NCBI GenBank assembly: GCA_000091205.1 | Contig: AP006493.2 | From: Cyanidioschyzon merolae | Lineage: Eukaryota | Length of the DNA stretch: 64,000 nucleotides | Strand: one strand, 5' to 3' | In this document: positions 1-64,000 of the stretch, piece after piece | Layout of the letters: every line of letters starts with the position of its first letter | How positions within the stretch are numbered: position 1 is the first letter of the stretch | Translations under genes and position numbers: made by a program | The notes under the pieces: generated by a model | The model's input: the letters and a program-made list of their open reading frames with translations, nothing else | What the model was told of the DNA's origin: nothing | Databases searched by the model: none

Positions 1-592
1 TTCCATCCAGGGAAAGGTTTTTGTTATCAAGAGTTTTGAAAGTGAGACGCATCAGTCACGAAAACTCTTTGCGGAAACCACAGTCTATATTCCGGTCTCG
101 ACGTCCCAGTGCGACTCCAGGACCTGTCTGGGAATGCGGTCGTCAAGATTCTGCTGCTCAAACCAGTGCTCGGCGCAACTTTGTCGCTTTGACTCACCGT
201 CAGATTTCTCTGAACTGAGTGTCAAGTCAGGTTTACGTGCCTGTGAGATAGTGCGTTCAGCATCTGCAAGGTGTCAAGAAACGTTTTGGAGAGCTTTGGA
301 GTATACAATAGAAGAATTTGGCTTTCTTCATACACACAAAGTCACACTCCGGTCGTTCTCAACTGGAGCTGGTGGAGACTCCATTCTACGTTCTTTCTGA
401 AGGTAGCGGTCCGCGTTGTGCTTTTTGAAGGCTCACACGAGAGCTTTCAGATCTACAAAACTTTGCATTGCATGGCCTGTATGTTTTGATGCTCGAGACG
501 GCTGTTTTCAACGACACATGAGCTGTAACCTTGATACGCGTGCTCGCTGTGAGAGACCTAGCGTGGTGCAACCAGGCAGTACCACAAAGTGT

Positions 593-1468
593 ATGGCGAA
601 CTCGCTGCTCTTCCTGTACAGAGTTTTATCGGTCTTTGTTTTGCTCGGTGCAGTAACGTACCTCCGCGTGTTTCAGCACGATCTTTCTTTAATAACTTTC
701 TCATCGCAGACTTTAGTTCTCCTCGCTGTTTCATTGACAACGCTTCATTTGGTAGCGCTGCTTAACTGCCGACGATCGAGGTCGCAGCCCATCATGATAG
801 CCTTATCAAGAGACGTTCATGCAGAGCATCATTTTCCAGAACTCGAGGCGGACGTATCGCCACAGTTCGTGTTGGACGATGTGGAAGAAGGTAGCTCTGG
901 TACGGCGGACACGTCAATTTCGCGGGAAATGGAGCGCTCGAAGACAGTGCATTCGGTGTCGATGCATAATCGGGAAGACTCGGTTTCGATGTGGCAGCAA
1001 TATCCCGCCCATACCCGGTCCGAAGCGCCTTGCTCCAAGTTACCAGCTTTCGTCGAGAGCGTGTTTCTCCTGGCATTGGCAAATTCAATTTTTCTGGATG
1101 CCGTCTGGTGGCTCATATTACGCCCGCGGGGGGAGCCTTCTGCGCCTCGACGGTTTTCGACGTATTTGCTACATGGACCGATTAACGTTATCATGGGTTC
1201 GATGGAAGTGTTGATCGGCACGATCAGAGCTCGTAGAGCAGCTCTGGTTATGGGCTCACTATATCTAGCGCTGTACTTTTTGTTCGCATTCATGTATCAC
1301 CAGGCACGAGGCGAATGGTTATATTTTTTCCTGAACCCTCGCTCACGGAGGAATTGGTTCATTCTAATCGGCCTAGTGAGCTGGTACTACGCCTGCTATG
1401 CGCTGATCTTCCTCGTGGTCGCTGCACGTGACTGGATGAAGGTCCGACTCGCATTGCGCGCAAAATAG
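593..1468 (+). CDS. Hypothetical multi-pass membrane protein. The ORF track runs 416..1468; the likely start is the ATG at 593.
   Basis: A 350 aa ORF with about five long hydrophobic segments, for example LLFLYRVLSVFVLLGAVTYL, LPAFVESVFLLALANSIFLDAVWWLIL and FILIGLVSWYYACYALIFLVVAA. I recognised no family signature. Confidence 0.35.
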   Translation: MANSLLFLYRVLSVFVLLGAVTYLRVFQHDLSLITFSSQTLVLLAVSLTTLHLVALLNCRRSRSQPIMIALSRDVHAEHHFPELEADVSPQFVLDDVEEGSSGTADTSISREMERSKTVHSVSMHNREDSVSMWQQYPAHTRSEAPCSKLPAFVESVFLLALANSIFLDAVWWLILRPRGEPSAPRRFSTYLLHGPINVIMGSMEVLIGTIRARRAALVMGSLYLALYFLFAFMYHQARGEWLYFFLNPRSRRNWFILIGLVSWYYACYALIFLVVAARDWMKVRLALRAK

Positions 1469-1885
1469 CACATCGCAAACGCCACTTGTCCAGGATGCGA
1501 CTTCTGTTCACGTTGCATCGCAGCTGAAGTTTCGGAAAACGCACAACTCCGTCACGAGCGGGTTGAGCCTAACGATCGCTTTTCTGCTCAAGGAAGGAAA
1601 CCGATGCGCAGAGTCCAGCAGCAAGCAGTATACCTAAAGAGCGCTCGCGTGCAAGGAAGGTGACCTTGGCACCTAAAGTAGCGCGCTCTTGAGTTGGCAT
1701 CTTCCGTTACACATCGAATTTATTGTGTGTTGGTTGCTAGCTGGATCGTGCACAGCAGCGAGTCGCTGTTCCAGCACAAAATTTCCGCGGGCAATGAGTA
1801 TTATAACTAGAAATCACAAAACGGGTTCTGAGTACCCGCTCATGCAAAAAGAGAGACTATTGCTTTGGTGATTCCTCTGCAGTTC

Positions 1886-3754
1886 TCAGGAATACTGACC
1901 AAAAGATTGATATGCCTCTCTGGCTAACCGCGCTTGTTTGTCCTGACAATATTCCCTCCAGAGCAGGAAAAGAATGATTCCCCCGAGTAGGATCATCGCT
2001 GAAGCGAGCACAATAATGACACCGATTACGCTGCGAAGATTCCGCTGGGTGTAAAACTCCAGGCGCCACGTATTCGGATTTGAAGGGTCCTGGGGATAGA
2101 TAATAGCAAAAGAGTTCGGCAGCAGATTTGTCCACGAGCGCTGACTACTACCGGCACCGATCGCAATTTCCTGGACATAATTCAGCATCGTGTTCAAACC
2201 AGTGAAACACTGGCATGCCGAAATGAACTGCCGAGAACCCGACTGGGGACACTGCGTGCATGCATAGAGTTGCAACCCGTTGGTCGCTTGGAATGCAACG
2301 ATCGATGTCGAACCGATGGATTCGGTGAAAGGCCGCGGATTATCGTACGGGGATACCGCCGTTTGGACTGCTGTTTCAAGGAAGTTTCGTGTCTGCGAGA
2401 TCGTATTCAACCAGAGTTCAATCCCATCTGATGCACTAATCAACAGATCCTGGCGACCATCCTGATCTGTGTCGTATGCTGCGGCAACAACCGGCTCAGA
2501 CACGTTGTACAAGGCACTGAAGGATTCTTGTGTTTGTAGCTGAAAAGCGAGACTGTTTTTCTGGGCAGTATTCTTGAGAATCACACCAGTGCTGCCGTTC
2601 ATCACGTACAAATCTGGGAATGCATCGTAGTTGTAATCTACAAGCACCATTTGTGCGCTGGGACGGAGAGGCACATTCGAAGCACCAGACGAACTTGATA
2701 TAGCAACAGCCACAGAATTCAGAAGATTCGCAGAGCCATGGAAGTTGCAACGTTGACCATAGCCACCATTACCGTGGTTGTTACTCACGAACGACAGCCC
2801 CCCATTGCTTGTCAGAGCTAGTATGCTGATCGTGCCTGATCCCGTAAAATCCGCGAACAACAGCTGCTCTACCTGAAGTGAACCTCCAAATGGCGTCCAA
2901 ACCTTGCTCGGTGTCGTTGACGAGAGAATATCCCCCGTCCCCGGACTGTACCAGACTGCGATTTGTGGGCCTGATCCTGTGGCGGAGGGAGGCCCTTGTG
3001 GCGGTCCTTCACGAGAGCGCGGTGGCATCGGATTCGGCTGCAACCGGCTGCTGCCGTTGCCATCACTGCACAAAAGAACAAGATCTGGTAGACAGTCGCC
3101 ATTCATGTCAACGAAAGCAGTAATGTTTTTCTCGATGGAACACAGAGCCGGAGTCCACTGCGATAATTGGAAGGTCCCTTTGGCTTTGCGTCTGTTCGTC
3201 AACACAAGGAAGCTCCCATTCCCCTCAGGAACAAGCACATCAGGAAGAAGGTCTCCGTAGCGGGAAAACAGCATTGCAGTGGAAACATTTGCGTTCACAG
3301 CAATGCTCGCGCCGGATGAAAAGTTGCTAGAGTGACTACCGAGCAATAGTGCCGCTGTACCTGCGTTTGTGAAAGCCATGACATCGCTAACGCCATCACC
3401 GTTGAAGTCTGCTGTAATGGCATGTGTCACATTCTCTGTCAATAAAACAGGACTCCCGAAACGATATAGATTGTGGTTCCAGAAAGATACGTATAGCCTG
3501 CCGGTGGTTGGCTCTATGGCGAGAACGTCGATGTACTCATCCGCGTTCAGATCAGCGAGCTTCAGAGGTTGAAGACGGCCAAGTACGTCTAAGCTCACAT
3601 AAGCAGTTGCGTTTGAAAATGCAGCACCATTAGGAAAGCTCGGCGGGCCACGGCTGCCACTCGGACCAAGCAGTGAAGCAGTAGTACCCGAAGAAACCCA
3701 AAGGAAGCAGACTACCAAGAGCGCACTTGCCAACAAATAGTGTGCCGTCAGCAT
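1886..3754 (-). CDS. FG-GAP repeat, integrin-alpha-like type I membrane protein (ITFG1/TIP-like)
   Basis: An N-terminal signal peptide (MLTAHYLLASALLVVCFLWVSSG). Repeated FG-GAP/Ca-binding-like motifs FNGDGVSDVMAF, DMNGDCLPDLVLLC, DYNYDAFPDLYVM and YDTDQDGRQDLLIS. A C-terminal TM helix (VIGVIIVLASAMILLGGIILFLLW) followed by a short tail. Confidence 0.55.
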   Translation of the reverse strand: MLTAHYLLASALLVVCFLWVSSGTTASLLGPSGSRGPPSFPNGAAFSNATAYVSLDVLGRLQPLKLADLNADEYIDVLAIEPTTGRLYVSFWNHNLYRFGSPVLLTENVTHAITADFNGDGVSDVMAFTNAGTAALLLGSHSSNFSSGASIAVNANVSTAMLFSRYGDLLPDVLVPEGNGSFLVLTNRRKAKGTFQLSQWTPALCSIEKNITAFVDMNGDCLPDLVLLCSDGNGSSRLQPNPMPPRSREGPPQGPPSATGSGPQIAVWYSPGTGDILSSTTPSKVWTPFGGSLQVEQLLFADFTGSGTISILALTSNGGLSFVSNNHGNGGYGQRCNFHGSANLLNSVAVAISSSSGASNVPLRPSAQMVLVDYNYDAFPDLYVMNGSTGVILKNTAQKNSLAFQLQTQESFSALYNVSEPVVAAAYDTDQDGRQDLLISASDGIELWLNTISQTRNFLETAVQTAVSPYDNPRPFTESIGSTSIVAFQATNGLQLYACTQCPQSGSRQFISACQCFTGLNTMLNYVQEIAIGAGSSQRSWTNLLPNSFAIIYPQDPSNPNTWRLEFYTQRNLRSVIGVIIVLASAMILLGGIILFLLWREYCQDKQARLAREAYQSFGQYS

Positions 3755-4021
3755 CCAACTGCGCTCACGTATTTTGGCGCTATGCGGGAGTTCAACACAC
3801 TAGTGTGTCCCTAGGAGCTCTATGTATTCCTGATATGACGGGCGTCGATTCTCTGCGTGTCTGAACGCGCCCTCACGAACTTTTAAGATGGCCTTCCTCT
3901 GCGTGCTGAACGTCGTCGCTCGCAGACAGCCGCGGAATTTTTTGATTGACAAAACGTTTTCATGGGCCAGCTTTCGCCAGTTGTGCGCTTTTTCTTTTCT
4001 TTCTTTTTTTGTTTTCTTCTG

Positions 4022-4440
4022 TGCGCAGTGAAGTATCCATCGATCTGTGCCATAATTCCAAGTTACGTTACCCATCCTTCTTCTCCGATATACTGGTCTT
4101 TTCATACGTTCTATCGTGTACCGAGTGCCTGCCATGAGCTCCAGCAATAGCGCATACAGCACCGGTGCTGCCGCTGCACGGAGGCAGAACGGCGTTGCCG
4201 TACCACGGGGAGTATCAACTCGAGGCGTGATTCATTCAACGTGGAATCCGGATTCATAATCATTCTGGGAGCCTGCAAGCTCTGCAGACAGAACTACTGC
4301 CTGCGGCAGCGCGAAGCGATATGTTAGGAGAGAACTACGACCAGGGTGACGCCCAAACGCAGCATACCCGCTCCTAATCCCAGGATAAAGTGGGTTTCGG
4401 ACGAGCTGCTCAGACCTCTTGACAGCAACGGGCACTGGGG
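4022..4440 (-). mobile_element. SINE-like dispersed repeat, copy A of a ~400 bp family. Its T-rich tract on the + strand lies at the left end, which is an A-rich tail at the 3' end of the minus strand.
   Basis: Shares the core ctggtc(g/t)ttt(c)(a/g)tacgttctatcgtg...gcaccggtgctg(c/t)cg...cacgg(a/g)g with copies at 20440-20935, 48290-48700 (opposite orientation) and 53577-53770. A T-rich tract at 3985-4020 adjoins one end. The other end carries box-A/box-B-like strings when read on the minus strand. Confidence 0.5.
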
Positions 4441-5837
4441 AGCATGAAGCACGAGTCTTGTAGACTCTTCCGACTCGCGGGACCTTCCGTCTATAAGGTA
4501 AACTTTCAACAATATTGAAACCTCTTCCCCCTTTCAACGTTCACCTTAGAGGAGGGAAAGAAATTATTATATCGCTGCTAGTTAGTCTAGAGTCTCTGTT
4601 CTTTGTTCTAAGTAGCGCGCTCGGTACGCGCTGCTCCATATCTGAAAGGCATGAGATACAACGAGCTTTTCGCCGTTGAAGGGAAACACGATCCTGACTA
4701 TTCGTTTACTTGTTGTTCTAACATAAAACTTGTATTTGCATTAAAGTCGTAGCAAACTATAGTTTCCAGTTCAATCGTGTTTCAAAGCTCGAGTTAGTGC
4801 ATTCAAGTGATTTTTCGCAGATTCTACCAGAAGCGCTCAAAGTGCGTACGTTTTCAAAAAGATAAAAAAGGAAAGTTATTGAAAAGGAATTGGAGGATCC
4901 CGGAGACCCAGTATCGCCAGCTGGCGGAAATAAACGACAAACGATGCCGAGCCCGGAAGAAGAGGAGAAGATAAAGAAGGAAAAGGGGAGGCCCGACGCC
5001 AAGGGCCGCAAGAAAGACGACAGTACGATGAGACGGTGGTGGAAGCCTGTCTTCTTAAACATGTAAGGGATCCGCACAAGGAAAATTTGCAAGATGCCAT
5101 AAGAATTCGTGTCCAGTTGTACCCCAGGAGTGTTCGTAAGGTTTCTCTAGGACTGATGCATTTGGTGAACGAGATGTATGGCGACGTGACGGACATCAAA
5201 ACAGTCGAGGTTCTGGGAGACTTATTCGACAAGCCCTTTATTCGTCACCTGATGGCTGGCACCGGGGAAGCGTCGAGGAGAAATGAACTAGTGCATGCCC
5301 TCCAGGAAAACTAAGCCAAACTCCGATTCGACGGTACTCGCACTAGGGTTACTCGGATATTTACATCTACAGAGCGATGAAGTACCTCATGGGCCTGAAG
5401 AACCATATGATCGTGAGCCTCAGTCGTTTCGTGATACGCGACGCCTTTGCGCTGTACCCGGGCCTGTCTCGCAAAGGAATATGGGCAATTATCAATGGCA
5501 TCACTAACGATGGTCAGAACGAAGACGAGATCGAATTTGTCGACAAGAAGACATCAAGCAGGAGAAAGAATGAGGATCCTGCAATCCGTGCGGTTATTCA
5601 AGGGCATCGTGCGGTATTGGGGCCGGCGAATCCAGCAGAAAAGATATCAGAGTTGATAAAAGACGAAGAAAGATACCATCGCCTCATCCTTCGGTATTTC
5701 GCGTTTTTGGACCGAGAACTCGAACGCAAGGCAGAGATGAAGCTGAGTAGGGGAAAAATGAAGAGTCGGAGAGACGGAAGGCTGCCCTAATCGTTAAGCG
5801 CTTCACCGTCGTTTCGCTGTGCAACATCAAGTCATAA

Positions 5838-6950
5838 TTTGTGACTATCGACTCCGGACTCCTCTACGGTATCATGAAGGAGATCAGTCCCGAGTTCAAT
5901 GTTAGCAGGGAGGAGTTTACCGGTGAAAACAGGGAGACGCACTGGAAGAACATCTTCAGTTTCAAACGTCTGAACGTGAGCAAGCAGAAGTTCTTCACTG
6001 GGATGATCGAAACCGATGGAGTAGCCATGTGTGTAAACTATCGGCGCTAGAGGACAGATCATCCATTTCCGCCCCCGGTTTCGCCCGTGACGAAGGAAGA
6101 AGAAAAGAAGGAGGCGGATCCTGCGATGCAGAAAGTGCAGGATAACGACTTTTTGGTTGGCGCTCACCCCGGAAACACAAATATCATAACCATCGCTGTA
6201 CCCAGGCGTGCGGAGGATGGTACTGACGGTAACTTGCTTCAGAAAGACATGCGTTTTTTGAGGTTCTCGAGAGCAAGATTCTATCGAGAATCGGGAATCA
6301 TGAATGCAACGAAGAAAATTGAGACATGGAATGCAGGAATGAAGGATCACGTAGAAGCTTTGAGCGAGGTGACGAGCCGCGGAGCGGACTTTACAGCTTT
6401 TCTGAAATTCATGGAAGTTCGTGTTGCCCATTGGGATGCGCTGCCGGAGAAGTATACCAAGCCCCGGTGGGCTCGTCTGCGAATGAATCTGTATTGTGGT
6501 AAGCAGCGGGCGTTCGCGAATTTTTTCAATCAGCTGAGTGCCCTGAAGGAGGACGAGAGCCAAAGGCTCGTAGTGGCGTATGGAGCAGTGCGATGGAAGA
6601 CCCAAAGAGGGTGTACACCAGTTCCAACGACAAGATCGTACAAGGAGTGCGCAAGGCGTTTCGTCACGATACCTATAGATGAGTTCCGAACATCGTACAC
6701 ACACCATGAACTGGGGTGCACACTTCAGAGGGTCGAGATGGAAAAGTGCCAGAGGAGTCCTGAAGATATAAAAAAGTACGGACCGCTGACGGAGGAGCTA
6801 ATGGAAAGGAGAGCGAAAGTTCGAGGATTGCTTGCATTAGTAAGTACAACCATTAATGGCAAGAATCGTTTCGAGTTTGTGAATCGAGACTCTAACGCCG
6901 CTATCAATATATGGAAATGTGCTGTGATGGATCCAAAACCTACGGAGTAG
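5838..6950 (+). pseudogene. TnpB/Fanzor-like (OrfB_IS605 family) RuvC-nuclease relic. A single reading frame carries an in-frame TAG at 6048-6050. The first ATG is at 5874.
   Basis: A C-terminal ...NGKNRFEFVNRDSNAAINI matches the RuvC-III signature RDxNAAxNI of TnpB/Fanzor/Cas12. The preceding [15 protein letters not shown]...C resembles the vdp-yTSq-C zinc-finger/bridge region. [27 protein letters not shown] resembles the segment before RuvC-II, but the glutamate is missing. [17 protein letters not shown] resembles the RuvC-I motif GIDPG with D replaced by H. The frame is closed by TAA at 5835, and the upstream ORFs at 5036-5790 sit in other frames. Confidence 0.55.
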
Positions 6951-7217
6951 ACAAGAGGGGACTTTATTAGACAACCTCTCAAAGTGGATATATATGAAAC
7001 AAAGTTGGAATCAGTAGTGGATGGCCGATCGAAAAGGACGGGAGGCATCTGCACCTCGGTTGCACACGTCTTGTCTAGGGCGGGTTTCTCGCCACTGCTG
7101 TGCACCGCTGGCGTCGTTCGACTTTCGAACGGCGTTGTTGGTGTGCGGTTTTATAAAGTTAACGTAACTGCTATCACTACAGGGAGTTGAACTGCCCGGG
7201 AACCTTAACTTGTTGCA

Positions 7218-8384
7218 ATGACTCCGCCGTTCTTCTGCCACACCTTCTGTTCAGCGGGGGCGTTTGTCCCGGTGAACGTAAGCCACTTTCGTGCTCAGTT
7301 GAGAAAGCAGGAGACTTGTGAGGAACTTGCTTCGAGGGACGCTTGGGGTCGCTCCAGAAGCAGGGGGAACTGTTTGCATGGTAAGAACTTGCCGAGCAGG
7401 CACCGGCAAGCGTTGCTTTTACTTGGAACGGCGACTGCAGGCTCCAGTGCAGAGGTTCGACACGGCTCGCCAAAGTCGCGAACCACCGAGGCAGTTGAGT
7501 TCCTTCTCGCTAAGAGGGCCTCCATAGACGCCGCTCTTAATGACGCCGTGCAAGCAACCTCCGTTATGAATGCCCGCCTAGCGGAGGCGATGCGTTACTC
7601 TTTGCTCGCCGGAGGGAAACGTGTACGGCCGGCACTCGTCTTAGCTGCGTGCAGAATGTTTGGAGGTGTCGATGAACAGGCGATGCCCACGGCCGTCGCA
7701 GTGGAGATGGTTCATACAATGAGCCTCATTCATGACGATCTCCCGGCGATGGATAATGATGATTTCCGGCGCGGACGTCCAACAAACCACAAGGTTTACG
7801 GTGAGGAAGTAGCCATCCTTGCTGGGGACGCGTTACTTAGCGAGGCGTTCTCGCAGATCGCAGAGAAAACTCCAGCAACCCTTGTACCACCGAGTCGCAC
7901 GCTTGAGGTCATTAGACGCCTCGGAAACTGTGTCGGCTTACATGGCTTGGCAGCCGGACAAGCGCTTGATCTTGAGGCGGAGGGAAAACCAGCAGATGAG
8001 ATCAGCCTACGCATGCTGGAAACGATCCATCTGTACAAAACCGCCGCATTGTTGCGCTTTTCCATCACCGCGGGAGCGATTCTAGCAGGTGCCTCAGTAG
8101 ATGACATTGATTGTATGGAAAGCTTTGCGAACAAAATTGGTCTTGCTTTTCAAGTTGCGGATGATGTCCTGGATGTGACCGCGACGACCGAGACACTTGG
8201 CAAGACTGCCGGAAAAGATGTTGCGGCCGAGAAGGCGACGTTTCCGCGCATACTTGGTCTTGAAGAAAGCCGAAAGTATGCTGAAGACTTGGTCAAGGAG
8301 GCGAAGGGAGAACTCGCCAAGTACGGCGACCGGGCATCATTGCTCTTGGGTTTTGCGGATTTCATCATTCAGCGCGCGAGCTAG
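7218..8384 (+). CDS. GGPPS: Geranylgeranyl diphosphate synthase (type II, plant/bacterial, trans-polyprenyl synthetase) with an N-terminal extension
   Basis: First Asp-rich motif LIHDDLPAMDNDDFRRGRPTNHKV, which is DDxxxxD with the 2-residue insertion typical of plant/cyanobacterial GGPPS. Second Asp-rich motif FQVADDVLD. About 85 aa of Arg/Ser-rich presequence before the conserved core. Confidence 0.85.
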   Translation: MTPPFFCHTFCSAGAFVPVNVSHFRAQLRKQETCEELASRDAWGRSRSRGNCLHGKNLPSRHRQALLLLGTATAGSSAEVRHGSPKSRTTEAVEFLLAKRASIDAALNDAVQATSVMNARLAEAMRYSLLAGGKRVRPALVLAACRMFGGVDEQAMPTAVAVEMVHTMSLIHDDLPAMDNDDFRRGRPTNHKVYGEEVAILAGDALLSEAFSQIAEKTPATLVPPSRTLEVIRRLGNCVGLHGLAAGQALDLEAEGKPADEISLRMLETIHLYKTAALLRFSITAGAILAGASVDDIDCMESFANKIGLAFQVADDVLDVTATTETLGKTAGKDVAAEKATFPRILGLEESRKYAEDLVKEAKGELAKYGDRASLLLGFADFIIQRAS

Positions 8385-9590
8385 GTTTGTCTGCTACATG
8401 TTTCATGCAGACAAGACAGACAGTTTAGTGCTCAAAGGGAGCTGTGGAGGATAGCTTTCGTCAACACACAGGCGGGAGCGCAGGTAACCGTCGTAAAGAC
8501 AACTTTCTTGTGAAAAGCACCTGTTTGGGCCGTGTGTAACATGTACGTTTCCAGTTGTTGCATAGGGAGTCGCTGTGAACTGCCCCTTGCGCCGACGAAC
8601 GTCCAGGTGAGGCAAACCCGTCATGTAACTGGACGTCGACCGCCGCGGCAGCGCATCCAACATCGCGATGAAAGTCTGGGACAGACTCGGCAAACGTAGA
8701 CTTCCAGGATCTGCCTACAATCATGCATTAAAACTGGCCTAGAGCAGAAGGCATGTAGCGAAGCCCGGAGAAGAGTCGTGTTTCCTTGGATGGCTACAGA
8801 AAGCGCCAACATATTCGAGCGATTCAAGTTCCGGAAATCAATCTTCCAGCATTCCGGGCCGCGCGCACAGTCGGCATAACGCTTTTTGGGGTTTAGGGCC
8901 GTTTACATGAACCAGGATTGCTCGACTGCGTGATTAACATTGGCGCATAAGGAGGCACACATTATATCTCACGAAGAGCGGTTAAAAATTATTTTCTTGT
9001 GAGGAAATTTAAAAAAGTCTACAGGATCCAGGACACCGGCTTGCGTGATACTTATCGGCATCTGGATCAGCATCCATCTTTCCGCTCACGGCATGGCTTT
9101 TAGCGCATCGAATGCGTCGGTAGGAATATGGAGCAGGAACGAGTCTAAGACTGTATAGAATTAAAAGGAACGAGTCATCTTAGCTTACTCGGGCGTGCAC
9201 ACTACACCAGTGTCAGCATAAAATGGAGCAGTGCCTAGAATGTGGGCGTAGACCGCTAAACTTTGGATCTCTTTCAATTATAATCAACAACGGCCTTGGC
9301 GGGCTATTTCTGCGGCTTATTTCAGTTTCTTTTGTTTATCCTCGGCCTTCAAAATGCTGGTCTCTCTTGATACTCGTTCTCCGTTGTCTGCAGTTATGGT
9401 CCATGGACTGGAGCTGTCGAGTTCGGATTACGCTGTTTTCGGTTGTTGTCGACGCATTCCATGTACAGGAGGAAGTCGCGATCCAACTTTTCCTTCGCAT
9501 TATCATCTTCTTCATGTACAGCCTCTGTGCGCCGTTTGCAACGGTATCACTTGAATCTGGTATCGTGTTCCTCTGGGTCCTTCACACCTA

Positions 9591-9605
9591 CCCCCCCCCC
9601 CCCCC
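9591..9605. repeat. C15 homopolymer
   Basis: Fifteen consecutive C residues counted directly in the sequence. Confidence 0.9.
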
Positions 9606-10254
9606 ATTTTTTATCCAAAGGCCTGCGGAGCGTGAATGCTTGCATCATCGCTTATCACAATGCCATTGGCTACAACAGTGGGTACCTCACGATATCCTCA
9701 GTTTCCGCACTCGGTGCGGTACTCCTGGATCAAGGGCGTCTTCTGGGCGACTCCCTCAGCGAGTATTTTGTCCATCTTACATAAAAGTGCACACTGCCCC
9801 ATTCAATGACAAATTGCGGTATATAATGTTGACCATGATCGAACAAGTGCTCAAACGTAAATCCAGGCTGGAGATCAAGCCGAGAACTTTTGATCCGTGT
9901 ACGCTCGCTTGGTGCGAAGCGGTGACCACTGTTCATGAGAAGCGATCTCTGGTATCGCAATATTCCAAATTTGAGACCTTTCTCTATGTAAACAGAAGGG
10001 AAGAATGCCTCTGAGAGCATATCATATGCGAGGCATAACGTGAGAAATTCAGTGAACCTTCGGCATGTGCGTGTGTAAAAACTTTCAAAGGACAAGCCGA
10101 CTTATTTTTCTCATGAATCTAGCTGCGGGAATCTCTGCGCGTATGAGCTGCCTTGAAATAGCTAGCTCGAAAACGAAAATAAAACTCATGATTTGAGCAT
10201 GATATGCTTAAGTGAAGGAGAAGATTATATGCGTTTTGATATGAAATGAATGAT

Positions 10255-10335
10255 GGTATCGGTTATTTTACGAACCCTTGTGCGAGGGCGTCGCGAAATA
10301 TCTTGATTCCACAGACGTAGAGCATTCCAGCCGCA
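10255..10335 (+). repeat. Short dispersed repeat (family 2), copy 1
   Basis: ggttattttacgaacccttgtgcgagggcgtcgcgaaatatcttgattccacagacgtagagc matches 25505-25585 and 40580-40665 in the same orientation, and 40185-40290 in reverse complement. Confidence 0.6.
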
Positions 10336-10554
10336 GAGGCTTAAAGAAGTCACTACGAAGTAACATCCCGGAATCCTCAAATTACTTATACATCGGTAAG
10401 CCCTTATTGCTGCAGTTCGAATGTGGAGAACGCACATCTAAGAGAATTATTAAGAATAAATAAGCAGGGGCAGAGCGCAGTACAGCGTTTTACGTGAATC
10501 TGACTTGCTGCTCACGCGTAGCGTTCAAGGCTCAGCGAGCAGCAACGTCCGAGC

Positions 10555-11715
10555 TTGAGCTTCATGAGAGAACCTCCGGTGGTTGCTCGCGATGGCAGTC
10601 TGTTCGATCCCAACAAAGAGCAAGAACGGGTGCGCATTCGGAAAACTTTGCACAGGATCGACGAAGTCTCGTTTGAAGTTTCAGGAGTGGACGCTCCGTT
10701 CTTAAACGCCTTGCGGCGCGTTCTACTTGCGGAGGTGCCGACAATGGCTATAGAATACGTTACAGTTAACGAAAACTCTACTGTCATGAACGACGAGTTC
10801 CTAGCCCACAGATTAGGCCTTGTTCCTGTGCTCGCTGACCCGCGGCGCTTCGAGTTTCGACGGGAGTCAGACGAACCAAGCGCGCAAAATACGATTTGCT
10901 TTCGCCTTCGAGTACCACCAGTGAATCGAAAGGCCCATCCAGAGTGGAACTTGAGTGACGGGGCAGTTTTCGCGGGGGACGATGCAGTTCCCTCTATTCC
11001 AGTCTACAGCGATGACATCATCTGGGAGCAGCTGCAAACTAGAGTTGGAGAGTCGTGTCTTTCATCGACAGAAGGCGCCTCGCCTCATCGTTCTTCGAGT
11101 GACGCTCAGCAGCAAGCGGAAGCAACCGATGGGCTTGCTTCAGCTGCAGACAGCACAGCAGCTGTTGAGCCCGTTCAGGTACAACGAGGAATTCTGCTCA
11201 CCAAAATGCTCAGGGGGCAACGGCTCGACATAAGAATGGAGGCTGTGAAAGGTCTGGGGCATGACCACGCGAAGTGGTCACCTGTCGCTACTGCATATTA
11301 TAAAATGGTCCCTCGAGTACACCTTAAGGGTGAATTGAAAGGCGAACTTGCCGAAACAATTCGTGGCGCATGCGCAGTACACGTTTTTGACATCGAGGAA
11401 TCTGCGGGTACCCTCAAAGTTGAGGACGAATCACGATGCACTCTCTGCGGGGAATGTGTACGCATTCTTGAAGACAAACCTCAGCTCTTGGACTCAGAAC
11501 GTCCAGACAATTACTCGAAGTTTATGCAACCGATGGAAACGGACCTGCGAAAGGTTTACGAAAACGATTTCGTTAGTGTGTGCCAACAGACGGATCGCTT
11601 CGTATTCTTTATCGAGTCTGTTGGGCAGTATCGGGCGGACGTACTTTTCGGTGAAGCGCTTGCAATATTTCACTCCAAATGCACCAAGATTTTGGAAGCT
11701 TTACAGAACGAGTGA
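10555..11715 (+). CDS. RPAC1: DNA-directed RNA polymerase I/III subunit AC40 (RPAC1; Rpb3/RpoA-like)
   Basis: Dimerisation-domain signature FLNALRRVLLAEVPTMAIEYV. A Cys cluster CTLCGECVRILED. 386 aa, the right size for AC40. Confidence 0.8.
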   Translation: MSFMREPPVVARDGSLFDPNKEQERVRIRKTLHRIDEVSFEVSGVDAPFLNALRRVLLAEVPTMAIEYVTVNENSTVMNDEFLAHRLGLVPVLADPRRFEFRRESDEPSAQNTICFRLRVPPVNRKAHPEWNLSDGAVFAGDDAVPSIPVYSDDIIWEQLQTRVGESCLSSTEGASPHRSSSDAQQQAEATDGLASAADSTAAVEPVQVQRGILLTKMLRGQRLDIRMEAVKGLGHDHAKWSPVATAYYKMVPRVHLKGELKGELAETIRGACAVHVFDIEESAGTLKVEDESRCTLCGECVRILEDKPQLLDSERPDNYSKFMQPMETDLRKVYENDFVSVCQQTDRFVFFIESVGQYRADVLFGEALAIFHSKCTKILEALQNE

Positions 11716-14287
11716 GGGTCCGGTATATGCTGATTGTTTGAGGCGATTTTTGGAGTAACGAAACCAGCCTTGTCGGAACGGATCGTATCCGAGAGGAGCT
11801 GCTGCGCGAGGGCTCAAACGATGCATACAGGTTCCTGTAGATGGTACATTTGCGCAGTGAACACCGTTTTCCTGGGGCGCATGTACGCCTGCAGAAGATC
11901 CACTTGAAAAATCAGAAGTTATGTACGCGAAGAGCTAACATGCGGAAGAGCAGTTCCGTTGTTTCTCAACCTCTGTGCGTCTGGGACATGCGAACGTTAA
12001 ACTTACTGAGCTTGCGTAAAGTGCCGCATGAAGAGCTGCGAAAATGACAAGACCATGCATACTGTCGTGAGCGCGGTGGACGCGATTGGCCACCTCTGGA
12101 CAATCTGTAGCGGAGTTGGGTGCGCTATCCTGCACTTGTATGGATTAGCACAGCGAACTTGGTGAAAAGGTGTTGTTCTTCAGTGGAAAGGCAGCCGCTT
12201 TACGCTCGCGCAGGGAATTCATCGACGAATCGTGGATGCGGTTCATGTGGTGAAAAGTTCCCGCCGAGAGTGGGAAATGATGATACTTTATGTTTTCGCG
12301 GAAGCTCCATCGAAGGAGAGAGGATTCATGCAGCAGTCGATCATCGATCGAGATCACACAACAGGCATTTGGAGATCGCTTAAAACTACTCAATATGGTT
12401 AACGGCACCAGAGTTTTCCAAAAATGTGCGAGCAAGAAGCAGCGTGATCCTGAAAGGGATAAGAGTAAAAGCCTTTGTGCCGAGCTTCAGGGTGCACTGG
12501 AAGCGATCCACATCGGTTGCATGGCATGTTGTTTAGGAGTTCAGCATCGAGCTCACTGCTACCGGCGACAACTCAGGCTGGATTTGTACTCAAGAGCCGT
12601 CCATAATGTAAACGCTCAATGGAGCGAAACTGTCTCACAACCATAGTGTAAATTAATACCTACCCACAGACGCCACGCAGCCTTTTTGACCAGCCGTATG
12701 CTATCTGTTACAGCTGCTGCTTGTACATCTCCAGCCTGAGAGGCTGCCCCACAAAGTTCGATAGTGTCTGATCCTTGGATCTCGTCTTCAGCAATCCACA
12801 TCGTCTGATGTTGACGGCGGTGTTGAAGTCTCGGTTTTACGGACTACATGCGTTTATTGCATCTGGTTGAGCTCATCAATGCAAGGATTCCCAGAACTCG
12901 CACCCTCTGGCCCACAGCAGCCTCTTCGTCGTCCCGTCGGGCATACACCTTTTTTTCTATGTCCCTTCTTTTTCGCATTCTTCTTTTTCACTTGCTTTTC
13001 GTCGTTAACTGGTCGGCAAGCTGCGGATGTTTTCACATTTTCCGGCAGCCGGCAATGGCGGAGCTCTAGGATGCCTCACTTCAATGCCAGTACCTTTCCC
13101 CTGGATTTTTTATTTCCTCAAATGAAAGCAGTTCTTTACGACCTTAAACGAGAGAGTTTCCAGAGGGAGACGGAATTGCAGAAGAAAGACGAAATGTGTT
13201 CCAGTCTGCCACCGTATACTGACCGCTTCAGCGATTCGCTCTGGAAAGCGACTGTTAAGTTTTGCGACAAAAGACCCTTCTTCGATATGGTCAAATCGTC
13301 GAGTCCACGCAGGAATGAAAAGCAGTTCTCCCCCAGTAGAATCCGCAAATGCTCAAACGCAAGAGGAACCGTGAAATGCAGCGTTGTCCGATAGACGGAC
13401 GTCGCCAGACGGCAGCGGAAAGTGTTTAGTTATTCGAAGATGTGGTTGGTACTGCTGGATGAGCCTTCTCTATGAGTGAAACTGATGCCACCAAATGAAT
13501 CCACTGCAGCGAGAACCGATGATGGCGCCCTTTTCTTAGAGTTCAGTCGAACATTCAACGGGCTACCGCTCCGCGAATTCCCATACATGCTCCGAAATTT
13601 TCGTCCGAAACACTCCTCATAGACTGAAAAAAAACCAACGTGCCGCTGCTTCATATCGATAGAACCTTTCCTGGAACTTTGTTGTAGTAGCGATTTCGGT
13701 AGACGCTGGCCGTGGATGAACTAGGACTCCTGTTTTGCGACTGAATCCCAGTGTTTTCAGCACAATATGAACAAGTTGTTGAGAGACAGAGACGCTCTTG
13801 GTGGCTAATATAGTTTCTTTCAGCTCCCGTAAGGTGATCAACAGCTCGTTTTCTATCTTTGACAGCAAGCAGTTCTCAGTAATATCGGTACTGGGCGCGG
13901 GTTGCATATACGTGTTTCTTTCTGTGCTCCTCAAGCACCTGCGTATTGTTATATCACTGAATTTAAGAAGGAAAACAGTCCTCGTCGCTCTGTTGAGCAA
14001 AGCATATGTCCTGCGAACAATTCGTGTATGGTATATAGAGTGCATTGCATCGTGATTTCGATTTCCTGATATACACTGCGAAATAATATTCTGTCACACT
14101 CAGCGGGGGCGGAATAAAACTCAGCAGAACGTTTATAAGGCTTGCAGATTCAGAAATGGGTTTTATGAAGCACTCTTGACGATGTCACAGACAGTCACTT
14201 TGTTCTCCAGGTTCGCACGGTTGAGCACTCGACATGCACCACAGAGATAATGAGCTAACTAGATACGTCACGAGGTTGCGGTTTGCC

Positions 14288-14866
14288 CTATTCATAAACC
14301 CAACGAGCAACCGCAGGATCCCAGTCCACGAGCTCGTGCTCAGTGAACCAAAGTTGGATTTCGCGCTCAGCAGTCGTCACGGCGTCAGAGCTGTGAACAA
14401 CATTGCGACCTATATCAATTCCATATCTTCCCCGTATCGTACCTGGTTCACTTTCGAGCGGATTCGTGGCTCCAAGGAGTTTCCGAGCAGTACGAACGAC
14501 ATCTTTGCCTTCCCAGCACATGGCCACAACAGGGCCAGAAGAAATGAAATCAACAAGGTCGGGAAAGAATGGCTTATCACGCAGTTCGGAGTAGTGATTC
14601 TCCGCAAGCTTCCTATCGGGGAGTACCAACTTCAAACCAACAAGCTTATAACCCTTTCGTTCGAAAATGCTGATAATTTCGCCGACCAGGCCCCTGTGAA
14701 CAGCGTCCGGCTTTATCGCTGTGAAAGTCCGTTCTCGACGGTTCATCACGAGGAACTTCCCTAGCCTTAGTTGAGACGGTTGCACCGATATTTGGTTTCG
14801 TTTGCAACATACTGTCGAGGTTACGCTGTTTTCGCGAAGAGAGAAACCTAAAGAAGGAACGAACAT
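14288..14866 (-). CDS. NDK: Nucleoside diphosphate kinase with a short N-terminal extension. An alternative start is the ATG at 14746 (MNRRERTF).
   Basis: [35 protein letters not shown], then the active-site region [20 protein letters not shown], which matches the NDK motif N-x-x-H-G-S-D with G replaced by S. Confidence 0.85.
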
Positions 14867-17800
14867 TGCTGCTAAAGAGACCCGAGCGCAAGCTGAAAAG
14901 TGTGTGCCGTCGCATTTATGGCTGCACCGATTGACGTGCGTCGTTACAGAGCGCGTCGCTGGGATCTGCGACTCCTGCCAGCGCTAGGGCATAGATGGCG
15001 TACTATGCCAAGCCATCATCCTACATTCAGTACGCGCAGGGCACCATGAGAAGCTAAAAAACTGCGTATAGAATAAAGGCCTAATATGCGGCCCTATAAT
15101 CCAGCGTGCAGTACGAATAGGGCAGCACGGGAGGCTATCATCCTGTGTAAGTTTGCATGGATTAGCATTTGAAGCGACCGTCCAGCGTGACCAGAGAGCG
15201 CGTTCCGCCGCCAGTACTATACGTAAGCGCATCAAAAGCGCTGCGTGCAGGGCCACCACCCGACTCCATAACGAGGACACTGCCTGTGGCATGGAGTTGT
15301 CGGGAAAAAATGTCTGTCGCTGCGAGGCTGCATTCGCTGCACAGAGCCGGGACAGTCGGGAATGTTGCTCACGTGATTGGCATTTGCGAAACTCGTGTCA
15401 CTGGAACTGGCCTTAACTTCGATTCTATGAAGACAACCTGGGAATGGCGTCGGTGAAGATGTGATCCTCTGGTACGGAATGGAAGCTACTCCAGGTCGCA
15501 TTCTCGGCTTGATGGGCGCCTCAGCCAATAGCGGGAGCCAATGTCGTTCAGAGTCCACTATGCGAGACTGGAGGTGGAGGCTCGAAATCCCATTTTGTGG
15601 GCGTGTGTGCGTTGCAGAAGTACGTTCCTCGAAATTTTCCGGGAAGTATATATACATATATCGAAAAAATGGATGAACAGAACGCCATTACCGTTCATCA
15701 GCTGCAAATGAAAATCGTTCCCTGTGTCTATCTAGGGCGCTCTAATATTTCTGGATGAGTAATCCGTACCGCACCAGTGCGTTGCTTCAGGCGTGCATGC
15801 AATGAATCTCTCCTAGTCACCAAACTATATTATCCAAAGTCTTCCGCTTTCCATGTAATGCGCTCATTGAGTACAACACAACTACATCACACATTCACTC
15901 GACACAAATCTGCTGGACGCGCTCGCACTTCTAGGAATCTACAGATGTTTATCGTGGCGTTCAAGTCTCGACGCGGAAACTGCTTGCACGCTTGGTTGGT
16001 GGTGAAAGCACACTGTAACGAGCCTCGAAACCTCGACTGCATCGACATCTGATGCTCGGAAAGCTTACCCTGCACAAGCTCGTGCATCCGCCTCCATCTC
16101 ACGCGTTTTTTCTCTGCCTGTTTCAGCGTGCACCTGTGCTCAGGATGCGTGTGCATCGTCCTGAGCAAATCGATGGTCATGATGAAGAATCAGTTCTCGC
16201 ACTAGTTGTAAGCTCCAGTCGAAGGAGCAGGACATCAGCATTGGAGTGTTCGCGCATGCTCAGCGCCATCGGCTGCTGCTGTAGGATGCGACTTATCTGT
16301 CAGTCGCTTTCCGACTCATGAGATAGACTGGCGAACGCATGCGTCCCGCCTCCGTACAGCCTGGCCCGCAGGCGGTCCTAACGCGGTCTCGAGTGTTCGT
16401 ACCGTACTTCGCCCGCATGAGTGATCTAGATACCAATGTACGCGCGTCATGAGGCGTCGAGGGGTGCTCCCTCTGTTCGATACGGTACTCAGGGCGTCTA
16501 GAAGGATCCTCACGCCGCATGCCGCTCGTCAATATGCCTCCTGCGGTCCATCATGCCCAACTCTCGATGACGCCCAGCCCCCGAACTGCTGAGCAGCCCG
16601 ATCCGCTTTCCGTTCGGTTCTTTTGGTCGTTTCTTCTCATTCTCAGGTGCGGCGACCGCGAGGAGGCCCTTCAACGCGGGATCCACACGCATCCCAAAGT
16701 GCGCCTCCTGTTCGACTCTATACGAGGGACAATGAGTCTCGCGTGCCCGACTCAGGCGTAGCCATCGGAAAATCTATGCAGATTGATATTCTGTCGGCCC
16801 CCATGGTTCCTCTAAGTTTCTCTCCATTTGCTCCGTGTGGATGAGAATTCTTGGACGCGCTCGCCAGACGCTCTTCACAAAGTTGCCTGTGTGCTTCCTA
16901 TTTGTGCGCAGACACCAGCAGCAGCTCACTGAAAACGCCATACACTACCGAGCTGGTTTGCGGTGATATGGTGGCCATGATCTGACTGTTGGGTACCGCA
17001 TCGAACAGACGCTCAAGGTAACTGGTGCGCTCGGACTCGCGACGGGATTCGGCGCTGCTCTGGCGCGCTTCGTTCAGGGACAGGTGCTGGCGTAAGGTAC
17101 ACGGAACGAAGGCATCGCGCTTCCACCATTATTCGGACGCAATGTCCGTGGGTGCGAATCTGAGAGCTACGCAGTGAGCTCGGACGATCTAGACTCACTA
17201 TCGCTCTGTTCATGACGTCTCCTACGAACTTGCAGCCAACTCGATGTCCTCCGACATTGGCGCCCCGTTGGCCTCCATCAACACCCCAAGAAAGCCTGCC
17301 ACCAATCGTCACTTTTGCGGTCCAGCGAGCAGCTGCCAGATCGCCCCCGGGATGCGTCTCTTGAAGCGCTCGACGTTGGCCGGCAAGCTGGTTCCGTTTT
17401 CGCTTCGCGGTTCGTTTGATGCTTTTCTGTACCAGCGCTGCAGATGTCCCGATCTTCCACGTCGTGCAGCTACTCGTCAAGGTATTCTGCGAAGCGGGTG
17501 AGCAAATCTCTGCTCCTGCAATCAGGCCGCATTCCAGCTCCGGTCCCGATTATCAGTTGCTTTGCCGTGCATAGGTTCGATCGGAATTTCCAGAGGAATC
17601 AGGACAGACGGGAGCCCCGCGACCGAAAGTCGTGCGAGTAGTTGTCTGAGGGGCTGCGTCAAGCCAAGGCACGCAAGATGAGTCTTGCCCGAAACAAGCT
17701 TCGCTTTCCGAATGCCGTCCAGCATCTCGCTTATTGGGGAATACTCTCCGTTGACGTGTTTCAGTAGGGTGGCCTCGACAATGATTTCAGAGTTTGCTGT

Positions 17801-18992
17801 CCGCTCGCGAAGATTTTTGGCCGTGTACCTACCCGTTCTTGTTGTGGAAGGATGTTCCTCTTCTTCGTCGGATGCGCGTTCCGCCTTCTCCATTTCCTGG
17901 CGGCGTGGTATCGATGCGGTGGCCAGTATTCATACCCGTTGTACTCTTTGAGGTTCATACGCTCCGTGTAATTGGTGGCACTGAAGCGTCCCTCTCATAA
18001 GTGTTTATCTACCACTCGCCAAATACCTCTTCATCACCGTCTCCATCGTGAGCACGCCCGCGCAGCCGAGAGAGCTTCTCCGATCCCGCACACACACACA
18101 CACTCGCACGAAAGGTGAATCCATGAAGTGCTCACGAGCAGGGTGAAGTGATGAACGAACTTGTCCGTTTCGCGATATGTAGGCGATCATGCAAATGAAG
18201 AGCCGCTTGGGGGATGCTACTCTCACCCTCACGTATATCTTCTACACGAACAGCGGTTTGCCGGCCTTCGAGTATCCATACACGGGTAGGCCAGCTTTCT
18301 AGAATGGCGTCTCATCGAGAGAGACGAAACCCCGTCGCTCTTGTAGCACGCGTTGGAGTTTCAATACGAAAGTGATAGTTTGTCGTTCATCACGCGATGC
18401 TCTCGCACACACGCGTGCTTTTTCTCTGCGGCAATCAAAAACTCTTCATCACCGTTCGTATCAACAGTACGGAAGCTTCAAATCCTCTGGCTTTTTTGGT
18501 AGTCTTTCTCAGAGAAGATATGGACTGGAATGGATTGGCGGAAGACAGACTCTCGTATAGATAGACTTTAATAAGATCTGTTTTAAATATATGGCGTTCA
18601 CGATACGGACAATGAGAGGGATCGATCATCCACCTGTTGACCTTATGTCATTGCCTGTTACAAAAAAAGGCCGATTTCGCAACCTAGGGATGACAGCATA
18701 AAAATATTCACGCCCTTTCTCGATTCGACAGGACTCGTTCTTTTTCTCGAATATCCTCGATACAAACAAACAATCAAGAAGAGAGTGCGCGCACAGATGT
18801 GTAGAATCCACTACTGTGCAGAAAACAGTAGTTCAGCGCAAATCGGTGAACTAAAGTGAATCTCTCGGCGACTGCGCTGTTCCGAGCAGTCTTCGTCGCA
18901 AATCAACCAGGATGATAGCGTGATATTTTCCTCAGGAGCACGTCGAATCGTTTCAGAAACGAGCAATGAACATAGGCGAAGGTGACACTTGT

Positions 18993-20258
18993 TTATATCT
19001 CAAGCATGGACTCCTCCGGTGGAGCCAAATCCTCGGCAACGAAGACGTCATCGTCGAATTCACGAGGCAGTGGAATTTTGGACATTCCTTCTCGAACAAG
19101 AACCTCCAACTGATTCGCAAGCTCGGTGTTATCCCTGAGACGCTGCTCTGCAGCACTGCGACCGTGGGCAAACTGCTCGCCATTAAGGGCATACCATGTG
19201 CCTTTCCGCACAATAATTCCAACATGCTCAGCCGCCTCAAGAAGGCTCCCTATCCTGTCAATGCCCTTGCCGAAAAGAATTTTGACGGACGCCACTCTAA
19301 ACGGCGGAGCAACTTTGTTCTTCGCGACTTTCACTTTGCAAATGATGCCAGAATTATCTTTCAGAGTTTCCTTGCGCCGAATATCGATACGAACCGTGGA
19401 GTAGTATTTGAGTGCGTTTCCTCCCGAGGTGACCTCCGGACTGCCGTAAAATACGCCGACTTTGACCCGCAGCTGATTGAGGAAGATAACTGTGCACTGC
19501 GATTTCGACATCGAGCCTGCAATTTTCCGCAGAGCCTTGGACATCAGTCGTGCTTGCAAGCCCATCTGGTTATCGTACATGTCGCCTTCTATCTCGGCCT
19601 TCGGCACCAATGCAGCCACTGAGTCAACAACAACCAGGTCAACTGCAGCGGATCGCACCAGCTGATCGACTATTTCCAAGGCCATCTCTCCGGTGTCCGG
19701 TTGGGAAACGAGCAAGTCGTCTGTGCAGCAGCCAAGCGCGGCCGCGTACTGCGGATCCAGCGCATGCTCCGCGTCGACGAAAGCCGCGACCCCGCCGCTT
19801 CTTTGAACCTCCGCAATTGCGTGCAGCGCCAGGGTTGTTTTCCCAGAAGACTCAGGTCCGTAGATTTCGACCAGACGACCTTTCGGGTAGCCGCCTCCCA
19901 GCGCAACATCGAGAGTTAACGAGCCAGAAGGTGTCGTTTCCACGCGCATCCGATCGACTTCGCCCAGACGCATGATAGACCCCCGGCCGTGAGTCTTTTC
20001 AATCTGGTCAAGAACCTGCTTCAGTGAATGCAGCTTTGCTGCAGCATCCTCCGAAATGCCGTTCCTGTTTGCAGGAGTGGCCAGTTCGTCCGAACTCGGC
20101 GTGAGTTCTGGTGAGCGACCATCGACTGCCTTTAGCGCAAGCGCTAAAAAGCCGGTGCTCTTGCGCGCAGTGACGCGCCCTCTAGAAACTGGCCCGGTGG
20201 CTCTTTTAAGTGCTTTTCCTCGCACGAAACACGGGTCGCCGGCGAGAGAGATAAACAT
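18993..20258 (-). CDS. recA: RecA recombinase (bacterial type) with an N-terminal presequence, i.e. an organelle-targeted RecA
   Basis: Near-colinear match to canonical RecA: GSIMRLGE, the Walker A motif [42 protein letters not shown] and KNKVAPPF. About 75 aa of basic, Ser/Ala/Arg-rich leader precede the core. Confidence 0.9.
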
Positions 20259-20439
20259 GTTGAGCGACTTAACGATAAGAGTCTGAGCTCAAACCTACTG
20301 CGACTAAACGAATCGATCCACCTCCCGGCAGTTCGGCGACCGAAGCGCAGCAGAGGCGCTTGGAGATGCAATGTCCCGATGATCAAAGAGTTTCCATTTG
20401 TAGGCATAAATGTCAACTAGTCCAGGCGTTGCGGAACGC

Positions 20440-20935
20440 CCGCCGGGTTTTTTTTTGCCGATGCCGAAACGCTTTTATAAACCATCGATCCCAGATTGCC
20501 GGATGGATGGATTTTAGCTTTCGGGAAAGCGTCCATCATGCTGCCACACCAAGATCCATGACCTGTTCTCGGATGTAATGGTCTTTTTGTTCGTTCTATC
20601 GTGCACCCAGTACCTGGTTTGCCGCACCCGGCTTAACTCTTATATCTCGCTGGTGCCGATGCATCATGGAGACAGAGCGACTTTGCTGTGCCAGAGAGGG
20701 CATCGGCTAGAGGCGTGTTGCACTCGACACAGGATCGGAGAACACAAGCACTCTGGAAACCTGCAAGCTGTACATATAGCCCTGCTGTCTGTAGCAGCGC
20801 GAAGCTGTATGGTAGGAGTCTACTACGACTAGTGCAACGCCCAGGAAACGCTTTACGACTCCTAGTCCGAGAATAAACTGCGTTTCGAACGAGCTTCTCA
20901 GGTCTCTTCACAGCACTAGGCACTGGGAAACGTAT
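20440..20935 (-). mobile_element. SINE-like dispersed repeat, copy B
   Basis: Colinear with copy A (4022-4440), including ggtc-ttt-tgttcgttctatcgtg and gcaagct...gcagcgcgaagc...ctacgac. A T9 run at 20448-20456. Box-B-like cgttcgaaacg and box-A-like cctagtgctg on the minus strand near 20860-20930. Confidence 0.5.
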
Positions 20936-22247
20936 GTATCACTGGCCCGGAAGAGTCGTCCGGCTGCCTGGAGCTTTCCCCAAGAGCATAAACTATCGAG
21001 AATACGGAAACACTTTCACGTTTTTAACGTTTCCTGTAGTGGAGAAGTGAACTATTTTCGATCTGCCCTATGTGTAGGCCTCTGCCCGGAACATCGAATG
21101 CAGTGCACCGCGTGTATAGCCCTGTTTTAAAGGACACTGAGGAGACAAAAGCGAATGGCAAGTATGGTGTATTGAGCGCTGTCGACCGGCCGGAATGAAA
21201 TTTGAGGTCGAGTGTGGGAGCTATGGAGGGGATTCCTATCGCCAGCTGTTGCAAACTGGCAGCCGTAAGCGTTTCTAGTCAAGCACAGGGGCTCGTTTAT
21301 CGGTCGCTACCACCATAGCGTGAAAGCCTGCTGCAGATTCAAGTAGATACGGATTGAGGACTTGTCACTGGCGTGCGTCTCCACACCCGCTTTTCCAGGA
21401 GATCAGACTTCGTAAAAGAGGGCATTGTTTGGGCATACGAGTGCCGAGTGACTGAATGCGGGACCGCACGCCGTGCTCTCCTGGAGAGACCCTGAGTCTC
21501 AATGGTATCCATTTCGAAAGAACGTTCTGTTCTGGTCTGGAGCGCCCCGAGCGGCGCCCGTTTAGCTGTTGCTTCCGCGTTGGTCGAGACGCGTTTGCGG
21601 TAGTGCGGTCTACTGCTACAGCATCAATGGTATGGTGCTGTCACGCATGCAACTTGGAATCGTTTTAGCGATATTCACCTGAGCGGAAACTTGTCCCACG
21701 CAGAGTGGCCTGGCCATGGATATCGAGCGCAAAAACGCGATACGTCTAGCATGTTGGGCTGCCTTGCGAATTACCAATATTTTCTTGCCGTTTCGTGCCT
21801 CGGCGCTCTCATATAAGCAAATAGCACCCAATGCCTATGTGCGCCCACGCACAGTACGTAGTGATGCGTCCAGCCACACAAGTTGTGGCGACGTGCTGGT
21901 TCCATTTTGGGTAAAGGATCCTCATTGCTTTCCTTGTCTTGAAACATAGGACGTAATATGCGTGGTGCCGTGTCTCCAGAAGCACTCCAGTTCCTGTCAG
22001 CCGAGTATCGCGGTTTTCCTCATCTCAGAACATACGACGCGTGACGCGCTACACCTAGTCCGCTTCAAAGAAGCTTCGTCTTCCATCGTAACGAACGCAT
22101 GATTTTCTCATTCGTTTTGAAATCAATGCTCATGTGGAGATCTTCCACCTAGCCCATACAAAAGCGTTCTCGCTTTTAACAACGGCGAGCAAAAGCATAA
22201 CTGTATCTGTCTAGTCGCCAGAGAAATGGTGGACAGCAGCGAAGGCC

Positions 22248-25055
22248 TCAGCTACCAGAGTCCCGTTTCGTAAGGTCCGCTTTTTCAGATTCTGATTGAT
22301 CCAGTCCACAAGTTTCCATTAGTGAGCCGTCATCGTGTTGCTTCAGAGCGGGACTATGCGAAGATGCGTCATGGAACGGCCGGACTCGCCTGCAAATCAC
22401 TTTCTGGAAAGCTGCCCATATATTCGTATTGTGCGTTTCATGTTCTCTTGGACATGGTCTCTTCTCGGAAAGTTTTTCATGAGCACTGTGCTTGGGGCTT
22501 GTTACTTTTGTCGGAGTCTGTGACGAGGGCGCCGGTGTCATCGAGGCGCCCGGCACTTCGATGCTCAAATCCGTGGGCGCCGCCGAGCTGAGAATCACTT
22601 TGAAGCGTTGGAGAACCTTGTCGGGATCCGCAGAAAGATGAACGACTCTGCTGCGCCGTTCGAAAGGTTTCCGCAGTTTCCTGAGTTCAGCTGTTCTTGC
22701 ATCAGACTCTTGATGACTGAAAGAGGGGTTTCCGGAATCCATTTCTGTCTGCGATACGACATTGCTTGAACCTCGACGGGATACGCTCGAATGACAACTT
22801 TCAGAATCTGATGACGCATCGTCATCAGCAATGAAATCTGTGTCTGTATCGCATTCCAGGGAACTTCCAGAGCAGCTCGAGCTCCCATGTGCAGACTCTT
22901 CATCTGAGGTTGACAGCAAGTCTTCTCCAGAGTCGTCATCTTCCCATTCCATGTCGCTGTCGCAATCATAGTCGATCAGGTCGTCGTCGAGAATCGCAAA
23001 GGGAGCACGGGGGCGAATCTTATGCACTTGTTCCATCAGCGGCCAAGGTCCATGATACGGAGGCCGACTATTCTCATAGAAATGTAAGTAACGATATCCT
23101 GGTCTTACGAACCGCCCGGAGATACATGAGTATGCAGTGATTTGTTTGCGATGCAGTGCTACCCATACTTGATTCAGCAGTGCTTTGGATAGCACCCCAC
23201 CGTCGCCATCCGCTCTTATATGTTGAATTCCCCGTTCGACAAGCTCGACGTCCTCGGAGTTCGAAAATCGGGTTATCGCCTCCTTGCAGATGACTCCACG
23301 CGACCAGCGTTGCAAAAAAACTTGTACAAAATAGCTTTTTCGCGCAAGGCGCAGCTCACGCACGAGTACAGCAATATCCGGCTGTTGATGTGCAGGGGTT
23401 ACAGTTCGGTCCTGCTGCCTAGCACGCGAGGCGGCCACCAAAACATCCATGGCTAAGCTCAGTCGTCGACGAGGGGCGCGCGCGCAGTCAGGGCCCCAGA
23501 TTGTATCCTCCTCGGCAGTACTAGGCACGTTGCGAGCATCCAAAGGCGCTTTTTCCCTCAGAGGAGAGTCGAATTGAAGAGCCAGGGGGCCACAAAAAGT
23601 CACTGTTTTCATCGGCGCTATACTCATAGTGTTTTCCATTTCAGATCTGCGGCGCATGAACCGGAATAAAGTCTTCGCTGATTGTTTTCCATCTTCATTA
23701 CCGATTTGTGATTCAGCGCGATGCGAACGATTTTTACCACGTCGTTTCGCGGATCGCAAGCATGGAGACACCTCCTTGATGCCGTTCTCGGACTCCGCCT
23801 CGTCAGCCTTCATTTCATTGCAACTGCTCTGGTCTGGACCAACGCCTACGTCCTGTTGGAGCTGAGGCGAGAGCGGCTCAGACTCCGGTTTTCGCTTCCT
23901 TGATTTTTCATTACGATCCCGTCTCTGTTCGAGACGCTTTTTCAAACGATCTGCGCGTGAAATGATTGAATCAACGACGGATGACTTTCGCACCAGTGAT
24001 GATGCTTTCGTGTCAAGTGCATGCATAATCAAATCCAAGCAGATATCTATTCGTCTTTGAATATCGATGAACAGAGCCTTGGCCTCCTTCCACGAACCAA
24101 ATGCCACCATACGCGACGAGTTCGTCTCTCTCGGGTTCGATTGCGTTTCCGAGACCAGTGCCGGATCCAGGACATCGAAAAGGAAGACCTGATGGCTGGG
24201 ATTCTGTAGCGCGCTACAGAGTACCTCGAAACATCTGCACTCTTCTGCTGCAAGCTCCACTCCTGGCGATAAATGCGAAAGCTCGGAATGCAGTACGTCA
24301 CCAATCATTCTTTTCATCTTGATATTTCGTTCGAGCACGATACCGCCCGGAAGACATATCATACACTGCTCCATGAGAGTTTTCACATGTCCCACGTCCG
24401 CGCAACGAGCTTCTGCGGCAAATGCCTGTGCTAGTGTCCAGAAAGCGGTTTCCTGGCTGCTCGCACCGGCGACGACACATCCGGAGCCGAATCTCGCAAG
24501 CTCACCGGGAATAGAGCTGATTGATTCCTGATCAACCGGGAACGAAGCCAAAATGGGCGTGCCTTCGGCTTCTATGACACGCCGCGAGCAACTCTTGAGT
24601 TCCTCGACATGCTGAAGCACCTCGGCGCTGTACTTAATAGCAAGTCGCAACATAGCCGGCGGTACCGACTGCCTCAGCGACCGTGAACTCTGTTGATAGT
24701 CGCGAACCTTACGCTCCTCCTCCAAAAGAAGGCGCTCCAGCGGCATGGTGGACGAAGTCGTACTTGCTTCCGTTGTTGAACTGCCCCCGTCGAGCGCGGC
24801 AGAGGCGTCAGAACTGCAGACGACACCCTTCGCGTAAACTTCGCCACTGCTGCTCAGGGTCCCCGTTGTCAACGCCTCCGGATCAGGGGCGCAAGTGCGC
24901 TTCGTGTGGACTGTATGGCACACACTCGGTACCGCTCCCAGCAGTTCATCCTCCATAGCCTTGTCTGGTTCCGAAAAAGTGCGCTTCGGGCGACTACCGC
25001 AATTGGCGCCAGAAAGGTCAGTGCACGCGCGCCCAGGCTCGCTTCCGATCCACAT
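22248..25055 (-). CDS. CHAF1A: Chromatin assembly factor 1 large subunit (CAF-1 p150, CHAF1A/Cac1-like)
   Basis: The conserved C-terminal block LHFYENSRPPYHGPW, followed by the acidic ED region IDYDCDSDMEWEDDDSGEDLLSTSDEE. A Lys/Glu/Arg-rich region (LKKRLEQRRDRNEKSRKRK). 935 aa. Confidence 0.75.
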   Translation of the reverse strand: MWIGSEPGRACTDLSGANCGSRPKRTFSEPDKAMEDELLGAVPSVCHTVHTKRTCAPDPEALTTGTLSSSGEVYAKGVVCSSDASAALDGGSSTTEASTTSSTMPLERLLLEEERKVRDYQQSSRSLRQSVPPAMLRLAIKYSAEVLQHVEELKSCSRRVIEAEGTPILASFPVDQESISSIPGELARFGSGCVVAGASSQETAFWTLAQAFAAEARCADVGHVKTLMEQCMICLPGGIVLERNIKMKRMIGDVLHSELSHLSPGVELAAEECRCFEVLCSALQNPSHQVFLFDVLDPALVSETQSNPRETNSSRMVAFGSWKEAKALFIDIQRRIDICLDLIMHALDTKASSLVRKSSVVDSIISRADRLKKRLEQRRDRNEKSRKRKPESEPLSPQLQQDVGVGPDQSSCNEMKADEAESENGIKEVSPCLRSAKRRGKNRSHRAESQIGNEDGKQSAKTLFRFMRRRSEMENTMSIAPMKTVTFCGPLALQFDSPLREKAPLDARNVPSTAEEDTIWGPDCARAPRRRLSLAMDVLVAASRARQQDRTVTPAHQQPDIAVLVRELRLARKSYFVQVFLQRWSRGVICKEAITRFSNSEDVELVERGIQHIRADGDGGVLSKALLNQVWVALHRKQITAYSCISGRFVRPGYRYLHFYENSRPPYHGPWPLMEQVHKIRPRAPFAILDDDLIDYDCDSDMEWEDDDSGEDLLSTSDEESAHGSSSCSGSSLECDTDTDFIADDDASSDSESCHSSVSRRGSSNVVSQTEMDSGNPSFSHQESDARTAELRKLRKPFERRSRVVHLSADPDKVLQRFKVILSSAAPTDLSIEVPGASMTPAPSSQTPTKVTSPKHSAHEKLSEKRPCPREHETHNTNIWAAFQKVICRRVRPFHDASSHSPALKQHDDGSLMETCGLDQSESEKADLTKRDSGS

Positions 25056-25504
25056 GTGAAAGATGGACCTATAGGCATAAAGATATCATAGTCGCGAATC
25101 AGCCTCGACGCCGGGAGAGGTTGCTACGATAACTCGAGTCCAACACTTTTTTCCATTTATGCGGAAGAGCCGGGGGCCACTCCGAGCATAATCGGTGAGG
25201 CGCATCATGCTGCTGATGAATGTCCTCTCGTCGATTGTCATAAACTAAGAAGCACTCGTCTATCGAATGGAATTGCGTATTGGACGTGAGATGTATAGAA
25301 GACTTGCAGCGTGAGCCTGTGAACAATTCGTTAGAGCGCGCCATCGATTTGTTTTCCCTGTCAATCCTACGGCGCCAATTGGTGCGCCTCCGACATGCTT
25401 TGAAACAGAAAGATCGAAAATTTGAAGAAAGCTTTTTTCGAGTACGCTACGCGTAAGGAATGGAGAAGATTGGAGGTTTGTGCGCATGAATTGGATAGTG
25501 GTGT

Positions 25505-25585
25505 CAGTTATTTTACGATTCCTTGTTCGATAGGTTCACTAGTCATGCTGATTCCGATGACATACCGAATCTCAGCCCAAAAAGA
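25505..25585 (+). repeat. Short dispersed repeat (family 2), copy 2
   Basis: tcagttattttacgattccttgttcgataggttcac...gattccgatgacataccgaatctcagc aligns with 10255-10335. Confidence 0.5.
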
Positions 25586-26411
25586 GTCGATTGCACGACT
25601 CGGAAGGGACCACAGAGAATCCTAAAATTATGTATGGAACCGTAAAACCGCTTCCCCAACTGCCGCACTCCGAATGTCGAGGTTGTACATCAAAAGAAAT
25701 TTGGGGGAAATGGGTACGCAAGTGCAGAACGAGCAGCTATGTGTTTAACTTAATCTGAAATAAAAAAAAAGAACGGGTGTGTCATCTGAGCTGAGAGCGA
25801 CGGATGCGCCCGTTCGAGCATGCGCGTTATCGAAGGCTGCTCGTTCTGTATCACGACTAGCGGCAGAGCTGCTTCTCGCCGACTGTCATGGCTTCAAGAA
25901 AAGAGCCGAATTGCATCCAAAATTGAGACAAGAATGGTTCACCCAGCGGAAACGAGGAGGCTGCGGTATTTGACGCCGGTGTGCAACAGGGTCCCAAGCT
26001 ATGTGTTCAAAAGCTTTGTAATCAACCAGAGCTCTAAGTTTTACGTAGATTCAATACGACTTTGAAGTGCATAAAGTCGACGGAAATAGATATCGCGACG
26101 ACTGATACTCGTGTACATCCTATTCGGCTCTACCTTCCGGAGAGGCACGGTGGCGTTCGCTCTCAAATACATTTTCCTCAACGATACCGCTCCGTATGAG
26201 AGATACTACCGCTCCGATTCCGATCCTTTTTCTAGTGATACTCACCGCATGTGTAATCGATACGTTCCAGCGCGATTTAAGATTCTCCTACTGCCTTGGA
26301 ACGAGGCCTGCATGCAGCGAGAATCCGTTTCAGTGGATAATGAGCTGCACTGCCTGAATGGCGAGAAATATGTTCGCAAAGCATGCGCATAGGGTCGTCC
26401 TTGATCCGCCC

Positions 26412-27719
26412 TCATTCCGCCTGCTCTGACATTCGAGGTGATCCGCGGCGTGCAGTCACAATACTTCGAATACCCATTGCAACAAAAAGCACCGCACTAA
26501 CTTGCAGTAATCGAGTATACGGGAGGCGGAGCGCGACTCCGCTGCCGATCCAGGAACCGAACAAAACGCCACCAAGAAGTCCGAACAGGAGCTCGTTCTT
26601 CACATGACCCAGTCTGGAGTGTGTAACCGCACCGCTAAAGGAGGGCAGAACCATCGCTGCAAGAGCTGTACCCTGGGCTTCCCTCTGCCCAAAGCCTGCG
26701 ATATAAGATAGAAATGGGATCACGATGGTGCCTCCGCCTACCCCCATCAGACCAGAAAAGAAACCTGCGATGCAGCCTGCCGCACCAATGGTTAGGGCTA
26801 TTCTCATTGTACGCGGCAAATCTCCAGAGTTGTCCCCCAGAGACAATGCCGCCGAGGAAGATGTGCCAGTGTTCTGAACATACATGAGCCCGAGACTTCT
26901 CAAAAAATTCAGTACGCCGATGATAAGAACGAATACCCCAAAGTATTTCCGAAGAAGTGCGCTTTTCACACGACTAGAGTATGCTGCTCCAGCGCTCGCC
27001 GTTAACACAGCACCGAGAGCTACAATGAGTGCTGCTGTCAGATGTACGGCACGGCCCCGCGCGTAGGCGAGCGCTCCAACGCATGAGCTGAAAGAGACGG
27101 CCACTAGAGATGTTCCATGAGCCTCGTGCTGCGAGAGGCCGGCGACGCTAGTCAACAGTGGAGTCATAATGATGCCGCCTCCGACACCAATCAGGGATCC
27201 GAGAAAACCCGCCGTGAGCCCGATCAGGCCGGAGAGCACGATTCTCGCGGCGAGTGCTGACTTGCTCGCAGTCATGCGAATGCATCCGGCGTTCCGACGT
27301 GGCAAGATTTTCGAGTCATTTCTGATGCGCGTACAGGTTGCATGAAATCCAAAGCCCAGCGTCTTGGTGTGCCGCGTATCGACCTGCAGCCTGCCGCAGT
27401 TTCCAAAGCGTCCCGGTGGTGCACTGGTCCGAACTCGATAGGCAGCGCAGTGAGCCCCTCTGAGGTACAAAGCCGCTATCTTTCTCGACCAGAGCGCTGA
27501 ATTGGCAAACCCAAGCGAAGATTGCTGGACATTCGCAAGTTTCGTAGGTACGCGATTCTTCATGAATTCACGTTGCAGAGCGAAGCGAGACGTCTCGGTG
27601 TTCAAGCGGTCCAGTGCGCTGCCGCTATTCACTGCTCTCCAGAGACGCTCTGTCCAGGAGTTCAGTTCCAGCCGAGGCAGCTGCGAGTTGAAGGCCTTAA
27701 ATAGGACGCACTCGCTCAC
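26412..27719 (-). CDS. TauE/SafE (TSUP, DUF81) family anion/sulfite exporter-like permease. The N-terminal ~140 aa are uncertain; an alternative start is the ATG at 27275.
   Basis: Duplicated 4-TM halves each carrying the family Gly-rich motif: GSLIGVGGGIIMTPLL and SGLMGVGGGTIVIPFL. The TM domain is hydrophobic throughout. Confidence 0.7.
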   Translation of the reverse strand: MSECVLFKAFNSQLPRLELNSWTERLWRAVNSGSALDRLNTETSRFALQREFMKNRVPTKLANVQQSSLGFANSALWSRKIAALYLRGAHCAAYRVRTSAPPGRFGNCGRLQVDTRHTKTLGFGFHATCTRIRNDSKILPRRNAGCIRMTASKSALAARIVLSGLIGLTAGFLGSLIGVGGGIIMTPLLTSVAGLSQHEAHGTSLVAVSFSSCVGALAYARGRAVHLTAALIVALGAVLTASAGAAYSSRVKSALLRKYFGVFVLIIGVLNFLRSLGLMYVQNTGTSSSAALSLGDNSGDLPRTMRIALTIGAAGCIAGFFSGLMGVGGGTIVIPFLSYIAGFGQREAQGTALAAMVLPSFSGAVTHSRLGHVKNELLFGLLGGVLFGSWIGSGVALRLPYTRLLQVSAVLFVAMGIRSIVTARRGSPRMSEQAE

Positions 27720-29033
27720 ACTCTAGGTGGTATGGAAAGTCAACTATCTGGAACTTGCTAACTGACTAGCTAGTGAGCTTCTACGATCATGTCTTATTCT
27801 TCGGCAAGGCGACAGTGCCCGAACGCAATGTTTCCCGATGAAGATGCAGCTGAACAATATTGTACTACATGGTCATCAGTCAGGATCGAGCCTCCGCCCA
27901 TCCCGCCTGACTCACAAAAGATAGTCTTCTGGAAAGCGAGCAGCACTGTATAGCCTACCATACGGTACTAGCGCGCCTGCGGGAAGGTTGCTGCCTGAAC
28001 GACAAGCAGGTCATGGAGGAGGCCTGGCTTCGAGTTTGCGAAGAGAGTCTGAGTGTGGCTTTTCAGAACACCGCTCCGGAGAATACGCTTGCCTATGATA
28101 GTTTCGGTGGAGCGCAGCGGTGCGCGCTGCGGGCCTTTGGACGCGTTCAGAGCGTCGTTGCGCCCACACAAAGACAGGTTCACACACAGAGCACCGAACT
28201 GAGCATAAAGAAGGAAGTGGCTCTGCGAGACGGAGAACACTGCGGCCGCCTGGGTCCAGCTCCGTCAAAGAGACCCCGCTCCGCCTTGCGTGGCGCTGAG
28301 GCTACTTCCACGCCTAGCGTGGACGTGGAAATCTATCAGCGGGAACTCTGCGACATAGCTTGTAGGCTGCTCTGTTTTAGGATAGCACCATGCTCAACGA
28401 GTAGCCATAAGCGTCAGAAAGTCTGTACAGAGGCTCTCAGTGAACGACGAGTGGAGCGATCAGGCACAAGTTTGCAAGGAGCATCCGCGGACGTGACCGG
28501 TTCAGCTCATAACCTCAGTGAGTTTGATGCTCCCGAGGATTGTGGAAAATATGACGCCGAAGGGATACAGCTGGTTCATGTCAATGAATCGGGAGAAGAG
28601 CCGGTTGGGCCGCCCCCATCGGATCTGTTTGAGTTGCATTGGGAGACGCCACCCGGAGGCTCCGCCTATCATCAAGGACGGAGCAGAACCATTACCGACC
28701 ATGATTTTCGGAATTTTTACTGTGCATGAGCACCATTTGTGTCTTTAAAAGAAGTGTAGTCACCGAGAATGCCACGCCATGGTGCTGCATCGTTTGGATA
28801 CGGGGAGTCTGCGATGGAGCATCGAATAGCGCGGGAAGTCCTATGCCGCAAAACGACGACGATCCTCTGTATATCGCAGGCACTATGCATTTCCATGGTG
28901 CGTTATCCGCGCAAAGACTTGTTCTGAAGGTATCGATGGTATCTCACGGGCATAAGTTGCCGTGCAAATGCAGAGACAACACACCGCTCTGAATTGCGGA
29001 CTGCAACGATTCCTCGGTCCTCCAGACCACATC

Positions 29034-29047
29034 GGGGGGGGGGGGGG
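29034..29047. repeat. G14 homopolymer
   Basis: Fourteen consecutive G residues counted directly. It is on the opposite strand from the C15 run at 9591. Confidence 0.9.
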
Positions 29048-29221
29048 CGGACTTCACGCAGGCCATGTCCACCGTACAAACGCACATCGCAAATCCTATC
29101 CGCCACGACTTGAATGTTACTGCCGTATTCAAAACACCAAAAAATCCGGAGAAGCGGTTTTCCATGCAAGCTTTCCGCTCACAGAGATGTACGCTATAAC
29201 TGGGTACGAGCGTGTGCACCA

Positions 29222-30739
29222 TTAATGATACATTTTCATCAGCGCCTCGGAGACGGCTGCAGGCGTAAGCACCCCAAGATCCGTGATTAAAAGATGTATG
29301 TACGACCCCGGAGTCAAGTCACTGGGTGGGCACTCGAACTGCAACTGTTTGGGAATCTCCTCGTGGCGCGTCATTTGTCTGTAGGATCGTGGCGCGTGGT
29401 CCGAATCAGTCTTACTAATGTCGCGTTGCGTCAGTGGGTAAATGCGCACGAACTTGTATGATTCTGCAGCGATGAAAACCTGAACATTGAAAGTCTTTGC
29501 CGCGAGGGCGATGCCCAGGCTACCGACCTGATTGATGACGGCGCCGCTCTCGGCGATCGCTTCAGCGCCCAAAAGCACGATATCAATGACTTCCATTGCA
29601 GCAGGAACCGCACTGTCAGGAATGATGGTGACCTGAATACCGAGACGCATGACGTCGCAACAGAAACGCAACGTTTTGGCCGTCATCCCCGAAGAAAGCG
29701 CAGCATCATGGCGACCGCGGCCTTCTACGACCACAACACGAAACTGCTTTCGTTTCATGCGAGCCGCGCGCTCGATAATGCTGAATACCACACGTGATCC
29801 ACCATGAGTAAGGATATTGCTTCCCTGGAGAATGAAGGGCTCACCGAAAACAGCAATACGTTCCCGACACGTGTCCGTCATTGCGCGAAAGTGCTCGCCG
29901 CGTTGAATTAGCCGCATCTTGCACTCCGCAAAGTCCGGGAAGTCGAAGGAGGTCCTTGTTATGAACTTCACAAAAAGCTCGCACGCAGCCCTCACGGAGA
30001 GTTCACTCGAACGAGCGTACGAGATCATCTTGTCGCAGGCGCGTCTGACTTCTAGCTCAAGGCCATAAATGGTTTCCGAGCGAGAACATCGTATCAGATC
30101 GGTGAGCACGTGGACAGCCGCCGGAGCTGCCGGCGTCTCTCGCGCGAGCTCCGAGCGAAACCGCGTAAGAACATCGAACTCAGGCTCTGGGACGCCGGCA
30201 ACTTCGTGGGGCTGCCCGGGTTTCGCCTGTGCGGCCAAAAGATAGGTCACATCAAGCTGCGATTGCTTACGTTGTGTAAAAATCGAGCTACCGTCGGTTC
30301 CAGTGGGAGCGGCACACGCACCCTCACTGCTCGGAACACTCGTCCAAGGGGCAGCGCGCCCCGCGTTCGTGGCTGTCGATGTGCTCACGAGCGAGCCAGA
30401 GTCAGGTTGAACGTCTTTCGAGACCCGTTCCCGTATTGACGGCTCATGCATCAGATGGTCACTCTGTGTCCACAGAGTACAGCAACAAAACAAAGACAGC
30501 GAGTTTCTCTGGTGCAGTGCACCGGAAGCGTAGCAAGCTATCCGAAGATTGATAATACGAGGGCGCGTCCGCTGGCATAGCGTCGAGAAATTGAACATAT
30601 CGTGCAGGGCGTGTGCGCGCTCGCCAGAGTCCTTTTTCTGCGGAATCGTTTGCATCTTCCATGGATCCCACAGGCGTATGCGCTGGTTATCGGGATCCCG
30701 AGAACGTCCATCATGCCGAACCTGACGAACAAGTCCCAT
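29222..30739 (-). CDS. Translation initiation factor eIF2B subunit (IF-2B family, beta/delta-like). The true start is probably internal, near MHEPSIRERV.
   Basis: A C-terminal IF-2B family core: FRVVVVEGRGRHDAALSSG...VTIIPDSAVPAAMEVIDIVLLGAEAIAESGAVINQVGSLGIALAAKTFNVQVFIAAESYKF. Confidence 0.7.
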   Translation of the reverse strand: MGLVRQVRHDGRSRDPDNQRIRLWDPWKMQTIPQKKDSGERAHALHDMFNFSTLCQRTRPRIINLRIACYASGALHQRNSLSLFCCCTLWTQSDHLMHEPSIRERVSKDVQPDSGSLVSTSTATNAGRAAPWTSVPSSEGACAAPTGTDGSSIFTQRKQSQLDVTYLLAAQAKPGQPHEVAGVPEPEFDVLTRFRSELARETPAAPAAVHVLTDLIRCSRSETIYGLELEVRRACDKMISYARSSELSVRAACELFVKFITRTSFDFPDFAECKMRLIQRGEHFRAMTDTCRERIAVFGEPFILQGSNILTHGGSRVVFSIIERAARMKRKQFRVVVVEGRGRHDAALSSGMTAKTLRFCCDVMRLGIQVTIIPDSAVPAAMEVIDIVLLGAEAIAESGAVINQVGSLGIALAAKTFNVQVFIAAESYKFVRIYPLTQRDISKTDSDHAPRSYRQMTRHEEIPKQLQFECPPSDLTPGSYIHLLITDLGVLTPAAVSEALMKMYH

Positions 30740-31922
30740 TAAATGCGACCATCACCAGCACCCATACTTCGTTTCGGAGAGCAAAATTCGTTCATAGCCC
30801 CTGCTCCGGGTGCCGAGCCAACCCGAAGTGCCCACAGTAGCGTTTGGGGCGTAGGTGCGGTTGCCGCACCTAGAAGGAGCTGCCTCGCTTTGCAACTGAG
30901 TACCTCAGCTCGCGGCGATAGCACAATGTCGCTGCAGTTATCGGGAGCACGCTGGCATCCAGAGGGAGCCGAGTTAGGCACGACGATCGCACACCAAGAA
31001 GAAGAGCGATTTGCTGCAGTGGCAGCGGATTCTTCCTTCGCCCTCAACCACGAGTCGTATGTTTCGCCCGTGATCTTCAGTGGAGTGAGATCTTGGACGA
31101 GCTCTGCATCATGATTACCAGCTCTGACGGAAAATATAAGCCAAGGCAGGGGTTTGTCGGTCCCAGTTTGAAGCCGCAGGGACAGCTTCACACAATGCTC
31201 GTTTCAATGCTACAGTACAACGCTGGAGGCCGTCAACCGCTCAGATTCGGTTTCCAGGGACCTATCTAGTGGCGTGGAGTCCCATACCGCGCAGCACGGT
31301 CCCACCATGATGCGTTTCAGTTCTCATTTTTGAAGGAGAACCGAAAGCATCGTTGCTCGCTACATCTGCCGGTCACTTCGGGCTGGATCAGTCATCCATG
31401 GCACACATGTAACTCGGTGTCGGTCGTCAGGACGCCAAAATTCTTAAAGAATGCAGCGCTGGCTTGTGCAAGTTGCGATAAATGGAACGCATCAGGCTCG
31501 TTACAAGTACAGGTCGCTTCTACGGAATAATCAGAGTCGTGCGCATGCGTCATGATGACAGGACGCCCAATGTCGTCTTGCAGCAAACAATGCACCTAGA
31601 CCGCGGAAGACGGGTGCATGGGGTCAGCATACAACACACGGACGACAAGCGGGAGCTTTGCGGACGCCGCAGGAACGGTATTGCTTCGACATCTCTTTGA
31701 CTGCAAAGCGAAGAGAGTTTATCCCGCGTCACGCTCCGATATTCAGCAGCATTGAAGTTCTTGACGAAATCTCAAGGGAAGCACCGGTCATTCACCAACA
31801 GGAGCGAAGCTAACCCGACCTGATGGGGAGACTGCGGCAGGGCCGCAAATCCATGACGCTCAATTCCCGCGTTAAGCGTCTTCCATCACCGACCAAGCCG
31901 TTACGGACGCACAGGCTGCAGG

Positions 31923-32990
31923 TTGCAAAAATATAGCCCGGGGGATACCGCACTCGCCACTCTGGTTATGAGCTCGGCGATGCTCGAGAAAGTTCCAGAG
32001 TCCGATGAAGCAAGTATTCCCCTGAATGTGCACCGAGGCGTTGGAACCCTGACGGAGGAAGCGCCCGAGGTGCAAAGCGTGGACAAGCCGTCGCGCAGGA
32101 GAGCACTGCGCACGACGCTCCTGTGTTTGTTTAACGCTTTATGTACGATCTGCATCGTTAGCGCGAATAAACTCGTCTTTGAGGGTTACGGGTTCCGCTA
32201 CGGCACCACTCTAACGTTTTTCCACTTTTCGGCAACTGGACTGGGTCTCTTTGTGATGGCCGTTGTGCGCGTTTTCCGGCCAATACGTCTGGATCTGCAC
32301 AAAACCTGCCTCTTAGCATTCTTCGGCATGGGTTTCGTTGTCTTCACAAATCTATCTCTGCTGCACAACTCTGTTGCATTCTATCAGTTGTTCAAGCACT
32401 TGAACACGGTTGGCGTCATTGTGCTCGACTGGTCACTGTATCGGAAACCATTGCCTCCACAGTTGCGGCTTCCGATCTTTCTGCTGATTGTCGGCGTGCT
32501 CATCAATACCTTTGGTGATTATCGGTTCAATGTTCTTGGTACCGTATATGCCTCGGGGGGCGTCATCGTAACGTCATTCTACCAACTGTTGGTGGGGCGC
32601 TTCCAGGCGGAGCTACATTGCGATCCGATGCAACTACAGTTTTACACCGCACCTCTCTCGGCCGTCTTTCTCGCGCCATTTTTGCCCGTCTTTGACGAGT
32701 ACCGATGGTGGCGTGAATCATCCATCTGGCGGCATCCAATGACTGCAGGAGGAGCGGGCGCCATCTTTCTGTCATCGCTTATCGCTCTTCTTATGAATAT
32801 ATCAATCTTCGCGGTGATCGGGAACACATCAGCCTTGACCTACAATGTACTTGGACATGCAAAGACCTCCATCTTGCTCCTCATGGATTTTTTCCTTTAC
32901 GGTAGACCACTGAATTTGCAGAATACTCTAGGAGTTTTAATTGCGCTGGCGGGTGTGTTCCTCTATTCGCGAGCAAAGCTCTCGAAGTAA
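31923..32990 (+). CDS. TPT/nucleotide-sugar transporter family (DMT superfamily, SLC35-like) membrane transporter
   Basis: About ten hydrophobic helices. A C-terminal EamA/TPT-type segment NTSALTYNVLGHAKTSILLLMDFFLYGRPLNLQNTLGVLIALAGVFLYSRAK. Confidence 0.65.
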   Translation: MQKYSPGDTALATLVMSSAMLEKVPESDEASIPLNVHRGVGTLTEEAPEVQSVDKPSRRRALRTTLLCLFNALCTICIVSANKLVFEGYGFRYGTTLTFFHFSATGLGLFVMAVVRVFRPIRLDLHKTCLLAFFGMGFVVFTNLSLLHNSVAFYQLFKHLNTVGVIVLDWSLYRKPLPPQLRLPIFLLIVGVLINTFGDYRFNVLGTVYASGGVIVTSFYQLLVGRFQAELHCDPMQLQFYTAPLSAVFLAPFLPVFDEYRWWRESSIWRHPMTAGGAGAIFLSSLIALLMNISIFAVIGNTSALTYNVLGHAKTSILLLMDFFLYGRPLNLQNTLGVLIALAGVFLYSRAKLSK

Positions 32991-34335
32991 TGCGTAACAC
33001 GAAACGAAACGTAACGAGGCGGAAGATAACACGCTTTGTGTAGCAGCAGCAGTAGTCGTCGTAGTCATACTAGAAGCTATCTCGATTGGCGTTGCTGTCA
33101 TCTGGCCCCAGCTCCCAGCATGAGCGGTGCCTTTAGGATGAGTGAGCTTATGGCATCTCGCATGAACCCTTTTTGAGACTGCCTGCTCTTTCCCTCTTCA
33201 GTCCGTCTGTTGCAATTGATCGTCCGTGCTTGAAGCTGCTTCGATCCCGTGCAACTATAGCAGCTGCTGCAGCAACCGTGCTCGTTCTGCGCAATAGTCA
33301 GGGACGCCGTCTCTGGACACACCGTACGGCAGATGATTCCACGTATCGTATGGCGTGGAATCACTTCAGGGCCAGTGCTTCACTCGGACAGAGAAAAGCC
33401 CAGTGCTGGCATGAATTGGCCATCAAGCAGGACATGCATCCTGCGAGGTTCTTTGAATCAATTTCTGAACTTCTGCAATAGGCGGGGGAAGATGGTACTC
33501 GTGACCACGCGCATATAAGAGTCATCCGCAAAACCGGATAGACGCTACCTGGGCGCTGCGGATGGAAATCCACTGAAAGCGTCAACAAGCGCACTTGGGT
33601 AGGCCAGCGATTACTGCACAAACGCAGTAGAAAGAGTGTCATCCATCGACTCGCACATGGTTCATTAAGCGACTAGCTCATGGATTGCTCAGAGGGTCCA
33701 TTTCGCAGGGGAACACTACAGATCGAAGCTCACTCAACGGGAACTGCGACCCGCGTTTCGAGGGATGCTTTTGGGTTCTCGAAAGGCTCTGCAAGTGGAG
33801 CGCTGGTGGGTTATGTGGACGGAAACCACCACTGCACACAGCAATGCTCGTAGATATTCTCCCGTATTTGAGAATAAAGGAACGGGAATGCAAAGCTTTG
33901 CGTGCGTACACGTGAATGCAGCCTATCACAGGCATCGCGGGTGTCTTCATGTTGCATTGGGCTGGAAGGTTAATTTGAGGGCGGAGCAAAACGTACCTTC
34001 CATAAACTTCTGCGATGCTGATGTCAAGAGATCTCGCGCATCCGCAACCTGTAAGCCGACCAATGCCCCGAGCGGTGCGCCCGGTACCCATTCGTGTTGT
34101 GTCTTGGGCAGATAATGTATACGGTGTGCTGCACTGAAACTAATGGGTTTAAAAGTATTCGTGGATTTACGTTACACCTCGAGTAGCGAATCGTGATTCG
34201 TTTCTGCATTTCCAACCTGATGCGAGCGGCGGCATCTAGACGGCATCGGGTACGATGCATCCCTCCGGCAGCAGGTAAAGCACAGACGCTGCGCGTTGAA
34301 TGTCTCTGGAAGGAACCCGATGCAGCTGTAGAACT

Positions 34336-34895
34336 TCGATGAGAGCAATATACATAGTGCAGAAATCGATTCTACACGATTCTCATCGGTGCGTTCGGGG
34401 CGAAACCCACACATCATGGCACCGGATGCACACTGCAACAGGCCGAGAAGAAGAGCTTGAAACCGAGCCGACTGCACGAGATGGTACGCTGCAATTTGGT
34501 CGAACGTCACATGGCGAGGCTACCGATGGCTGAAGCCTTGCACGTCTGTGATTCACTCTGCAACGGTGCGCGCGCAGACGTGCTGCACCGAGTCTTGAAC
34601 GACTTGTGAAACAGTCCAAGATATCTGGTGCCTCTGCGGCGTCCAGTGGATTTGTGTCGAACGAACGCTCATGGTAATCGTTTAGCGCACAGCGTAGGCA
34701 TTGGCTGAACGGCAGAAGACTTTCGATTGAGAAACCAGTCATCAGGAGCCAAACGATACGATGTTCGCCCGATGCAAATCACTGATGTGGAAAGAGATGG
34801 CAATCTCAAAGGGCTAGAGCGCCGTATATCGAGACTGTGATCGTTTTCCCATGGCAACTGCTTAACGATAGTGTTATTCGACTATTCGATGTTCC
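34336..34895. repeat. Left arm of a ~560 bp inverted repeat whose partner is at 43128-43688
   Basis: The reverse complement of 34336-34895 matches 43128-43688 base-for-base apart from a few SNPs. ORF translations in the two arms are identical except at 3 residues. Confidence 0.9.
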
Positions 34896-35286
34896 TGAGT
34901 ATTTGAGTGCCGTTACATCCGCAACAATGATATGTGCATTCGGATGGAGCGCCATCCACCAGAAGACTAACGATACAGCCATGAATCAATACTGCTGACA
35001 TAAAATCATGTTTGTCGGTCCATTTAGAGGGATGCGTTCCATACGGTGGACATTTGTTCGAAAGCACAAGCACCGAAACGCGCTGGCGTTTCCGCCTGAG
35101 CACCAGCAGACGCATCTGACGCATCAGCAGCGGAGGCGGCAACTAGCGCTAAGCGTACCCCTCGATGTCGCATGCGCGACGGCTGCGGAGGTCTTCGCGA
35201 GGTCAGTGCAAGCGTGATCAATGGTCTTCAAACACTTGAAACCCGTGCACGGAACTCGTGACTCGATTCCCAAATGCGGCATCTTC

Positions 35287-36984
35287 TTAGCTGCTGTCAG
35301 CGGAAGTTGGTTGTCTCGTTTCAGGTAGATAACGCCAAAGCCAATATTCCCCGCCCATTAATATCAGAGCAAAGAAGAGAAATGTTCCAGCAATGCCAAA
35401 CAGTTCCCGCTGCAAGAGCGGGAAACCGATACTCACCGCAGTGGTAGCGACAGCGTTCACAACCATTCCGATCGAGTTCGCCGACGCCCGAGCCTCCGGC
35501 GAAAACAATTCATTCGCGACAAGAACAGCAAGCGGCCCGTGAGAGACAGCAAATACAGCGACAAACAACATGAGCGCTAGAAAGCCCGTAAATGCGACAG
35601 AGGATGAACCGTTTTCTGCTCGGGTCGCCCGGGCAAGCGCAAGATGACAGGCAGCAAGCACTGGTGTTGAAAAAAGGTACAGTTTCCGACGACAGGTGCG
35701 ATCGATGATACCGACTGCAACCAGCGTGGCAATCACGTTCATGACGGATAAAAGCACAGCACCGTACAAAGGCCCAGATAATCTCGCAAGGCGCCTGGAA
35801 GAACCCATCGCACTGGATTGCACTTGTTCCAAAATTTGCACACCATACACGAGGACAACGTTGATTCCAGTCAACTGTTGGAGAAGTTGAAGTATCATGC
35901 ATATCTGTATCCGCGGATCGCGCAAAAGGAGCCACACGCTCGCTCGAGATCGAGCTGTCGGGGACGATCCCCGAGCCAAAACTGCGTACATCGCAAAGCT
36001 CTCCACATCTTTCAAGCTCAGTGACTCGTTTTGCAAAGAAGGCCTCGAGATAACGTTGAAAGAGTGTCCCGCCTCGGCAGCATCTGGACGCAAGGCGCGT
36101 GCACTCGCTACCATACTATGCTCCCGCTCTTTCCGCTGCGACATCGGTTTCCCGGTCTCCAGCATATCGGCACTCGTAGCGTCCCTGTATGCAGAAACGC
36201 CCATGGAGGACTGATAGCGCAGCAGGCCGATACACATCAAGATAGCGGGCACGAGTGGATAGCGCAAAGGTCGGAGAAAGTTTCCGCGCATGTCGATCCC
36301 GGCGCCACCAGCAACGGGATCCACTTGACGGTGTACATCCTCGTGACCAGTGGCAAGATTAACGAGATTGGCCATAAGAATACCGATTGTTATCGCGAGC
36401 TGATAGAGAAAGACAAAGGCGCCTCTGCTTGTTGACGGAGCAACCTCTAGACACAGAGCTGGCCCGAGAACGTTCACGATGCCGGCGCCGATGCCAATCA
36501 GCAAGCGGTGGATGAGCAGCACCAGAAACGCACCCATCTGGAAGCGACCTGTTAACATCCGTTCTCGTTTTATGAGAAAAGGAAGCCCCGACCCGAGACA
36601 GAAGAACACCGAGCTCCAGCGTAGCCATAAATAGCGGCGCCAAGCAGCAGTTCCCGCCCCATGCGCAAGAAACGGGAGGACCCTCTGGTACAGGCATCCG
36701 ACGAAAGCTCCGACAAAGTACGACCCAAGCAGAACTTGCTCCCCGGAAGGCCACGAGCCGAACCAGTCTTGGAACGAGCGGAACGTCGTTACCGTTGAGA
36801 ACACTGCCAAGTGGTACCCGAAAAGCAACCCGCCAAGCAAACAAGACAGCAAACAAGGCCGGGCCCCAAAAGTGCTCAGAAACCTCTTCCATCTCACTGT
36901 GACGGTTTCCATGAAAGCAGGTCGAGCATAGTTTCTCACCAAGCAAACCAGTATGCCGCTCCGGCTGGCAGCAACTGCAAACAC
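35287..36984 (-). CDS. MFS sugar porter family transporter (hexose-transporter-like)
   Basis: 12-TM topology with a long central loop. GRRKLYLFSTPVLAACHLALA, the sugar-porter GRR motif after TM8. A C-terminal WRYLPETRQ, the PETKG-like motif. Confidence 0.7.
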   Translation of the reverse strand: MFAVAASRSGILVCLVRNYARPAFMETVTVRWKRFLSTFGARPCLLSCLLGGLLFGYHLAVFSTVTTFRSFQDWFGSWPSGEQVLLGSYFVGAFVGCLYQRVLPFLAHGAGTAAWRRYLWLRWSSVFFCLGSGLPFLIKRERMLTGRFQMGAFLVLLIHRLLIGIGAGIVNVLGPALCLEVAPSTSRGAFVFLYQLAITIGILMANLVNLATGHEDVHRQVDPVAGGAGIDMRGNFLRPLRYPLVPAILMCIGLLRYQSSMGVSAYRDATSADMLETGKPMSQRKEREHSMVASARALRPDAAEAGHSFNVISRPSLQNESLSLKDVESFAMYAVLARGSSPTARSRASVWLLLRDPRIQICMILQLLQQLTGINVVLVYGVQILEQVQSSAMGSSRRLARLSGPLYGAVLLSVMNVIATLVAVGIIDRTCRRKLYLFSTPVLAACHLALARATRAENGSSSVAFTGFLALMLFVAVFAVSHGPLAVLVANELFSPEARASANSIGMVVNAVATTAVSIGFPLLQRELFGIAGTFLFFALILMGGEYWLWRYLPETRQPTSADSS

Positions 36985-37294
36985 TTTTTTCCTCGTTGAA
37001 GTCGCCCTCGCAGATGCAGCCGATGCGTTTGGGATGTCGCAGTCGCAGCAGCCGCACTAGTTTCCTACCACTTCGGTTCGTATGTTGCAGCAGCTGTTGT
37101 TCGTTTCAGGAGCGTTACCCTTGGAAGCTCGAGTTTGCGTGCACAGGGATTCACCGATACCGATTTGCGAGGCAGGAGACCGAAAGCACTGGAGGCGCCA
37201 CCCCAAGGGTGCAACGCAACCCAGTTTGCAGAGCCTCGGACGGCCGTTGATCTTTCCGAAGCTGAGCGAGCTTTTCAGCCGAAGTTTGACTGTC

Positions 37295-38473
37295 ATGGCG
37301 CTCGACCCTGAACCTCGAGCAGGACGCAGTCTTGGTCGCTCTGTAGATGACGCTGGGAGCCTACGCTTTCACGCTGGGGACGGCCTGGTTCCGAACGAGC
37401 TGGTGGAGGCGCGGAGCAGCTTCGGTGCACTGCCCCCGCGACACTGCCTCTTCGCGGAGTTTCTCGGAACCGCGCTGCTGACGACTTTTTCCGGCTTAAT
37501 CGGCCTTTCGAGTCCTGCTGCAGTGCCGTTTCTTGCGGGTGCAATGATCTCCTGTATAGTACTGAGTTTCATTCCCACGTCAGGAGCGCTTTTGAACCCT
37601 TTTGTGGTGCTCGCGCTCTACGTCACAAAGCGCCTGAGACTGGTACCGAGCCTTGCGTATACGGGCGCTCAACTTGCTGGCGGCACTCTGGGTGCCGTTA
37701 TCTTTAGCCTCTTGGCGACGCCAGACATGTATAATCGTGTGGCGGGGGGCACGGTCTCATTGCAGACCAACATGTCTCTATGGCAGGGAGCGGGCTGGGA
37801 GTTTTTCCTCACATTTAGCCTGATCTCGCTAGTTTCAACAATGGGGTTTGCAGCCTTCGAACTACACGCAGAGAACGAATACGCTCGTTGGATGCAGCAG
37901 GCTGTATTTGCGCTTCTAATAGGATTGCTTGTTGGATTCCTTGTGGGTGTCGGTGGCCCGATAACGGGATGCTCCATGAACGGCGCACGCGCTTTGGGGC
38001 CGCTCGCAGTCGCGCAGCTCCGGGCATGGATGACAGCGGCTTCTCCAGAATGGCTTGAACGGGCATCTCGAGGTCATTTTGTGATCTACTGGTTGGCACC
38101 GGCTTTGGGCTCGGTGACTGGCGCCCTGCTCATGGAACATGCCATCGTATCACCTTGGCTTGGGCGTGCTCCAAAATCTATCCTGCAGGATTTGAGCGTC
38201 TACACCAAGCGGAACATGGCTCAGCTGCGTAGCTATGGTACAGCTGGGCTCCTTGCGTATGGGATTCTGAACACCATTTTTTACGGTTCGGTTTTCACAT
38301 ACAGTTTGGTCTTTGTCTTTGCATCGCAGCCTGGGGCAATCGCCAAGGCTTGGGCGGCGAGCTGGGTCGCAAGTCAAGCGACGAAACCTTTTCGACTTTT
38401 TCTGGCGATCGCTATGGCGCCCTGGATTCGACGACTCCTTGAAAGGCTTCCTTGGAATCGGCACCAAAGCTAA
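37295..38473 (+). CDS. MIP/aquaporin-family channel with non-canonical NPA boxes (NPF and NGA) and a ~150 aa C-terminal extension. The ORF track runs from 37082; the ATG is at 37295.
   Basis: Loop B SGALLNPFVVLALY, where the canonical form is SGAHxNPAVT. Loop E GCSMNGARALGPLA, where the canonical form is G-x-x-x-NPARD-x-GP. Six hydrophobic helices in the expected spacing. Confidence 0.65.
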   Translation: MALDPEPRAGRSLGRSVDDAGSLRFHAGDGLVPNELVEARSSFGALPPRHCLFAEFLGTALLTTFSGLIGLSSPAAVPFLAGAMISCIVLSFIPTSGALLNPFVVLALYVTKRLRLVPSLAYTGAQLAGGTLGAVIFSLLATPDMYNRVAGGTVSLQTNMSLWQGAGWEFFLTFSLISLVSTMGFAAFELHAENEYARWMQQAVFALLIGLLVGFLVGVGGPITGCSMNGARALGPLAVAQLRAWMTAASPEWLERASRGHFVIYWLAPALGSVTGALLMEHAIVSPWLGRAPKSILQDLSVYTKRNMAQLRSYGTAGLLAYGILNTIFYGSVFTYSLVFVFASQPGAIAKAWAASWVASQATKPFRLFLAIAMAPWIRRLLERLPWNRHQS

Positions 38474-40184
38474 TGCAAAACTTGACGCGTTTCCTCAGGA
38501 GCTCTGTACGTCTCGCCGCTTGTGAACTGCTGTCTATGTCGATGCGATGCTGTCACTAAAGTACGTCATGTTGCGGGGTAGTAGTTGATTCACACCCGGC
38601 AAGGTGCAGAGATCGAAGTTTCTCGCTGGATCGAACCGATAGAGGCACGGTGACGTTCGATGTGACCGGAGCGAAAGCAGAGAAGCGATCGAAGCGCAAA
38701 GCGCTGAGGCGTTTGCTTCCGAGTTCGTTCTCGTATGCGCTGCAGTAGCTCTTGCGAATTCTGGGGCTAAACTAAACGAGGCATCTGAATGGTCGCATAG
38801 AAGGAGCCTCGCAGCCCTTTACATGCTTTCTTGGGGCTCCAAAGGCAGCACCGTACGTTGTACGCTCCAGGAGGCTTGGAATGCGTTGCCTCGGATCGGT
38901 TTGCGACGAGACAATGCCATCATAGCTGTTGCGGAAGTTTTGATTCATCAGCGGCCGGATCGCTCATGATCTGAGCTGGTGGCCGAAGAATCCCTGAACT
39001 GCCGGAACGGCCAGCGCTGAGCCTTCGCAAGACTTGAGCGCAGGTGTTTTCAACGGCTGAGACCGATGTATCTAAAAGGATTCTTTCATATGCGCGAGCG
39101 TTGTCTGTAACCGCAGGCGACGTGTGAGAGAGAAGTTGCATCTGCAGTTGCAGGAAGTTTACCGCGTGTTGCATTGCTTTCTGTAGGACTGGCAGGAGCA
39201 CTCTACGTATAATAGATGGGTTATGAACGGGGTGCCTCAACTGCTATTGCGCACTTTTAAACTCCAAAATGAGCGCTTTGCATCCTGGATGACGGCATCC
39301 GCGTCACCGAAAAGAACAACATGGCATCAACCATCGCCATGGATTTCCTTTTACGGATACGAGTGGTGCGTCGCCAGTCTCGGAACTTGGCCAGCGCTTC
39401 ACGTTCTATTTCTAATTCACTGTCAAGGAATTTGTTAACATATCTCAAGTTTATGTTACGCAAAGAGCACGGTGAGAAGCGAAAGGCGTCTGAAGGAAGT
39501 TCACACATGGTCGATGACATCAGTAGATTGCATTATTTCTTGAAAAGACCGCACGCTGGAGCAGATTTTTTCAGATCATTACAAATCAGATCGCTCAATA
39601 GCGGGAAAGAGCTCGAAGACTATAAGCAGCACGGAATGAACTGTGCTCAAGAAGCATAGCTTGCACCATAGGCTCAGTGTCAGCGCCCTGAACGGGCATT
39701 GCCTCTGTGCGCAGCAGCGGCAGGCAAGGCTCTCCCGATAAGCTTCCAGCGCATCGGCGCCTTGCATTCCTTGGAAAGAACAGTTCATCTACAAGCCTCA
39801 TACTGCAAACCGAAACGAACGCGATTCTCCGCGCACATCTACTGGGGCGCTCAAGACCCGGCCCAGGCAGAGATGCAGCTCGACATTTTCGTCGTGTTCG
39901 CAGGTTGACTCCCTTTTGTAGCACTGGATTGGTGCAGGCAGACACTTGTCGGCATCCAAGTGCATCAATATTCAGAAATGTTATACGCATAGATCAGATG
40001 AAAATGGAACACTGAATTGCTCGCTCTTTTCCTGCCTCTCGATTGTTTTCCAAACTTTTTTTAGATATTCAGCCTCGGCATTCCAAGTGCAGCAGGAAGG
40101 GCATGCGCATTCTTAAGAAGCTTTCGGAATCTCGATCGTCTTTTCGGAGTGGCTCCATGTACTCTCGAACGCTGGCATTCGTTA

Positions 40185-40290
40185 CGTCACCGGAATCAGG
40201 ATGACTCGCGACGCCATCAAACAGGGGTTCGAAAAATAAGCGATATCATTATCGAATTCATTCAGAAAAGCATCCAGTCTTCTGCATTAC
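40185..40290 (-). repeat. Short dispersed repeat (family 2), copy 3, in inverted orientation
   Basis: ggaatcaggatgactcgcgacgccatcaaacaggggttcgaaaaataagcgatatcattatcgaattcattc is the reverse complement of copy 1 at 10255-10335. Confidence 0.6.
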
Positions 40291-40579
40291 TTTCGTGTAG
40301 CATGCTCAAGTCACGCATTATTCAATATTTTGACCTCTCTATATGAAGGCAACTCATGGGTAAAGCAAGTCGCTCCGTTGGATTGACGCAGAAAAACACT
40401 CGACCTCGTCAACGCACAACGTGGGATATGCTTGAGGCATCCATCGCTGGCGCGCATTGCTACCCTGACGAGTTGCCATAGAACACAACTTCGAACACGT
40501 GAAGCAATCGTGATTTGAGCATGCTATGCGTATGAAAGGCGAAGACTGGACGATTGTTCGTATAAATTTTCTTGCATTG

Positions 40580-40665
40580 TATCGGCTATGTAAAGAACCC
40601 TTGGTCGAGGCTGTCGCGAACTCCGTTGTTTCAAGTAACGTATCGAATCCCAGCGTCACATAGAG
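40580..40665 (+). repeat. Short dispersed repeat (family 2), copy 4
   Basis: gaacccttggtcgaggctgtcgcgaactccgttg...cgaatcccagcgtcacatagag aligns with copy 1. It lies ~300 bp from inverted copy 3. Confidence 0.5.
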
Positions 40666-40988
40666 TCGATGAAGCCACCCCGAAAAGATGACGAAGAATC
40701 CTTAGAAACACATATTCATCTGTAAGACCTTATTGCCCTACTTCGGATGTCGAAGCTGTCCATGTAAAAAACGTTCAAAAATATTGCAACACAGGGACAG
40801 AGCGAGCAGTTCACGGTGGTATTCGAACATGACACGAGCGCGCGTTCATGCGCAAGCGCATGCTGTTGCGGCTGGAGCGGCACCACGCTTACCAAATACC
40901 GCTTCGTACTTCGTGTCACTTCGTGAACGGGAACGTGTGCTGTAGATGGTACGAAGATCACGGTTGTCCTTGAAACACTGCACCAAAC

Positions 40989-43076
40989 ATGGGAATAGCG
41001 GGATTCCAGCGCTGGTATCTGGAGAATTTCCCCAGCACAGTCGTTACGGTAACTGGGGAGAGCGCGCCTGAGCACTTTGACCACGTGCTTTTCGACCTGA
41101 ACCAGCTTATCCACTTGGCAGCGCGCGTCGCAAGAAACCGCGACCAGTTTTTCATCCGTTTATTCAGGTGGTTAGATAACATTCTTCGGCTTTGTGTACC
41201 GAAAAAGTCGGTCTTCATAGCGTTTGATGGCCCGGCGCCCTTGGCGAAGCTCGTTACGCAAAAGCGAAGGCGCGTCCTCGAGTCGAGGAAACTCCACCGC
41301 ACGCGCAAACGCAAACGACGTTGCGGCGTTGATGTGCTCAGCCTTTCGCCTGGAACAGAACTTATGCAGCTGACTTTGCAGGCTGTAGAATTTTACGTTT
41401 GTTCTCGACTGCAATCGAAGCGTCATTTGTACCAGAACGTGCGTTTCGTTGTGAGTGGTCCGACTGTTCCCGGCGAGGGCGAAATAAAAATCATCGACTA
41501 CATCCACCGCTATGTGGACCCGCAGCACTCCGTTGTCGTCATTGGCAGCGACGCTGATCTCGTGGTATTAGGACTGGCAACGCAGAAAGTTCGGAATTTC
41601 TTCGTCTTCGTTATCACTCCGCGAGCCAATATGCAGGACGCGCCCGAGCACGGGACTGCTCAGAAACGACAGGCTATAAGCGCCATCGTCATTAGCGTCT
41701 GGCAGTGGATTCGGGTTCTTGATCGTTTTTTCCCCGGTGAAACACCGTCTCTGCGTCTAGATCTGGTTGTGATGCTCATGATGCAGGGAAACGATTACTT
41801 GCCAAAGCTGCGCGGCACTTCATTTAATTCGATCTGGGAGGCGTACAAGGCTTTGAAATTGGACAAAGGGCCCATGCGAGGAAAATACCTCGTATGCAGA
41901 GAGCAGCGCAGTTTCGACTGGGAATTCCTGTACGCGCTCATGAAGCGCCTCATCAACCCGCTGGTCCCGAATCTTACGAAAGAGCTCATCGAAATGTATC
42001 GAGAAGCGAGCATACGTGGGCAAGAAGCGCTGAGACTCGCCCAAGCGGGGAATGCATCCGTAGAGGCCTCGTCATCCTGCGAATCCGAGTCAAAAGATTC
42101 AGTCGAACGCAACGTTCACCCGAGTGATCTGGAAGATGGCACCGAACCTGACGCTGCGCACGGCGAAATTTCGGCGGACGTCACGGATCCTGAGGATATT
42201 TTGGAGAAAGTGGATATACCGGAAGGCATATCGGTGGACGACGACGAGAAGCTGTACGACACAGAGGAATGGCTGCGAACGTTGCTTTGGGCGCTCGCGA
42301 TGTATATTGATGGATTCTGTCCCGATTTTTACCACACATATTCAAGGGCCTATGGACCATCGGCATCAGACATTGTTCGATGGCTTAAGGAGAACGACGG
42401 TGATCCGCTCCTGCAACTGCAACCGCCGTTGAGCGTTGCACCACCGCTACCACCGCACGCAGCGCTGTTAGCCCTGGTCCCGGCGAGCGCGGCGAGGCTT
42501 CTACCGCAGCCCATCTTCAAAAGAGTACTCTTGCGAAGTCAGCAGCAAGCCGAGAACTCCGAAAGCGCCGCAGAGATGGGAACGAATGCCGACGAGACTG
42601 CAAAACTGATCACATTCATCTTGCAAGATGACGGGCGACGCACGAATCGTTCACTTCTTTTGCGTGTTGTCGAAGGCATCCGCGATGACGAATACGAAGA
42701 AATCGAGAAGCATCGGACCCGGTTAAGCTCGTCGGTGGCTTTCGCACTTCGTCAGGGTGACATGTCTGGCAATGGTCGGACGTGCGCGAGCTCCCAGGAG
42801 CGGGCCCCAAAACTACCAGAGCCGCCTGTGCAACGGTTCGCCAAGCTGTCGCTGTCAGGTGCAGAGTTCAGCATTGAGGGCGTCCAACTTACAAGCACGC
42901 CGCCGTGTCGCTCATGGTGCTGGAGTACTGACGGGACGGAAGCGCGTCGAACGAGCAAAAAAGCGGTTTCGGTACAAAATCTGTCGTACAAGCGCGTATT
43001 TACCCGCAAAATACAATCGGAACGTTCTCAGCGGGACAGAAAACGCATCAACCATGCGACTGAAAGAAATCCTTAG
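40989..43076 (+). CDS. XRN: XRN-family 5'-3' exoribonuclease, short form (695 aa)
   Basis: Conserved N-terminal XRN blocks are all present: MGIAGFQRWYLENFP (compare MGVPKFFRW), FDLNQLIH (DMNGIIH), FIAFDGPAPLAKLVTQKRRR (AIDGVAPRAKMNQQR), VPGEGEIKIIDYI (PGEGEHKI) and IGSDADLVVLGLA (GLDADLIMLGL). Confidence 0.8.
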   Translation: MGIAGFQRWYLENFPSTVVTVTGESAPEHFDHVLFDLNQLIHLAARVARNRDQFFIRLFRWLDNILRLCVPKKSVFIAFDGPAPLAKLVTQKRRRVLESRKLHRTRKRKRRCGVDVLSLSPGTELMQLTLQAVEFYVCSRLQSKRHLYQNVRFVVSGPTVPGEGEIKIIDYIHRYVDPQHSVVVIGSDADLVVLGLATQKVRNFFVFVITPRANMQDAPEHGTAQKRQAISAIVISVWQWIRVLDRFFPGETPSLRLDLVVMLMMQGNDYLPKLRGTSFNSIWEAYKALKLDKGPMRGKYLVCREQRSFDWEFLYALMKRLINPLVPNLTKELIEMYREASIRGQEALRLAQAGNASVEASSSCESESKDSVERNVHPSDLEDGTEPDAAHGEISADVTDPEDILEKVDIPEGISVDDDEKLYDTEEWLRTLLWALAMYIDGFCPDFYHTYSRAYGPSASDIVRWLKENDGDPLLQLQPPLSVAPPLPPHAALLALVPASAARLLPQPIFKRVLLRSQQQAENSESAAEMGTNADETAKLITFILQDDGRRTNRSLLLRVVEGIRDDEYEEIEKHRTRLSSSVAFALRQGDMSGNGRTCASSQERAPKLPEPPVQRFAKLSLSGAEFSIEGVQLTSTPPCRSWCWSTDGTEARRTSKKAVSVQNLSYKRVFTRKIQSERSQRDRKRINHATERNP

Positions 43077-43127
43077 CAGGGGCTGCGCGAACAACTTGGG
43101 GTAAGCGCTCAGGCCCAATTATTATGT

Positions 43128-43688
43128 GGAACATCGAATAGTCGAATAACACTATCGTTAAGCAGTTGCCATGGGAAAACGATCACAGTCTCGATATACG
43201 GCGCTCTAGCCCTTTGAGATTGCCATCTCTTTCCACATCAGTGATTTGCATCGGGCGAACATCGTATCGTTTGGCTCCTGATGACTGGTTTCTCAATCGA
43301 AAGTCTTCTGCCGTTCAGCCAATGCCTACGCTGTGCGCTAAACGATTACCATGAGCGTTCGTTCGACACAAATCCACTGGACGCCGCAGAGGCACCAGAT
43401 ATCTTGGACTGTTTCACAAGTCGTTCAAGACTCGGTGCAGCGCGTCTGCGCGCGCACCGTTGCAGAGTGAATCACAGACGTGCAAGGCTTCAGCCATCGG
43501 TAGCCTCGCCATGTGACGTTCGACCAAATTGCAGCGTACCATCTCGTGCAGTCGGCTCGGTTTCAAGCTCTTCTTCTCGGCCTGTTGCAGTGTGCATCCG
43601 GTGCCATGATGTGTGGGTGTCGACCCGAACGCATCGATGAGAATCGTGTAGAATCGATTTCTGCACTATGTATATTGCTCTCATCGAA
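43128..43688. repeat. Right arm of the ~560 bp inverted repeat whose partner is at 34336-34895
   Basis: See the left-arm entry. The inner ends face the 8,232 bp spacer. Confidence 0.9.
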
Positions 43689-46600
43689 TGAGCTGGGTCG
43701 CAGCCTTTTCGCGTTGCAGCACGTCCAGCGTCGTCGGCTACCGCCACACGACGCGACGTTTCGAGCATTTTCTTCTAAAATTGTTGTAGTTGGCAAAGGC
43801 ACGCCTCTTGCCTCAGTGCAACAGAAACCGTTGGCGTCCCAGCACAGATGCATGTTCTCCTGCAGAAGATCATCGGCTTGAGCTATTTGGACCCTCGTGT
43901 ACTCCCTGAATGAAGCCTGGAAAGCATTCTCCTCTGATCAATACGATGCCTAGATCATCGAGCTAGGTCCTGGGGCCGTCATTCCTCTTATTGGTGTGCC
44001 TCGTGGCGTCCCTAATGAAGGACACTCGATGATCCAGAGCTCTCGACAAGCTCTGCATCTTCATCTGCGTTCTGTTCAGGTCTTTGGCACCATCCGCTTA
44101 TTGCATACGTACGGGAATGGATGTGATGCCCTCCAAATGAGGAATAATGCCCACCACCATGTTTTTTTTCTCCTCATCTATGTTGACGGGTGGGAAACGA
44201 GTATCGTTAGTCGGGACGAGCACAGGTATCAAAAAGTGCATGACGATTGATACACTCTCGATCTCCATCGTCCCGTTCTACTGGATTCCTTTTCCTCTCT
44301 GTGCAAGAGAAGCCTTGAATGAACTCCGCCAATGCTCTCTGCAAAATTGTTCGAATGCATCATCGATTCTTCCAGAGACCAGCCGAATTTCTCACGGAAG
44401 AGGCTATACACCACAGCATTATCTTCGGCGATATATTTGGACTTGATGTCGTGTATAAGGATCACTTCGCATATACGCTCGTGTTCGGCGAGTCTACTTT
44501 GCTCCGGAGCGCTCCGTTCGGGAACATGTCCTAGTGCAAGATCCCAGGAAGATAGCCCTCAAGTGTCTATCGTTGTTTAGGCACGACAGCTTCTGTTCGC
44601 GGCTGAAAGCAATACGACGATTGTGGACGATCTGAAGCGACTCTCGCCTTTGTTGTGAAATCTCATCAGGACGCACGAGTACTTCGAGCTCTGCAACCGT
44701 AGACAGCTCGGTGTTCACCCCCGATGACAACCCCAAGAATCACTTCCTTCAATCCGCATTTTTCTGGGCTAGTGCGGTCAGCATATAACGCCCACAGCGC
44801 TCACTTCATCGAGCTCATGGTATTGGCCAAAGTATGCTTTTGGGTTTCGAGGTTGTCCAGGTACTTTTTTGGACCTGCGCAGTACAAATTCCCCTTGCCG
44901 AGGTGGCACAAGGTCGTACCAAGGTATTCCGGGTAGCGCGTGTGGAATCCAACTTGATCCTAGGATCAGGTTGATTTGCAATTTCTGTGTCGAGCGTCAT
45001 TTGGTTTTTGCTCACAGGTTTGATAGAAAACTTTCTGAGCAACGTGGACAGCTGGCAGCCCCGCTTCTTGAACTCGGGCGGATAGTTGGTTGACGAGGCG
45101 CGTCAAGGAGATGGACCCTACTGAAGACTTCCTCGGTCAAGATGCTACATTGGCCCTAATGGCGTCCTGCATGTCACTTTTCGGAAGCGTCAGCGAGATA
45201 ATGTGTTTTAGTAGCAAGGCCTCGAAAATGGTTTGGGACCGATGTTTCCGATCCGATATCATTTCTCGTCGGTCGTGAGTCGAGCATTTTTCTCGAGGAT
45301 CTTTCTTTTTTTTGTATTTCGGTTTCCTTTCCTTCCCCTTTTCCTGGCAGAGTGGTATACAAGTGTCCCCATGCTTCATATCCGCTCCGTTGCTCGGGAC
45401 TCAGGCCGACTGCGCGAACGATGGCATCGAAGCTCGCCCTCATTACATATGCGAACTATTCCTCGAGTTCGCGTCCATCATCCTGTCTTTCGCGAGCGTA
45501 TGCACTGACCAAAGCGCGCTTTTCAGTTTCTGCAAGTGCTCGATCACAGGAGCAACAGAGCAGCTCAGCACTGGTGAATACAGGGTTTGACTTGTCAGTG
45601 AACAGATTGTTGATGAGCGGTGACATGGATGCGAACGACCTGTCAATCGGTCCGTGATCGTAAAATTGTTATTCAACTACGGAGAAGACGCCTTCGACTG
45701 GATTGCACCGCGAGCCATATGCAGACACAACCAGGAAAAAACGCCAAAACTCAGATGCATACTTCTTAACCGCTCTTGAGCGATAGAAAGCGACACTGCC
45801 GAGGAATAAGCCTAATGGATGTGGGAAGCGGAAGCGATAAAGTGCTTATACGAAAAACCTGGTCTTGCTCGATGCTATGCGTTTGCTGACTCAGAGACGA
45901 CCACACAATCGCATCGTCGGTGGAGATGGTGTTTTCATCACGCTCGCTTGTTTCTTCAATACGAACAGCGATTCGCGCCTCTTTGAGTCCAAAGTACATT
46001 GGCCTACCCATTCTCCCCATTAATGTCATATCGAATGAGATGCACATCCGTACCTCCTCCTGTAAGCGTTCGCGTTTCAGTCCGAACTTGCTAGTTTGTT
46101 GTTCAGTGCGCGACGCTCTCGAATTCACGTGTGCTTTTTCCTCGCTCATCCGTCTCTCTTCTTCATCGTTCGTAGGCAAGGCAAGGGAAACCCATATCCT
46201 TCTGTGTCTGTTGCGGTATTTCATGGAGATCGCACGGCATGTATTTAGGTGAATACGAGACAGGCGCTCTGGCAGCGTTTCATAAGTTCAGCTTTGTACG
46301 GATCACGTGACGGACAGCGAGTGTGAGAAGGGAGGCGCATCCACCTGTTGACCGCAGCATGCCCGTTTCTTACAAGCAGACTGTTTTTTTGCAGGCTAGC
46401 ATTCACAGTATAAAGTCGTCCTGCTACCATTTTCCAATCTAAAGGGCAAAATCGTTTTATTCGATTACTTTGAGAAAACCAAAATAGGCACCAAAAAGGT
46501 GTGCCGCTACAAACACTGCGACATTTACTGTTCCAAGTTCGACCTTCGGAAGAAATATGCAAGCACCTGAGCATCTACCATGTCCACGTGCGGCGTTGCA

Positions 46601-48289
46601 TCTACATCCGTTCCAGATTAAATGCAACACCGGACAGCTCGTCCAGCCCCTGGCTTTAGATCGTTTGCCGAACCATTGACGTGCGGAATCGATATCCGAA
46701 GAGCAGCAAGAAGGGCTCACGGGATGACGAGTAGTTTCAGCATTCTCGGCCGTTTTCTCTGAATGGCTTCTTCGAATCTATGCAATTTGGGTTCTCTTCA
46801 TCATTTTCAGCAAGATAATTCGCGACGCCGTCGAATACTGGTTCGTAAAAAACCCGAAATCCTTATGAGATTGATACGGATAACGCTCCACCCTTCAATG
46901 TTACCATCTCTCGGTATCGAGGGAAATCGTGGGTGCACCACTTCAAGGCGCTGGATTGACGACTAAAAACACGATGTCATTGCATGACGACAGCTACACA
47001 GGCTCATGCCGGAAGTTCCCTTAATTTCGCATTTCAACGATTCGATTCCATTTGAAACGCAAAGCATGTTCTATTCGTAGTCATCGACGAAATGGCTTTC
47101 CACGTCAGCTTGACATCTCCCAGGAGATACTCTCCCAGCGGCTTTCTTATCTTCCGCCTGCATGGGAGCGGTCACGGAGTAAACGTTGAGTCATCGCGGC
47201 GATCGTCTCCCGTGACCGGTGCTTCTCTATTTTGGACGAAAGGAACCTGTTCGGATCGAAATTTCTCGACGGGATCTCTAGCCTGGACTTTTCGTCTGGC
47301 ACTTGTTTCATCACCGACAGCCTCGAGCTCCAAGAACCATCAATAAAATGGAACAACGTGGGTTCGCGGTGCGGCAGGCAGAGCACTCGCCGATAGGGTC
47401 ATGCAGAAGAGGCCCGTGATCCTAGGATACGGCGCCAGGGGCGCAAGCGCAGGCGGAGGAGGATGCAGGGTATCGTGGGTAGCCTTCAGTACCCGTCAAG
47501 CGCGTTAATCGAAAACGATAAGCAAGGGTTCATGCGCAGCGAAGCAGCCCCAGAAGCAGAAAATGTGGCAGACGCGTAGCGCCATCGGACTGTAGGCAAG
47601 TGCCGACGCTGCGATGGGCCCGCGGAGGATTTGAACAACGAAGATGAGCATCATAACTGAAGCATCAACCGCAATGATTGCTTCTGCATGAGGTGCGTCG
47701 AAAAATGCCAGAGACATCGGAATCAAAACTCTGATGCTGCGATCAGCATCGTGTGACTGCTGACGACAGATCTCGAGGCAAAGGAGAGACCGGTGAATTT
47801 GAACCCGGTGATGCTAGTCAGGAAAAGAAAGCAGTGGACGAAATAGCCTAGAAAGGCATGTTTTGATGACAACCGGAACAGAAGCATACACTAGCGTTTA
47901 CCGCAGAGTCAAACAACTGGACTCCGTTCGATTTTGTGCACAGATGCGTATCAGGCGCTGAGCAGTGGCGGCAGTCAGCGCAACAGCCCCCTTAGACAGT
48001 ACATCAGCTCCCATTCACTTGATTCGCCTCGCATCCGTTCCCGTAATATTGCTCCAAGCCGAACCAAGACGCATATGTCTATACTGCGGGAGCATCCTCT
48101 TGTATAAATACAGGACACCTGTTGCACAGACTCATTTGCTTATCGGTGAATATATTTTTCCCCATGCAGTATCCGTTCCCTGATGCCCATCTTCGTGCCG
48201 TTGGGACCTCAAACTAGGCAAAATGCGAGATACCCGAGTTCGTAGGAGAGACCAGCCACTCGCAAAAATCTATTGTTTGTCCATTGTAG

Positions 48290-48700
48290 CGTCCGTGTGC
48301 CAGGCCTCGTCTTCATGTTTTCGAAAGCATACGCATGCGAGACGCAAGCTTTGCGTTCCGAAGGAGTTTACGATCTAACACCTGCGGTTGCGCTCAGCAC
48401 AGACTTCGCAGGCCACCTGCTGTCGGTGCTTCGGGCGGATGCATCCGACTCATCCTCGAGCCGACGCCTTTTGTGGTACGGTAACGCCGTTCTGTCTCGG
48501 TGCAGCGACAGCACCGGCGCTGTAGGCGCTATTGCTGCCGCTTTCGGCAGGCTCGGCACACGATAGGACGTACGAAACGACCAGAATATCCGAGATGAAG
48601 TATAGGTAATATAACATGGGAGTAGGGGGTTGATGGATACCTCACCTCGCACTGAAAAAAATAACACAAAAAAGTAAGAAAAGAAAAATGCGCATAATCG
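48290..48700 (+). mobile_element. SINE-like dispersed repeat, copy D, in opposite orientation to copies A to C, with an A-rich tail at 48655-48700
   Basis: The reverse complement of 48480-48640 matches ctggtcgtttcgtacgtcctatcgtg...gcaatagcgc-tacagcgccggtgctgtcgctgcac of copy A. An A-rich stretch gaaaaaaataacacaaaaaagtaagaaaagaaaaa follows. Confidence 0.5.
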
Positions 48701-48845
48701 GAGAACGCTGGCCTATGGAAACGTTTTGCCAATGGAAAAAAATCCGACTCGTATGCAATCGCGAACGTCGCGAAAGCAGCTCCTAGAAGGATTCTTTCTG
48801 TGGCAGCAGCGGAGCTTGGTGGACGGCAGGTGTTCGCGGTGTCGC

Positions 48846-50771
48846 ATGGCTGCAACTGCGGTGGCGTGTGTGAACCCCAAGTCTGGTGGACTGAGGGGAG
48901 CGAAAGTTCTGGAGGTGCTGCGTAAGATTCTGGGAGCGGAAAAGTGCCTGAACGTGCTGCAGGTCCCAAGCGCTGCCGAGTGGCTGGTTGAGAACTTTGG
49001 AGCAGAGGAAAACCTCCGCATTCTTATTTGCGGTGGCGACGGAACTATTAGTCGCGTTGTCGATAGTTATGTACAGGTGGTGAGTCGACTCAGCGCTTCA
49101 GGCGATTCAGCCAGTTCCGATCGTCAGCTGGACGTTCTTCGCAAATGGGCGTTTGCCCCGATTCCCATCGGTACTGGTAACGATCTAGCGCGCACGCTGG
49201 GCTGGGGCTCGAATCTCGTGGGTGTAAGCGGGCCTTTTTTCGAGGGCGTGGTCAGGTATGCAGTAGAGAGTGTACCGGTTCCGCTGGATACCTGGCAGGT
49301 GACGCGAAAGCGACTGAGGAGGCAGCAAGGCTCGCGCAGCAGCTCGCTGTTAGCCCACTTCTCCTCCGGTGAGGCTTCTGCGAACAGAGACCGCAGTGTT
49401 CGCTTCGCAAGCGCTGAATCTGGGGCTTGTGCGCCAGGTCAAGGTTCGGATTCGGAGTCCGATGAAGAGGAAGAGTCTACGTATGCGAGACGTTTCACGA
49501 TGCTGAGCTATTTGTCCCTCGGATGCGATGCGGATGTGGAATTGCTTTTCAACTCTCGACGAGAAGCAAATCCGAGACGATATCGGAGCCAGACGCTTAA
49601 CTACATTTCACATGCTCTCTTTGGGATCGAACGAACGATGCTGAGTCGGGCGCGACCTCTTTACAAGGAGCGCATCACGCTCTATGTTGATGGGCAACGC
49701 ATCAAGATTCCACGCGCCGCGCAGTCCCTTTTATTCGCAAACATTCCTTCCTATGGTGCTGGGGCGGATCCAGGTGGAGTGGCCCGCCGTCAGCGTCGGG
49801 CCCTAGCTCGGAAACAGCAACAGGTACTCCAACTTTGTCGCTGCTTTCATCGTCGGTCCTCAGGGGATCATACGGTTTCCCAGTCGGAAGCACATCCTCC
49901 CGGGGGGAGCGCGGTAGATAAGCATGCGGCTACAATCGACGCACGCACGGAGGGAGCGCATCATAGCCCCGATCCTGTCGAAAGGGAATCATCTCAGGCT
50001 GCACGTCAGGACGCTGTGGGCCCGCACGACTCTGTCAGCAGCGCAGTCCTGCCGTGCGTGGACGACGGCAGGTTGGATATCATGACCATGAAGAGTCTTG
50101 TTCATTTTGTATGGATTAAAATGGGTCGCGAGGCTCAGCGTCTGCGGAACGGTAGGAAAATTCGCATTGAGCTTGAGGAGAGTCGCTCTTCGTTGGTCCG
50201 CGCGGCCTCGTCGCTTGTCGCCAAACATATCGCAGTGCAATGTGACGGTGAGGCATGGAACCAAGCACGTAATGAATGCATCGAAATTGAGCCTTTCTCG
50301 TTTCAGGTAGGCTTCCTGCTTGGCCCACTCTACGCTGGGGCAATCTTTAAGGCAGACTCGCGCATGCGCTTGGTCCGCGGTCTCGTTGCTCCCTACCTGA
50401 AGCCAACCAGTGCACCCAGCGCAGTTTTCAGTCAACCAGATTCCATCAGATATATAGAGCAGGGCCTCTCCAAGGCGAGTGAGGCGTTCTTGGCTGGTGT
50501 TGGAGAACGTGCCAGGATCGCTCGCAGCGCCCCAGATGTGCCGCCGAGATCTTCCGTCAGCCGCACTGTGGCATCTGAGCGTTCCATCAGTGTCGAGCGT
50601 AGCGGGCATGCTAGCAACCGCCAACCCGAGACGCATCCCGAAGAAAATGACGAGTCCGGGGCGCCCAAGCAACGAGAGAGGTTCTCACGATCTCGGTGGT
50701 TGTCGCACGCGCTGGGCAGCTGTTTCGGTGGCAAGCGCCAGCCTGCTGGTGAACCTGTCGGGGCGAAATAA
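48846..50771 (+). CDS. Diacylglycerol kinase-like lipid kinase (DAGKc catalytic plus DAGK accessory domains). The ORF track runs from 48726; a probable ATG is at 48846.
   Basis: VACVNPKSGGLRGAKVL...LRILICGGDGTISRVVD, the NPKSGG and GGDGT motifs of DAGKc. LSYLSLGCDADVELLFNSRREANP and FANIPSYGAGADP resemble the DAGK accessory domain. Confidence 0.65.
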   Translation: MAATAVACVNPKSGGLRGAKVLEVLRKILGAEKCLNVLQVPSAAEWLVENFGAEENLRILICGGDGTISRVVDSYVQVVSRLSASGDSASSDRQLDVLRKWAFAPIPIGTGNDLARTLGWGSNLVGVSGPFFEGVVRYAVESVPVPLDTWQVTRKRLRRQQGSRSSSLLAHFSSGEASANRDRSVRFASAESGACAPGQGSDSESDEEEESTYARRFTMLSYLSLGCDADVELLFNSRREANPRRYRSQTLNYISHALFGIERTMLSRARPLYKERITLYVDGQRIKIPRAAQSLLFANIPSYGAGADPGGVARRQRRALARKQQQVLQLCRCFHRRSSGDHTVSQSEAHPPGGSAVDKHAATIDARTEGAHHSPDPVERESSQAARQDAVGPHDSVSSAVLPCVDDGRLDIMTMKSLVHFVWIKMGREAQRLRNGRKIRIELEESRSSLVRAASSLVAKHIAVQCDGEAWNQARNECIEIEPFSFQVGFLLGPLYAGAIFKADSRMRLVRGLVAPYLKPTSAPSAVFSQPDSIRYIEQGLSKASEAFLAGVGERARIARSAPDVPPRSSVSRTVASERSISVERSGHASNRQPETHPEENDESGAPKQRERFSRSRWLSHALGSCFGGKRQPAGEPVGAK

Positions 50772-51163
50772 AGGGCCCTGCTTGCGACGCTAACATCGCA
50801 TGCTTTATCCATTTTTACTGGGGCAGTGGAGGAAACCCAATTCCGTATTCACACCTGCAAGGCTGAGACAAGGGGCTCGGCAAGCGACGCAAGCAGTGCC
50901 CGCGTCATCCATTTTTATTGAAGCGGCGGAGGAAACTTGATCCTCTGTCAGCGCGTTAGCGGCAAGATGCCCAAACGCCTCGTGCACAGAGATAGCGAAG
51001 TAGCGATGGACCGTGGCGGCTCAGCAGGATCCATTGATTCGGATGCATCATCAGCGCGCTGCGTTAGGCGAATGTTCAGCAAGATAACGCAGTTGGAAGA
51101 CATCATTGCCGCAATCGGGGCCGTGGAGCTGCCCACACAATGGTGGACGTTTTCGTATGACCA

Positions 51164-53476
51164 TCACGGTCTGGTGGGTGCTTGTTCTTGCCCTGGGGAC
51201 TTCAATGGGCTCGCATCAGGCGCTACACCTGCCGCTGGGCTTGTATAGTGGGTGCCGTGCTCCGCTCGTACGCTGTGCGTGTGACGGGACCCCATGATGG
51301 GCTCAGCACTCGCGACGCCGGGCGGTACACCCATGAAATCCGTCGGAGAAGTGAACGGCTGTGGGTATGGAGGCATCAGCAAGTGCGGCAGCGGTGGATA
51401 GGCCGGAATCGGCTGCATGGGCATTGCTGAGTAGCCAGCGGGTCCCATGAGGGGCTGCGGCGCATACGGCAAAAAGTACGCAGACGGATACGGTTGCGCT
51501 GCTGGGTGTGCCGCGCCCATCCCCGGACCATAAAAGTAACCGCCACCGCCCTGGATCAGAAAAACCTGCTCCCGTTGCGCGATAGACATGCCCCGGTAGC
51601 GTGACCGGCCGCCTCGGCCTCGGTGAGGATTTCCAGACGAAACGTTCTGAAAGCGCTGCTGCTCCTGAGGAGCCGGTTCAATCAGCGCTTGCGATGGCAC
51701 GAATTCTTCGGCATTCACGTTGAGGTGGAAATCCTTCGCGTTCGGATCCATTGCCTTACCGCTAGTGGCGCTGCCGCCACTGAACTCACTCTTCGCTTGT
51801 TCTTTCGGCGACTGGATTAGGCTGCGCTCTCGTTCGTCACTGGTCGCTTCCACGGCGAGACTGCTCTCGGAGCCGGCCAACGACAATTTGCTGCCTGCAC
51901 GGATCATGGAACGCAAGTTACCGGAACTTGTCTTTCGCTCAATATCGGCACTAAAGCGGCGAAAATATTCCGTTTCGCGCTCCCTGCTGCGCTCGCTTTC
52001 GTAGCCCTGTTGCTGTTGCTGCTGCGCTTTGAACTCATTCAGCTTCTGAATCACTTCATCAGGCACATGCGGAACACTTAGCTCCAGGTTCAGACCAACG
52101 ACCTCGCGGCCGACTGTGACACTCGCGGGGATGGGGCCTGCGCTAGGCGCTGTAGGGGTTGTTGCCAGGGCCGGTGACGCTCGATCGCTCCCGTTCCCCA
52201 TCGCGGGCGATGTGGAGCCGCTCCGCGCAACCACCACACCAGTCATCCGCGCATCCTCTAACCTTTGTCGACTCGACAGACGTTGGAGGACTCGTTTGTG
52301 CTCGACATCATATTGGTCGAGCAAGTATTCTGACGAGCTGTTTCGCGACAATGAAGCTGATGAACGGTTTCGTCGCAGCGCATATAAGTATTCAGTGGAC
52401 GCAGCTATCGAGATACCAGCAGCGGTAGCTTTTGAGGCTGCGGGTCGCATTGGAGCATCCGTTGCAGAGCTGCTTGTGTCCTCGGATGCAGGTATCCCCG
52501 TTGGTCGTGGCCCGATCTCTTCGCTGGTGCGAGGCTCGTTTGATTCTCCGGGATGCTCCGCGGTGCGCACAACAGCCCCATATCGAAGTTCCTCGTCATC
52601 GCAGCCGCTTTCATCTGCCAATTGAATGAACTGGCCACGTTCCTCGGCCACATGGGGATTATCCGCTGCTTTCGATTCGATTTCAGCTGCCAGTCTCGCG
52701 GCGCGGGCGATATCTGCTTCGGAAAAGCGGTTCGGATCTAATTTCGTGGTATAATGCTCCTCTGTGTACGTGGTTTTCACTCCGAACTTGCGTTCGTTCT
52801 CCACAAACTGGTCCCACTTTGTTCGCTGATACCGGTCGAGAGCGTCAAAGGCGAGCTCGCGATGCGGTGCGTTCCGGTGAGCGCCCTCCGCTTTTCGTTT
52901 AGTTGCAGATGCGTCCGGGGCTGCTTGATCGTCCGCCCATGCAACGAGTTCTCGCTCAGAGGGACTCTCTCGTTCAGCACCGTGACTGATCTCTCGGTCC
53001 GTGACAACCGACCCCGACCTCGTGCCTGTCTCAACAGACGGTCGAGGAGCCGCCTCTGCATTATCGCCGGAGGCTAGCGGCACTCCTTTTGCGTAGAGCC
53101 TGACCAGATCAGAGCGACGGAATACCATAAACGGCACCGGAGGCACTGCCGGTTTCGGTAGCTGCTCGTGCCACGAAAGGCCGTGCATACGTACTCGCTC
53201 TGCAAAACGGAGCACGACGCCCTCTTCGGGCACTGCTGCGTACAAGGTACCCTTGTAGCGACTACCATCACGAAGCGTCACTTCTACCTCGCGGCCAAGA
53301 AGACTGCCGTAGACAAACAGTACGCGCGAGAGGTTACTTTCGTTGTCAGAGTGACCCGGATCGCCGCCGCTTGACGACACTGGCATACCAACTCCGCTCG
53401 TACTTGGTTCCCGCTTGGTCGGCATCAGATCCATCTTTCTTGTAGCAGCAGCAGCAGCGGCAGCAGCAGACAACAA
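51164..53476 (-). CDS. ATXN2: Ataxin-2 homolog (Lsm + LsmAD + PAM2)
   Basis: An N-terminal Sm-like block RVLFVYGSLLGREVEVTLRDGSRYKGTLYAA. LsmAD-like ERKFGVKTTYTEEHYTTKLDPNRFSEADIARAARLAAEIES. A PAM2 motif DFHLNVNAEEFVPS. Poly-Ala and poly-Gln tracts, and a Pro/Tyr/Gly-rich C-terminal region. Confidence 0.75.
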   Translation of the reverse strand: MLSAAAAAAAATRKMDLMPTKREPSTSGVGMPVSSSGGDPGHSDNESNLSRVLFVYGSLLGREVEVTLRDGSRYKGTLYAAVPEEGVVLRFAERVRMHGLSWHEQLPKPAVPPVPFMVFRRSDLVRLYAKGVPLASGDNAEAAPRPSVETGTRSGSVVTDREISHGAERESPSERELVAWADDQAAPDASATKRKAEGAHRNAPHRELAFDALDRYQRTKWDQFVENERKFGVKTTYTEEHYTTKLDPNRFSEADIARAARLAAEIESKAADNPHVAEERGQFIQLADESGCDDEELRYGAVVRTAEHPGESNEPRTSEEIGPRPTGIPASEDTSSSATDAPMRPAASKATAAGISIAASTEYLYALRRNRSSASLSRNSSSEYLLDQYDVEHKRVLQRLSSRQRLEDARMTGVVVARSGSTSPAMGNGSDRASPALATTPTAPSAGPIPASVTVGREVVGLNLELSVPHVPDEVIQKLNEFKAQQQQQQGYESERSRERETEYFRRFSADIERKTSSGNLRSMIRAGSKLSLAGSESSLAVEATSDERERSLIQSPKEQAKSEFSGGSATSGKAMDPNAKDFHLNVNAEEFVPSQALIEPAPQEQQRFQNVSSGNPHRGRGGRSRYRGMSIAQREQVFLIQGGGGYFYGPGMGAAHPAAQPYPSAYFLPYAPQPLMGPAGYSAMPMQPIPAYPPLPHLLMPPYPQPFTSPTDFMGVPPGVASAEPIMGSRHTHSVRAEHGTHYTSPAAGVAPDASPLKSPGQEQAPTRP

Positions 53477-53576
53477 GCAGACGGCTAACAGCTGAACCCC
53501 GATCTATAACGTTTCGATGAGAATGTTTCTTATTTGACAAAAATCTTTACACAAGCCAGCGTTCCCCGATTGTGTG

Positions 53577-53770
53577 CTTGGTATCAGCGCGCAGTAAAGC
53601 ATCCGTCGTTCCACCTAATTCCAAGTTCCATTACCCATTTTTTCTCGGATATACTGGTCGTTTCGTACGTTCTATCGTGCGCCTAGTGCATGCTGTGGGC
53701 GTCCGCGGTAGCGCCAAGAGCGCCGGTGCTGTCGTAGCACGGGGACAGGACGGTTTTACCGTCCACAAAG
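53577..53770 (-). mobile_element. SINE-like dispersed repeat, copy C (partial or diverged)
   Basis: gcgcagtaaagcatccgtcgttccacctaattccaagttccattacccattttttctcggatatactggtcgtttcgtacgttctatcgtg...gcgccggtgctgtcgtagcacgggga is colinear with copy A at 4022-4200. Confidence 0.5.
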
Positions 53771-54636
53771 AGCGACGGCAAACGAGGGTAAACTGATACA
53801 AACGCGCAGACGCCTCCCAGCCTTTCGACAAGCCACCTACTATCAGCTTCGGCTTCTCCTTGCACACCTCTACCCCGAGAGCCTACCCCACAAAGTTGTA
53901 TCCTATCAGCCCCTCGGGTCTCTTCTTCAGCAAAGCATATCTCATGATATTGTTGGCGGCGTTGACGTCGCCGTTCAAGAACTCGATGCGGTTTACTGCC
54001 TCTACTGGAACTCATCAGCGCAAGAGTACCTCGAGCGCGTGCCTTCTTTGCCACCAAAGTCTCGATATCGTCCTGTCGGGCAAAGAATCCTTTTCTCGCG
54101 TATCTCTCTTCTTCTTCTTCGCTCGATGCTCGGCGAAAGTGGATTTTTAGCGGGTCCGAGCTGAATTCGTTGGGATTTTTAGCGTTTTCTTCGGCAGTCG
54201 ACGATGATGGCCCTCCGGGATCCCCAACTTCCATGTCTGTAGTGTTCCCTCGGATTTGTTAAGTTTACAAATGAACGCACGTTGAACATGTCTGCTACAG
54301 ACTGCGACGAAGCATTTGATGACACGCACCTGGGGACGGGACACGATTGCGTTGAAGAACTGCAGGAAATCGGGTAGCGGCCCGTGCTCCCCAGCGAGAC
54401 CCCATGAAGTGCAGATGACATGCAGGCCCTTGCGGCCGTCGCGGCGGGCGATTGCGCCCAGCGCGCCACCGACTGCTAATCGGTGCGTACACGGACACGT
54501 GTTCATGGGGCGCGCCGATCGCCTGAGCGACCGGTCGCTCGGGCGATCCGGACAGTCGAGGGGTCCGCGTGGCGGCGGGGCGCGCATGAGGCCCTGCGCC
54601 TGCTGCCCGCAACGCTGACCGCATGAACGGTGCTGC

Positions 54637-55215
54637 GTGTCCTGCATGCGCGCTGCAACAGCCTTCCTGGCACTACTCTGCATCCAGGTATTTTATTATT
54701 GGGTCCCAAGGTGGCAGACCGGCAGTGAACTGGTGTCTTTGAGTTCGTACGGAACCATATATCAGCGCCCGAGCGCCGCAGCTGACTGCTATCAGGGTAC
54801 GGTGAACAATAGCGCGGGCGGCAGTACGTGCACATGTAACAGCGGCTGGTACACCGTACCGGAGAATGCTCCGGTGCAGTGTGCGTGCAACCTAAACTGT
54901 GACCTAGAGGGTACCAAGTCATGCAATCGGTCATTGCAAGTTTGCTTTTGTAAGGACGGGTACGGTACCGCGCCCAACCAGAACCCAAAGAATCGAGTCT
55001 ATTGCAATGTGAAGTATCCCAGTACGAACTCGAGCTCGAATGGAGGCGGGGCGACCTCCCCTGCAAACTCCACTGGAGGCGGCGGATTCAATCTATCCGG
55101 TATCAGTCTTCCCACGATTCTGCTGGCCCTTGTTTGTTTGGGAATCGGAGCTGCAATTTTTGCTTTCTGTTGCTGCTTATGTTGGCCATTCGTGGCCCGA
55201 GCGCGAATGTATTAA
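54637..55215 (+). CDS. Hypothetical Cys-rich type I membrane protein
   Basis: A signal-peptide-like N-terminus (MSCMRAATAFLALLCIQ). Cys-rich EGF-like spacing (CTCNSGWY...CACNLNCD...CNRSLQVCFCKDGYG). A C-terminal TM (LPTILLALVCLGIGAAIFAFCCCLCW). No recognised family. Confidence 0.3.
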   Translation: MSCMRAATAFLALLCIQVFYYWVPRWQTGSELVSLSSYGTIYQRPSAAADCYQGTVNNSAGGSTCTCNSGWYTVPENAPVQCACNLNCDLEGTKSCNRSLQVCFCKDGYGTAPNQNPKNRVYCNVKYPSTNSSSNGGGATSPANSTGGGGFNLSGISLPTILLALVCLGIGAAIFAFCCCLCWPFVARARMY

Positions 55216-56000
55216 TGGCGAATACAGGGGGAGCGCATTGAGGCCCCCCCTCCCGCTCCGCCATTCGAACATCCGCGACGCTGCCTGTCCCAGAGTCGGC
55301 GCACAGACGTTGCACGAACTGCGTTCTCGTGGCGTGCCTGCCGATGCGAACCGCCTCAAGTGAATGTTTGACAGCGGCGAAGTGCTCGTAAACATGTAAA
55401 AAGGGCAATCTCCGACGGCGGCATTTGCGCGTCCATCTAAATCCCAATTGCTTGCCCTGTGTCCTGGTGTCTTGAGGCCTGACGTGCGGCTTGTGGGTCT
55501 GGTCGCCCTCATGCCCGATTATCGCTTATCATACCATGACGGTATGCGCAGGGGAAAATATTTGGAGCGCAGTTTTGCCAACGCAAATGGTTCGTTCTCT
55601 CCAACAGAGCGCACTAACGCTCGCTGCGCATTCTCGTGACGGAAAACGATTCTTTCAGAGCGATCAGTACTGCATTCGACCCGACGCCTATGAGAGGCAG
55701 CTGGGGAAGCTTTCAGGCAGCCGATGCGTCCTCTGTGCGGACTGGAGAGTCTCATACAAGTCTGAGACTAAAGTATCGAGTGTTTACCGCCCCGGCGACA
55801 CATTCGCTGCCCGATAGAGAGCTAAGTATTCATCCTTGGGGGACGCATGCTAAGGGAATGCAGCGCAAAGATTGCCATAAAGCCCAAGGAAGCGTCCTGG
55901 AAACTTTGGTGTCCTCCGTCAGACTGGTGCGCGCTGACGTACCACGTGTGATGTGAGACATGCGTTTTCCGTTGAACACGGCATATCCGCAGCGTCTCGC

Positions 56001-56447
56001 TCACATACCCGTTTCGGTTCCGTGACCGTGTTCCATGCGGTTGGCGTAGAGCGCGTGCACGGGCGGCGCAGAGAGAGAACCGTGAACGTTTGGTTGCGAT
56101 ACCAACAAATCTTCCTTCGGAACAATGTCAATCAGAAAGTCAAAAATATCAGTCTTTTGAATGGCAGCGCTCACATCGCTGCGTTGCAGCGTCCTTCGCT
56201 TCGCCTCCTCAGTGATAGCCCAGGCCCTCAACGTCAGCTCTTGAACAAAGAGTTCACAGGCCTTGCCAAATATAATAGGTGCCTCAGCGCTAACCATTCG
56301 CACGTCCTCGTCGGACTTGATTATCTTTTTTATCCGAGCCAGCGGCAGTGCGTGGTTCTTAAAATCAGTGGCGGTCTCGCACTCCCGAAGGTGTCTCCGC
56401 CACATTTCCGCAAGAGCCTGTTCCAGTCTCTGGTTTGAGTGACTCAT
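56001..56447 (-). CDS. Histone-fold protein of the NC2alpha (DRAP1) / NF-YC / POLE4 family
   Basis: LPLARIKKIIKSDEDVRMVSAEAPIIFGKACELFVQELTLRAWAITEEAKRRTLQRSDVSAAI is the CBFD_NFYB_HMF histone-fold signature. Confidence 0.7.
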   Translation of the reverse strand: MSHSNQRLEQALAEMWRRHLRECETATDFKNHALPLARIKKIIKSDEDVRMVSAEAPIIFGKACELFVQELTLRAWAITEEAKRRTLQRSDVSAAIQKTDIFDFLIDIVPKEDLLVSQPNVHGSLSAPPVHALYANRMEHGHGTETGM

Positions 56448-56545
56448 ATTCCTTTAGACCTGAACAAGAATGGTACCCCTCAAACAACAAAAGCGCGCAG
56501 CAACAGTACACAGCGCACCTTTGGCACGTCGCCCAAAACGCCGAT

Positions 56546-57874
56546 TTACGGCCGCTGTAAGCTGTCCGGTTTCGCGCCGAGCTGCTCCCGCTGATGCGGC
56601 ACATCCAAGCGTCCTAGATCGTATTTAGGCACAATGCCACTGGGATTCAAAGGAAACAAGGATTTGAAATAGCTATTCGCAGTTTCTTTGACATCGAAGG
56701 TGTGAGACACCTCAGCTGCGTACGTTTGGATCATATCACGCATCCAAGCGTGCAGGTTTGGAAACTCTGTGATCTTTCGCTGACAGCAGCGAAAGAGCGT
56801 ATGATATACAGAATCGAAGCGAATCAGGGTCGGAAATAGAAATATATCACTTTCACTAGGATATGGCGTGCCGCTCACGTACCGCTGGCCCGCGAGCCTC
56901 TGTTCCAGCTCCGCGAGCGTCTGGAATACACTCCGCTCGGCATCCTCGTAAGCAGCCTGCGTCCTCGCGAATCCGACCTTGTAGACTCCGTTGTTCAGAT
57001 TATCGTGAATCCATGTTTTGTCAGCTTCAATTTGCGACTGATATTCTGCAGGGAAAGGGTCGATGCCGCTGGGAGTCTGCCGTTCGGTCGCGATATGCCG
57101 CATGAAGCGGACGATATCTGCTGACTCGTTCGAGACGATGAGGCCAGAGCGGGCGTCCACCAAGAGCGGGGCAGTAGCACGCCCCCGAAAAGAGGGATCG
57201 GCATTACGGTAGATTTGTTTCAAGTCGCGGGCCGATCGATACGTGGCTGGCAGACGCTCGTTGGCGTCTTCTGCGTTAGAACGCGAACCTACCGGCCTGA
57301 GCACCCACTTGCCTTCCGGGGAAGGATATACACGCACCGGAACTATAATGCGAGAAGCATTAGAGTTATCTGTCAGGCGGTGGAATGCCGCGGCTAGTAA
57401 ACATCGATGACACCAGGGACACTCGATTCCATAAAACAGGAGGAACTGGTCTTCTTCGAATGAACCCGTCCAGATCTGGTCCTTGTAGCCACTTGATAGA
57501 TACGAAGGCGGCGGGCGTTCATATGATCCGGTACCCTTCCTAGTAGGGGCGAGTTGTGACATCATAAGGTGCCAGAGCTGTCGCCAAAACAGCCGCGCCA
57601 TTCGCACTAAAAGCTCAAAAGGAACCGCGGAGGACAGGATACCCGCCCCACTGTTCCTCCGAACCGTGCGCTCGTCCATTCGACATACAATCGTCGTAGG
57701 CAGTTGACGCGTTCGGCGCGAATTCCTCCTATTTGGCGTTCGTAGCAGCTTGGCGCTATGGGAGCGAATCGGCGACACCGGTGGCCTCCGCCGGGATTGC
57801 GAGCCACAAGTGCTCAGAACAAACAACGCGTGGCTGGTCTTTGACGATTTAAGCGTCATTTTGCTTTTCTGCAC
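56546..57874 (-). CDS. Xi-class glutathione transferase / glutathionyl-hydroquinone reductase (ECM4/YqjG-like)
   Basis: A CPWCHR active-site motif (CPWAHR in the family) within FLLFYGIECPWCHRCLLAAAF. A C-terminal GST alpha-helical domain with RFDSVYHTLF-type segments. Confidence 0.7.
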   Translation of the reverse strand: MQKSKMTLKSSKTSHALFVLSTCGSQSRRRPPVSPIRSHSAKLLRTPNRRNSRRTRQLPTTIVCRMDERTVRRNSGAGILSSAVPFELLVRMARLFWRQLWHLMMSQLAPTRKGTGSYERPPPSYLSSGYKDQIWTGSFEEDQFLLFYGIECPWCHRCLLAAAFHRLTDNSNASRIIVPVRVYPSPEGKWVLRPVGSRSNAEDANERLPATYRSARDLKQIYRNADPSFRGRATAPLLVDARSGLIVSNESADIVRFMRHIATERQTPSGIDPFPAEYQSQIEADKTWIHDNLNNGVYKVGFARTQAAYEDAERSVFQTLAELEQRLAGQRYVSGTPYPSESDIFLFPTLIRFDSVYHTLFRCCQRKITEFPNLHAWMRDMIQTYAAEVSHTFDVKETANSYFKSLFPLNPSGIVPKYDLGRLDVPHQREQLGAKPDSLQRP

Positions 57875-57925
57875 AGGTCTCTATAGAATCAACCATAGGA
57901 ACCGCACGGAATACCTGACGCAGAC

Positions 57926-59107
57926 TTGAACAGTATTGCCAGGAGCTATGGATTACACAGCCGCTGCATCTCCCGACGTGTGACGTGCAGCTGCGGGTAC
58001 AGCGCCCTCGACATGACGACTGCCATCATAGTTCATATATGGATAAAATTACTAGCACATGATCCTCAACCTCCCAGGCGATCTGCCGCGGAGCTCAGCG
58101 AGCACTGCCCTCTTTGTTTTCAGGCTCCGCTGGACAGGCTCATGTTCATCGTTAACAGTTTCCGAAATAGCTCTCAAAAGAGGCCCTTTGTTCGTAGAAG
58201 ACAGCCTATAGGTTTGAGCGTGCGTCCGAAACGCTGGTGTCGCACGCATGGCCTCGTGCTTGCGGAACACGAGGCGCCGGGGCGCCGGGCACCTCAAAAA
58301 CCTGCGATCAGCCTCCGCCTGGAGGTGGCAAAGTCTGCGGCGAGTATAGCTTGTGCACTCTTGTTTGCACTTGTTTGCGAAGACCAAGCTCGAAATGGTT
58401 TGAGCTCCAGTGGAACATCGTTAGCATCTGCGGCGATGGAGTCGAGCTTTTGCGGGACGACGAGCGAGGCGAGGCCTGCTGCCTCCGAAGGAACATGTAT
58501 TCAGAGGTTCCTGGAATCTCTGCAAATTCCTGGAGCGTTTGCCGCGGATCTAACTGGATTTGTCGAAGATGACACTGGAACCTCTCCAGGAAGCGTGGTT
58601 TCGCGAGTAAATAGCTCGCTGCAGGCTTTGGTTCAGAATACTGGTTACCGGGTTTTCATCCTAATAAAACGTGACATTCCACTCGGAACGGACTTGAATA
58701 GTCTCGCTCGGGAGGTTTATGAGTCAAAGAATGGTGATGGCAATCTTCTTGTTCTTGTTTTGAATCCGAAGACAGCCAAGGGAGGGTATTACGCAGGTGA
58801 TCAAGTGCAGAGAGCCATCCCAAACTCTGTTTTGATGAGCATCGCGAACGAGACCTATCCGTTCAACACACTGCAGGGCAAGTATGGTGCTGCACTTCTG
58901 GACGTTACCAACAGACTGGAGGCCGTTCTCTCGGGTCGCGATGACCCTGGCCCTCCGGTCGTTCGCAAATCTGAGAAGGTGGCCTCTTTTAAGACAAGAG
59001 AGGAGACCGAGAGTCAGCGAAAGAAATATGTGGGCGTCGTCGCCACTCTGCTGATCATCAGCGTCGTCGCGCCTATGGCGCAGTACTTTTGGTACCAGCG
59101 AAAATAG
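57926..59107 (+). CDS. TPM-domain protein (TLP18.3/Psb32/MOLO-1-like) with a C-terminal TM anchor
   Basis: GYRVFILIKRDIPLGTDLNSLAREVYE...GNLLVLVLNPKTAKGGYYAGDQVQRAIPNSVL resembles the TPM fold block (vvvv...p..d...a..l...w.....ngvlllv...dr...i.tG.g). Then a Lys-rich linker and the TM helix YVGVVATLLIISVVAPMAQYFWY. Confidence 0.4.
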   Translation: MNSIARSYGLHSRCISRRVTCSCGYSALDMTTAIIVHIWIKLLAHDPQPPRRSAAELSEHCPLCFQAPLDRLMFIVNSFRNSSQKRPFVRRRQPIGLSVRPKRWCRTHGLVLAEHEAPGRRAPQKPAISLRLEVAKSAASIACALLFALVCEDQARNGLSSSGTSLASAAMESSFCGTTSEARPAASEGTCIQRFLESLQIPGAFAADLTGFVEDDTGTSPGSVVSRVNSSLQALVQNTGYRVFILIKRDIPLGTDLNSLAREVYESKNGDGNLLVLVLNPKTAKGGYYAGDQVQRAIPNSVLMSIANETYPFNTLQGKYGAALLDVTNRLEAVLSGRDDPGPPVVRKSEKVASFKTREETESQRKKYVGVVATLLIISVVAPMAQYFWYQRK

Positions 59108-59237
59108 CGCCCACAGCGTGCACGCTGGGTGCAGCGGCAGACATACTCGGCGAGTCAGGTGCTGGAGGCTGGACTTGTCACGGGGCGTCCGCCAGAGGTC
59201 TCTGTGTTGCCGCTGCGCTCGAACGGAACGCAGTCGC

Positions 59238-61364
59238 CTATCTTGCTTTAGAGCACGCGACCGTCTGTAGCATACTGGGGCCCTCCAGGGACACGGAACG
59301 CACTAGCGCCGCTTTGGGTAGGGCAGGCAGTGTCTGTCCCGGCAAAGCGGTGACGCTCGTGAAGTATCCACGCCGCTGCGTCCTCGCGCGGAGGCCCGGC
59401 GGGAGGGAGAAACCCTTCCCCAGCAGGCCACAGCAGCCGCAGCAGCATCTCCAAATGCAAGTTCGGCAGCAGCACAATAGCAAAAGAATGAGGAACAACA
59501 GGCCAATAAAAAACAAAATGTTCAGGATGCACACATTGGCGAAGATGCACCCAATATCCAGGAGCCCGCCGCAACTACCGCAACCGCCTGATGGGTACGG
59601 TGAACTTCCGGTATGCGTTAGGTTTCCAGATGTCGTCGATGCGCTGCCCCCTTGCGCGCCATCCGTAGTCCGCACACTACTAGCGTTAAATTCGAGAACG
59701 AGGACGTCCAGAACTTGACCCAGGGCGTTCCGCAATGTGCAGTTGCACACACCTGCTCCACCGGTCGCCTTGGTTTCTATAATAGGCAATGAAATTGAAA
59801 CAAGTTGACCCGGCGCTAGCGTCACGATCTGAGCCTGAATAGGTTCAACGTTAGGTTCACAGGATGCACTGACTGTAAACTGAGCCGCATTCTGTCCAGT
59901 TCCTTCAGAAACTATCCAAAGATCAATTAAACCTCCTTTCGATTGTGAAGTGAACGGATTAATCTTCGATAGATGACGTAGAAATCGAGCGGGTGCCAAA
60001 TAAATAGTGTAAAACAACTCCTCAGCCGCGAACTGTAGCACAACCTCAGTTGCTTGAGTCCGGTTTGTGAAAAACCGTAACAGTGGATTCCGTGGTGTCA
60101 ATCCACTGACGTCAAAATCACCAAAAAACTGGACAAAATAACTGCCAACCTTTCCGGTTTGCTCAAGAGCAAGATCCGAGTCATAGTAATCCTGAAGTTG
60201 ATCGTGGAGACATGATTGCGTTGGTCGCTCGCATCGCTGCCCCTCATTTGTGAATGCACTGTAACTAACACCAATCTTATCGCAAGTGTCTCCAGTGATC
60301 GTAACTAGATCGTTATCGATGAGCATCCACCGGTTTATCTCGGTGGGAATATAGGAAATTCGATCCACACACCAAGCCTCAGAGGTGTCGGTGCAGACTG
60401 AAGGAACGAAGAAGAGTTTCTCTGAGTATGATGGAGTTCCCTCCCACGGAGCAAAGTCACCAATCGCTTGAGCGCTTATTTTCCCGTTCGAGGCATAACC
60501 AATAGGAGAACTCGGTGAGAGTGAAATGATCTCGGTCGAGCAGTTTTGAATAGCTTGATCCTGATTTCCAACGAGCCCAGAAATTGATTTGATAGTACTG
60601 TTGGCGAGGGGGCATTTGGTAACGTTCACAAGAATTACAAAATTGACGTCGGGTTCGCCAATTTGGAAAGCAGAATACCACAAACTATCAAATCGCAAAC
60701 AGTGTGCTGACTCAGTGGGGTTATCAAAGTTGAGCAGACTGCAATCCAGTCCGCCACGAATTCTGTTTGGCGACAGCCCCAGTAAATCCCCAGCATTGCA
60801 ATCACAGCAGAAGCCTTGGGAGTAGAGTATCCGGTCTGCTGGTTTCGTTGACCAGCTGGGATTGTAAGCGTAACCGCATGTTGGGTCACTGCTGCCCCAG
60901 GTTGCGACGCACTGGTTATCCAGCCAGTTCAACGGACCCTTCTGGTTGTACTTGTAAACGATTTCATAGGGTTTGTTGTTAAAATCGCTTTGATAGTAAA
61001 GAGGGTAGTCCAGCCGTATCCTAGACTTTGTCAGTGTGATATGCACCTGATACTTGAAAGCGTACACTGTGTTAGGATTATCCGCCGATCGTACCGTTGC
61101 GTTCGCTGAACTGCTGCCGTACACGGCCTGGGTCGCACTTACGGAGGACGAGGCTGCCGTGGCTCCGTTTTCTACAGCTAGGGTAAGCACCCATTTTTTT
61201 GAGCAAGGAATGCTTCCTGGCCTCCCAGAATCCAGACAAGTAACTATACTTCCGACACCAGTAAGTGAGCCTCCGACGGAGGCAGAAAAAAACGGTGCTA
61301 CTAGCCACAGTGGGACTTGGAAAAATAGTAGCACGAATAGACTCCGCCGAAAGATAACCTTCAT
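59238..61364 (-). CDS. HAP2: Probable HAP2/GCS1 gamete fusogen. The ORF track runs to 61517; a signal-peptide start MKVIFRRSLFVLLFFQVPLWLVAPFFSA is at 61364.
   Basis: A type I topology: signal peptide, a ~600 aa Cys-containing ectodomain, one TM (ILNILFFIGLLFLILLLL) and a poly-Cys juxtamembrane tail (CCCRTCIWRCCCGCCG). The ectodomain contains SQGFCCDCNAGD...RGGLDC...SAHCLRFDSLWYSAFQIGEPDVNFVILVNV, matching my recollection of the HAP2-GCS1 domain core (QGFCCxC ... aHClrFd..WYsvf.iG.p). Confidence 0.65.
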   Translation of the reverse strand: MKVIFRRSLFVLLFFQVPLWLVAPFFSASVGGSLTGVGSIVTCLDSGRPGSIPCSKKWVLTLAVENGATAASSSVSATQAVYGSSSANATVRSADNPNTVYAFKYQVHITLTKSRIRLDYPLYYQSDFNNKPYEIVYKYNQKGPLNWLDNQCVATWGSSDPTCGYAYNPSWSTKPADRILYSQGFCCDCNAGDLLGLSPNRIRGGLDCSLLNFDNPTESAHCLRFDSLWYSAFQIGEPDVNFVILVNVTKCPLANSTIKSISGLVGNQDQAIQNCSTEIISLSPSSPIGYASNGKISAQAIGDFAPWEGTPSYSEKLFFVPSVCTDTSEAWCVDRISYIPTEINRWMLIDNDLVTITGDTCDKIGVSYSAFTNEGQRCERPTQSCLHDQLQDYYDSDLALEQTGKVGSYFVQFFGDFDVSGLTPRNPLLRFFTNRTQATEVVLQFAAEELFYTIYLAPARFLRHLSKINPFTSQSKGGLIDLWIVSEGTGQNAAQFTVSASCEPNVEPIQAQIVTLAPGQLVSISLPIIETKATGGAGVCNCTLRNALGQVLDVLVLEFNASSVRTTDGAQGGSASTTSGNLTHTGSSPYPSGGCGSCGGLLDIGCIFANVCILNILFFIGLLFLILLLLCCCRTCIWRCCCGCCGLLGKGFSLPPGLRARTQRRGYFTSVTALPGQTLPALPKAALVRSVSLEGPSMLQTVACSKAR

Positions 61365-61642
61365 AGGAGAAGAAAAGCATACTCGAAAATAAGCAGTTGC
61401 AATGCTAGGTGGAGTTAAGAATCGGAAGGTATTCACTGGGACTATGAAAACACACTTACGTCCGGCCCTCATCGGGCAGAAAAACACCGCGGTCTCGCTG
61501 CGATTTGACTCATCCAAAGGTCGCGAAGATCCGATGGGCGAGGAATGGGTCGCAAAAGTACATCAAGTGTGCAAGTGTGTAAAACATTTTTCTCGAAAAT
61601 CAGTAAAATACATTCTCGTTCTCCTTCACGTAACAGAATTCA

Positions 61643-64000
61643 ATGATCTGTTTTAGCCTGTTTCGCATAGTTTCCAAGCTGTCGCTTGCAGCACTCTTGT
61701 GGCTTGTACTGCATTTTCTTCAAAAAGAAATCCTCGGAACCTCGCCAGCTGTGCAGATGAATGTAGTCCCTGAGGTTGCTCGGGCATCAGGGAATACGTC
61801 ACCTCTTTTCCTTTTCTATGAAGAATGTGGGGGGGCAAATTGGACTCTGAATCGCTTTTGCTCGAGCAATTGTTGGACTTCAAACTCTTCTCCTTGTGGA
61901 AGTTCAGATGATTGGATATTTGTTGACTGCACTTCAGCTGGACAAGTTTCAGGGCTCCATCTTGAACATGAAAATATATATTGTGGAGGGATCCCGGAGG
62001 AACTTGCATCGCTTGGTTATCTAAGTACGCTGGACCTGAGTTACAACCCAGATCTTCGTACAGTAATACCAACTTGGATATCGAATTTCACGAATCTCGT
62101 TGAGTTAAAATTTGAGGATTCTGGATTCTATGGTGAGGTGCCTGATAGCATCTGTATGTTACGTAGCCTTTCTTCTCTCAAAGGGAGGGAAAATGATCTT
62201 TCCGGAACAATTCCTGATTGTATAGGAGAGTTGAAATACTTGCATGATTTAAGTTTCGCGAGCAATGAAATGTCTGGCCAAATACCCGATTCTATTGGAA
62301 ATTGCAGCAATTTATATTTCTTGGACCTTAGTAACAACAATTTCTCGGGAACACTTCCGGATAGTATCGTCTACATGAAGAACTTGCAGATACTCGACTT
62401 ATCATACAATAGCCTCGAAGGCACTCTTCCGGAACTCTTCGGATTCAGCGAGCTGCAATTGCTCCTTCTCGGTCACAACAATTTCAGTGGCACCATACCG
62501 GAGTTGCCTCCGAACCTAGTCGCCGTGGACTTCTCGAGCAACAATTTCAGTGGACAAGTTCCCATTCTGCCCTCTACAGTAACAAGCGCCAACTTTACCG
62601 GAAATCACTTCAGCTGCCCGATCCCATTGGGATCCATATATGACACGGCGTCATGCATATGTCCCGCCGGCTGGGCTGGTAACCGTACGACATGCAAACA
62701 GTGTAGTCCCGGCACTATCGCACCCACAGATGGTTCTAGTGTTTGCATGGCGTGCCCCAACGGAACGTTTGCAAATGCATCGACAAGCTTCAGATTTTGT
62801 GGTACATGCCCTGCGGGAAGCTTTGCTGTATCCCCAGCCGGAAACTGCTCAATCTGTCCAAAAGGAACCTATCAGCAGTCGCGCGGTAGTTCCCAGTGCA
62901 ATACCTGCGCCCCAGGCTATTTCACGGACGAACTTGGAGCGAGCTCCTGCAAAATATGCCTGGCAGGATCTTATGCAGAACTAGCTGGAAGCACGGAGTG
63001 CAAAGCCTGCGCCCCGGGAACCTACGCAGCGAGTAACGGATCGACTTCGTGTCAAGCATGCGCAGCGGGCTCCTACGCCGGCAACTATAGCTCTGCTACA
63101 TGTCAGATATGCCCGGCAGGATCTTATGCAGAACTAGCTGGAAGCACGGAGTGCAAAGCCTGCGCCCCGGGAACCTACGCAGCGAGTAACGGATCGACTT
63201 CGTGTCAAGCATGCGCAGCGGGCTCCTACGCCGGCAACTACAACTCTACAGCGTGCGAGATATGCCCGGCGGGATCTTATGCAGAACTAGCTGGAAGCAC
63301 GGAGTGCAAAGCCTGCGCCCCAGGAACCTACGCAGCGAGTAACGGGTCGACCTCGTGTCAGACGTGCAAAGCGGGCTCCTACGCGGGCAACTACAACTCT
63401 ACAGCGTGCGAGATATGCCCGGCAGGATCTTATGCAGAACTAGCTGGAAGCACGGAGTGCAAAGCCTGCGCCCCAGGAACCTACGCAGCGAGTAACGGAT
63501 CGACTTCGTGTCAAGCATGCGCAGCGGGCTCCTACGCCGGCAACTATAGCTCTGCTACATGTCAGATATGCCCCGCGGGAACGTATGCAGCGAGTGAGGG
63601 TTCAAGTTCATGTGAGCCCTGTCCACCGGGGAGTTCCGGGAACTCTATTGGATCCAAGTCATGCTCACTATGTCCGGCTGGCTCGTTCGCAGCTTCAAAT
63701 GGGTCCACTATGTGCCAAAAATGCCCAGCCGGTTACTTCAGTGACACGCCCGGGGCTGCAGCTTGCAAACCATGTCCTCTGGGCGTCTTTGCAAGTTCAG
63801 AGGGCTCTCGTGCGTGCTCCTTATGTCCGGCAGGGCAGTATGCGCCAGTCAATGGATCCGTCTTTTGCTTGAACTGTCCGCCGGGGAGCTTTTCGAATCA
63901 CTCTGGAGCGTCTACGTGCTACCAGTGCGGCGCAGGCTACTTCTCAGACACGCGTGGCTCCACGAGCTGTAAGCTGTGTCCTTTGGGAACTTTTTCCGCT
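61643..64000 (+). CDS. Secreted/receptor-like protein: plant-type LRR N-terminal domain followed by ephrin-receptor-like / TNFR-type Cys-rich repeats. It is 5'-partial in this window and runs off the end.
   Basis: Signal peptide MICFSLFRIVSKLSLAALLWLVLHF. LRRNT-like C...W..V.C, then LxxLxLxxNxLsGxIP repeats (LSGTIPDCIGELKYLHDLSFASNEMSGQIPDSIGNCSNLYFLDLSNNNFSGTLPDSI). Then more than 20 copies of CxxCxxGTY/SYA...GS(T/S)xC modules. No stop codon before position 64000. Confidence 0.75.
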   Translation, partial: MICFSLFRIVSKLSLAALLWLVLHFLQKEILGTSPAVQMNVVPEVARASGNTSPLFLFYEECGGANWTLNRFCSSNCWTSNSSPCGSSDDWIFVDCTSAGQVSGLHLEHENIYCGGIPEELASLGYLSTLDLSYNPDLRTVIPTWISNFTNLVELKFEDSGFYGEVPDSICMLRSLSSLKGRENDLSGTIPDCIGELKYLHDLSFASNEMSGQIPDSIGNCSNLYFLDLSNNNFSGTLPDSIVYMKNLQILDLSYNSLEGTLPELFGFSELQLLLLGHNNFSGTIPELPPNLVAVDFSSNNFSGQVPILPSTVTSANFTGNHFSCPIPLGSIYDTASCICPAGWAGNRTTCKQCSPGTIAPTDGSSVCMACPNGTFANASTSFRFCGTCPAGSFAVSPAGNCSICPKGTYQQSRGSSQCNTCAPGYFTDELGASSCKICLAGSYAELAGSTECKACAPGTYAASNGSTSCQACAAGSYAGNYSSATCQICPAGSYAELAGSTECKACAPGTYAASNGSTSCQACAAGSYAGNYNSTACEICPAGSYAELAGSTECKACAPGTYAASNGSTSCQTCKAGSYAGNYNSTACEICPAGSYAELAGSTECKACAPGTYAASNGSTSCQACAAGSYAGNYSSATCQICPAGTYAASEGSSSCEPCPPGSSGNSIGSKSCSLCPAGSFAASNGSTMCQKCPAGYFSDTPGAAACKPCPLGVFASSEGSRACSLCPAGQYAPVNGSVFCLNCPPGSFSNHSGASTCYQCGAGYFSDTRGSTSCKLCPLGTFSA
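62954..63566 (+). repeat. Four near-identical 153 bp (51 aa) in-frame tandem repeats inside the Cys-rich repeat region of the LRR receptor-like gene
   Basis: Unit starts are at 62954, 63107, 63260 and 63413; a diverged fifth unit starts at 63566. The units differ by only a few bases, for example ctggcagg versus ccggcagg versus ccggcggg. Confidence 0.85.

Follow-up and report, generated by a model that had tools for sequence, protein, structure and literature searches.

Which kind of sequence is the repeat that occupies positions 4022-4440 of the window, i.e. of the whole 64,000-nt stretch of DNA analyzed here? An earlier note, made from the sequence alone, had taken it for a SINE-like family with an A-rich tail and a tRNA-promoter-like head. 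Other readings can be set beside that one: the repeat could be the tail of a longer retrotransposon, the end of a DNA transposon, or a module upstream of genes that is not mobile. The host DNA is chromosome 11 of Cyanidioschyzon merolae 10D, and seven long ORFs of the window match C. merolae 10D proteins residue for residue. C. merolae is a red alga whose genome is very compact and almost intron-free, so that bacterial-style ORF tools could be used on the window.

Copies of the repeat in the window

The repeat family formed by the four window copies (c1 to c4; Table 1) is far above chance. By blastn, c1 is 79.6% identical to c4 over 280 bp (E 1.6e-64), 68% identical to c2 over 483 bp (E 2e-43) and 76% identical to c3 over 184 bp (E 7e-31), and the families delineated by a repeat search within the window (D3, D4 and I2-I4) agree with the blastn copies. 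The proposal of a dispersed repeat with at least four copies in the window is thus borne out (pairwise E values from 1e-31 to 1e-64), and the colinear core strings quoted in its support are present. Two degenerate copies can be added: one (c5) was retrieved by nhmmer with a profile of the four copies (E 2.2e-8, model positions 9-255) and no longer has an intact core motif, and the other is a possible sixth fragment. All copies are intergenic, as had been claimed, in that every one of them lies clear of the long ORFs that can be assigned to annotated genes.

The extents given earlier for the four copies have to be corrected, and those in Table 1 replace them. For c4, previously located at 48290-48700, positions 48290-48451 turned out to be unrelated sequence. 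The notion of a single unit of about 400 bp had to be abandoned as well: all copies have in common only a module of about 260-290 bp (module A), while module B, the adjoining stretch of about 350 bp that contains 'gcagcgcgaagc' and the strings that resemble promoter boxes, is common to c1 and c2 only.

Table 1. Positions of the repeat copies and associated features in the window
Feature	Position	Strand	Description
CMK056C	1886-3754	-	residue-for-residue protein match, C. merolae 10D
c1	3936-4559	- (LINE sense)	LINE-tail-derived segment of ~624 bp, corresponding to CMe-1A consensus 1 to ~635 (TE-N2_CMe)
Fanzor1 (TnpB-like) unit of the CMe-1A copy of c1	4560-7134	+	coding remnants 4878-7043, ORF frameshifted
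Possible sixth fragment	9012-9088	-	nhmmer E 0.0057 only; very degenerate, low confidence
Chloroplast RecA	18993-20258	-	residue-for-residue protein match, C. merolae 10D
c2	20448-21049	- (LINE sense)	solitary TE-N2_CMe-type copy, ~600 bp, beta-type tail
CMK062C	22248-25055	-	residue-for-residue protein match, C. merolae 10D
c5	30633-30899	-	old LINE tail, degenerate; lies upstream of the gene for eIF-2B alpha
c4 upstream target-site duplication ATCCGACTC	48443-48451	+	exact repeat of 48742-48750, abuts the unit
c4	48452-48741	+ (LINE sense)	complete short retroposed unit, 290 bp; starts ATCCTCGAGCCGACGCC, ends GCCAATGGAAAAAA
c4 downstream target-site duplication ATCCGACTC	48742-48750	+	directly after the terminal A-run 48735-48741
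c3	53524-53779	- (LINE sense)	LINE tail of ~256 bp, A-run decayed

The A-rich tail attributed to the family exists as a terminal A-run, but not in the form of the tracts at 3985-4020 and 48655-48700: these are internal and variable, are missing from c2 and c3, and are followed by about 50 bp of further homology between copies. The true terminal runs are short, 3938-3943 in c1 (a T-run as the window is written), 20448-20456 in c2 (T9) and 48735-48741 in c4, and measure 6-9 nt in the family. Of the two T-runs that had been placed at the ends of copies, the one in c2 is therefore a real terminal run and the one at 3985-4020 in c1 belongs to the interior.

c4 is a clean 290-bp insertion between 9-bp direct repeats, with the A-run followed by TC(G), a junction typical of the family. 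A search for target-site duplications around c1, c2, c3 and c5, with mismatches allowed, found none, so that c4 is the only window copy to have one; loss of the duplication is often to be expected in copies that have diverged by about 20-25%.

Correspondence with published repeats

Judged by sequence match, the repeat is already known: it corresponds to TE-N2_CMe in Repbase, or to positions 1-635 of the CMe-1A Fanzor element. It is thus a catalogued C. merolae repeat and not a new SINE family. CMe-1A is a C. merolae Fanzor1 of about 150 copies with a consensus of 3169 bp, described as being without terminal inverted repeats and with its target-site duplications given as undetermined (Bao and Jurka 2013, Mob DNA 4:12, PMC3627910). 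Its 5' 635 bp are 95% identical to the whole of TE-N2_CMe, which has about 70 copies, and the class of both was published as unknown (PMC3627910). We took the CMe-1A consensus from supplementary file 2 of that paper, and the equivalence of TE-N2_CMe with CMe-1A positions 1-635 as it is stated there (PMC3627910). In the literature searched, none of the papers found assigns TE-N2_CMe to a class, and none reports a SINE from C. merolae.

The core string ctggtcgtttcgtacgttctatcgtg on which the family had first been recognized lies at about positions 125-150 of the CMe-1A consensus. By blastn, window positions 4057-7134 match consensus positions 90-3169 at 85%. The match of c2 (20459-21032) covers positions 1-575 at 75%, with a profile match that extends to 21049 and a 5' truncation at about consensus 590; that of c3 (53535-53779) covers positions 4-250 at 74%, and that of c4 positions 84-257 at 80%. 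A shorter class, of about 170-300 bp, is the commonest form among the copies listed in the sample described below.

c1 runs unbroken into a 3.2-kb element that extends to 7134. A translated self-comparison of the window had revealed a broken ORF at about 4.9-7.0 kb in this longer repeat, of which c1 forms one end. By tblastn, the CMe-1 Fanzor1 protein aligns with the window over amino acids 1-723 at 60-82% identity in several frames; since it maps to 4878-7043 in this broken fashion, the CMe-1A copy of the window is a pseudogene. A hairpin is present at the 3' terminus of this copy (about 7113-7131). More than 281 homologues of the Fanzor ORF were found, with identities of 65-85%, and RuvC-like motifs, among them NRDFNAAINIRRC, are seen in the longer ones. 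A Pfam search of the Fanzor ORFs and of the consensus protein matched no family, and the homologues carry the precomputed tag PF26935.1; the identification as Fanzor is based on the published CMe-1 protein and on the visible RuvC-type motifs.

The same element has presumably been described under another name. Nozaki et al. 2007 (PMC1955436) reported a 253-copy interspersed element of about 3.2 kb with a WSV486-like truncated ORF, which also appears as the 'WSV repeat' in Mikulski et al. 2017 (PMC5405695), and a Fanzor1 in white spot syndrome virus is listed by Bao and Jurka (PMC3627910). From its length of about 3.2 kb, its high repetition and its ORF related to a protein of white spot syndrome virus, we infer that the 'WSV repeat' is CMe-1A. 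'WSV repeats' make up about 5% of the genome. c1 is part of one such element, whereas c2 to c5 are solitary LINE tails.

Ends, lengths and flanks of the copies

To enlarge the sample, the core motif TGGTCNTTTNNTNCGTNCTATCGTG was scanned in a metagenome collection. This yielded at least 120 loci, all of those listed coming from hot-spring communities that contain C. merolae-like algae, and, once redundancy was removed, 50 copies, four of them from loci of the window itself (that of c2 also appears among the matches listed as L012, L085 and L119). Flank-based deduplication leaves 43 loci, some of which, although counted as distinct, may be orthologues from different strains. With at least 43-50 distinct loci here, and roughly 70 TE-N2_CMe and 150 CMe-1A copies published (PMC3627910), the genome-wide abundance predicted from the window is supported. 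The family is not a local segmental duplication.

In the orientation of the CMe-1A consensus, conservation starts abruptly at the T-run (TTTTTTTTCATTGACAAAACG...) and decays variably at the opposite end. Read on the other strand, every one of the 50 copies, taken from the matches listed, ends ...AAACGTTTTGTCAATGAAAAAAA; of the two bases that follow the A-run, the first is T in 26 and the second C in 20 of 37 copies (matches listed). A conserved RNA hairpin in the 3' tail was considered and rejected, RNAalifold giving no consensus structure for the 50 tails. Measured from the A-run, 12 of the 50 listed copies have a length of at most 190 nt, 23 of 267-301 nt, two of about 400 nt and five of 540-754 nt; the remaining eight range from 0.86 kb to at least 3.7 kb, where contig ends set the limit. 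The 5' ends of the copies are thus variable. Simple random truncation would not predict so sharp an excess of 5' ends as that at 267-301 nt, which could mark a separate short master element.

On the strand opposite to the consensus, the order at the junctions is duplication, unit, A-run, duplication, in the metagenome copies as in c4. Target-site duplications flank c4 and at least 10 of the 50 listed copies; in the latter, exact duplications of 11-18 bp abut the A-run (0.66% in a mismatched-flank control), so that their length, with the 9 bp of c4 included, varies from 9 to 18 bp. A comparison by eye of the two ends, CCTCGAGCCGACGCC... and ...GTCAATGAAAAAAA (the terminal 30 nt on each side of the 290-bp unit), shows that neither is an inverted copy of the other. 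The earlier preference for a retroposon over a MITE is sustained by this lack of terminal inverted repeats (there are none in PMC3627910 either). The combination of terminal inverted repeats with a duplication of fixed length, as in MITEs and other cut-and-paste elements, is not what these copies display.

These ends also bear on the reading in which the repeat is the terminus of the Fanzor1 element CMe-1A, i.e. the left end of a DNA transposon, and the solitary copies are deletion derivatives that moved as DNA. The contiguity of c1 with a full-length Fanzor1 element agrees with it, as do the treatment of TE-N2_CMe as sharing the 5' end of CMe-1A (PMC3627910), the Repbase orientation, and the far end of CMe-1A, which is sharply defined at 3169 and carries a hairpin. 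However, variable duplications of 9-18 bp and a terminal A-run are unexpected for HUH-type elements, IS605-like elements or MITEs, the unit is without terminal inverted repeats, most of the loci listed have it without Fanzor sequence, and no copies listed end between consensus positions 663 and 2053. At six loci, moreover, it stands in inverted orientation at Fanzor position 648, and at about 20 of the loci listed it is contiguous with a reverse transcriptase (see below). The target-site duplications and the reverse-transcriptase contiguity largely refute this reading, which we regard as very improbable. We also considered rolling-circle or one-ended DNA transposition, the products of which would form a nested series with the fixed end as its anchor; this was dropped in favor of 5' truncation because target-site duplications and an A-run were seen.

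Contiguity with reverse-transcriptase ORFs

About 20 of the loci listed extend upstream into ORFs with RVT_1 and a FADD box. The Pfam family RVT_1 was matched in the ORFs of L046 and L108 (E 2.4e-23 and 1.3e-13), on the same strand as the unit and 0.4-2.3 kb upstream of it. With a stitched query, the reverse-transcriptase ORFs upstream of the repeat are 82-84% identical to the C. merolae class I elements annotated as 'retroelement, alive' (BAM80398.1 and BAM80536.1), the second of which lies on the same chromosome as the window. A search of the 64-kb window for reverse-transcriptase remnants found none. [quoted passage not shown]

A 771-nt copy (L098), which has a 12-bp duplication on either side, starts within the C-terminal motif of ORF2, ETLTHLLLQCPRW. 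Because its reading frame aligns with c1 (window 4509-4114, minus strand; 39% identity over 140 aa, E 2.5e-13), modules B and A together consist of what is left of the C-terminal tail of ORF2 and of the 3' UTR. The stop codon of the ORF2 frame falls in the most conserved core, CACGATAG. The hydrophobic stretch ETHFILGLGAGMLRLGVTLVVVLS, with its apparent synonymous changes, had suggested a small family of protein-coding genes for a membrane protein; this was ruled out by the stops and frameshifts between copies, and homology to the C-terminal tail of the LINE ORF2 accounts for the similarity. L030, the single longest copy, which is damaged, contains an APE-like motif at the N terminus, IASWNICGI, so that the assignment of the nuclease to the APE type, drawn from this one motif, is tentative. 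A full-length LINE with an intact endonuclease domain is not among the assembled copies.

A fixed tail, a variable opposite end, target-site duplications and contiguity with reverse-transcriptase ORFs together argue that the repeats are, very probably, 5'-truncated 3' ends of a non-LTR (LINE-type) retrotransposon, generated by target-primed reverse transcription. On the strand opposite to that of the published sequence, TE-N2_CMe, for which the class had been given as unknown, shows the A-run, the target-site duplications, the 5' truncation and the reverse-transcriptase contiguity of the window family: it is the 3' fragment of a LINE, recorded in antisense, and in this way gains a class.

The following scheme would account for the copies. 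The LINE RNA would end ...AAACGTTTTGTCAATG and then in a short A-run; the LINE nuclease would nick the target with a preference for an A-run followed by TC(G), and the nicked DNA end would prime reverse transcription from the 3' end of the RNA. Early fall-off of the enzyme would be usual, as a result of which most copies would lack their 5' part and be dead on arrival, their lengths of 170-770 bp showing a cluster at about 270-290 bp. All copies would have the same 3' end and be bracketed by target-site duplications of 9-18 bp. In the short copies, the first 100-450 nt, in the LINE sense, would be the remnant of the ORF2 C-terminal tail and the rest the 3' UTR. Applied to the window, the scheme would make c4 a clean insertion of 290 bp, c2 a copy of about 600 bp, and c3 and c5 short or decayed copies; c1 would be a LINE fragment of about 635 bp lying antisense at the head of a Fanzor1 element, the composite being named CMe-1A in Repbase and the fragment alone TE-N2_CMe.

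Truncated L1-like LINEs that are dead on arrival have a fixed 3' end, variable 5' truncation and duplications of variable length, and their fragments greatly outnumber full-length elements. The present family likewise has a fixed 3' end, variable 5' truncation and variable-length duplications, and its fragments, too, are far more numerous than full-length elements. It differs in its short A-run (6-9 nt), in its strong preference for an A-run followed by TC(G), and in a position and orientation biased to the 5' side of genes.

Comparison with SINEs

Several features of the family are also those of SINEs. tRNA-derived SINEs with LINE-derived tails are short, non-coding and dispersed, end in an A-run, are flanked by target-site duplications and are mobilized by the LINE machinery; the sharing of a LINE tail by SINEs is a well-known arrangement. 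Our copies are likewise short, non-coding and dispersed, and both a LINE-type, A-rich 3' tail and flanking target-site duplications were found. The idea of a retroposon was therefore right in kind, as judged from the terminal A-run, the target-site duplications and the many genomic copies. The family differs from such SINEs in having no tRNA, 5S or 7SL head and no conserved A and B boxes, in the variability of its 5' ends, and in a sequence that is colinear with the LINE itself.

The tRNA-derived head proposed earlier finds no support in direct searches: ARAGORN found 0 tRNAs in the window, and Rfam gave nothing at gathering thresholds. When the Rfam threshold was relaxed to E<=10, c4 and c2 gave one chance-level match each, to unrelated families, and no match to tRNA, 5S or 7SL. 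The strings resembling box A and box B are present as quoted in c2 only and are not conserved across copies, their counterparts in c1 being cccgttgctg and cgtccgaaacc and the family consensus differing again. Their position, about 190 nt into the 635-nt unit, falls within the homology to the C-terminal tail of the LINE ORF2. With its tRNA head thus not supported, the repeat is not a tRNA-derived SINE.

The repeat might nevertheless be a true SINE of another origin, i.e. a non-autonomous unit of about 290 bp (and/or 635 bp) with its own internal promoter, which would have borrowed the LINE tail to be mobilized in trans. The distribution of 5' ends goes some way in this direction: 17 of the 50 copies listed stop between consensus 248 and 266, independent insertions that differ in their target-site duplications start within about 5 nt of CCTCGAGCCGACGCC, and short units outnumber long ones among the copies listed, as would be compatible with the well-known sharing of LINE tails by SINEs. 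Yet at the cluster point and beyond it, the sequence is colinear with LINE copies that reach ORF2 and the reverse transcriptase, and many other lengths exist among the copies listed (166-189, 228, about 400, 540-770 nt and >0.86 kb). Neither tRNA nor 5S nor 7SL similarity appears even at E<=10, and the proposed box strings, besides not being conserved, are in module B and hence absent from the 290-bp class. We consider a true SINE unlikely; the contiguity of the longer copies with a reverse-transcriptase ORF argues for truncated LINE tails rather than for an independent Pol III SINE, and on this view the short copies would have been truncated and would not derive from a short master RNA of their own. 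The cluster of 5' ends near 270-290 nt could reflect either a truncation hot spot or such a short master RNA.

Junction between the LINE fragment and the Fanzor unit

Most of the LINE tails among the copies listed occur without any Fanzor sequence. At six loci (L010, L030, L035, L088, L115 and L123), the tail is inverted, with its A-run abutting Fanzor position 648; these loci include two tail subtypes, with LINE parts of about 400 nt at the shortest and more than 3.7 kb at the longest. Since most tails are without Fanzor and six are inverted at position 648, the LINE and Fanzor parts are separable. The CMe-1A consensus is thus a composite, in which an antisense LINE fragment (the first 635 bp) precedes the actual Fanzor unit (about 648-3169). 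That the first 635 bp lie outside the Fanzor unit matters for work on the ends, the guide RNA and the promoter of the Fanzor element.

In the window, the full-length, frameshifted Fanzor1 element at 3936-7134 has c1 as an antisense LINE segment at its head. The first 90 bp or so of c1 are of the alpha tail type, which is also found in c4 and c3. c3 stops at consensus 250 and adjoins an oppositely oriented, internally deleted Fanzor derivative at 53802-54361, in which 53993-53802 and 54361-54176 correspond to consensus positions 2895-3088 and 789-969 on the other strand. c3 had been considered as an internal-deletion derivative that joins the left and right Fanzor ends; the opposite orientation of the adjacent 3' module (53802-53993) led us to reject this. 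Retroposition of the whole of CMe-1A as an antisense RNA with a LINE tail was also considered, and is unsupported: among the matches listed, there are no copies ending at consensus 663-2053. Two full-length CMe-1A copies were examined for a target-site duplication around the element, and none was found.

Position of the copies relative to genes

We also looked at where the tails lie with respect to genes, using ORFs as a crude proxy for the latter. Among the 38 informative loci (of the 43 left after deduplication, matches listed), a same-sense ORF of at least 200 aa starts within 400 bp beyond the A-run at 19, and an ORF ends in the same span at two only; random non-ORF positions on the same contigs gave 12.3% for starts and 12.7% for ends. 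The bias of the tails to the 5' side of genes looks real. It could result from a target preference or from differential retention, and, if confirmed on the genome annotation, it would bear on the way in which a compact genome tolerates retrotransposons.

Could the repeat then be a conserved promoter or 5'-UTR module, kept upstream of genes by selection and not mobile? The five window copies and 19 of the 38 informative metagenome loci, which lie at most 400 bp upstream of a start codon in the same orientation, are compatible with such a module, the more so as random non-ORF positions give 12%. On the other hand, the target-site duplications, the truncation series and the contiguity with reverse transcriptase account for the origin of the copies; these are 15-30% diverged, with indels and decayed A-runs, and 17 of the 38 loci are not near a start codon. 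A non-mobile module is extremely improbable on this evidence, and individual copies may have been exapted.

Within the LINE reading, a stronger version can be formulated, which we hold to be unlikely: the LINE would be a targeted element that preferentially uses A|TC(G) sites 10-400 bp upstream of same-orientation start codons and, in addition, has gone more than once, in either orientation and with either of two tail types, to the precise 5' boundary of Fanzor1 units at about 648, so that CMe-1A would be a LINE-Fanzor chimera. If such a functional link were true, two mobile systems would be joined in one of the smallest free-living eukaryotic genomes. Breaks made by Fanzor might seed LINE insertion, the LINE machinery might spread Fanzor units, and LINE tails might serve as promoters or 5' UTRs of neighboring genes.

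In the window itself, each of the five copies is followed by a gene of the same orientation, whose start codon is 16-192 bp downstream of the A-run end.

Fanzor-related and other repeats in the window

The space between the annotated gene CMK056C and the GGPP synthase gene is occupied by a copy of CMe-1A, a published Fanzor1 element, and this copy ends in a hairpin (CGTTCGA-CTT-TCGAACG, ~7113–7131). The corresponding hairpin of the CMe-1A consensus is CGTTTTTC-TTTT-GAAAGGCG: both arms differ between the window copy and the consensus, and the pairing is kept. Homology between CMe-1A copies ceases a few bases past the hairpin, which lies where a guide-RNA scaffold or the right end of the transposon would be expected.

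Repeat features in the window
Feature	Position	Strand	Remarks
CMe-1A, Fanzor1 (TnpB-like) element	3936-7134		full-length, frameshifted; 85% identity to published consensus
Internally deleted Fanzor derivative, short	12667-13115	- (relative to consensus)	consensus ~790-969 fused to ~2840-3088
Internally deleted Fanzor derivative, short	53802-54361	- (relative to consensus)	consensus ~790-969 fused to ~2840-3088
Highly divergent Fanzor-like ORF remnant	15893-17562	-	26-36% amino-acid identity to CMe-1 (range for the three remnants)
Highly divergent Fanzor-like ORF remnant	43339-44388	-	same range
Highly divergent Fanzor-like ORF remnant	34349-34684	+	same range
Inverted repeat, 561-bp arms	34335-34895 and 43128-43688		arms 99% identical
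Additional low-identity dispersed repeat modules	9.2-10.5 kb, 17.7-18.5 kb, 25.26-25.62 kb, 40.0-40.8 kb, 46.0-47.9 kb		translated comparison
Tandem array, 153-bp units	62954-63590		4.2 copies, 91% matches; may extend past window end

The deletion form found twice in the window also occurs in at least 10 hot-spring metagenome loci (e.g. L006, L007, L036, L052, L084 and L107); it has the look of a non-autonomous subfamily in which the 3' end and the 5' leader are retained. Since the three ORF remnants are so distant from CMe-1, the published Fanzor1 protein, they represent a second, older Fanzor lineage residing beside the CMe-1 type within the same 64 kb.

Both arms of the 561-bp inverted repeat contain a divergent Fanzor-like 3' fragment, and together they enclose 8.2 kb with three genes, an aquaporin and an XRN1-like gene among them. 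Their near-identity implies that the arms stem from a recent duplication or gene conversion, and such a layout could mediate inversion.

The low-identity modules, which are common to intergenic regions of the window (35–50% identity), matched neither CMe-1A nor the LINE tail in any of the five regions. Repeat debris of some kind is present in almost all intergenic gaps of the window. The 153-bp tandem unit corresponds to 51 codons, which translate into a cysteine-rich C-x-A-C-x-x-G-x-Y-type motif; the array is probably part of an ordinary repeat-containing surface protein gene interrupted by the window end.

Junctions of the LINE tails

In six metagenome loci (L010, L030, L035, L088, L115 and L123), the A-run of a LINE tail directly adjoins Fanzor position ~648 (…AAAAAAA|ATCGCGCTCGG…), a boundary that coincides with the joint of the antisense LINE fragment in CMe-1A. 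The tails concerned belong to two subtypes and differ widely in length, and the junctions point to one site repeatedly hit by insertion, or to a favoured joint, in a sample biased by the use of the LINE core to choose its loci.

We also located the A-run ends relative to genes, using the five LINE-tail copies of the window (c1–c5) and the 38 informative metagenome loci among the matches listed. In 50% of these loci, no more than 400 bp separated the A-run end from the start codon of a downstream gene in the same sense, versus 12% for random non-ORF positions; the 3' end of a gene was seldom beside it (5% versus 13%). At the junction itself, the preference was for an A-run followed by TC(G).

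Follow-up and report, generated by a model that had tools for sequence, protein, structure and literature searches.

The closest described system to the locus examined here is CMe-1A, a Fanzor1-carrying repeat of Cyanidioschyzon merolae reported by Bao and Jurka in 2013 (Mobile DNA 4:12; PMC3627910) as ~150 copies of ~3 kb, at ~80% identity and without TIRs, its 5' 635 bp being TE-N2_CMe. That paper predates omegaRNAs and does not contain a right-end RNA module, and neither a CMe-1A omegaRNA nor an activity of the CMe-1 protein was described in the literature searched. SpuFz1 (8GKH, 9CEU-9CEZ) and PpFz1 (9CF0-9CF3) share the fold of CMe-1 (E 3.7e-11 to 3e-9, TM ~0.5) at only 14-16% identity. 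SpuFz1 loci are edged by 30-nt inverted repeats, which CMe-1A lacks, and the expandable acidic repeat before RuvC-I is a feature of CMe-1 as compared with both proteins. Fanzor2 (IS607-like; amoebae, giant viruses and molluscs), for which a solved structure has been published (PMC11832414), is like CMe-1 a eukaryotic TnpB relative with a rearranged catalytic site, but it is TnpB-sized, has a small REC domain and is linked to serine recombinases, whereas CMe-1 has 734 aa and a large helical N-terminal half. Prokaryotic TnpB (e.g. of ISDra2, IS200/IS605) is, as CMe-1, a RuvC nuclease with an RDxNAAxNI RuvC-III motif, and in TnpB OMEGA systems the right end of the transposon encodes the guide RNA, which overlaps the gene or comes after it, an arrangement also predicted for CMe-1A. 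ISDra2-type TnpB has the canonical RuvC-II Glu, where CMe-1 has Gly and an alternative Glu 33 residues downstream; TnpB also lacks the NLS-like N-terminus of CMe-1, and the TnpA partner found in IS elements is absent from CMe-1A.

The window analysed here, a 64,000-nucleotide stretch of C. merolae contig AP006493.2 (assembly GCA_000091205.1), encodes proteins identical to C. merolae 10D BAM80450.1 (CYME_CMK056C), BAM80451.1 and BAM80461.1, three exact matches that comprise CMK056C, GGPP synthase and BAM80461; the host is that of CMe-1A, Cyanidioschyzon merolae nuclear DNA. The CMe-1A consensus DNA and the CMe-1 protein were taken from the supplements of PMC3627910. By pairwise alignment, positions 4-3169 of the published 3,169-bp consensus correspond collinearly to window positions 3947-7134; the two are 85% identical, 16 indels of 1-23 nt separate them, and the aligned stretch lies in the intergenic space between the divergently transcribed CMK056C and GGPP synthase genes, the latter 69 bp downstream of the element. 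A 15-copy majority consensus built here independently gave the same ORF as the published one, which is the single ORF of the 3.2-kb element; tnpA is absent. The window copy shares with CMe-1A the species, the 734-codon ORF, the 5' 635-bp module and the absence of TIRs and of a recognisable TSD, and differs from the consensus in a lost start, four frameshifts, five stops and D431H. Judged from these alignments, window 3944-7149 is almost certainly one dead full-length CMe-1A insertion of ~3.2 kb. The feature is therefore already known: CMe-1A was catalogued in 2013, and the ORF flagged by the first-pass annotation is a broken copy of it. The parts of the element are as follows.

3944-7149, plus strand: decayed full-length CMe-1A copy (non-TIR repeat, Fanzor1-carrying), from consensus alignment, copy-homology limits and right-end hairpin
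3944-4603, plus strand: 5' module, consensus 1-635 (consensus 635 maps to 4603), also found as the separate short repeat TE-N2_CMe
4604-4877, plus strand: AT-rich internal non-coding stretch, presumed promoter/5' UTR, collinear with consensus ~636-905
4878-7078, plus strand: CMe-1 (Fanzor1) coding relic, 734 codons in the consensus, from codon-by-codon projection on the published consensus

The extent first assigned to the feature, 5036-6950, covers a relic that proved larger, since the element runs from ~3944 to ~7149, the ORF relic from 4878 to 7078, and 6950 marks a premature TAG. Homology between copies starts near 3938-3947 and stops sharply near 7136-7149, and the right end was placed at 7149 because of a conserved hairpin. 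These homology limits and the consensus alignment rule out the element end that had been suggested within 4540-5000; that stretch is internal and lies upstream of the start codon, the ends being near 3944 and 7149.

What is added here to the known element is a hairpin module in the sense-strand RNA, part of which lies past the published consensus end. A search of the flanks for a structured 3' end, suggested in the first-pass annotation, yielded a conserved, strand-specific two-hairpin module of 71 nt (7079-7149), which reaches 15 nt further than the published consensus; the latter breaks off within the 3' arm of the longer hairpin, at window 7134, while copies remain conserved to ~7149. The module consists of the following.

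7079-7093, plus strand: small 6-bp hairpin directly after the stop codon, GGCGGG-UUU-CUCGCC, from folding and covariance alignment
7097-7149, plus strand: long 24-bp hairpin, G-U-rich, element right end, from folding and a covariance model

Folded as RNA, the plus strand gave -42.7 kcal/mol (z -6.5) and the minus strand -20.4 (z -1.7); in 23 of 24 copies it was the plus strand that folded more stably. RNAalifold, applied to right ends aligned with MAFFT, predicted hardly any structure, since that alignment had put the hairpin arms out of register; per-copy folding, a self-versus-cross arm test and covariance-model alignment were used in its place. With the covariance model, 42 further copies proved to carry the module at their 3' end. 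In the resulting alignment, which was fitted to the structure and contains related sequences so that pair counts must be read accordingly, 85% of cells were paired and compensatory changes occurred in 17 of the 30 pairs, a result equalled by none of 500 shuffles; for the 6-bp hairpin (helix 1), 90% of cells were paired across 37 distinct copies. An Rfam scan of 3800-7300 returned no match. The module occupies the same place (stop codon to element end) and has the same size as the SpuFz1 omegaRNA scaffold, which has been defined experimentally, whereas the omegaRNA of CMe-1 is a prediction. From this positional and folding analysis, 7079-7149 is put forward as a candidate omegaRNA scaffold. The fuller proposal, that a red-algal Fanzor1 lineage working without a Cys4 zinc finger uses the 71-nt module as its omegaRNA scaffold, is advanced tentatively; if it is true, the published CMe-1A consensus is truncated within its omegaRNA, and a still-active RNA-guided nuclease would be encoded by intact copies in C. 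merolae, a moderately thermophilic and acidophilic alga.

The same hairpin could instead be a DNA-level transposition signal (Helitron-like or IS200/IS605-like, acting as ssDNA) or an mRNA 3' end or terminator, which we regard as unlikely. CMe-1A has neither TIRs nor TSDs, in common with Helitrons and IS200/IS605 elements, which bear terminal hairpins, and Chlamydomonas Fanzor1 genes are located in Helitrons (supplementary table, PMC3627910). As ssDNA the two strands folded at -18.7 and -13.6, and the top strand still beat its shuffles (z -3.9); against a signal in DNA, however, the sense RNA is about twice as stable as either the antisense RNA or the ssDNA, at 7 of 30 positions no pair is commoner than G-U, which accounts for 23% of outer-stem pairs, and place and size of the module fit the SpuFz1 scaffold. 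The module could be a terminator and an omegaRNA at once. For the candidate omegaRNA, a course of events in active copies can be proposed by analogy with other, previously studied Fanzor1 and TnpB systems: the CMe-1 protein would enter the nucleus via an N-terminal KKRK-type stretch and bind the 3'-terminal hairpin RNA as its omegaRNA, whose guide would be read-through into the DNA flanking the right end; CMe-1 would then cut matching, TAM-flanked DNA, and this cleavage would favour retention or spread of the element. In the dead window copy, the RNA module could at most be transcribed.

The protein was assigned by profile and fold. The translation of ORF 6087-6950 (plus strand) ends in STTINGKNRFEFVNRDSNAAINIWKCAVMDPKPTE and a stop, and carries near its C-terminus NRDSNAAINI, the RuvC-III signature on which the first-pass annotation had based its reading of a Fanzor/TnpB-type RuvC pseudogene in a eukaryotic nuclear genome; that reading is borne out by CMe-1A identity and by the Fanzor1 matches given here. 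Single-sequence searches were negative: the ORF pieces and six long homologues matched no relevant Pfam family, and the ORF pieces matched nothing in NCBIfam or among PDB sequences, so the Fanzor link rests on profiles, fold and the published assignment. Built from close copies alone, profile A1 had no PDB match; profile A3, which combined the family with relatives at 26-41% identity taken from an exhaustive HMM search that yielded 1,463 relatives, matched Parasitella Fz1 (9cf0, E 8.5e-20) and Spizellomyces Fz1 (8gkh, E 1.9e-14) by hmmsearch against PDB, and the link thus appeared only once these relatives had been added. An AlphaFold model (pLDDT 78) had as its top seven Foldseek matches in PDB structures of SpuFz, PpFz and GtFz, all Fanzor1 (E 3.7e-11 to 3e-8, TM up to 0.55); Cas12 proteins ranked next, far behind. 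The significant structure matches were all Fanzor1, with no Fanzor2 structure among the fold matches listed and no TnpB among the significant profile or fold matches listed. A precomputed PF26935 (DUF8286) tag on homologues was weak and uninformative. Profile, fold and published assignment together show that the CMe-1 family belongs to Fanzor1, and the relic was recognisable as a Fanzor from sequence alone although Pfam, NCBIfam and single-sequence PDB searches missed it.

Residues of the RuvC site were placed by codon projection and by alignment with SpuFz1.

6165-6167, plus strand: RuvC-I Asp431>His, GAC>CAC, GADPG>GAHPG, from codon projection
6582-6584, plus strand: canonical RuvC-II position Gly570 (VVAYG), Gly in the family consensus too, aligned to SpuFz1 VVMGDW
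6681-6683, plus strand: alternative catalytic Glu603, GAG, IDEFRTS, kept, aligned to SpuFz1 E541
6888-6890, plus strand: RuvC-III Asp672, GAC, NRDSNAAINI, kept, aligned to SpuFz1 D606

The D, E and D columns of CMe-1 coincide with SpuFz1 D383 (PMC11423790), E541 and D606 in an alignment to Fanzor1 of the kind that the first-pass annotation had called for, and both the RuvC-I Asp and the Glu603 columns are invariant in 29 diverse relatives. The catalytic Glu of Fanzors is the alternative one in a DE(F/Y)xTS motif, E541 in SpuFz1 (PMC11423790, PMC10530073), and in their rearranged RuvC-II the canonical Glu has become Gly or Pro (PMC10530073). The Gly at the canonical RuvC-II position of CMe-1 is, on this alignment, the Fanzor-type rearranged site and not decay, and the catalytic triad of the family is D431/E603/D672, of the same rearranged type. 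The earlier statement that only the RuvC-III Asp is retained therefore fails, since E603 (GAG) is also kept and the canonical Gly is the family state. The replacement of the RuvC-I Asp by His was correctly noticed: the Asp of the DPG motif, present in the family consensus, is lost in the relic (CAC), and D431>H is the only catalytic loss specific to this copy.

These results bear on whether the relic descends from a bacterial IS200/IS605/IS607 TnpB recently transferred to the alga rather than from a eukaryotic Fanzor lineage. The first-pass annotation had left both origins open; the Fanzor alternative holds, and a recent bacterial TnpB is very improbable for a ~150-copy eukaryotic Fanzor1 lineage. 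RDxNAAxNI and yTS motifs are common to TnpB, and two distant relatives gave a sub-threshold match to PF07282 (Cas12f1-like TNB domain). Against a recent TnpB stand the best profile and fold matches, exclusively Fanzor1, the Fanzor-like exchange of the canonical RuvC-II Glu for Gly with an alternative Glu in DEFRTS, a long extension at the N-terminus that contains KKRK, a consensus without tnpA, and the ~150 dispersed copies at ~80% identity, which imply an old, resident family. Within the N-terminal 45 residues, the consensus contains AAGKKRKTVP and KTKKQKREARRQR, and the window copy GNKRQT and KIKKEK.

The TNB domain, placed between RuvC-II and RuvC-III, departs from that of the structurally related proteins. 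SpuFz1 and PpFz1 keep four Cys, whereas CMe-1 has HH..C...C and the second Cys pair is gone: the family consensus reads HHELGC...C and RGLLALVSTT in place of CxxC...CxxC, so that the Cys4 ligands are absent, and consensus and window copy alike show ...EKC...RGLLALVSTT. Given this loss, activity as a nuclease appears uncertain even for intact CMe-1. Other Fanzor1 TNBs also vary (that of GtFz1 is smaller), so the missing Cys weakens confidence in activity, not in homology. Just before RuvC-I lies the acidic repeat, of which other copies have 1-5 units (protein alignment) and over which blastn depth is ~2x.

6086-6163, plus strand: acidic peptide repeat, one in-frame unit (KHEDEKEADPATQEVEDNDFVV-like), from protein alignment and blastn depth

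The coding relic has its start codon changed from ATG to ATT (4878-4880) and its original stop, TAG, at 7076-7078; codon projection gave 475 identical, 91 synonymous and 160 non-synonymous codons, 5 stops and 4 frameshifted codons. The disabling lesions are listed below.

4986-4987, plus strand: 1-bp deletion, codon 37 (consensus alignment)
5312-5314, plus strand: premature stop, Tyr146 TAC>TAA (codon projection)
~5339-5340, plus strand: 1-bp deletion, codon 155 (consensus alignment)
5344-5346, plus strand: premature stop TAG (codon projection)
~5749-5750, plus strand: 1-bp deletion, codon 292 (consensus alignment)
5835-5837, plus strand: premature stop TAA (codon projection)
6048-6050, plus strand: premature stop, Leu392 TTG>TAG (codon projection)
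6948-6950, plus strand: premature stop, Leu692 TTG>TAG, ends the flagged ORF (codon projection)
~7038-7039, plus strand: 1-bp deletion, codon 722 (consensus alignment)

The frame of 6087-6950 continues upstream as 5841-6050, closed by TAG 6048-6050. This in-frame TAG had been recognised from the outset; as a single stop it was an undercount, there being five premature stops and four frameshifts. Homology to the N-terminal half of this protein was found in ORFs 5036-5314 and 5377-5790, which occupy the two remaining frames, in agreement with the first reading of 5036-5790 as a frameshifted N-terminal portion. An intron around the TAG at 6048 is ruled out by collinearity with the one-exon consensus, which reads TTG (Leu392) there between collinear flanks. 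Intact copies, also suggested as a target of search, were not found: no intact 734-aa ORF occurs in the window copy or in the 82 fetched loci, 80 of which are metagenome copies, and the longest open stretch among them covers residues 139-700. Against the consensus, dN/dS was 0.41 for the whole ORF and 0.22 for its RuvC half; as it was measured against a family consensus, the low value reflects selection before the death of this copy. The window copy is unable to make a nuclease and is neutral filler; as one of ~150 decayed copies that makes no protein, it carries little weight in itself.

It is scarcely credible that the locus is a domesticated, catalytically inactive Fanzor-derived host gene, expressed as an RNA-guided DNA binder with the TAG spliced out or read through. 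Such a gene could show a RuvC-I Asp changed to His in an otherwise well-conserved RuvC half (dN/dS 0.22), and the 287-aa ORF has a 99%-identical copy in an environmental strain; that copy, however, is the orthologous locus of a related strain, and the low dN/dS is of pre-death origin. Moreover, nine disabling lesions are spread across the ORF and the start codon is lost, the TAG replaces a sense codon in a collinear coding sequence whose family ORF has one exon, and the locus is unannotated in 10D, where the accession numbers of the neighbouring genes follow directly on each other. That an unrelated ORF contains a DSNAAINI-like string by chance, with which the absence of single-sequence Pfam, NCBIfam and PDB matches would agree, is refuted by the full-length collinear match to a Fanzor1 element and by the Fanzor1 profile and fold matches.

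Outside the coding relic, the 15-copy consensus holds no long ORF in the 4604-4877 stretch, and the 5' module contains a 23-nt T-rich insertion (4003-4025) specific to the window copy. A search of the window for TIRs and TSDs found no inverted or direct repeat joining both ends, so that the terminal inverted repeats looked for at the suggestion of the first-pass annotation are lacking, and no TSD was present around 21 left and 36 right ends. Immediately 5' of CGATGAC, left ends share a conserved T-run, which may represent the element end or a target preference. The left flank weakly resembles the right-end loop (TTTTTCTTTTGA), a likeness from which no TSD or terminal-repeat model resulted.

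Protein homologues of the flagged ORF numbered 274, at 54-99% identity, and CMe-1A is carried by 80 metagenome loci. By-products of use for testing a red-algal Fanzor are the right-end hairpin, which is the obvious omegaRNA candidate, the Cys-poor zinc finger and older relics in the window. More fragments of CMe-1A lie inside the window, and a solo copy of the 5' module is found at 20459-21032. At least two much older Fanzor1 pseudogenes, at 15899-17562 and 43324-45292, were also seen in the same 64 kb, from which it follows that C. merolae has hosted more than its single listed Fanzor family.

The ORF at 6087-6950 (+), read from sequence by the first-pass annotation as part of a TnpB/Fanzor-like relic, ends on translation with NGKNRFEFVNRDSNAAINIWKCAVMDPKPTE followed by a stop. 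A TAG at 6048-6050 interrupts its frame, which is open again upstream, and the ORFs at 5036-5314 and 5377-5790 each lie in another of the two remaining frames; the ORF, its motifs, the TAG and the out-of-frame upstream ORFs had thus been described accurately. Searched singly, the ORF pieces gave only chance-level matches in Pfam (E 0.18, 0.25) and none in NCBIfam or PDB sequence searches. At the protein level, 274 relatives were found (54-99% identity); all are unnamed proteins from metagenomes, and many are truncated. The consensus of their alignment, of which VNRDFNAAINIR is part, shows the RuvC-I His of the window copy to be a copy-specific change.

At the DNA level, comparing the region with 80 related loci by blastn delimited a repeat unit of ~3.2 kb, whose right edge is sharp (near 7136-7149) and whose left edge falls near 3938-3947, and a majority consensus of 15 copies yielded one long ORF beginning MEKEVEDPGGPVSPAARKKRKT. 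The reference consensus (3,169 bp) and protein of CMe-1A were taken from the supplements of Bao and Jurka 2013 (PMC3627910), who described ~150 copies in C. merolae that each share ~80% identity with a consensus of ~3 kb, with TIRs absent, TSDs not determinable, a 734-aa Fanzor1 protein (CMe-1) encoded in one exon, and a 5' 635 bp that forms a separate repeat, TE-N2_CMe. Window 3947-7134 is collinear with consensus 4-3169 (85% identity, 16 indels of 1-23 nt), and the protein of the independent 15-copy consensus is nearly identical to published CMe-1. The flagged feature is a relic of this catalogued, already known transposon, and calling it a Fanzor relic was correct and well reasoned. Window ORFs match exactly CYME_CMK056C (BAM80450.1), GGPP synthase (BAM80451.1) and BAM80461.1 of C. 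merolae strain 10D. The copy lies between the divergent genes CMK056C (start 3754, - strand) and GGPP synthase (ATG 7218), whose intergenic region it fills; as these flanking genes have consecutive accession numbers, it was not annotated as a gene. Locus L001, an environmental Cyanidioschyzon contig (ENA ERZ27247228 k141_353601), is 99.4% identical over window 3800-8000, relic included.

Lesions were mapped by codon-by-codon projection of the consensus ORF onto window 4878-7078.

Lesions and landmarks of the window copy (codon projection)
4878, +, ORF start: start codon lesion, ATG>ATT
near 4986, 5340, 5749 and 7039, +: 1-bp deletions
5312 (TAA), 5344 (TAG), 5835 (TAA), 6048 (TTG>TAG) and 6948 (TTG>TAG), +: nonsense codons
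6165-6167, +: RuvC-I Asp431>His, GAC>CAC
7076-7078, +: original stop, TAG

Given the original stop at 7076-7078, ORF 6087-6950 is a stretch bounded by two premature stops, and the deletions near 5340 and 5749 account for the spread of ORF pieces over three frames. The suggestion that the TAG at 6048 lies in a small intron was rejected, because the gene has one exon and the TAG stands in place of a Leu codon where the coding sequence is collinear. The window copy is inert as a gene. Measured against the CMe-1A consensus, its dN/dS is 0.41 overall and falls to 0.22 in the RuvC half, so that much of the divergence arose in a lineage under selection, with decay afterwards, in agreement with the long-lasting coding capacity remarked on by Bao and Jurka 2013 (PMC3627910).

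Fanzor1 membership was tested independently of that publication. A profile built from close copies gave 1,463 relatives in exhaustive HMM searching, many of 600-700 aa. In an alignment with 26 relatives at 26-41% identity, Asp, Glu and Asp columns are invariant or nearly so, and the profile of this alignment matches the Fanzor1 proteins of Parasitella parasitica (PpFz1; 9cf0, E 8.5e-20) and Spizellomyces punctatus (SpuFz1; 8gkh, E 1.9e-14) and no other PDB chain at a significant E-value. By residue count in the profile alignment, with SpuFz1 numbering corrected for a 394-residue MBP tag, the three columns fall on D383, E541 and D606, the catalytic residues named for SpuFz1 (Xu et al. 2024). 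For the AlphaFold model of a homologue, P0005 (pLDDT 78, pTM 0.67), the seven best PDB matches are SpuFz, PpFz and GtFz (E 3.7e-11 to 3e-8), with Cas12 proteins far behind. The CMe-1 family is Fanzor1.

In Fanzors the canonical RuvC-II glutamate is replaced by Gly or Pro, and an alternative glutamate downstream is used (Jiang et al. 2023, PMC10530073). In CMe-1 these are Gly570 (VVAYG) and Glu603 (DEFRTS motif), both unchanged in the window copy; with this Fanzor-type arrangement intact, D431H is the only catalytic lesion. Of the earlier statement that catalytic positions were substituted and only the RuvC-III Asp kept, the substitution at RuvC-I therefore holds, and two of the three catalytic residues in fact survive. 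The DEFRTS segment, previously taken as the start of a zinc finger, holds the alternative catalytic glutamate. The zinc-finger region itself reads HHELGC...EKC and RGLLALVSTT, in the consensus as well; whereas SpuFz1 has CPRC...C....C and PpFz1 a comparable set, the CMe-1 family is without the canonical four-Cys ligand set. Immediately N-terminal to RuvC-I (window 6086-6163) lies an in-frame acidic peptide repeat of ~22-24 aa (KHEDEKEADPATQEVEDNDFVV-like). The window copy, like the published consensus, has one unit, and 1 to ~5 units occur among copies (homologous region of loci L002-L083); the region is disordered in the P0005 model (pLDDT <50, residues 257-309).

The published consensus breaks off at window 7134, midway along the 3' arm of a conserved terminal hairpin. 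Similarity among copies continues several bases past this point, and in most copies the sequence 3' of the T-rich loop is complementary to that 5' of it; the true right end of CMe-1A appears to lie ~15 nt further on (window 7135-7149).

Right-end module of the window copy (folding)
7079-7093, +: 6-bp hairpin
7097-7149, +: 24-bp hairpin

As + strand RNA the window module folds at -42.7 kcal/mol (z -6.5, a stability matched by none of 200 shuffles), as - strand RNA at -20.4 kcal/mol (z -1.7) and as ssDNA at -18.7 and -13.6 kcal/mol. Over 24 copies the mean is -22.1 (+) versus -13.9 (-) kcal/mol, the + strand being more stable in 23; G-U makes up 23% of outer-stem pairs, and pairing is better between the two arms of one copy than after arms are exchanged among copies (8/5,000 permutations). 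Seeding a covariance model with the window sequence and that of L001, its near-identical orthologue, recovered the module in 42 more copies, in each at the 3' end. In the resulting alignment, which was fitted to the structure and consists of related copies, 85% of cells are paired versus 31-48% with partners slid, both sides have changed in 17 of 30 pairs, G-U predominates among the pairs seen at 7 positions, and none of 500 shuffles reached any of five measures. One difference between L001 and the window (column 70 of the 77-nt module; window G, L001 A) turns a U-G of the terminal hairpin into U-A.

The 71-nt module occupies the interval from the original stop to the right end of the element. 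The equivalent interval of S. punctatus Fanzor1 loci encodes an omegaRNA scaffold of 75 nt, past which transcription continues into the guide; by this analogy we regard the module at 7079-7149, with moderate confidence, as the likely omegaRNA of CMe-1A. Alternatively, the hairpin could be an mRNA 3' structure or a DNA-level transposition hairpin. An Rfam scan of window 3800-7300 gave no matches, and the literature searched showed no link between C. merolae and omegaRNA; the module is an addition to the published description of CMe-1A. The direct results here are the identity of the element, the lesions it carries, the family it belongs to and the conservation of its RNA fold. By extension from work on SpuFz1, PpFz1, GtFz1 and TnpB, active copies would form a nuclear Fanzor1-omegaRNA complex that would cleave DNA with a flanking TAM and a match to the sequence beside the right end, and such cutting would favour persistence of CMe-1A.

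Other Fanzor-related pieces in the window
15899-17562, -: much older Fanzor1-like pseudogene, keeps RRDLNATINI (protein-level similarity)
43324-45292, -: much older Fanzor1-like pseudogene, nearly full length, just after the Xrn1-like gene (protein-level similarity)
34349-34684, +: Fanzor1-like fragment, noted with the two older pseudogenes
20459-21032, +: solo 5' module, consensus 1-575, TE-N2_CMe-like, 75% identity (homology to CMe-1A)
12667-12907 (-), 48453-48626 (-), 53535-53779 (+), 53802-53993 (-): CMe-1A 5' or 3' fragments (homology to CMe-1A)

The two pseudogenes contain many stops and resemble CMe-1 and its relative P0161 at the protein level only (~26-39% identity). Since Bao and Jurka 2013 (PMC3627910) list a single Fanzor family for C. 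merolae, they may represent undescribed older families. A hairpin model search found no second right-end hairpin in the 64-kb window, and the solo 5' module is accordingly without one. Within the 5' module of the CMe-1A copy, a 23-nt T-rich (TTTC/TTTT) insertion at 4003-4025 is specific to the window copy relative to the consensus.

As published, no TIR or TSD was detectable between the ends of the window copy or in the flanks of other copies. The AT-rich sequence at 4540-5000, proposed earlier as an element end, is internal and non-coding and leads up to the start codon. In the window copy (3930-3946) and in 20 other copies, the consensus start CGATGAC is always directly preceded by a run of 5-9 T, in many cases with GA before it; this run could be unrecognised terminal sequence, reflect a preference for a target site or TAM, or form a short direct repeat of the termini. 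A similar sequence, TTTTTCTTTTGA, stands in the loop of the right-end hairpin. Two loci (L022, L037) contain head-to-head CMe-1A pairs with left ends ~130 bp apart, and in seven (L017, L018, L031, L049, L060, L074, L077) the first ~270 bp are inverted directly upstream of a copy starting at consensus ~730; both arrangements are structural variants of the CMe-1A 5' region.

Follow-up and report, generated by a model that had tools for sequence, protein, structure and literature searches.

A near-identical inverted repeat in Cyanidioschyzon merolae lies in the two intergenic regions broken by a three-gene inversion that separates it from the Cyanidiococcus clade

Repeat-mediated inversions are well known in the human genome, where non-allelic homologous recombination (NAHR) acts between inverted repeats whose arms, mostly in the range of kilobases to hundreds of kilobases, also undergo gene conversion, and where recurrence has been shown on haplotype trees. 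Plastid inverted-repeat isomers, the FLP/2-micron system and bacterial invertons are marked either by frequent interconversion or by a dedicated recombinase. On chromosome XIV of Saccharomyces, a homogenised inverted repeat encloses a 24-kb “flip/flop” region that has re-inverted during evolution and is stable on laboratory timescales (Salzberg et al., 2022, PMC9731477). In Drosophila, inversions that arise by staggered breaks are accompanied by duplications of 46 bp to 1.9 kb (median 321 bp), which come from one breakpoint in 12 of 18 cases (Ranz et al., 2007, PMC1885836).

Here we analyze an inverted repeat on chromosome 11 of C. merolae 10D, lying in a 64-kb stretch of DNA that was studied as a whole (hereafter, the window). 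A repeat search of the window identified two arms of 561 nt that differ by four mismatches (99.3% identity). We found no description of this repeat, or of the inversion discussed below, in the literature; the rearrangements between strains 10D and MS1 involve chromosomes 3 and 19. The features of the locus are as follows:

31923-32990, plus strand: TPT-family transporter, the left neighbor at breakpoint 1 (domain search and synteny)
34335-34895, no strand: left arm, 561 nt (repeat search and alignment)
34383-34742, minus strand: candidate 119-aa orphan ORF in the left arm, reading from inner to outer edge
34896-43127, no strand: spacer of 8,232 bp, a three-gene cassette with its end genes facing outwards
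35287-36984, minus strand: MFS sugar porter, ORF of 565 aa from a GTG (Sugar_tr, E = 1.5e-56)
37082-38473, plus strand: MIP/aquaporin, BAM80460.1, 463 aa, with NPF (172) and NGA (300) boxes, divergent from the sugar porter
40013-40315 and 40509-40813, inverted: old dispersed-repeat pair in the spacer, 67% identity
40989-43076, plus strand: XRN-like protein, BAM80461.1, 695 aa, XRN_N the sole domain
43128-43688, no strand: right arm, reverse complement of the left arm with 4 mismatches (repeat search and alignment)
43281-43640, plus strand: candidate 119-aa orphan ORF, the right-arm copy of the one in the left arm
48726-50771, plus strand: diacylglycerol kinase (DAGK), the right neighbor at breakpoint 2 (domain search and synteny)

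High-identity inverted repeats thus stand at both ends of the spacer and flush with it, the arrangement expected of a segment that NAHR can invert. Numbered from the outer edge, the mismatches between the arms fall at positions 55, 66, 70, and 247. The arm edges are sharp on both sides and have no eroded margin; Smith-Waterman alignment detected no similarity past them (score 15, compared with 14.2 +/- 1.2 for shuffles), and there is no microhomology at the arm junctions. The left arm lies inside the convergent TPT/sugar-porter intergenic region, 1,344 nt from the TPT stop codon and 391 nt from that of the sugar porter, and the right arm has the XRN-like stop codon only 51 nt to its left and the DAGK ORF 5,037 nt to its right. 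The two arms are the sole high-identity repeat of the window, its remaining repeats being old dispersed families at 67-80% identity, and no further copy of the arm was present in the window or among the 241 million metagenome records scanned. An initial sequence-only reading of this DNA had reported near-identical inverted arms around an 8,232-bp spacer with a sugar porter (-), an MIP channel (+) and an XRN-like gene (+), as well as two inverted copies of a short repeat. Alignment and domain search agree with it on each point, apart from a left arm that starts at 34335 rather than 34336; the spacer also holds the old dispersed-repeat pair listed above. “Inverted segmental duplication junction,” one of the three descriptions that it offered, is correct for the arms.

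The arms carry little that can be recognized. Pfam domains were found neither in the arm ORF, which the sequence-only reading had likewise failed to place, nor in ten ORFs from the flanking and spacer non-coding stretches, and a search of 5.8 billion proteins for homologs of the 119-aa candidate returned one conspecific contig only; its polymorphisms comprise seven synonymous and three non-synonymous changes. Neither Rfam, at its gathering threshold, nor a tRNA scan gave a match anywhere in the window. The predicted RNA fold of the right arm (z = -2.57) is not compelling. The motif TTCGATG stands at both arm ends, with a post hoc chance probability of ~0.006, and occurs 22 times in the window against 7.8 expected. 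Within the cassette, Pfam identified Sugar_tr, MIP, and XRN_N only, and no recombinase gene was found in or near it; metagenome gene callers give the sugar porter a length of 423-565 aa.

Comparison with other cyanidiophytes places the repeat in an evolutionary setting. In C. merolae and Cyanidium caldarium (two sequences of the locus), the gene order is CAF1A (-), TauE (-), eIF2B-alpha (-) and TPT (+), then the sugar porter (-), MIP (+) and XRN (+) block, followed by DAGK (+) and Ataxin-2 (-). In Cyanidiococcus yangmingshanensis (two assemblies, one of them chromosome-level) and in its sister lineage (four assemblies), this block is inverted between the same neighbors, so that TPT, which adjoins the sugar porter in C. 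merolae and Cyanidium, adjoins XRN in the Cyanidiococcus clade, and DAGK, which adjoins XRN in the former, adjoins the sugar porter in the latter. The two arms therefore lie inside the two intergenic regions broken by the cassette inversion. By judgement and not by calculation, we put the chance of an unrelated repeat pair bracketing this same segment at <1%, even with several hundred micro-inversions genome-wide. Seven proteins give the topology ((Cyanidiococcus, sister lineage), C. merolae), Cyanidium, and one change of orientation on this four-lineage tree explains the data; recurrence is therefore not demonstrated. Searches for homologous loci returned no relative closer to C. merolae than the Cyanidiococcus clade.

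The opposite orientation is known from genomes in which the breakpoints fall within these two intergenic regions and there is no repeat: none was found at the cassette borders of Cyanidiococcus, the sister lineage or Cyanidium caldarium, and Smith-Waterman alignment detected no relic inverted repeat at the boundaries in the Cyanidiococcus clade. Comparison of the arms and the boundary intergenic DNA with the Cyanidiococcus, sister-lineage and Cyanidium loci (blastn, nhmmer, tblastn, tblastx) gave noise only, a weak negative because a positional-orthologue control, a 238-aa ORF, was likewise undetectable in the relatives' loci.

The inverted-repeat structure is not an assembly artifact. Independent metagenome assemblies of conspecific strains (99.3-99.9% identity) reproduce both arms. 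No contig was returned by a look-up of the exact XRN protein of the window, and contigs were located through variants from the XRN protein cluster. In short-read assemblies from many independent samples, the contigs end in the arms and the spacer forms a separate contig of 8.24-8.32 kb; since contigs stop there, such assemblies are mostly blind to orientation. In practice, breaks are to be expected here in any short-read assembly. Contigs from six samples do cross one or both arms, their junctions are identical to those of the window, and every arm-spanning contig has the single orientation that 10D has.

These contigs also allowed us to compare the two arms as populations of sequences. Usable arm sites are those within ~70 nt of the unique flank; interior sites may be collapsed between the arms. 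At positions 20, 55, 66, and 70, flank-anchored haplotypes of the left arm read GAGA (five), GATC (two), AAGA (two), and AGGA (one), and those of the right arm GATC (four), GAGA (two), and AATC (one). The two major haplotypes in these short-read contigs, GAGA and GATC, are each found on the left and on the right, and the flank-phased sequences include every one of the four combinations of site 20 with sites 66 and 70. None of the 13 variable arm sites shows a fixed left-vs-right difference, and the differentiation of left from right in the flank-phased haplotypes is partial. SNPs at positions 247, 298, and 356 that are common to both arms of one sample were discarded as evidence of exchange, since the inner part of the arms is collapsed in short-read graphs.

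The sharing of haplotypes indicates that the arms undergo non-reciprocal gene conversion in both directions, which keeps them ~99% identical; as an alternative source, the shared polymorphism could stem from allelic exchange with non-duplicated chromosomes while the inversion segregated. The duplication is older than the coalescence of the sampled strains, which differ by 0.2-0.6%. The sequence-only reading had attributed the identity of the arms either to ongoing homogenization, which the shared haplotypes support, or to a very recent event, which is unnecessary to explain the identity and partly contradicted because the duplication predates that coalescence.

The best reading of these results is that 561 bp of intergenic DNA are duplicated in inverted orientation at this locus alone, in association with inversion breakpoints. 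We consider it highly probable that a causal link joins repeat and inversion, whichever of them came first, and we lean slightly towards the repeat having come first, with NAHR then toggling the orientation of the cassette. On this account, reciprocal exchange between the arms would flip the 8.2-kb cassette. The repeat would most likely have been present already in the common ancestor of Cyanidioschyzon and Cyanidiococcus, originating in a staggered-break inversion or an earlier duplication; after NAHR toggling, one orientation would have become fixed in the Cyanidiococcus clade and the repeat would then have decayed, and C. merolae would have retained the other orientation, with the repeat maintained through conversion. 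Flips would be rare, on an evolutionary and not a population timescale. A flip would also be nearly silent, because the promoters are all inside the cassette, the end genes face outwards and the same arm sequence lies downstream either way. The Saccharomyces flip/flop region offers a precedent in a compact unicellular eukaryote (PMC9731477), and meiotic recombination exists in C. merolae (PMC13353863). As the inverted lineages have neither the repeat nor a detectable relic of it, NAHR is a cause that we infer for their inversion. Further observations weigh against this account: a young duplication would account for the sharp, uneroded edges more readily than one that predates the split of the genera, and the opposite orientation is absent from all arm-spanning C. 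merolae contigs (six samples) and from 10D. The suggestion made from the sequence that the segment is inversion-prone is supported on evolutionary time, with the block inverted in Cyanidiococcus and its sister lineage and the arms exchanging sequence, but not as an active flip-flop within populations.

The causal link could also run the other way, the repeat being a by-product of a recent staggered-break inversion in the C. merolae lineage (from a Cyanidiococcus-like to a Cyanidium-like order) and having itself mediated no inversion. The 561 bp would then be the stretch between staggered nicks at the TPT/XRN breakpoint, filled in and end-joined, and the anatomy fits well: an inverted duplication of non-repetitive DNA, flush with both segment ends and presumably derived from one breakpoint only, with sharp edges, junctions free of microhomology, and a length within the range reported for such duplications in Drosophila, where breakpoint reuse was also common (PMC1885836). 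The right arm lies just past the XRN stop codon, and XRN and TPT converge on each other across ~1 kb in the Cyanidiococcus order, so that the TPT flank, the arm and XRN may at one time have formed a continuous stretch. However, staggered breaks make the duplication-bearing arrangement the derived one, and the outgroup Cyanidium caldarium shares the orientation of C. merolae; this origin would therefore take two inversions at exactly the same pair of intergenic breakpoints, an improbable course of events unless a repeat or fragile site is present. Nor is the duplication very recent, given that it predates the coalescence of the strains and that the arms are partially differentiated. We regard this origin as unlikely.

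A more elaborate version of the repeat-first account is that the repeat is older than the Cyanidioschyzon/Cyanidiococcus split and has been kept by conversion because it is functional (as a 119-aa micro-gene and/or a shared 3' end or terminator for both outward-facing genes), the cassette being a recombinase-free flip-flop that toggles repeatedly in nature; this we hold to be doubtful. Somewhat more doubtful still is plain coincidence, in which an unrelated event (a replication template switch or gap repair) copied the 561 bp in inverted orientation and left a static duplication that has nothing to do with the inversion in the Cyanidiococcus clade. The inverted lineages do lack the repeat, C. 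merolae has shown just one orientation, and its intergenic DNA is expanded and more repeat-rich compared with Cyanidiococcus (PMC9812998); but both arms would have had to land by chance in the two intergenic regions used by the inversion, among roughly 4,800, and the haplotypes common to both show that the arms interact with each other.

An active switch, with both orientations at appreciable frequency in C. merolae populations or cultures as in plastid isomers or the yeast 2-micron system, is very improbable. Arms of this length and identity in a host with efficient homologous recombination would permit it, and orientation is unresolved in most short-read assemblies, whose contigs stop in the arms; yet such breaks are expected anyway at a 561-bp repeat, every contig that resolves an arm (six samples) is oriented like the finished 10D genome, and no nearby gene encodes a recombinase. 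A composite or foldback transposable unit, which long identical inverted arms around cargo do resemble and which the sequence-only reading had proposed, and an assembly mis-join, which it had wished to see excluded, are both of negligible probability: there is no target-site duplication outside the arms (the longest k-mer common to the flanks is 5 nt and out of register), neither a terminal inverted repeat nor a transposase or recombinase was detected, the arm has no additional copy in the window or the metagenome records, three further cyanidiophyte lineages carry orthologues of the cargo genes in syntenic positions, and independent assemblies show the same junctions as a finished, gap-free reference.

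The genome of C. merolae is a finished, repeat-poor model, homologous gene targeting works efficiently in this alga, and its sexual cycle has become usable as of 2026 (PMC13353863). Micro-inversions of this size are missed by synteny pipelines that require a minimum block of five genes (PMC9812998). A single clean three-gene inversion bounded by a 561-bp repeat, together with a sister genus in the opposite orientation, makes a tractable system in which one could measure the frequencies of conversion and crossover between short inverted repeats in a eukaryotic chromosome and how long conversion can maintain a non-coding repeat, and address whether such repeats cause the micro-inversions of compact genomes or result from them.

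The structure is a small repeat-bounded inversion, of a kind already known. With plastid isomers and site-specific switches it shares a unique segment between inverted repeats, but here no recombinase and no mixed orientation were detected. With the human inversions it shares arm gene conversion and, as we propose, NAHR, whereas recurrence is demonstrated in the human case only. Its anatomy is that of the Drosophila duplications: an inverted duplicate of non-transposon DNA that was presumably once single-copy, flush with the inverted segment, probably of one-breakpoint origin and in breakpoint regions that would have been reused (PMC1885836). The Drosophila duplicates decay, to a mean of ~88% identity, whereas the C. 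merolae arms are 99.3% identical and exchange sequence; and the duplication-bearing arrangement is derived in the Drosophila model (PMC1885836), whereas here the outgroup has the orientation of the repeat-bearing genome. The yeast flip/flop differs in scale, with a 4-kb repeat of functional sporulation genes around 24 kb and 15 genes (PMC9731477), compared with 561-bp arms with no recognized gene around 8.2 kb and three genes. It differs also in that yeast is polymorphic for orientation within species, with multiple documented re-inversions (PMC9731477), whereas here the orientations differ between genera only, and the lineages with the inverted cassette lack the repeat. In both cases, however, a compact unicellular eukaryote carries a multi-gene segment between near-identical, homogenized inverted repeats, with no dedicated recombinase (PMC9731477).

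The two arms are a locus-specific inverted duplication sited where an inversion between genera has its two breakpoint regions, and they exchange sequence with each other; reciprocal exchange between them (non-allelic homologous recombination, NAHR) would invert the cassette. The inverted repeat is real, and its cargo is as the sequence-only reading described it:

31923-32990 (+), TPT, left neighbour
34335-34895, left arm
34896-43127, cassette: sugar porter (SP; -), with a Sugar_tr domain; MIP (+), with NPF/NGA boxes; XRN-like protein (40989-43076, +), 695 aa, with XRN_N as sole domain
43128-43688, right arm
48726-50771 (+), DAGK, right neighbour

In pairwise alignment, the arms (561 nt each, 8,232 nt apart) are 99% complementary, with four mismatches (positions 55, 66, 70 and 247, numbered from the outer edge), and their similarity ends abruptly at both edges; none was found outside them, the outer flanks aligning no better than shuffles by Smith-Waterman. 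The 7-mer TTCGATG stands at both arm ends (34335-34341 and 34885-34891; the right arm likewise; chance ~0.006, post hoc), is ~3-fold over-represented in the window and is accompanied by a ~4-fold excess of TCGA in the arm. TGAG begins the sequence immediately inward of the left arm as well as that immediately outward of the right arm. By self-BLAST the arms are the sole high-identity repeat in the window, the remainder being at least three dispersed families, all old (67-80% identity) and unrelated to the arms; the "family-2" repeat does form an inverted pair inside the spacer, as had been noted.

3933-4554, 20549-21044, 48460-48746, 53570-53779: one dispersed family
10186-10438, 40013-40315, 40509-40813, 46678-46857: another
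12645-12974 / 53785-54117: a further family

A tandem array near the window end (62795-63706) has a 153-bp unit in at least 5 or 6 copies of 66-96% identity.

An assembly mis-join is excluded, as contigs crossing the arms in six samples (both arms in 3300050358 and 3300050357; the left in JGI24721; the right in 3300050376, 3300027863 and Ga0209012) all reproduce the window's junctions. The window lies on C. merolae 10D chromosome 11 (852,849 bp; proteins BAM80454-BAM80461; CMK062C), in a genome that is gapless from telomere to telomere and has very few transposons (PMC1955436). More than 25 metagenome or SRA assemblies contain contigs that match it at 99.3-99.9% identity and thus come from conspecific strains; flank contigs end inside the arm and the spacer assembles alone (8.24-8.32 kb), the breakage expected for a true repeat. 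One conspecific contig, L044 (JGI24721J26819_10020710), crosses the left arm at 1979-2320 in the window's orientation and lacks arm positions 18-142 and 325-403, its ORFs being fused into one 183-aa call. Either the deletion is a genuine variant of the arm or it is an assembly artefact; in L034, a further assembly of that project, the arm is intact.

The composite or foldback transposon that had been proposed is rejected: no target-site duplication or terminal inverted repeat was found at the arms, no transposase or recombinase in or around the cassette, and no further arm copies. Among 241 million metagenome records, a 24-mer taken from the middle of the arm turns up in only 4, each of them at one or other arm site and in the window's orientation, which together with these absences makes the arm a two-copy, locus-specific duplication rather than a dispersed or mobile family. 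The window holds no Rfam family and no tRNA. Each arm contains an outward-reading 119-aa ORF with seven synonymous and three non-synonymous polymorphisms (no other frame makes more than 5 of the 10 synonymous; P ~0.009 uncorrected, ~0.05 allowing for six frames). It is probably non-coding, because its GC2 exceeds its GC3, unlike in real genes here, homologues are lacking outside C. merolae, and neither it nor any other arm ORF has a Pfam domain.

We compared gene order between CAF1A and Ataxin-2 in four cyanidiophyte lineages.

Gene order and boundary repeats (bracketed block, [SP MIP XRN])
C. merolae, window: TPT(+) [SP(-) MIP(+) XRN(+)] DAGK(+); 561-bp repeat
Cyanidium caldarium (outgroup), L040 and chromosome-level L043: order as C. 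merolae; no repeat
Cyanidiococcus yangmingshanensis, L041 and chromosome-level L042: block inverted, same neighbours; no repeat
Cyanidiococcus sister lineage, L036-L039 (four assemblies, including GCA_041825655.1): block inverted, same neighbours; no repeat

Since the Cyanidiococcus clade has the block inverted between the same neighbours, at least one inversion of the cassette has taken place, and it broke in the two intergenic regions where the C. merolae arms lie. Seven proteins, compared by pairwise identity, yield the tree ((sister lineage, Cyanidiococcus), C. merolae), Cyanidium, with which published taxonomy agrees (PMC9812998). It is very unlikely that an unrelated repeat pair would bracket exactly this segment, even with hundreds of micro-inversions (<1%, our estimate rather than a computed value, on a base of ~4,800 intergenic regions). 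Neither an inverted repeat nor a relic was detected at the cassette boundaries in Cyanidium, Cyanidiococcus or the sister lineage, and the intergenic DNA of the available relatives is too diverged to align with the C. merolae locus. We did not find this three-gene inversion described in the literature, where synteny analysis required blocks of at least five genes (PMC9812998) and the rearrangements between 10D and MS1 are on chromosomes 3 and 19 (PMC13353863).

The boundary spacers of Cyanidium are just 15 and ~140 bp. Here ~5 kb separates the right arm from DAGK; the same boundary spans ~140 bp in Cyanidium, and its counterparts in the Cyanidiococcus clade measure 1.0-1.7 kb. The expansion (43689-48725) is thus peculiar to C. 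merolae; none of its ORFs has a Pfam match, and it holds copies of two old dispersed families (46678-46857; 48460-48746). The sister lineage carries intergenic 93-95-bp tandem repeats near TPT/eIF2B (L036 14566-14751 and 4502-4687; L038 10014-10298), with two vs three copies between assemblies. The eIF2B-alpha ORF (29222-30739, -) is 505 aa in metagenome calls vs 409 aa in 10D GenBank (BAM80457.1), a difference in the annotated start codon. Between it and TauE lies a 238-aa ORF (28013-28729, +) with a counterpart of the same size and position in the sister lineage (L036 16645-17358) but no detectable sequence similarity to it (tblastx, 1e-3), and could be an orphan gene that evolves fast. Full-length relatives of the XRN_N-only protein occur only in cyanidiophytes (46-64% identity), and weaker relatives come from metagenomes and from other red algae (Pyropia, Compsopogon). 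More distant matches carry a second XRN domain (PF17846), which is missing from this protein.

Thirteen arm positions vary among strains. Because short-read graphs cannot phase interior sites, we restricted the comparison to sites no more than 70 nt from a unique flank, 25 nt of which served as anchor. At positions 20/55/66/70 the left arms read GAGA (five), GATC (two), AAGA (two) and AGGA (10D), and the right arms GATC (four), GAGA (two) and AATC (10D). The two major haplotypes, distinguished by two linked sites, are thus each present in left and right arms; site 20 combines with sites 66/70 in all four ways, and no left-right difference is fixed. This pattern is the signature of gene conversion that acts occasionally and both ways. 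Differentiation is partial, GA predominating in left arms and TC in right arms, so the duplication is older than the coalescence of the sampled strains. Inner-edge variants 497A and 546T occur only in right arms, and polymorphism per kb is modestly higher in the arms (20-23) than in nearby non-coding DNA (9-18).

The inversion-prone segment of the sequence-only reading thus holds over evolutionary time and for conversion between arms, but not as an active flip-flop: the second orientation is absent from all arm-spanning contigs and from the finished genome, and neither balanced flip-flop nor strains fixed in the other state were seen. Assemblers report the majority path, below which a minor isomer could persist. 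A flip would be nearly neutral, because the promoters are internal (divergent for SP and MIP, with a separate 2.5-kb upstream region for XRN) and both end genes face outward, each running into the same arm sequence (391 nt past the SP stop codon, 51 nt past that of XRN).

The main rival is the staggered-break model, in which the inverted duplication of single-copy sequence is a by-product of inversion (PMC1885836). Arm size, origin from one breakpoint and sharp edges lacking microhomology all fit it, and the absence of an eroded margin beyond the arm edges favours a younger duplication. However, under this model the arrangement with the repeat should be the derived one, and Cyanidium has the same gene order; an intermediate resembling Cyanidiococcus would be needed, with both breakpoints reused exactly. 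We favour a repeat already present in the ancestor of Cyanidioschyzon and Cyanidiococcus, possibly itself made by a staggered-break inversion, after which NAHR would have toggled the cassette. The Cyanidiococcus clade would then have kept one orientation and lost the repeat, and C. merolae would have kept the other, its repeat maintained by conversion. The closest precedent is the flip/flop region of Saccharomyces chromosome XIV (PMC9731477). The main value of the locus is as an experimentally tractable case.

Follow-up and report, generated by a model that had tools for sequence, protein, structure and literature searches.

The locus considered here raises two linked questions: whether an open frame in the 64,000-nt stretch of Cyanidioschyzon merolae DNA that was analysed (the window) encodes the gamete fusogen HAP2/GCS1, and what such a gene says about sex in this organism. 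The ancestral gamete fusogen of eukaryotes is HAP2, which is why its occurrence in an early-branching and very reduced red alga has long been read as a hint of cryptic sex. Our answer is that the frame is the single HAP2/GCS1 gene of strain 10D, coding for a type I membrane glycoprotein and a class II-type gamete (cell-cell) fusogen; we put the probability of this reading at about 95%. The earlier note, which had called it a probable HAP2 gene, was correct, but the gene was already known: its crystal structure appeared in 2022 and the account of the sexual cycle in 2026.

Gene identity and reading frame

The coding sequence (59238..61364, minus strand, as are all the features of this gene given below) is a single intron-free open reading frame from ATG to TAG, with 708 residues followed by the TAG stop. 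An exact-sequence look-up matched the full-length protein to BAM80469.1, XP_005536505.1 and UniProt M1V8A6 from C. merolae 10D, the strain in which the HAP2 gene has the locus name CMK076C (PMC13353863). The window is accordingly part of the nuclear genome of 10D. The product name at NCBI is 'hypothetical protein, conserved', while the HAP2 domain is named at UniProt. A literature search on CMK076C returned a single match, a 2026 Plant Cell paper (PMC13353863).

With hmmscan against Pfam, the only match was PF10699 (HAP2-GCS1), at E = 5.5e-170 and 566.7 bits (gathering score, 27.4 bits). The entire model (positions 1-515 of 515) was covered by residues 51-613 (59526..61214), which bears out the domain named in the earlier note. 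Searching the sequences of the PDB, we found residues 28-564 to be 100% identical to 7S0K_A, a 'HAP2-GCS1 domain-containing protein'; the sole mismatch in that alignment, R565 against H, falls where the C-terminal tag of the construct begins. Other solved HAP2 ectodomains were matched as well. The best of the non-self structures was that of Trypanosoma cruzi (5OW4, 2e-64), with an alignment that continues through the stem and transmembrane region, followed by those of Chlamydomonas (6DBS, 6E18 and 5MF1, ~2e-48 to 7e-48), matched over the whole ectodomain, and of Arabidopsis (5OW3, E = 8e-27), which belongs to the same PF10699 family and aligned in phmmer only from about residue 281 onward.

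The ATG at 61364 was taken as the start codon because both the deposited protein and the hydrophobic signal peptide begin there. A 759-residue frame from an upstream TTG at 61517, present in the mechanical list of open reading frames, was rejected as the gene, as were the 731-744-residue versions produced by some metagenome gene callers, whose upstream extensions differ between the two idiomorphs described below. Overlapping frames of 62-209 residues on either strand (59089-61656) are seen as by-products of the long frame; a gene was called there in none of four related contigs. A tRNA scan and an Rfam scan of the whole window gave no matches.

Protein architecture

The type I topology expected of HAP2 was found throughout: a signal peptide, a large ectodomain, a single transmembrane helix and a cytoplasmic tail. 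Hydropathy places an N-terminal hydrophobic segment at about residues 3-30, and the signal peptide is assigned to residues 1-27 (MKVIFRRSLFVLLFFQVPLWLVAPFFS; 61284..61364), with the crystallised ectodomain beginning at A28. The ectodomain, residues 28-564 (59673..61283), is the crystallised construct with class II domains in the order D2-D1-D3, and it contains 19 cysteines. A single transmembrane helix lies at about residues 604-630 (59475..59555), where the Kyte-Doolittle 19-mer maximum reaches 3.14. Both calls agree with the supplement of PMC13353863 (Data Set S8), which lists a Sec/SPI signal peptide (SignalP) and one transmembrane helix (Phobius) for CMK076C. Directly after the helix, a juxtamembrane cytoplasmic cysteine cluster, CCCRTCIWRCCCGCC, occupies residues 631-645 (59430..59474). 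By analogy with Chlamydomonas HAP2, palmitoylation of this cluster and a part in targeting are plausible. The remaining tail, residues 646-708 (59241..59429), is identical in all nine environmental relatives aligned. The signal peptide, cysteine-containing ectodomain, single transmembrane helix and cysteine-cluster tail are thus all where the earlier note had placed them, and so is the motif block that it had taken for the core of the domain. This block spans residues 183-248 of the ectodomain and consists of QGFCCDC (residues 183-189; 60798-60818), RGG (203-205; 60750-60758), SAHCLRFDSLWYSAFQIGEP (219-238; 60651-60710) and FVILVNV (242-248; 60621-60641).

Fold, fusion loops and putative salt-bridge pair

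The class II fold proposed for this protein has been determined experimentally. Feng et al. 2022, Nat Commun 13:4064 (PMC9279424) expressed residues 28-564 in the numbering of XP_005536505.1, which is that of the frame described here, and their 2.3 Å structure, 7S0K, shows an extended monomeric prefusion state with the domain order D2-D1-D3. [quoted passage not shown] There are three such loops (residue ranges from PMC9279424): FL3 at residues 143-149 (60918..60938), FL1 at residues 190-198 (60771..60797), which follows directly on QGFCCDC, and FL2 at residues 209-214 (60723..60740). Acidic pH together with detergent (DDM) micelles turns the monomer into a postfusion-like trimer; fusion-loop mutants fail to trimerise, and the FL1 mutant loses DDM-induced trimerisation (PMC9279424). 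This evidence comes from detergent micelles only, not from membranes or cells (PMC9279424), which counts against the main reading.

Among class II proteins, HAP2 is distinguished by an Arg-Glu salt bridge that is strictly conserved and joins the cd loop to strand b; in Chlamydomonas it is formed by R185 and E126 (Baquero et al. 2019, PMC6327110). In the phmmer alignments with Chlamydomonas HAP2 (5MF1, 6DBS and 6E18) and T. cruzi 5OW4, R203 of C. merolae (60756..60758) stands opposite R185, in the context NRIRGGLDC against ERTRANLDC of Chlamydomonas, so that the hallmark arginine sits in the RGG motif. E134, in KPYE (60963..60965), aligns with E126 (KPLE), the salt-bridge partner of R185, and T. 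cruzi HAP2 carries the same arginine and glutamate. Judged by the presence of both residues in the alignment, R203 and E134 would be the HAP2 salt-bridge pair.

The resemblance to Chlamydomonas HAP2 extends to the D1-D2-D3 class II architecture, a disulphide-rich D2.2, the salt-bridge residues, the one transmembrane helix and cysteines in the cytoplasmic tail. The two proteins differ at the membrane-facing tip, where FL1 of C. merolae is 4 residues shorter, FL2 is 6 shorter and FL3 adds a third hydrophobic loop (PMC9279424). They also differ in the state observed, a prefusion monomer having been crystallised for C. merolae, whereas Chlamydomonas HAP2 has been seen as a postfusion trimer only. 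Insertion loops vary by lineage, and Arabidopsis HAP2 inserts into the membrane by a single amphipathic helix (PMC6327110). The fold reaches beyond HAP2: flavivirus E and alphavirus E1 have the same three-domain, β-rich organisation, and loop insertion, trimerisation and D3 fold-back are proposed for viral class II proteins and HAP2 alike (PMC9279424). The Pfam and PDB searches detected no sequence similarity to viral class II proteins. Two HAP2-specific features, the E/R salt bridge and the ij-loop motif of PF10699, set HAP2 apart from the viral proteins (PMC6327110).

Taken together with the general class II mechanism, these features suggest how the protein might work. The 27-residue signal peptide would send HAP2 into the secretory pathway, and at the surface of the haploid cell the protein would stand as an extended, metastable D2-D1-D3 monomer, anchored by its one transmembrane helix and the cysteine-rich cytoplasmic segment that follows. 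The fusion loops would then enter the membrane of the partner cell, as proposed in PMC9279424, the monomers would join via their D2 tips into trimers, and D3 would fold back over D1 and D2, drawing the bilayers of the two cells close enough to merge. The fold, the prefusion monomer and fusion-loop-dependent trimerisation in vitro were shown in the published work; for surface insertion, trimerisation and fold-back between mating cells, the argument is one of analogy, and they may be expected to follow the same course.

Mating and expression

The earlier note had held that the gene, if correctly called, would mark a sexual cycle, and this cycle has since been demonstrated. The 10D strain is clonal and haploid, and it forms diploids by mating with haploids of the other mating type (PMC13353863). 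It mates with the haploids Ha2, Ha3 and Ha15 derived from the diploid strain MS1, and not with Ha5 or Ha6, which is the evidence for two mating types (PMC13353863). HAP2 mRNA amounts to ~16 TPM in diploid MS1, ~64 in haploid Ha3 and ~110 in haploid 10D, with FDR values for haploid versus diploid of 8e-157 (10D) and 2e-75 (Ha3); the corresponding values for the neighbouring gene CMK078C are ~18, ~100 and ~25 TPM (PMC13353863 Data Set S8). In these vegetative cultures, HAP2 mRNA is therefore biased towards haploids, 4- to 7-fold over the diploid, and the gene is transcribed in haploids of both mating types. Expression in the haploid phase, as expected of a HAP2/GCS1 gene, is thus evident from the published TPM values.

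In Chlamydomonas, HAP2 is expressed in minus gametes only. The presence of the C. merolae mRNA in haploids of both types departs from this one-sided pattern, which is also that of plants, and we count it against the fusogen model. No knockout or antibody-block experiment on CMK076C in C. merolae turned up in the literature searches, and we therefore infer the role of HAP2 in vivo from orthology: when C. merolae cells mate, the CMK076C protein would be what fuses them.

The mating-type idiomorph and neighbouring genes

Structural divergence between the two mating types is confined to one region, which lies between CMK076C and CMK078C and is the candidate mating-type region, with a size of ~1 kb in 10D versus ~2.6 kb in MS1 Ha3 (PMC13353863). 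Its limits were mapped by aligning four environmental metagenome contigs with the window, two of the alternative type and two of the 10D type. The 10D-type contigs (2/2) are collinear with the whole of the compared window, at 98.8-99.2% identity. Both alternative-type contigs are ~99% identical to the window until 61262-61265; one of them resumes 99% identity at 62276, and 2,623 unrelated bases replace 1,010 of the window. The 10D-type idiomorph accordingly spans 1,010 bp (61266..62275), and both sizes agree with those of PMC13353863. It contains HAP2 codons 1-33, a divergent intergenic region of 278 bp and approximately the first 211 codons of CMK078C. The share of HAP2 in it is limited to the promoter and these 33 codons, that is, the signal peptide and six further residues. 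A 5' end of HAP2 lying inside a mating-type region is a further difference from Chlamydomonas.

CMK078C is read on the plus strand, in an open frame that begins with an ATG at 61643 and runs off the end of the window (61643..64000). It encodes a receptor-like protein with a signal peptide and leucine-rich repeats (LRRs), followed by many cysteine-rich repeats of the ephrin-receptor-like/TNFR kind. Its Pfam matches are LRR_8, Ephrin_rec_like (16 stretches) and TNFR, and the cysteine-rich repeats include a 153-bp unit present in 4.2 copies at 91% identity. Downstream of HAP2 lie CMK075C, with a TPM domain (58142-59107, plus strand), and CMK074C, a GST (within 56546-57874, minus strand). The order HAP2-CMK075C-CMK074C is kept in all four environmental contigs.

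Two discrete HAP2 N-termini occur among the environmental relatives of a 90%-identity cluster: MKVIFRR...SASVGGS, which is the 10D type, and MRIHLAKIISFTLFVAVLWKVFGCNAA, which is the MS1 Ha3 allele in Fig. S9 of PMC13353863. Both meet the common sequence at LTGVGS, from residue 34. Between the two idiomorphs, blastn at word size 7 found no nucleotide similarity better than E ~1, and the LRR N-termini of CMK078C are homologous at the protein level only (tblastx 4e-36, ~35% identity). Beyond the boundary, the HAP2 ectodomain is 95-100% identical in nine environmental relatives, in which the fusion loops, all cysteines, E134 and R203 are kept. Both idiomorphs occur within single metagenomes (JGI 3300005573 and 3300054705; ENA ERZ27247235 and ERZ27249350). 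Within the HAP2 coding sequence, the SNP at 61263 is the only one to follow the idiomorph; those from 61221 onward are common to both types, and 61125 shows all four combinations. This pattern suggests that recombination reaches the boundary of the idiomorph, to within ~40-140 bp, with the reservation that metagenome assemblies can be chimeric. If so, the mature fusogen would carry no mating-type specificity.

The 278-bp intergenic region (61365..61642, between the two ATGs) is presumably a bidirectional promoter. Mating-type-specific regulation was proposed in PMC13353863, and for HAP2 the promoter and signal peptide within the idiomorph would mediate it. A more far-reaching model, which we advance tentatively and consider rather improbable, is that mating type is set by the exchange of HAP2 cis-DNA and signal peptide together with the LRR ectodomain of CMK078C, with no master transcription factor, HAP2 being used bilaterally and the CMK078C alleles recognising the partner. 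Both partners may deploy HAP2, given that the mature fusogen is near-identical across types and its mRNA is present in both haploid types. In Tetrahymena, HAP2 is deployed by both mating partners.

Alternative explanations

One alternative accepts the gene as a true HAP2 orthologue but takes it for a relic, or for a protein repurposed to, for example, other membrane remodelling, with mating carried out by a different fusogen. It would accord with the finding of HAP2 mRNA in vegetative haploids of either mating type that are not mating, and with the literature searches, which turned up no genetic experiment on C. merolae HAP2. GEX1 is also entered as not detected in the rows for 10D and Cc. yangmingshanensis of Data Set S1 (PMC13353863), and in that portion of the data set the canonical fertilisation toolkit of the two looks incomplete. 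A relic, however, would not be expected to retain an ectodomain constrained to this degree in nine environmental relatives, with its key residues kept, nor to yield a recombinant protein that still trimerises in a fusion-loop-dependent manner (PMC9279424). The haploid-biased expression speaks against it too, and the position at the mating-type region is hard to explain without a role in mating. We consequently regard a relic or repurposed HAP2 as very improbable. The still more sceptical suggestion that the resemblance to HAP2 is due to chance, or that the locus is a pseudogene, has in its favour only the NCBI product name, and no supporting evidence was found. It is already refuted by the Pfam, PDB and exact-match results; the 708 codons run without interruption, the gene is transcribed (PMC13353863 Data Set S8) and its product, once expressed, folded and gave crystals (PMC9279424), which leaves such a reading a negligible chance.

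Significance

A HAP2 orthologue serving as the gamete fusogen of C. merolae is therefore the reading that we retain. The hint of cryptic sex that this gene gave has now been confirmed experimentally in C. merolae (2026, PMC13353863), and the same protein provided the first prefusion structure of any HAP2 (2022, PMC9279424). The remaining interest lies in the adjacent ~1-kb mating-type idiomorph, which holds the HAP2 promoter and signal peptide, in an alga that is genetically tractable. If mating type is indeed set by this exchange, with the fusogen common to both partners, then partner recognition would fall to two CMK078C alleles that are ~35% identical.

Candidate mating-type idiomorph between HAP2 and CMK078C

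A candidate mating-type idiomorph of the 10D type, that is, a mating-type-specific version of the DNA, occupies 1,010 bp at window 61266-62275, with coordinates defined in the present analysis. Codons 1-33 of the gamete fusogen gene HAP2 and approximately the first 211 codons of its divergently transcribed neighbour, CMK078C, fall inside it. The alternative idiomorph spans 2,623 bp and was found in two environmental metagenome contigs, L001 (108-2730) and L002; no nucleotide similarity was detected between the 10D-type and alternative versions. The sizes reported for the two idiomorphs in a 2026 study of C. merolae mating are ~1 kb and 2.6 kb (PMC13353863).

To the left of the idiomorph, we compared SNPs in HAP2 (window 59238-61265) with L001-L004, two contigs of each type. 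The only SNP following idiomorph type was at 61263, while those from 61221 onward were common to contigs with different idiomorphs, and all four combinations were present at position 61125. This distribution suggests that recombination occurs to within ~40-140 bp of the idiomorph boundary or, alternatively, that the metagenome assemblies are chimeric.

Repeats and composition of the window

Two copies of a 561 bp inverted duplication (99.3% identity) lie ~8 kb apart, at window 34335-34895 and 43128-43688, the latter just downstream of a 695-aa ORF (40989-43076). Both copies carry an identical 119-aa ORF, and the duplication has no Rfam match. Self-comparison of the window also revealed a dispersed family of 180-480 bp repeats, 68-80% identical (3933-4554, 12645-12974, 20566-21044, 48460-48746 and 53570-54117), which could be the remnant of an old mobile element or a common low-complexity coding segment. 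Across the whole 64 kb, we detected neither tRNA genes nor Rfam families at the gathering score; GC content is 47-58%, and the skew is not marked.

Genes near HAP2

The next gene past CMK078C is CMK079C, encoding a C2H2 zinc-finger protein (L003 931-2103; L004 823-1995). Its position is just outside the right end of the window. Given that its mRNA is strongly diploid-specific (~165 TPM in the diploid vs ~1 TPM in haploids; PMC13353863), a phase-specific transcription factor is encoded two genes from HAP2.

The product of CMK078C itself (window 61643-64000, + strand, continuing past the window end) is receptor-like, combining a signal peptide and LRRs with 16 Cys-rich stretches of the ephrin-receptor-like/TNFR type. 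Within the Cys-rich repeats, a 153-bp (51-codon) unit is repeated in tandem in 4.2 copies with 91% identity (62954-63590), which looks like a recent in-frame expansion or homogenisation. [quoted passage not shown] Considering this architecture, N-terminal divergence and mRNA difference, a role for CMK078C as a partner-recognition receptor is plausible.
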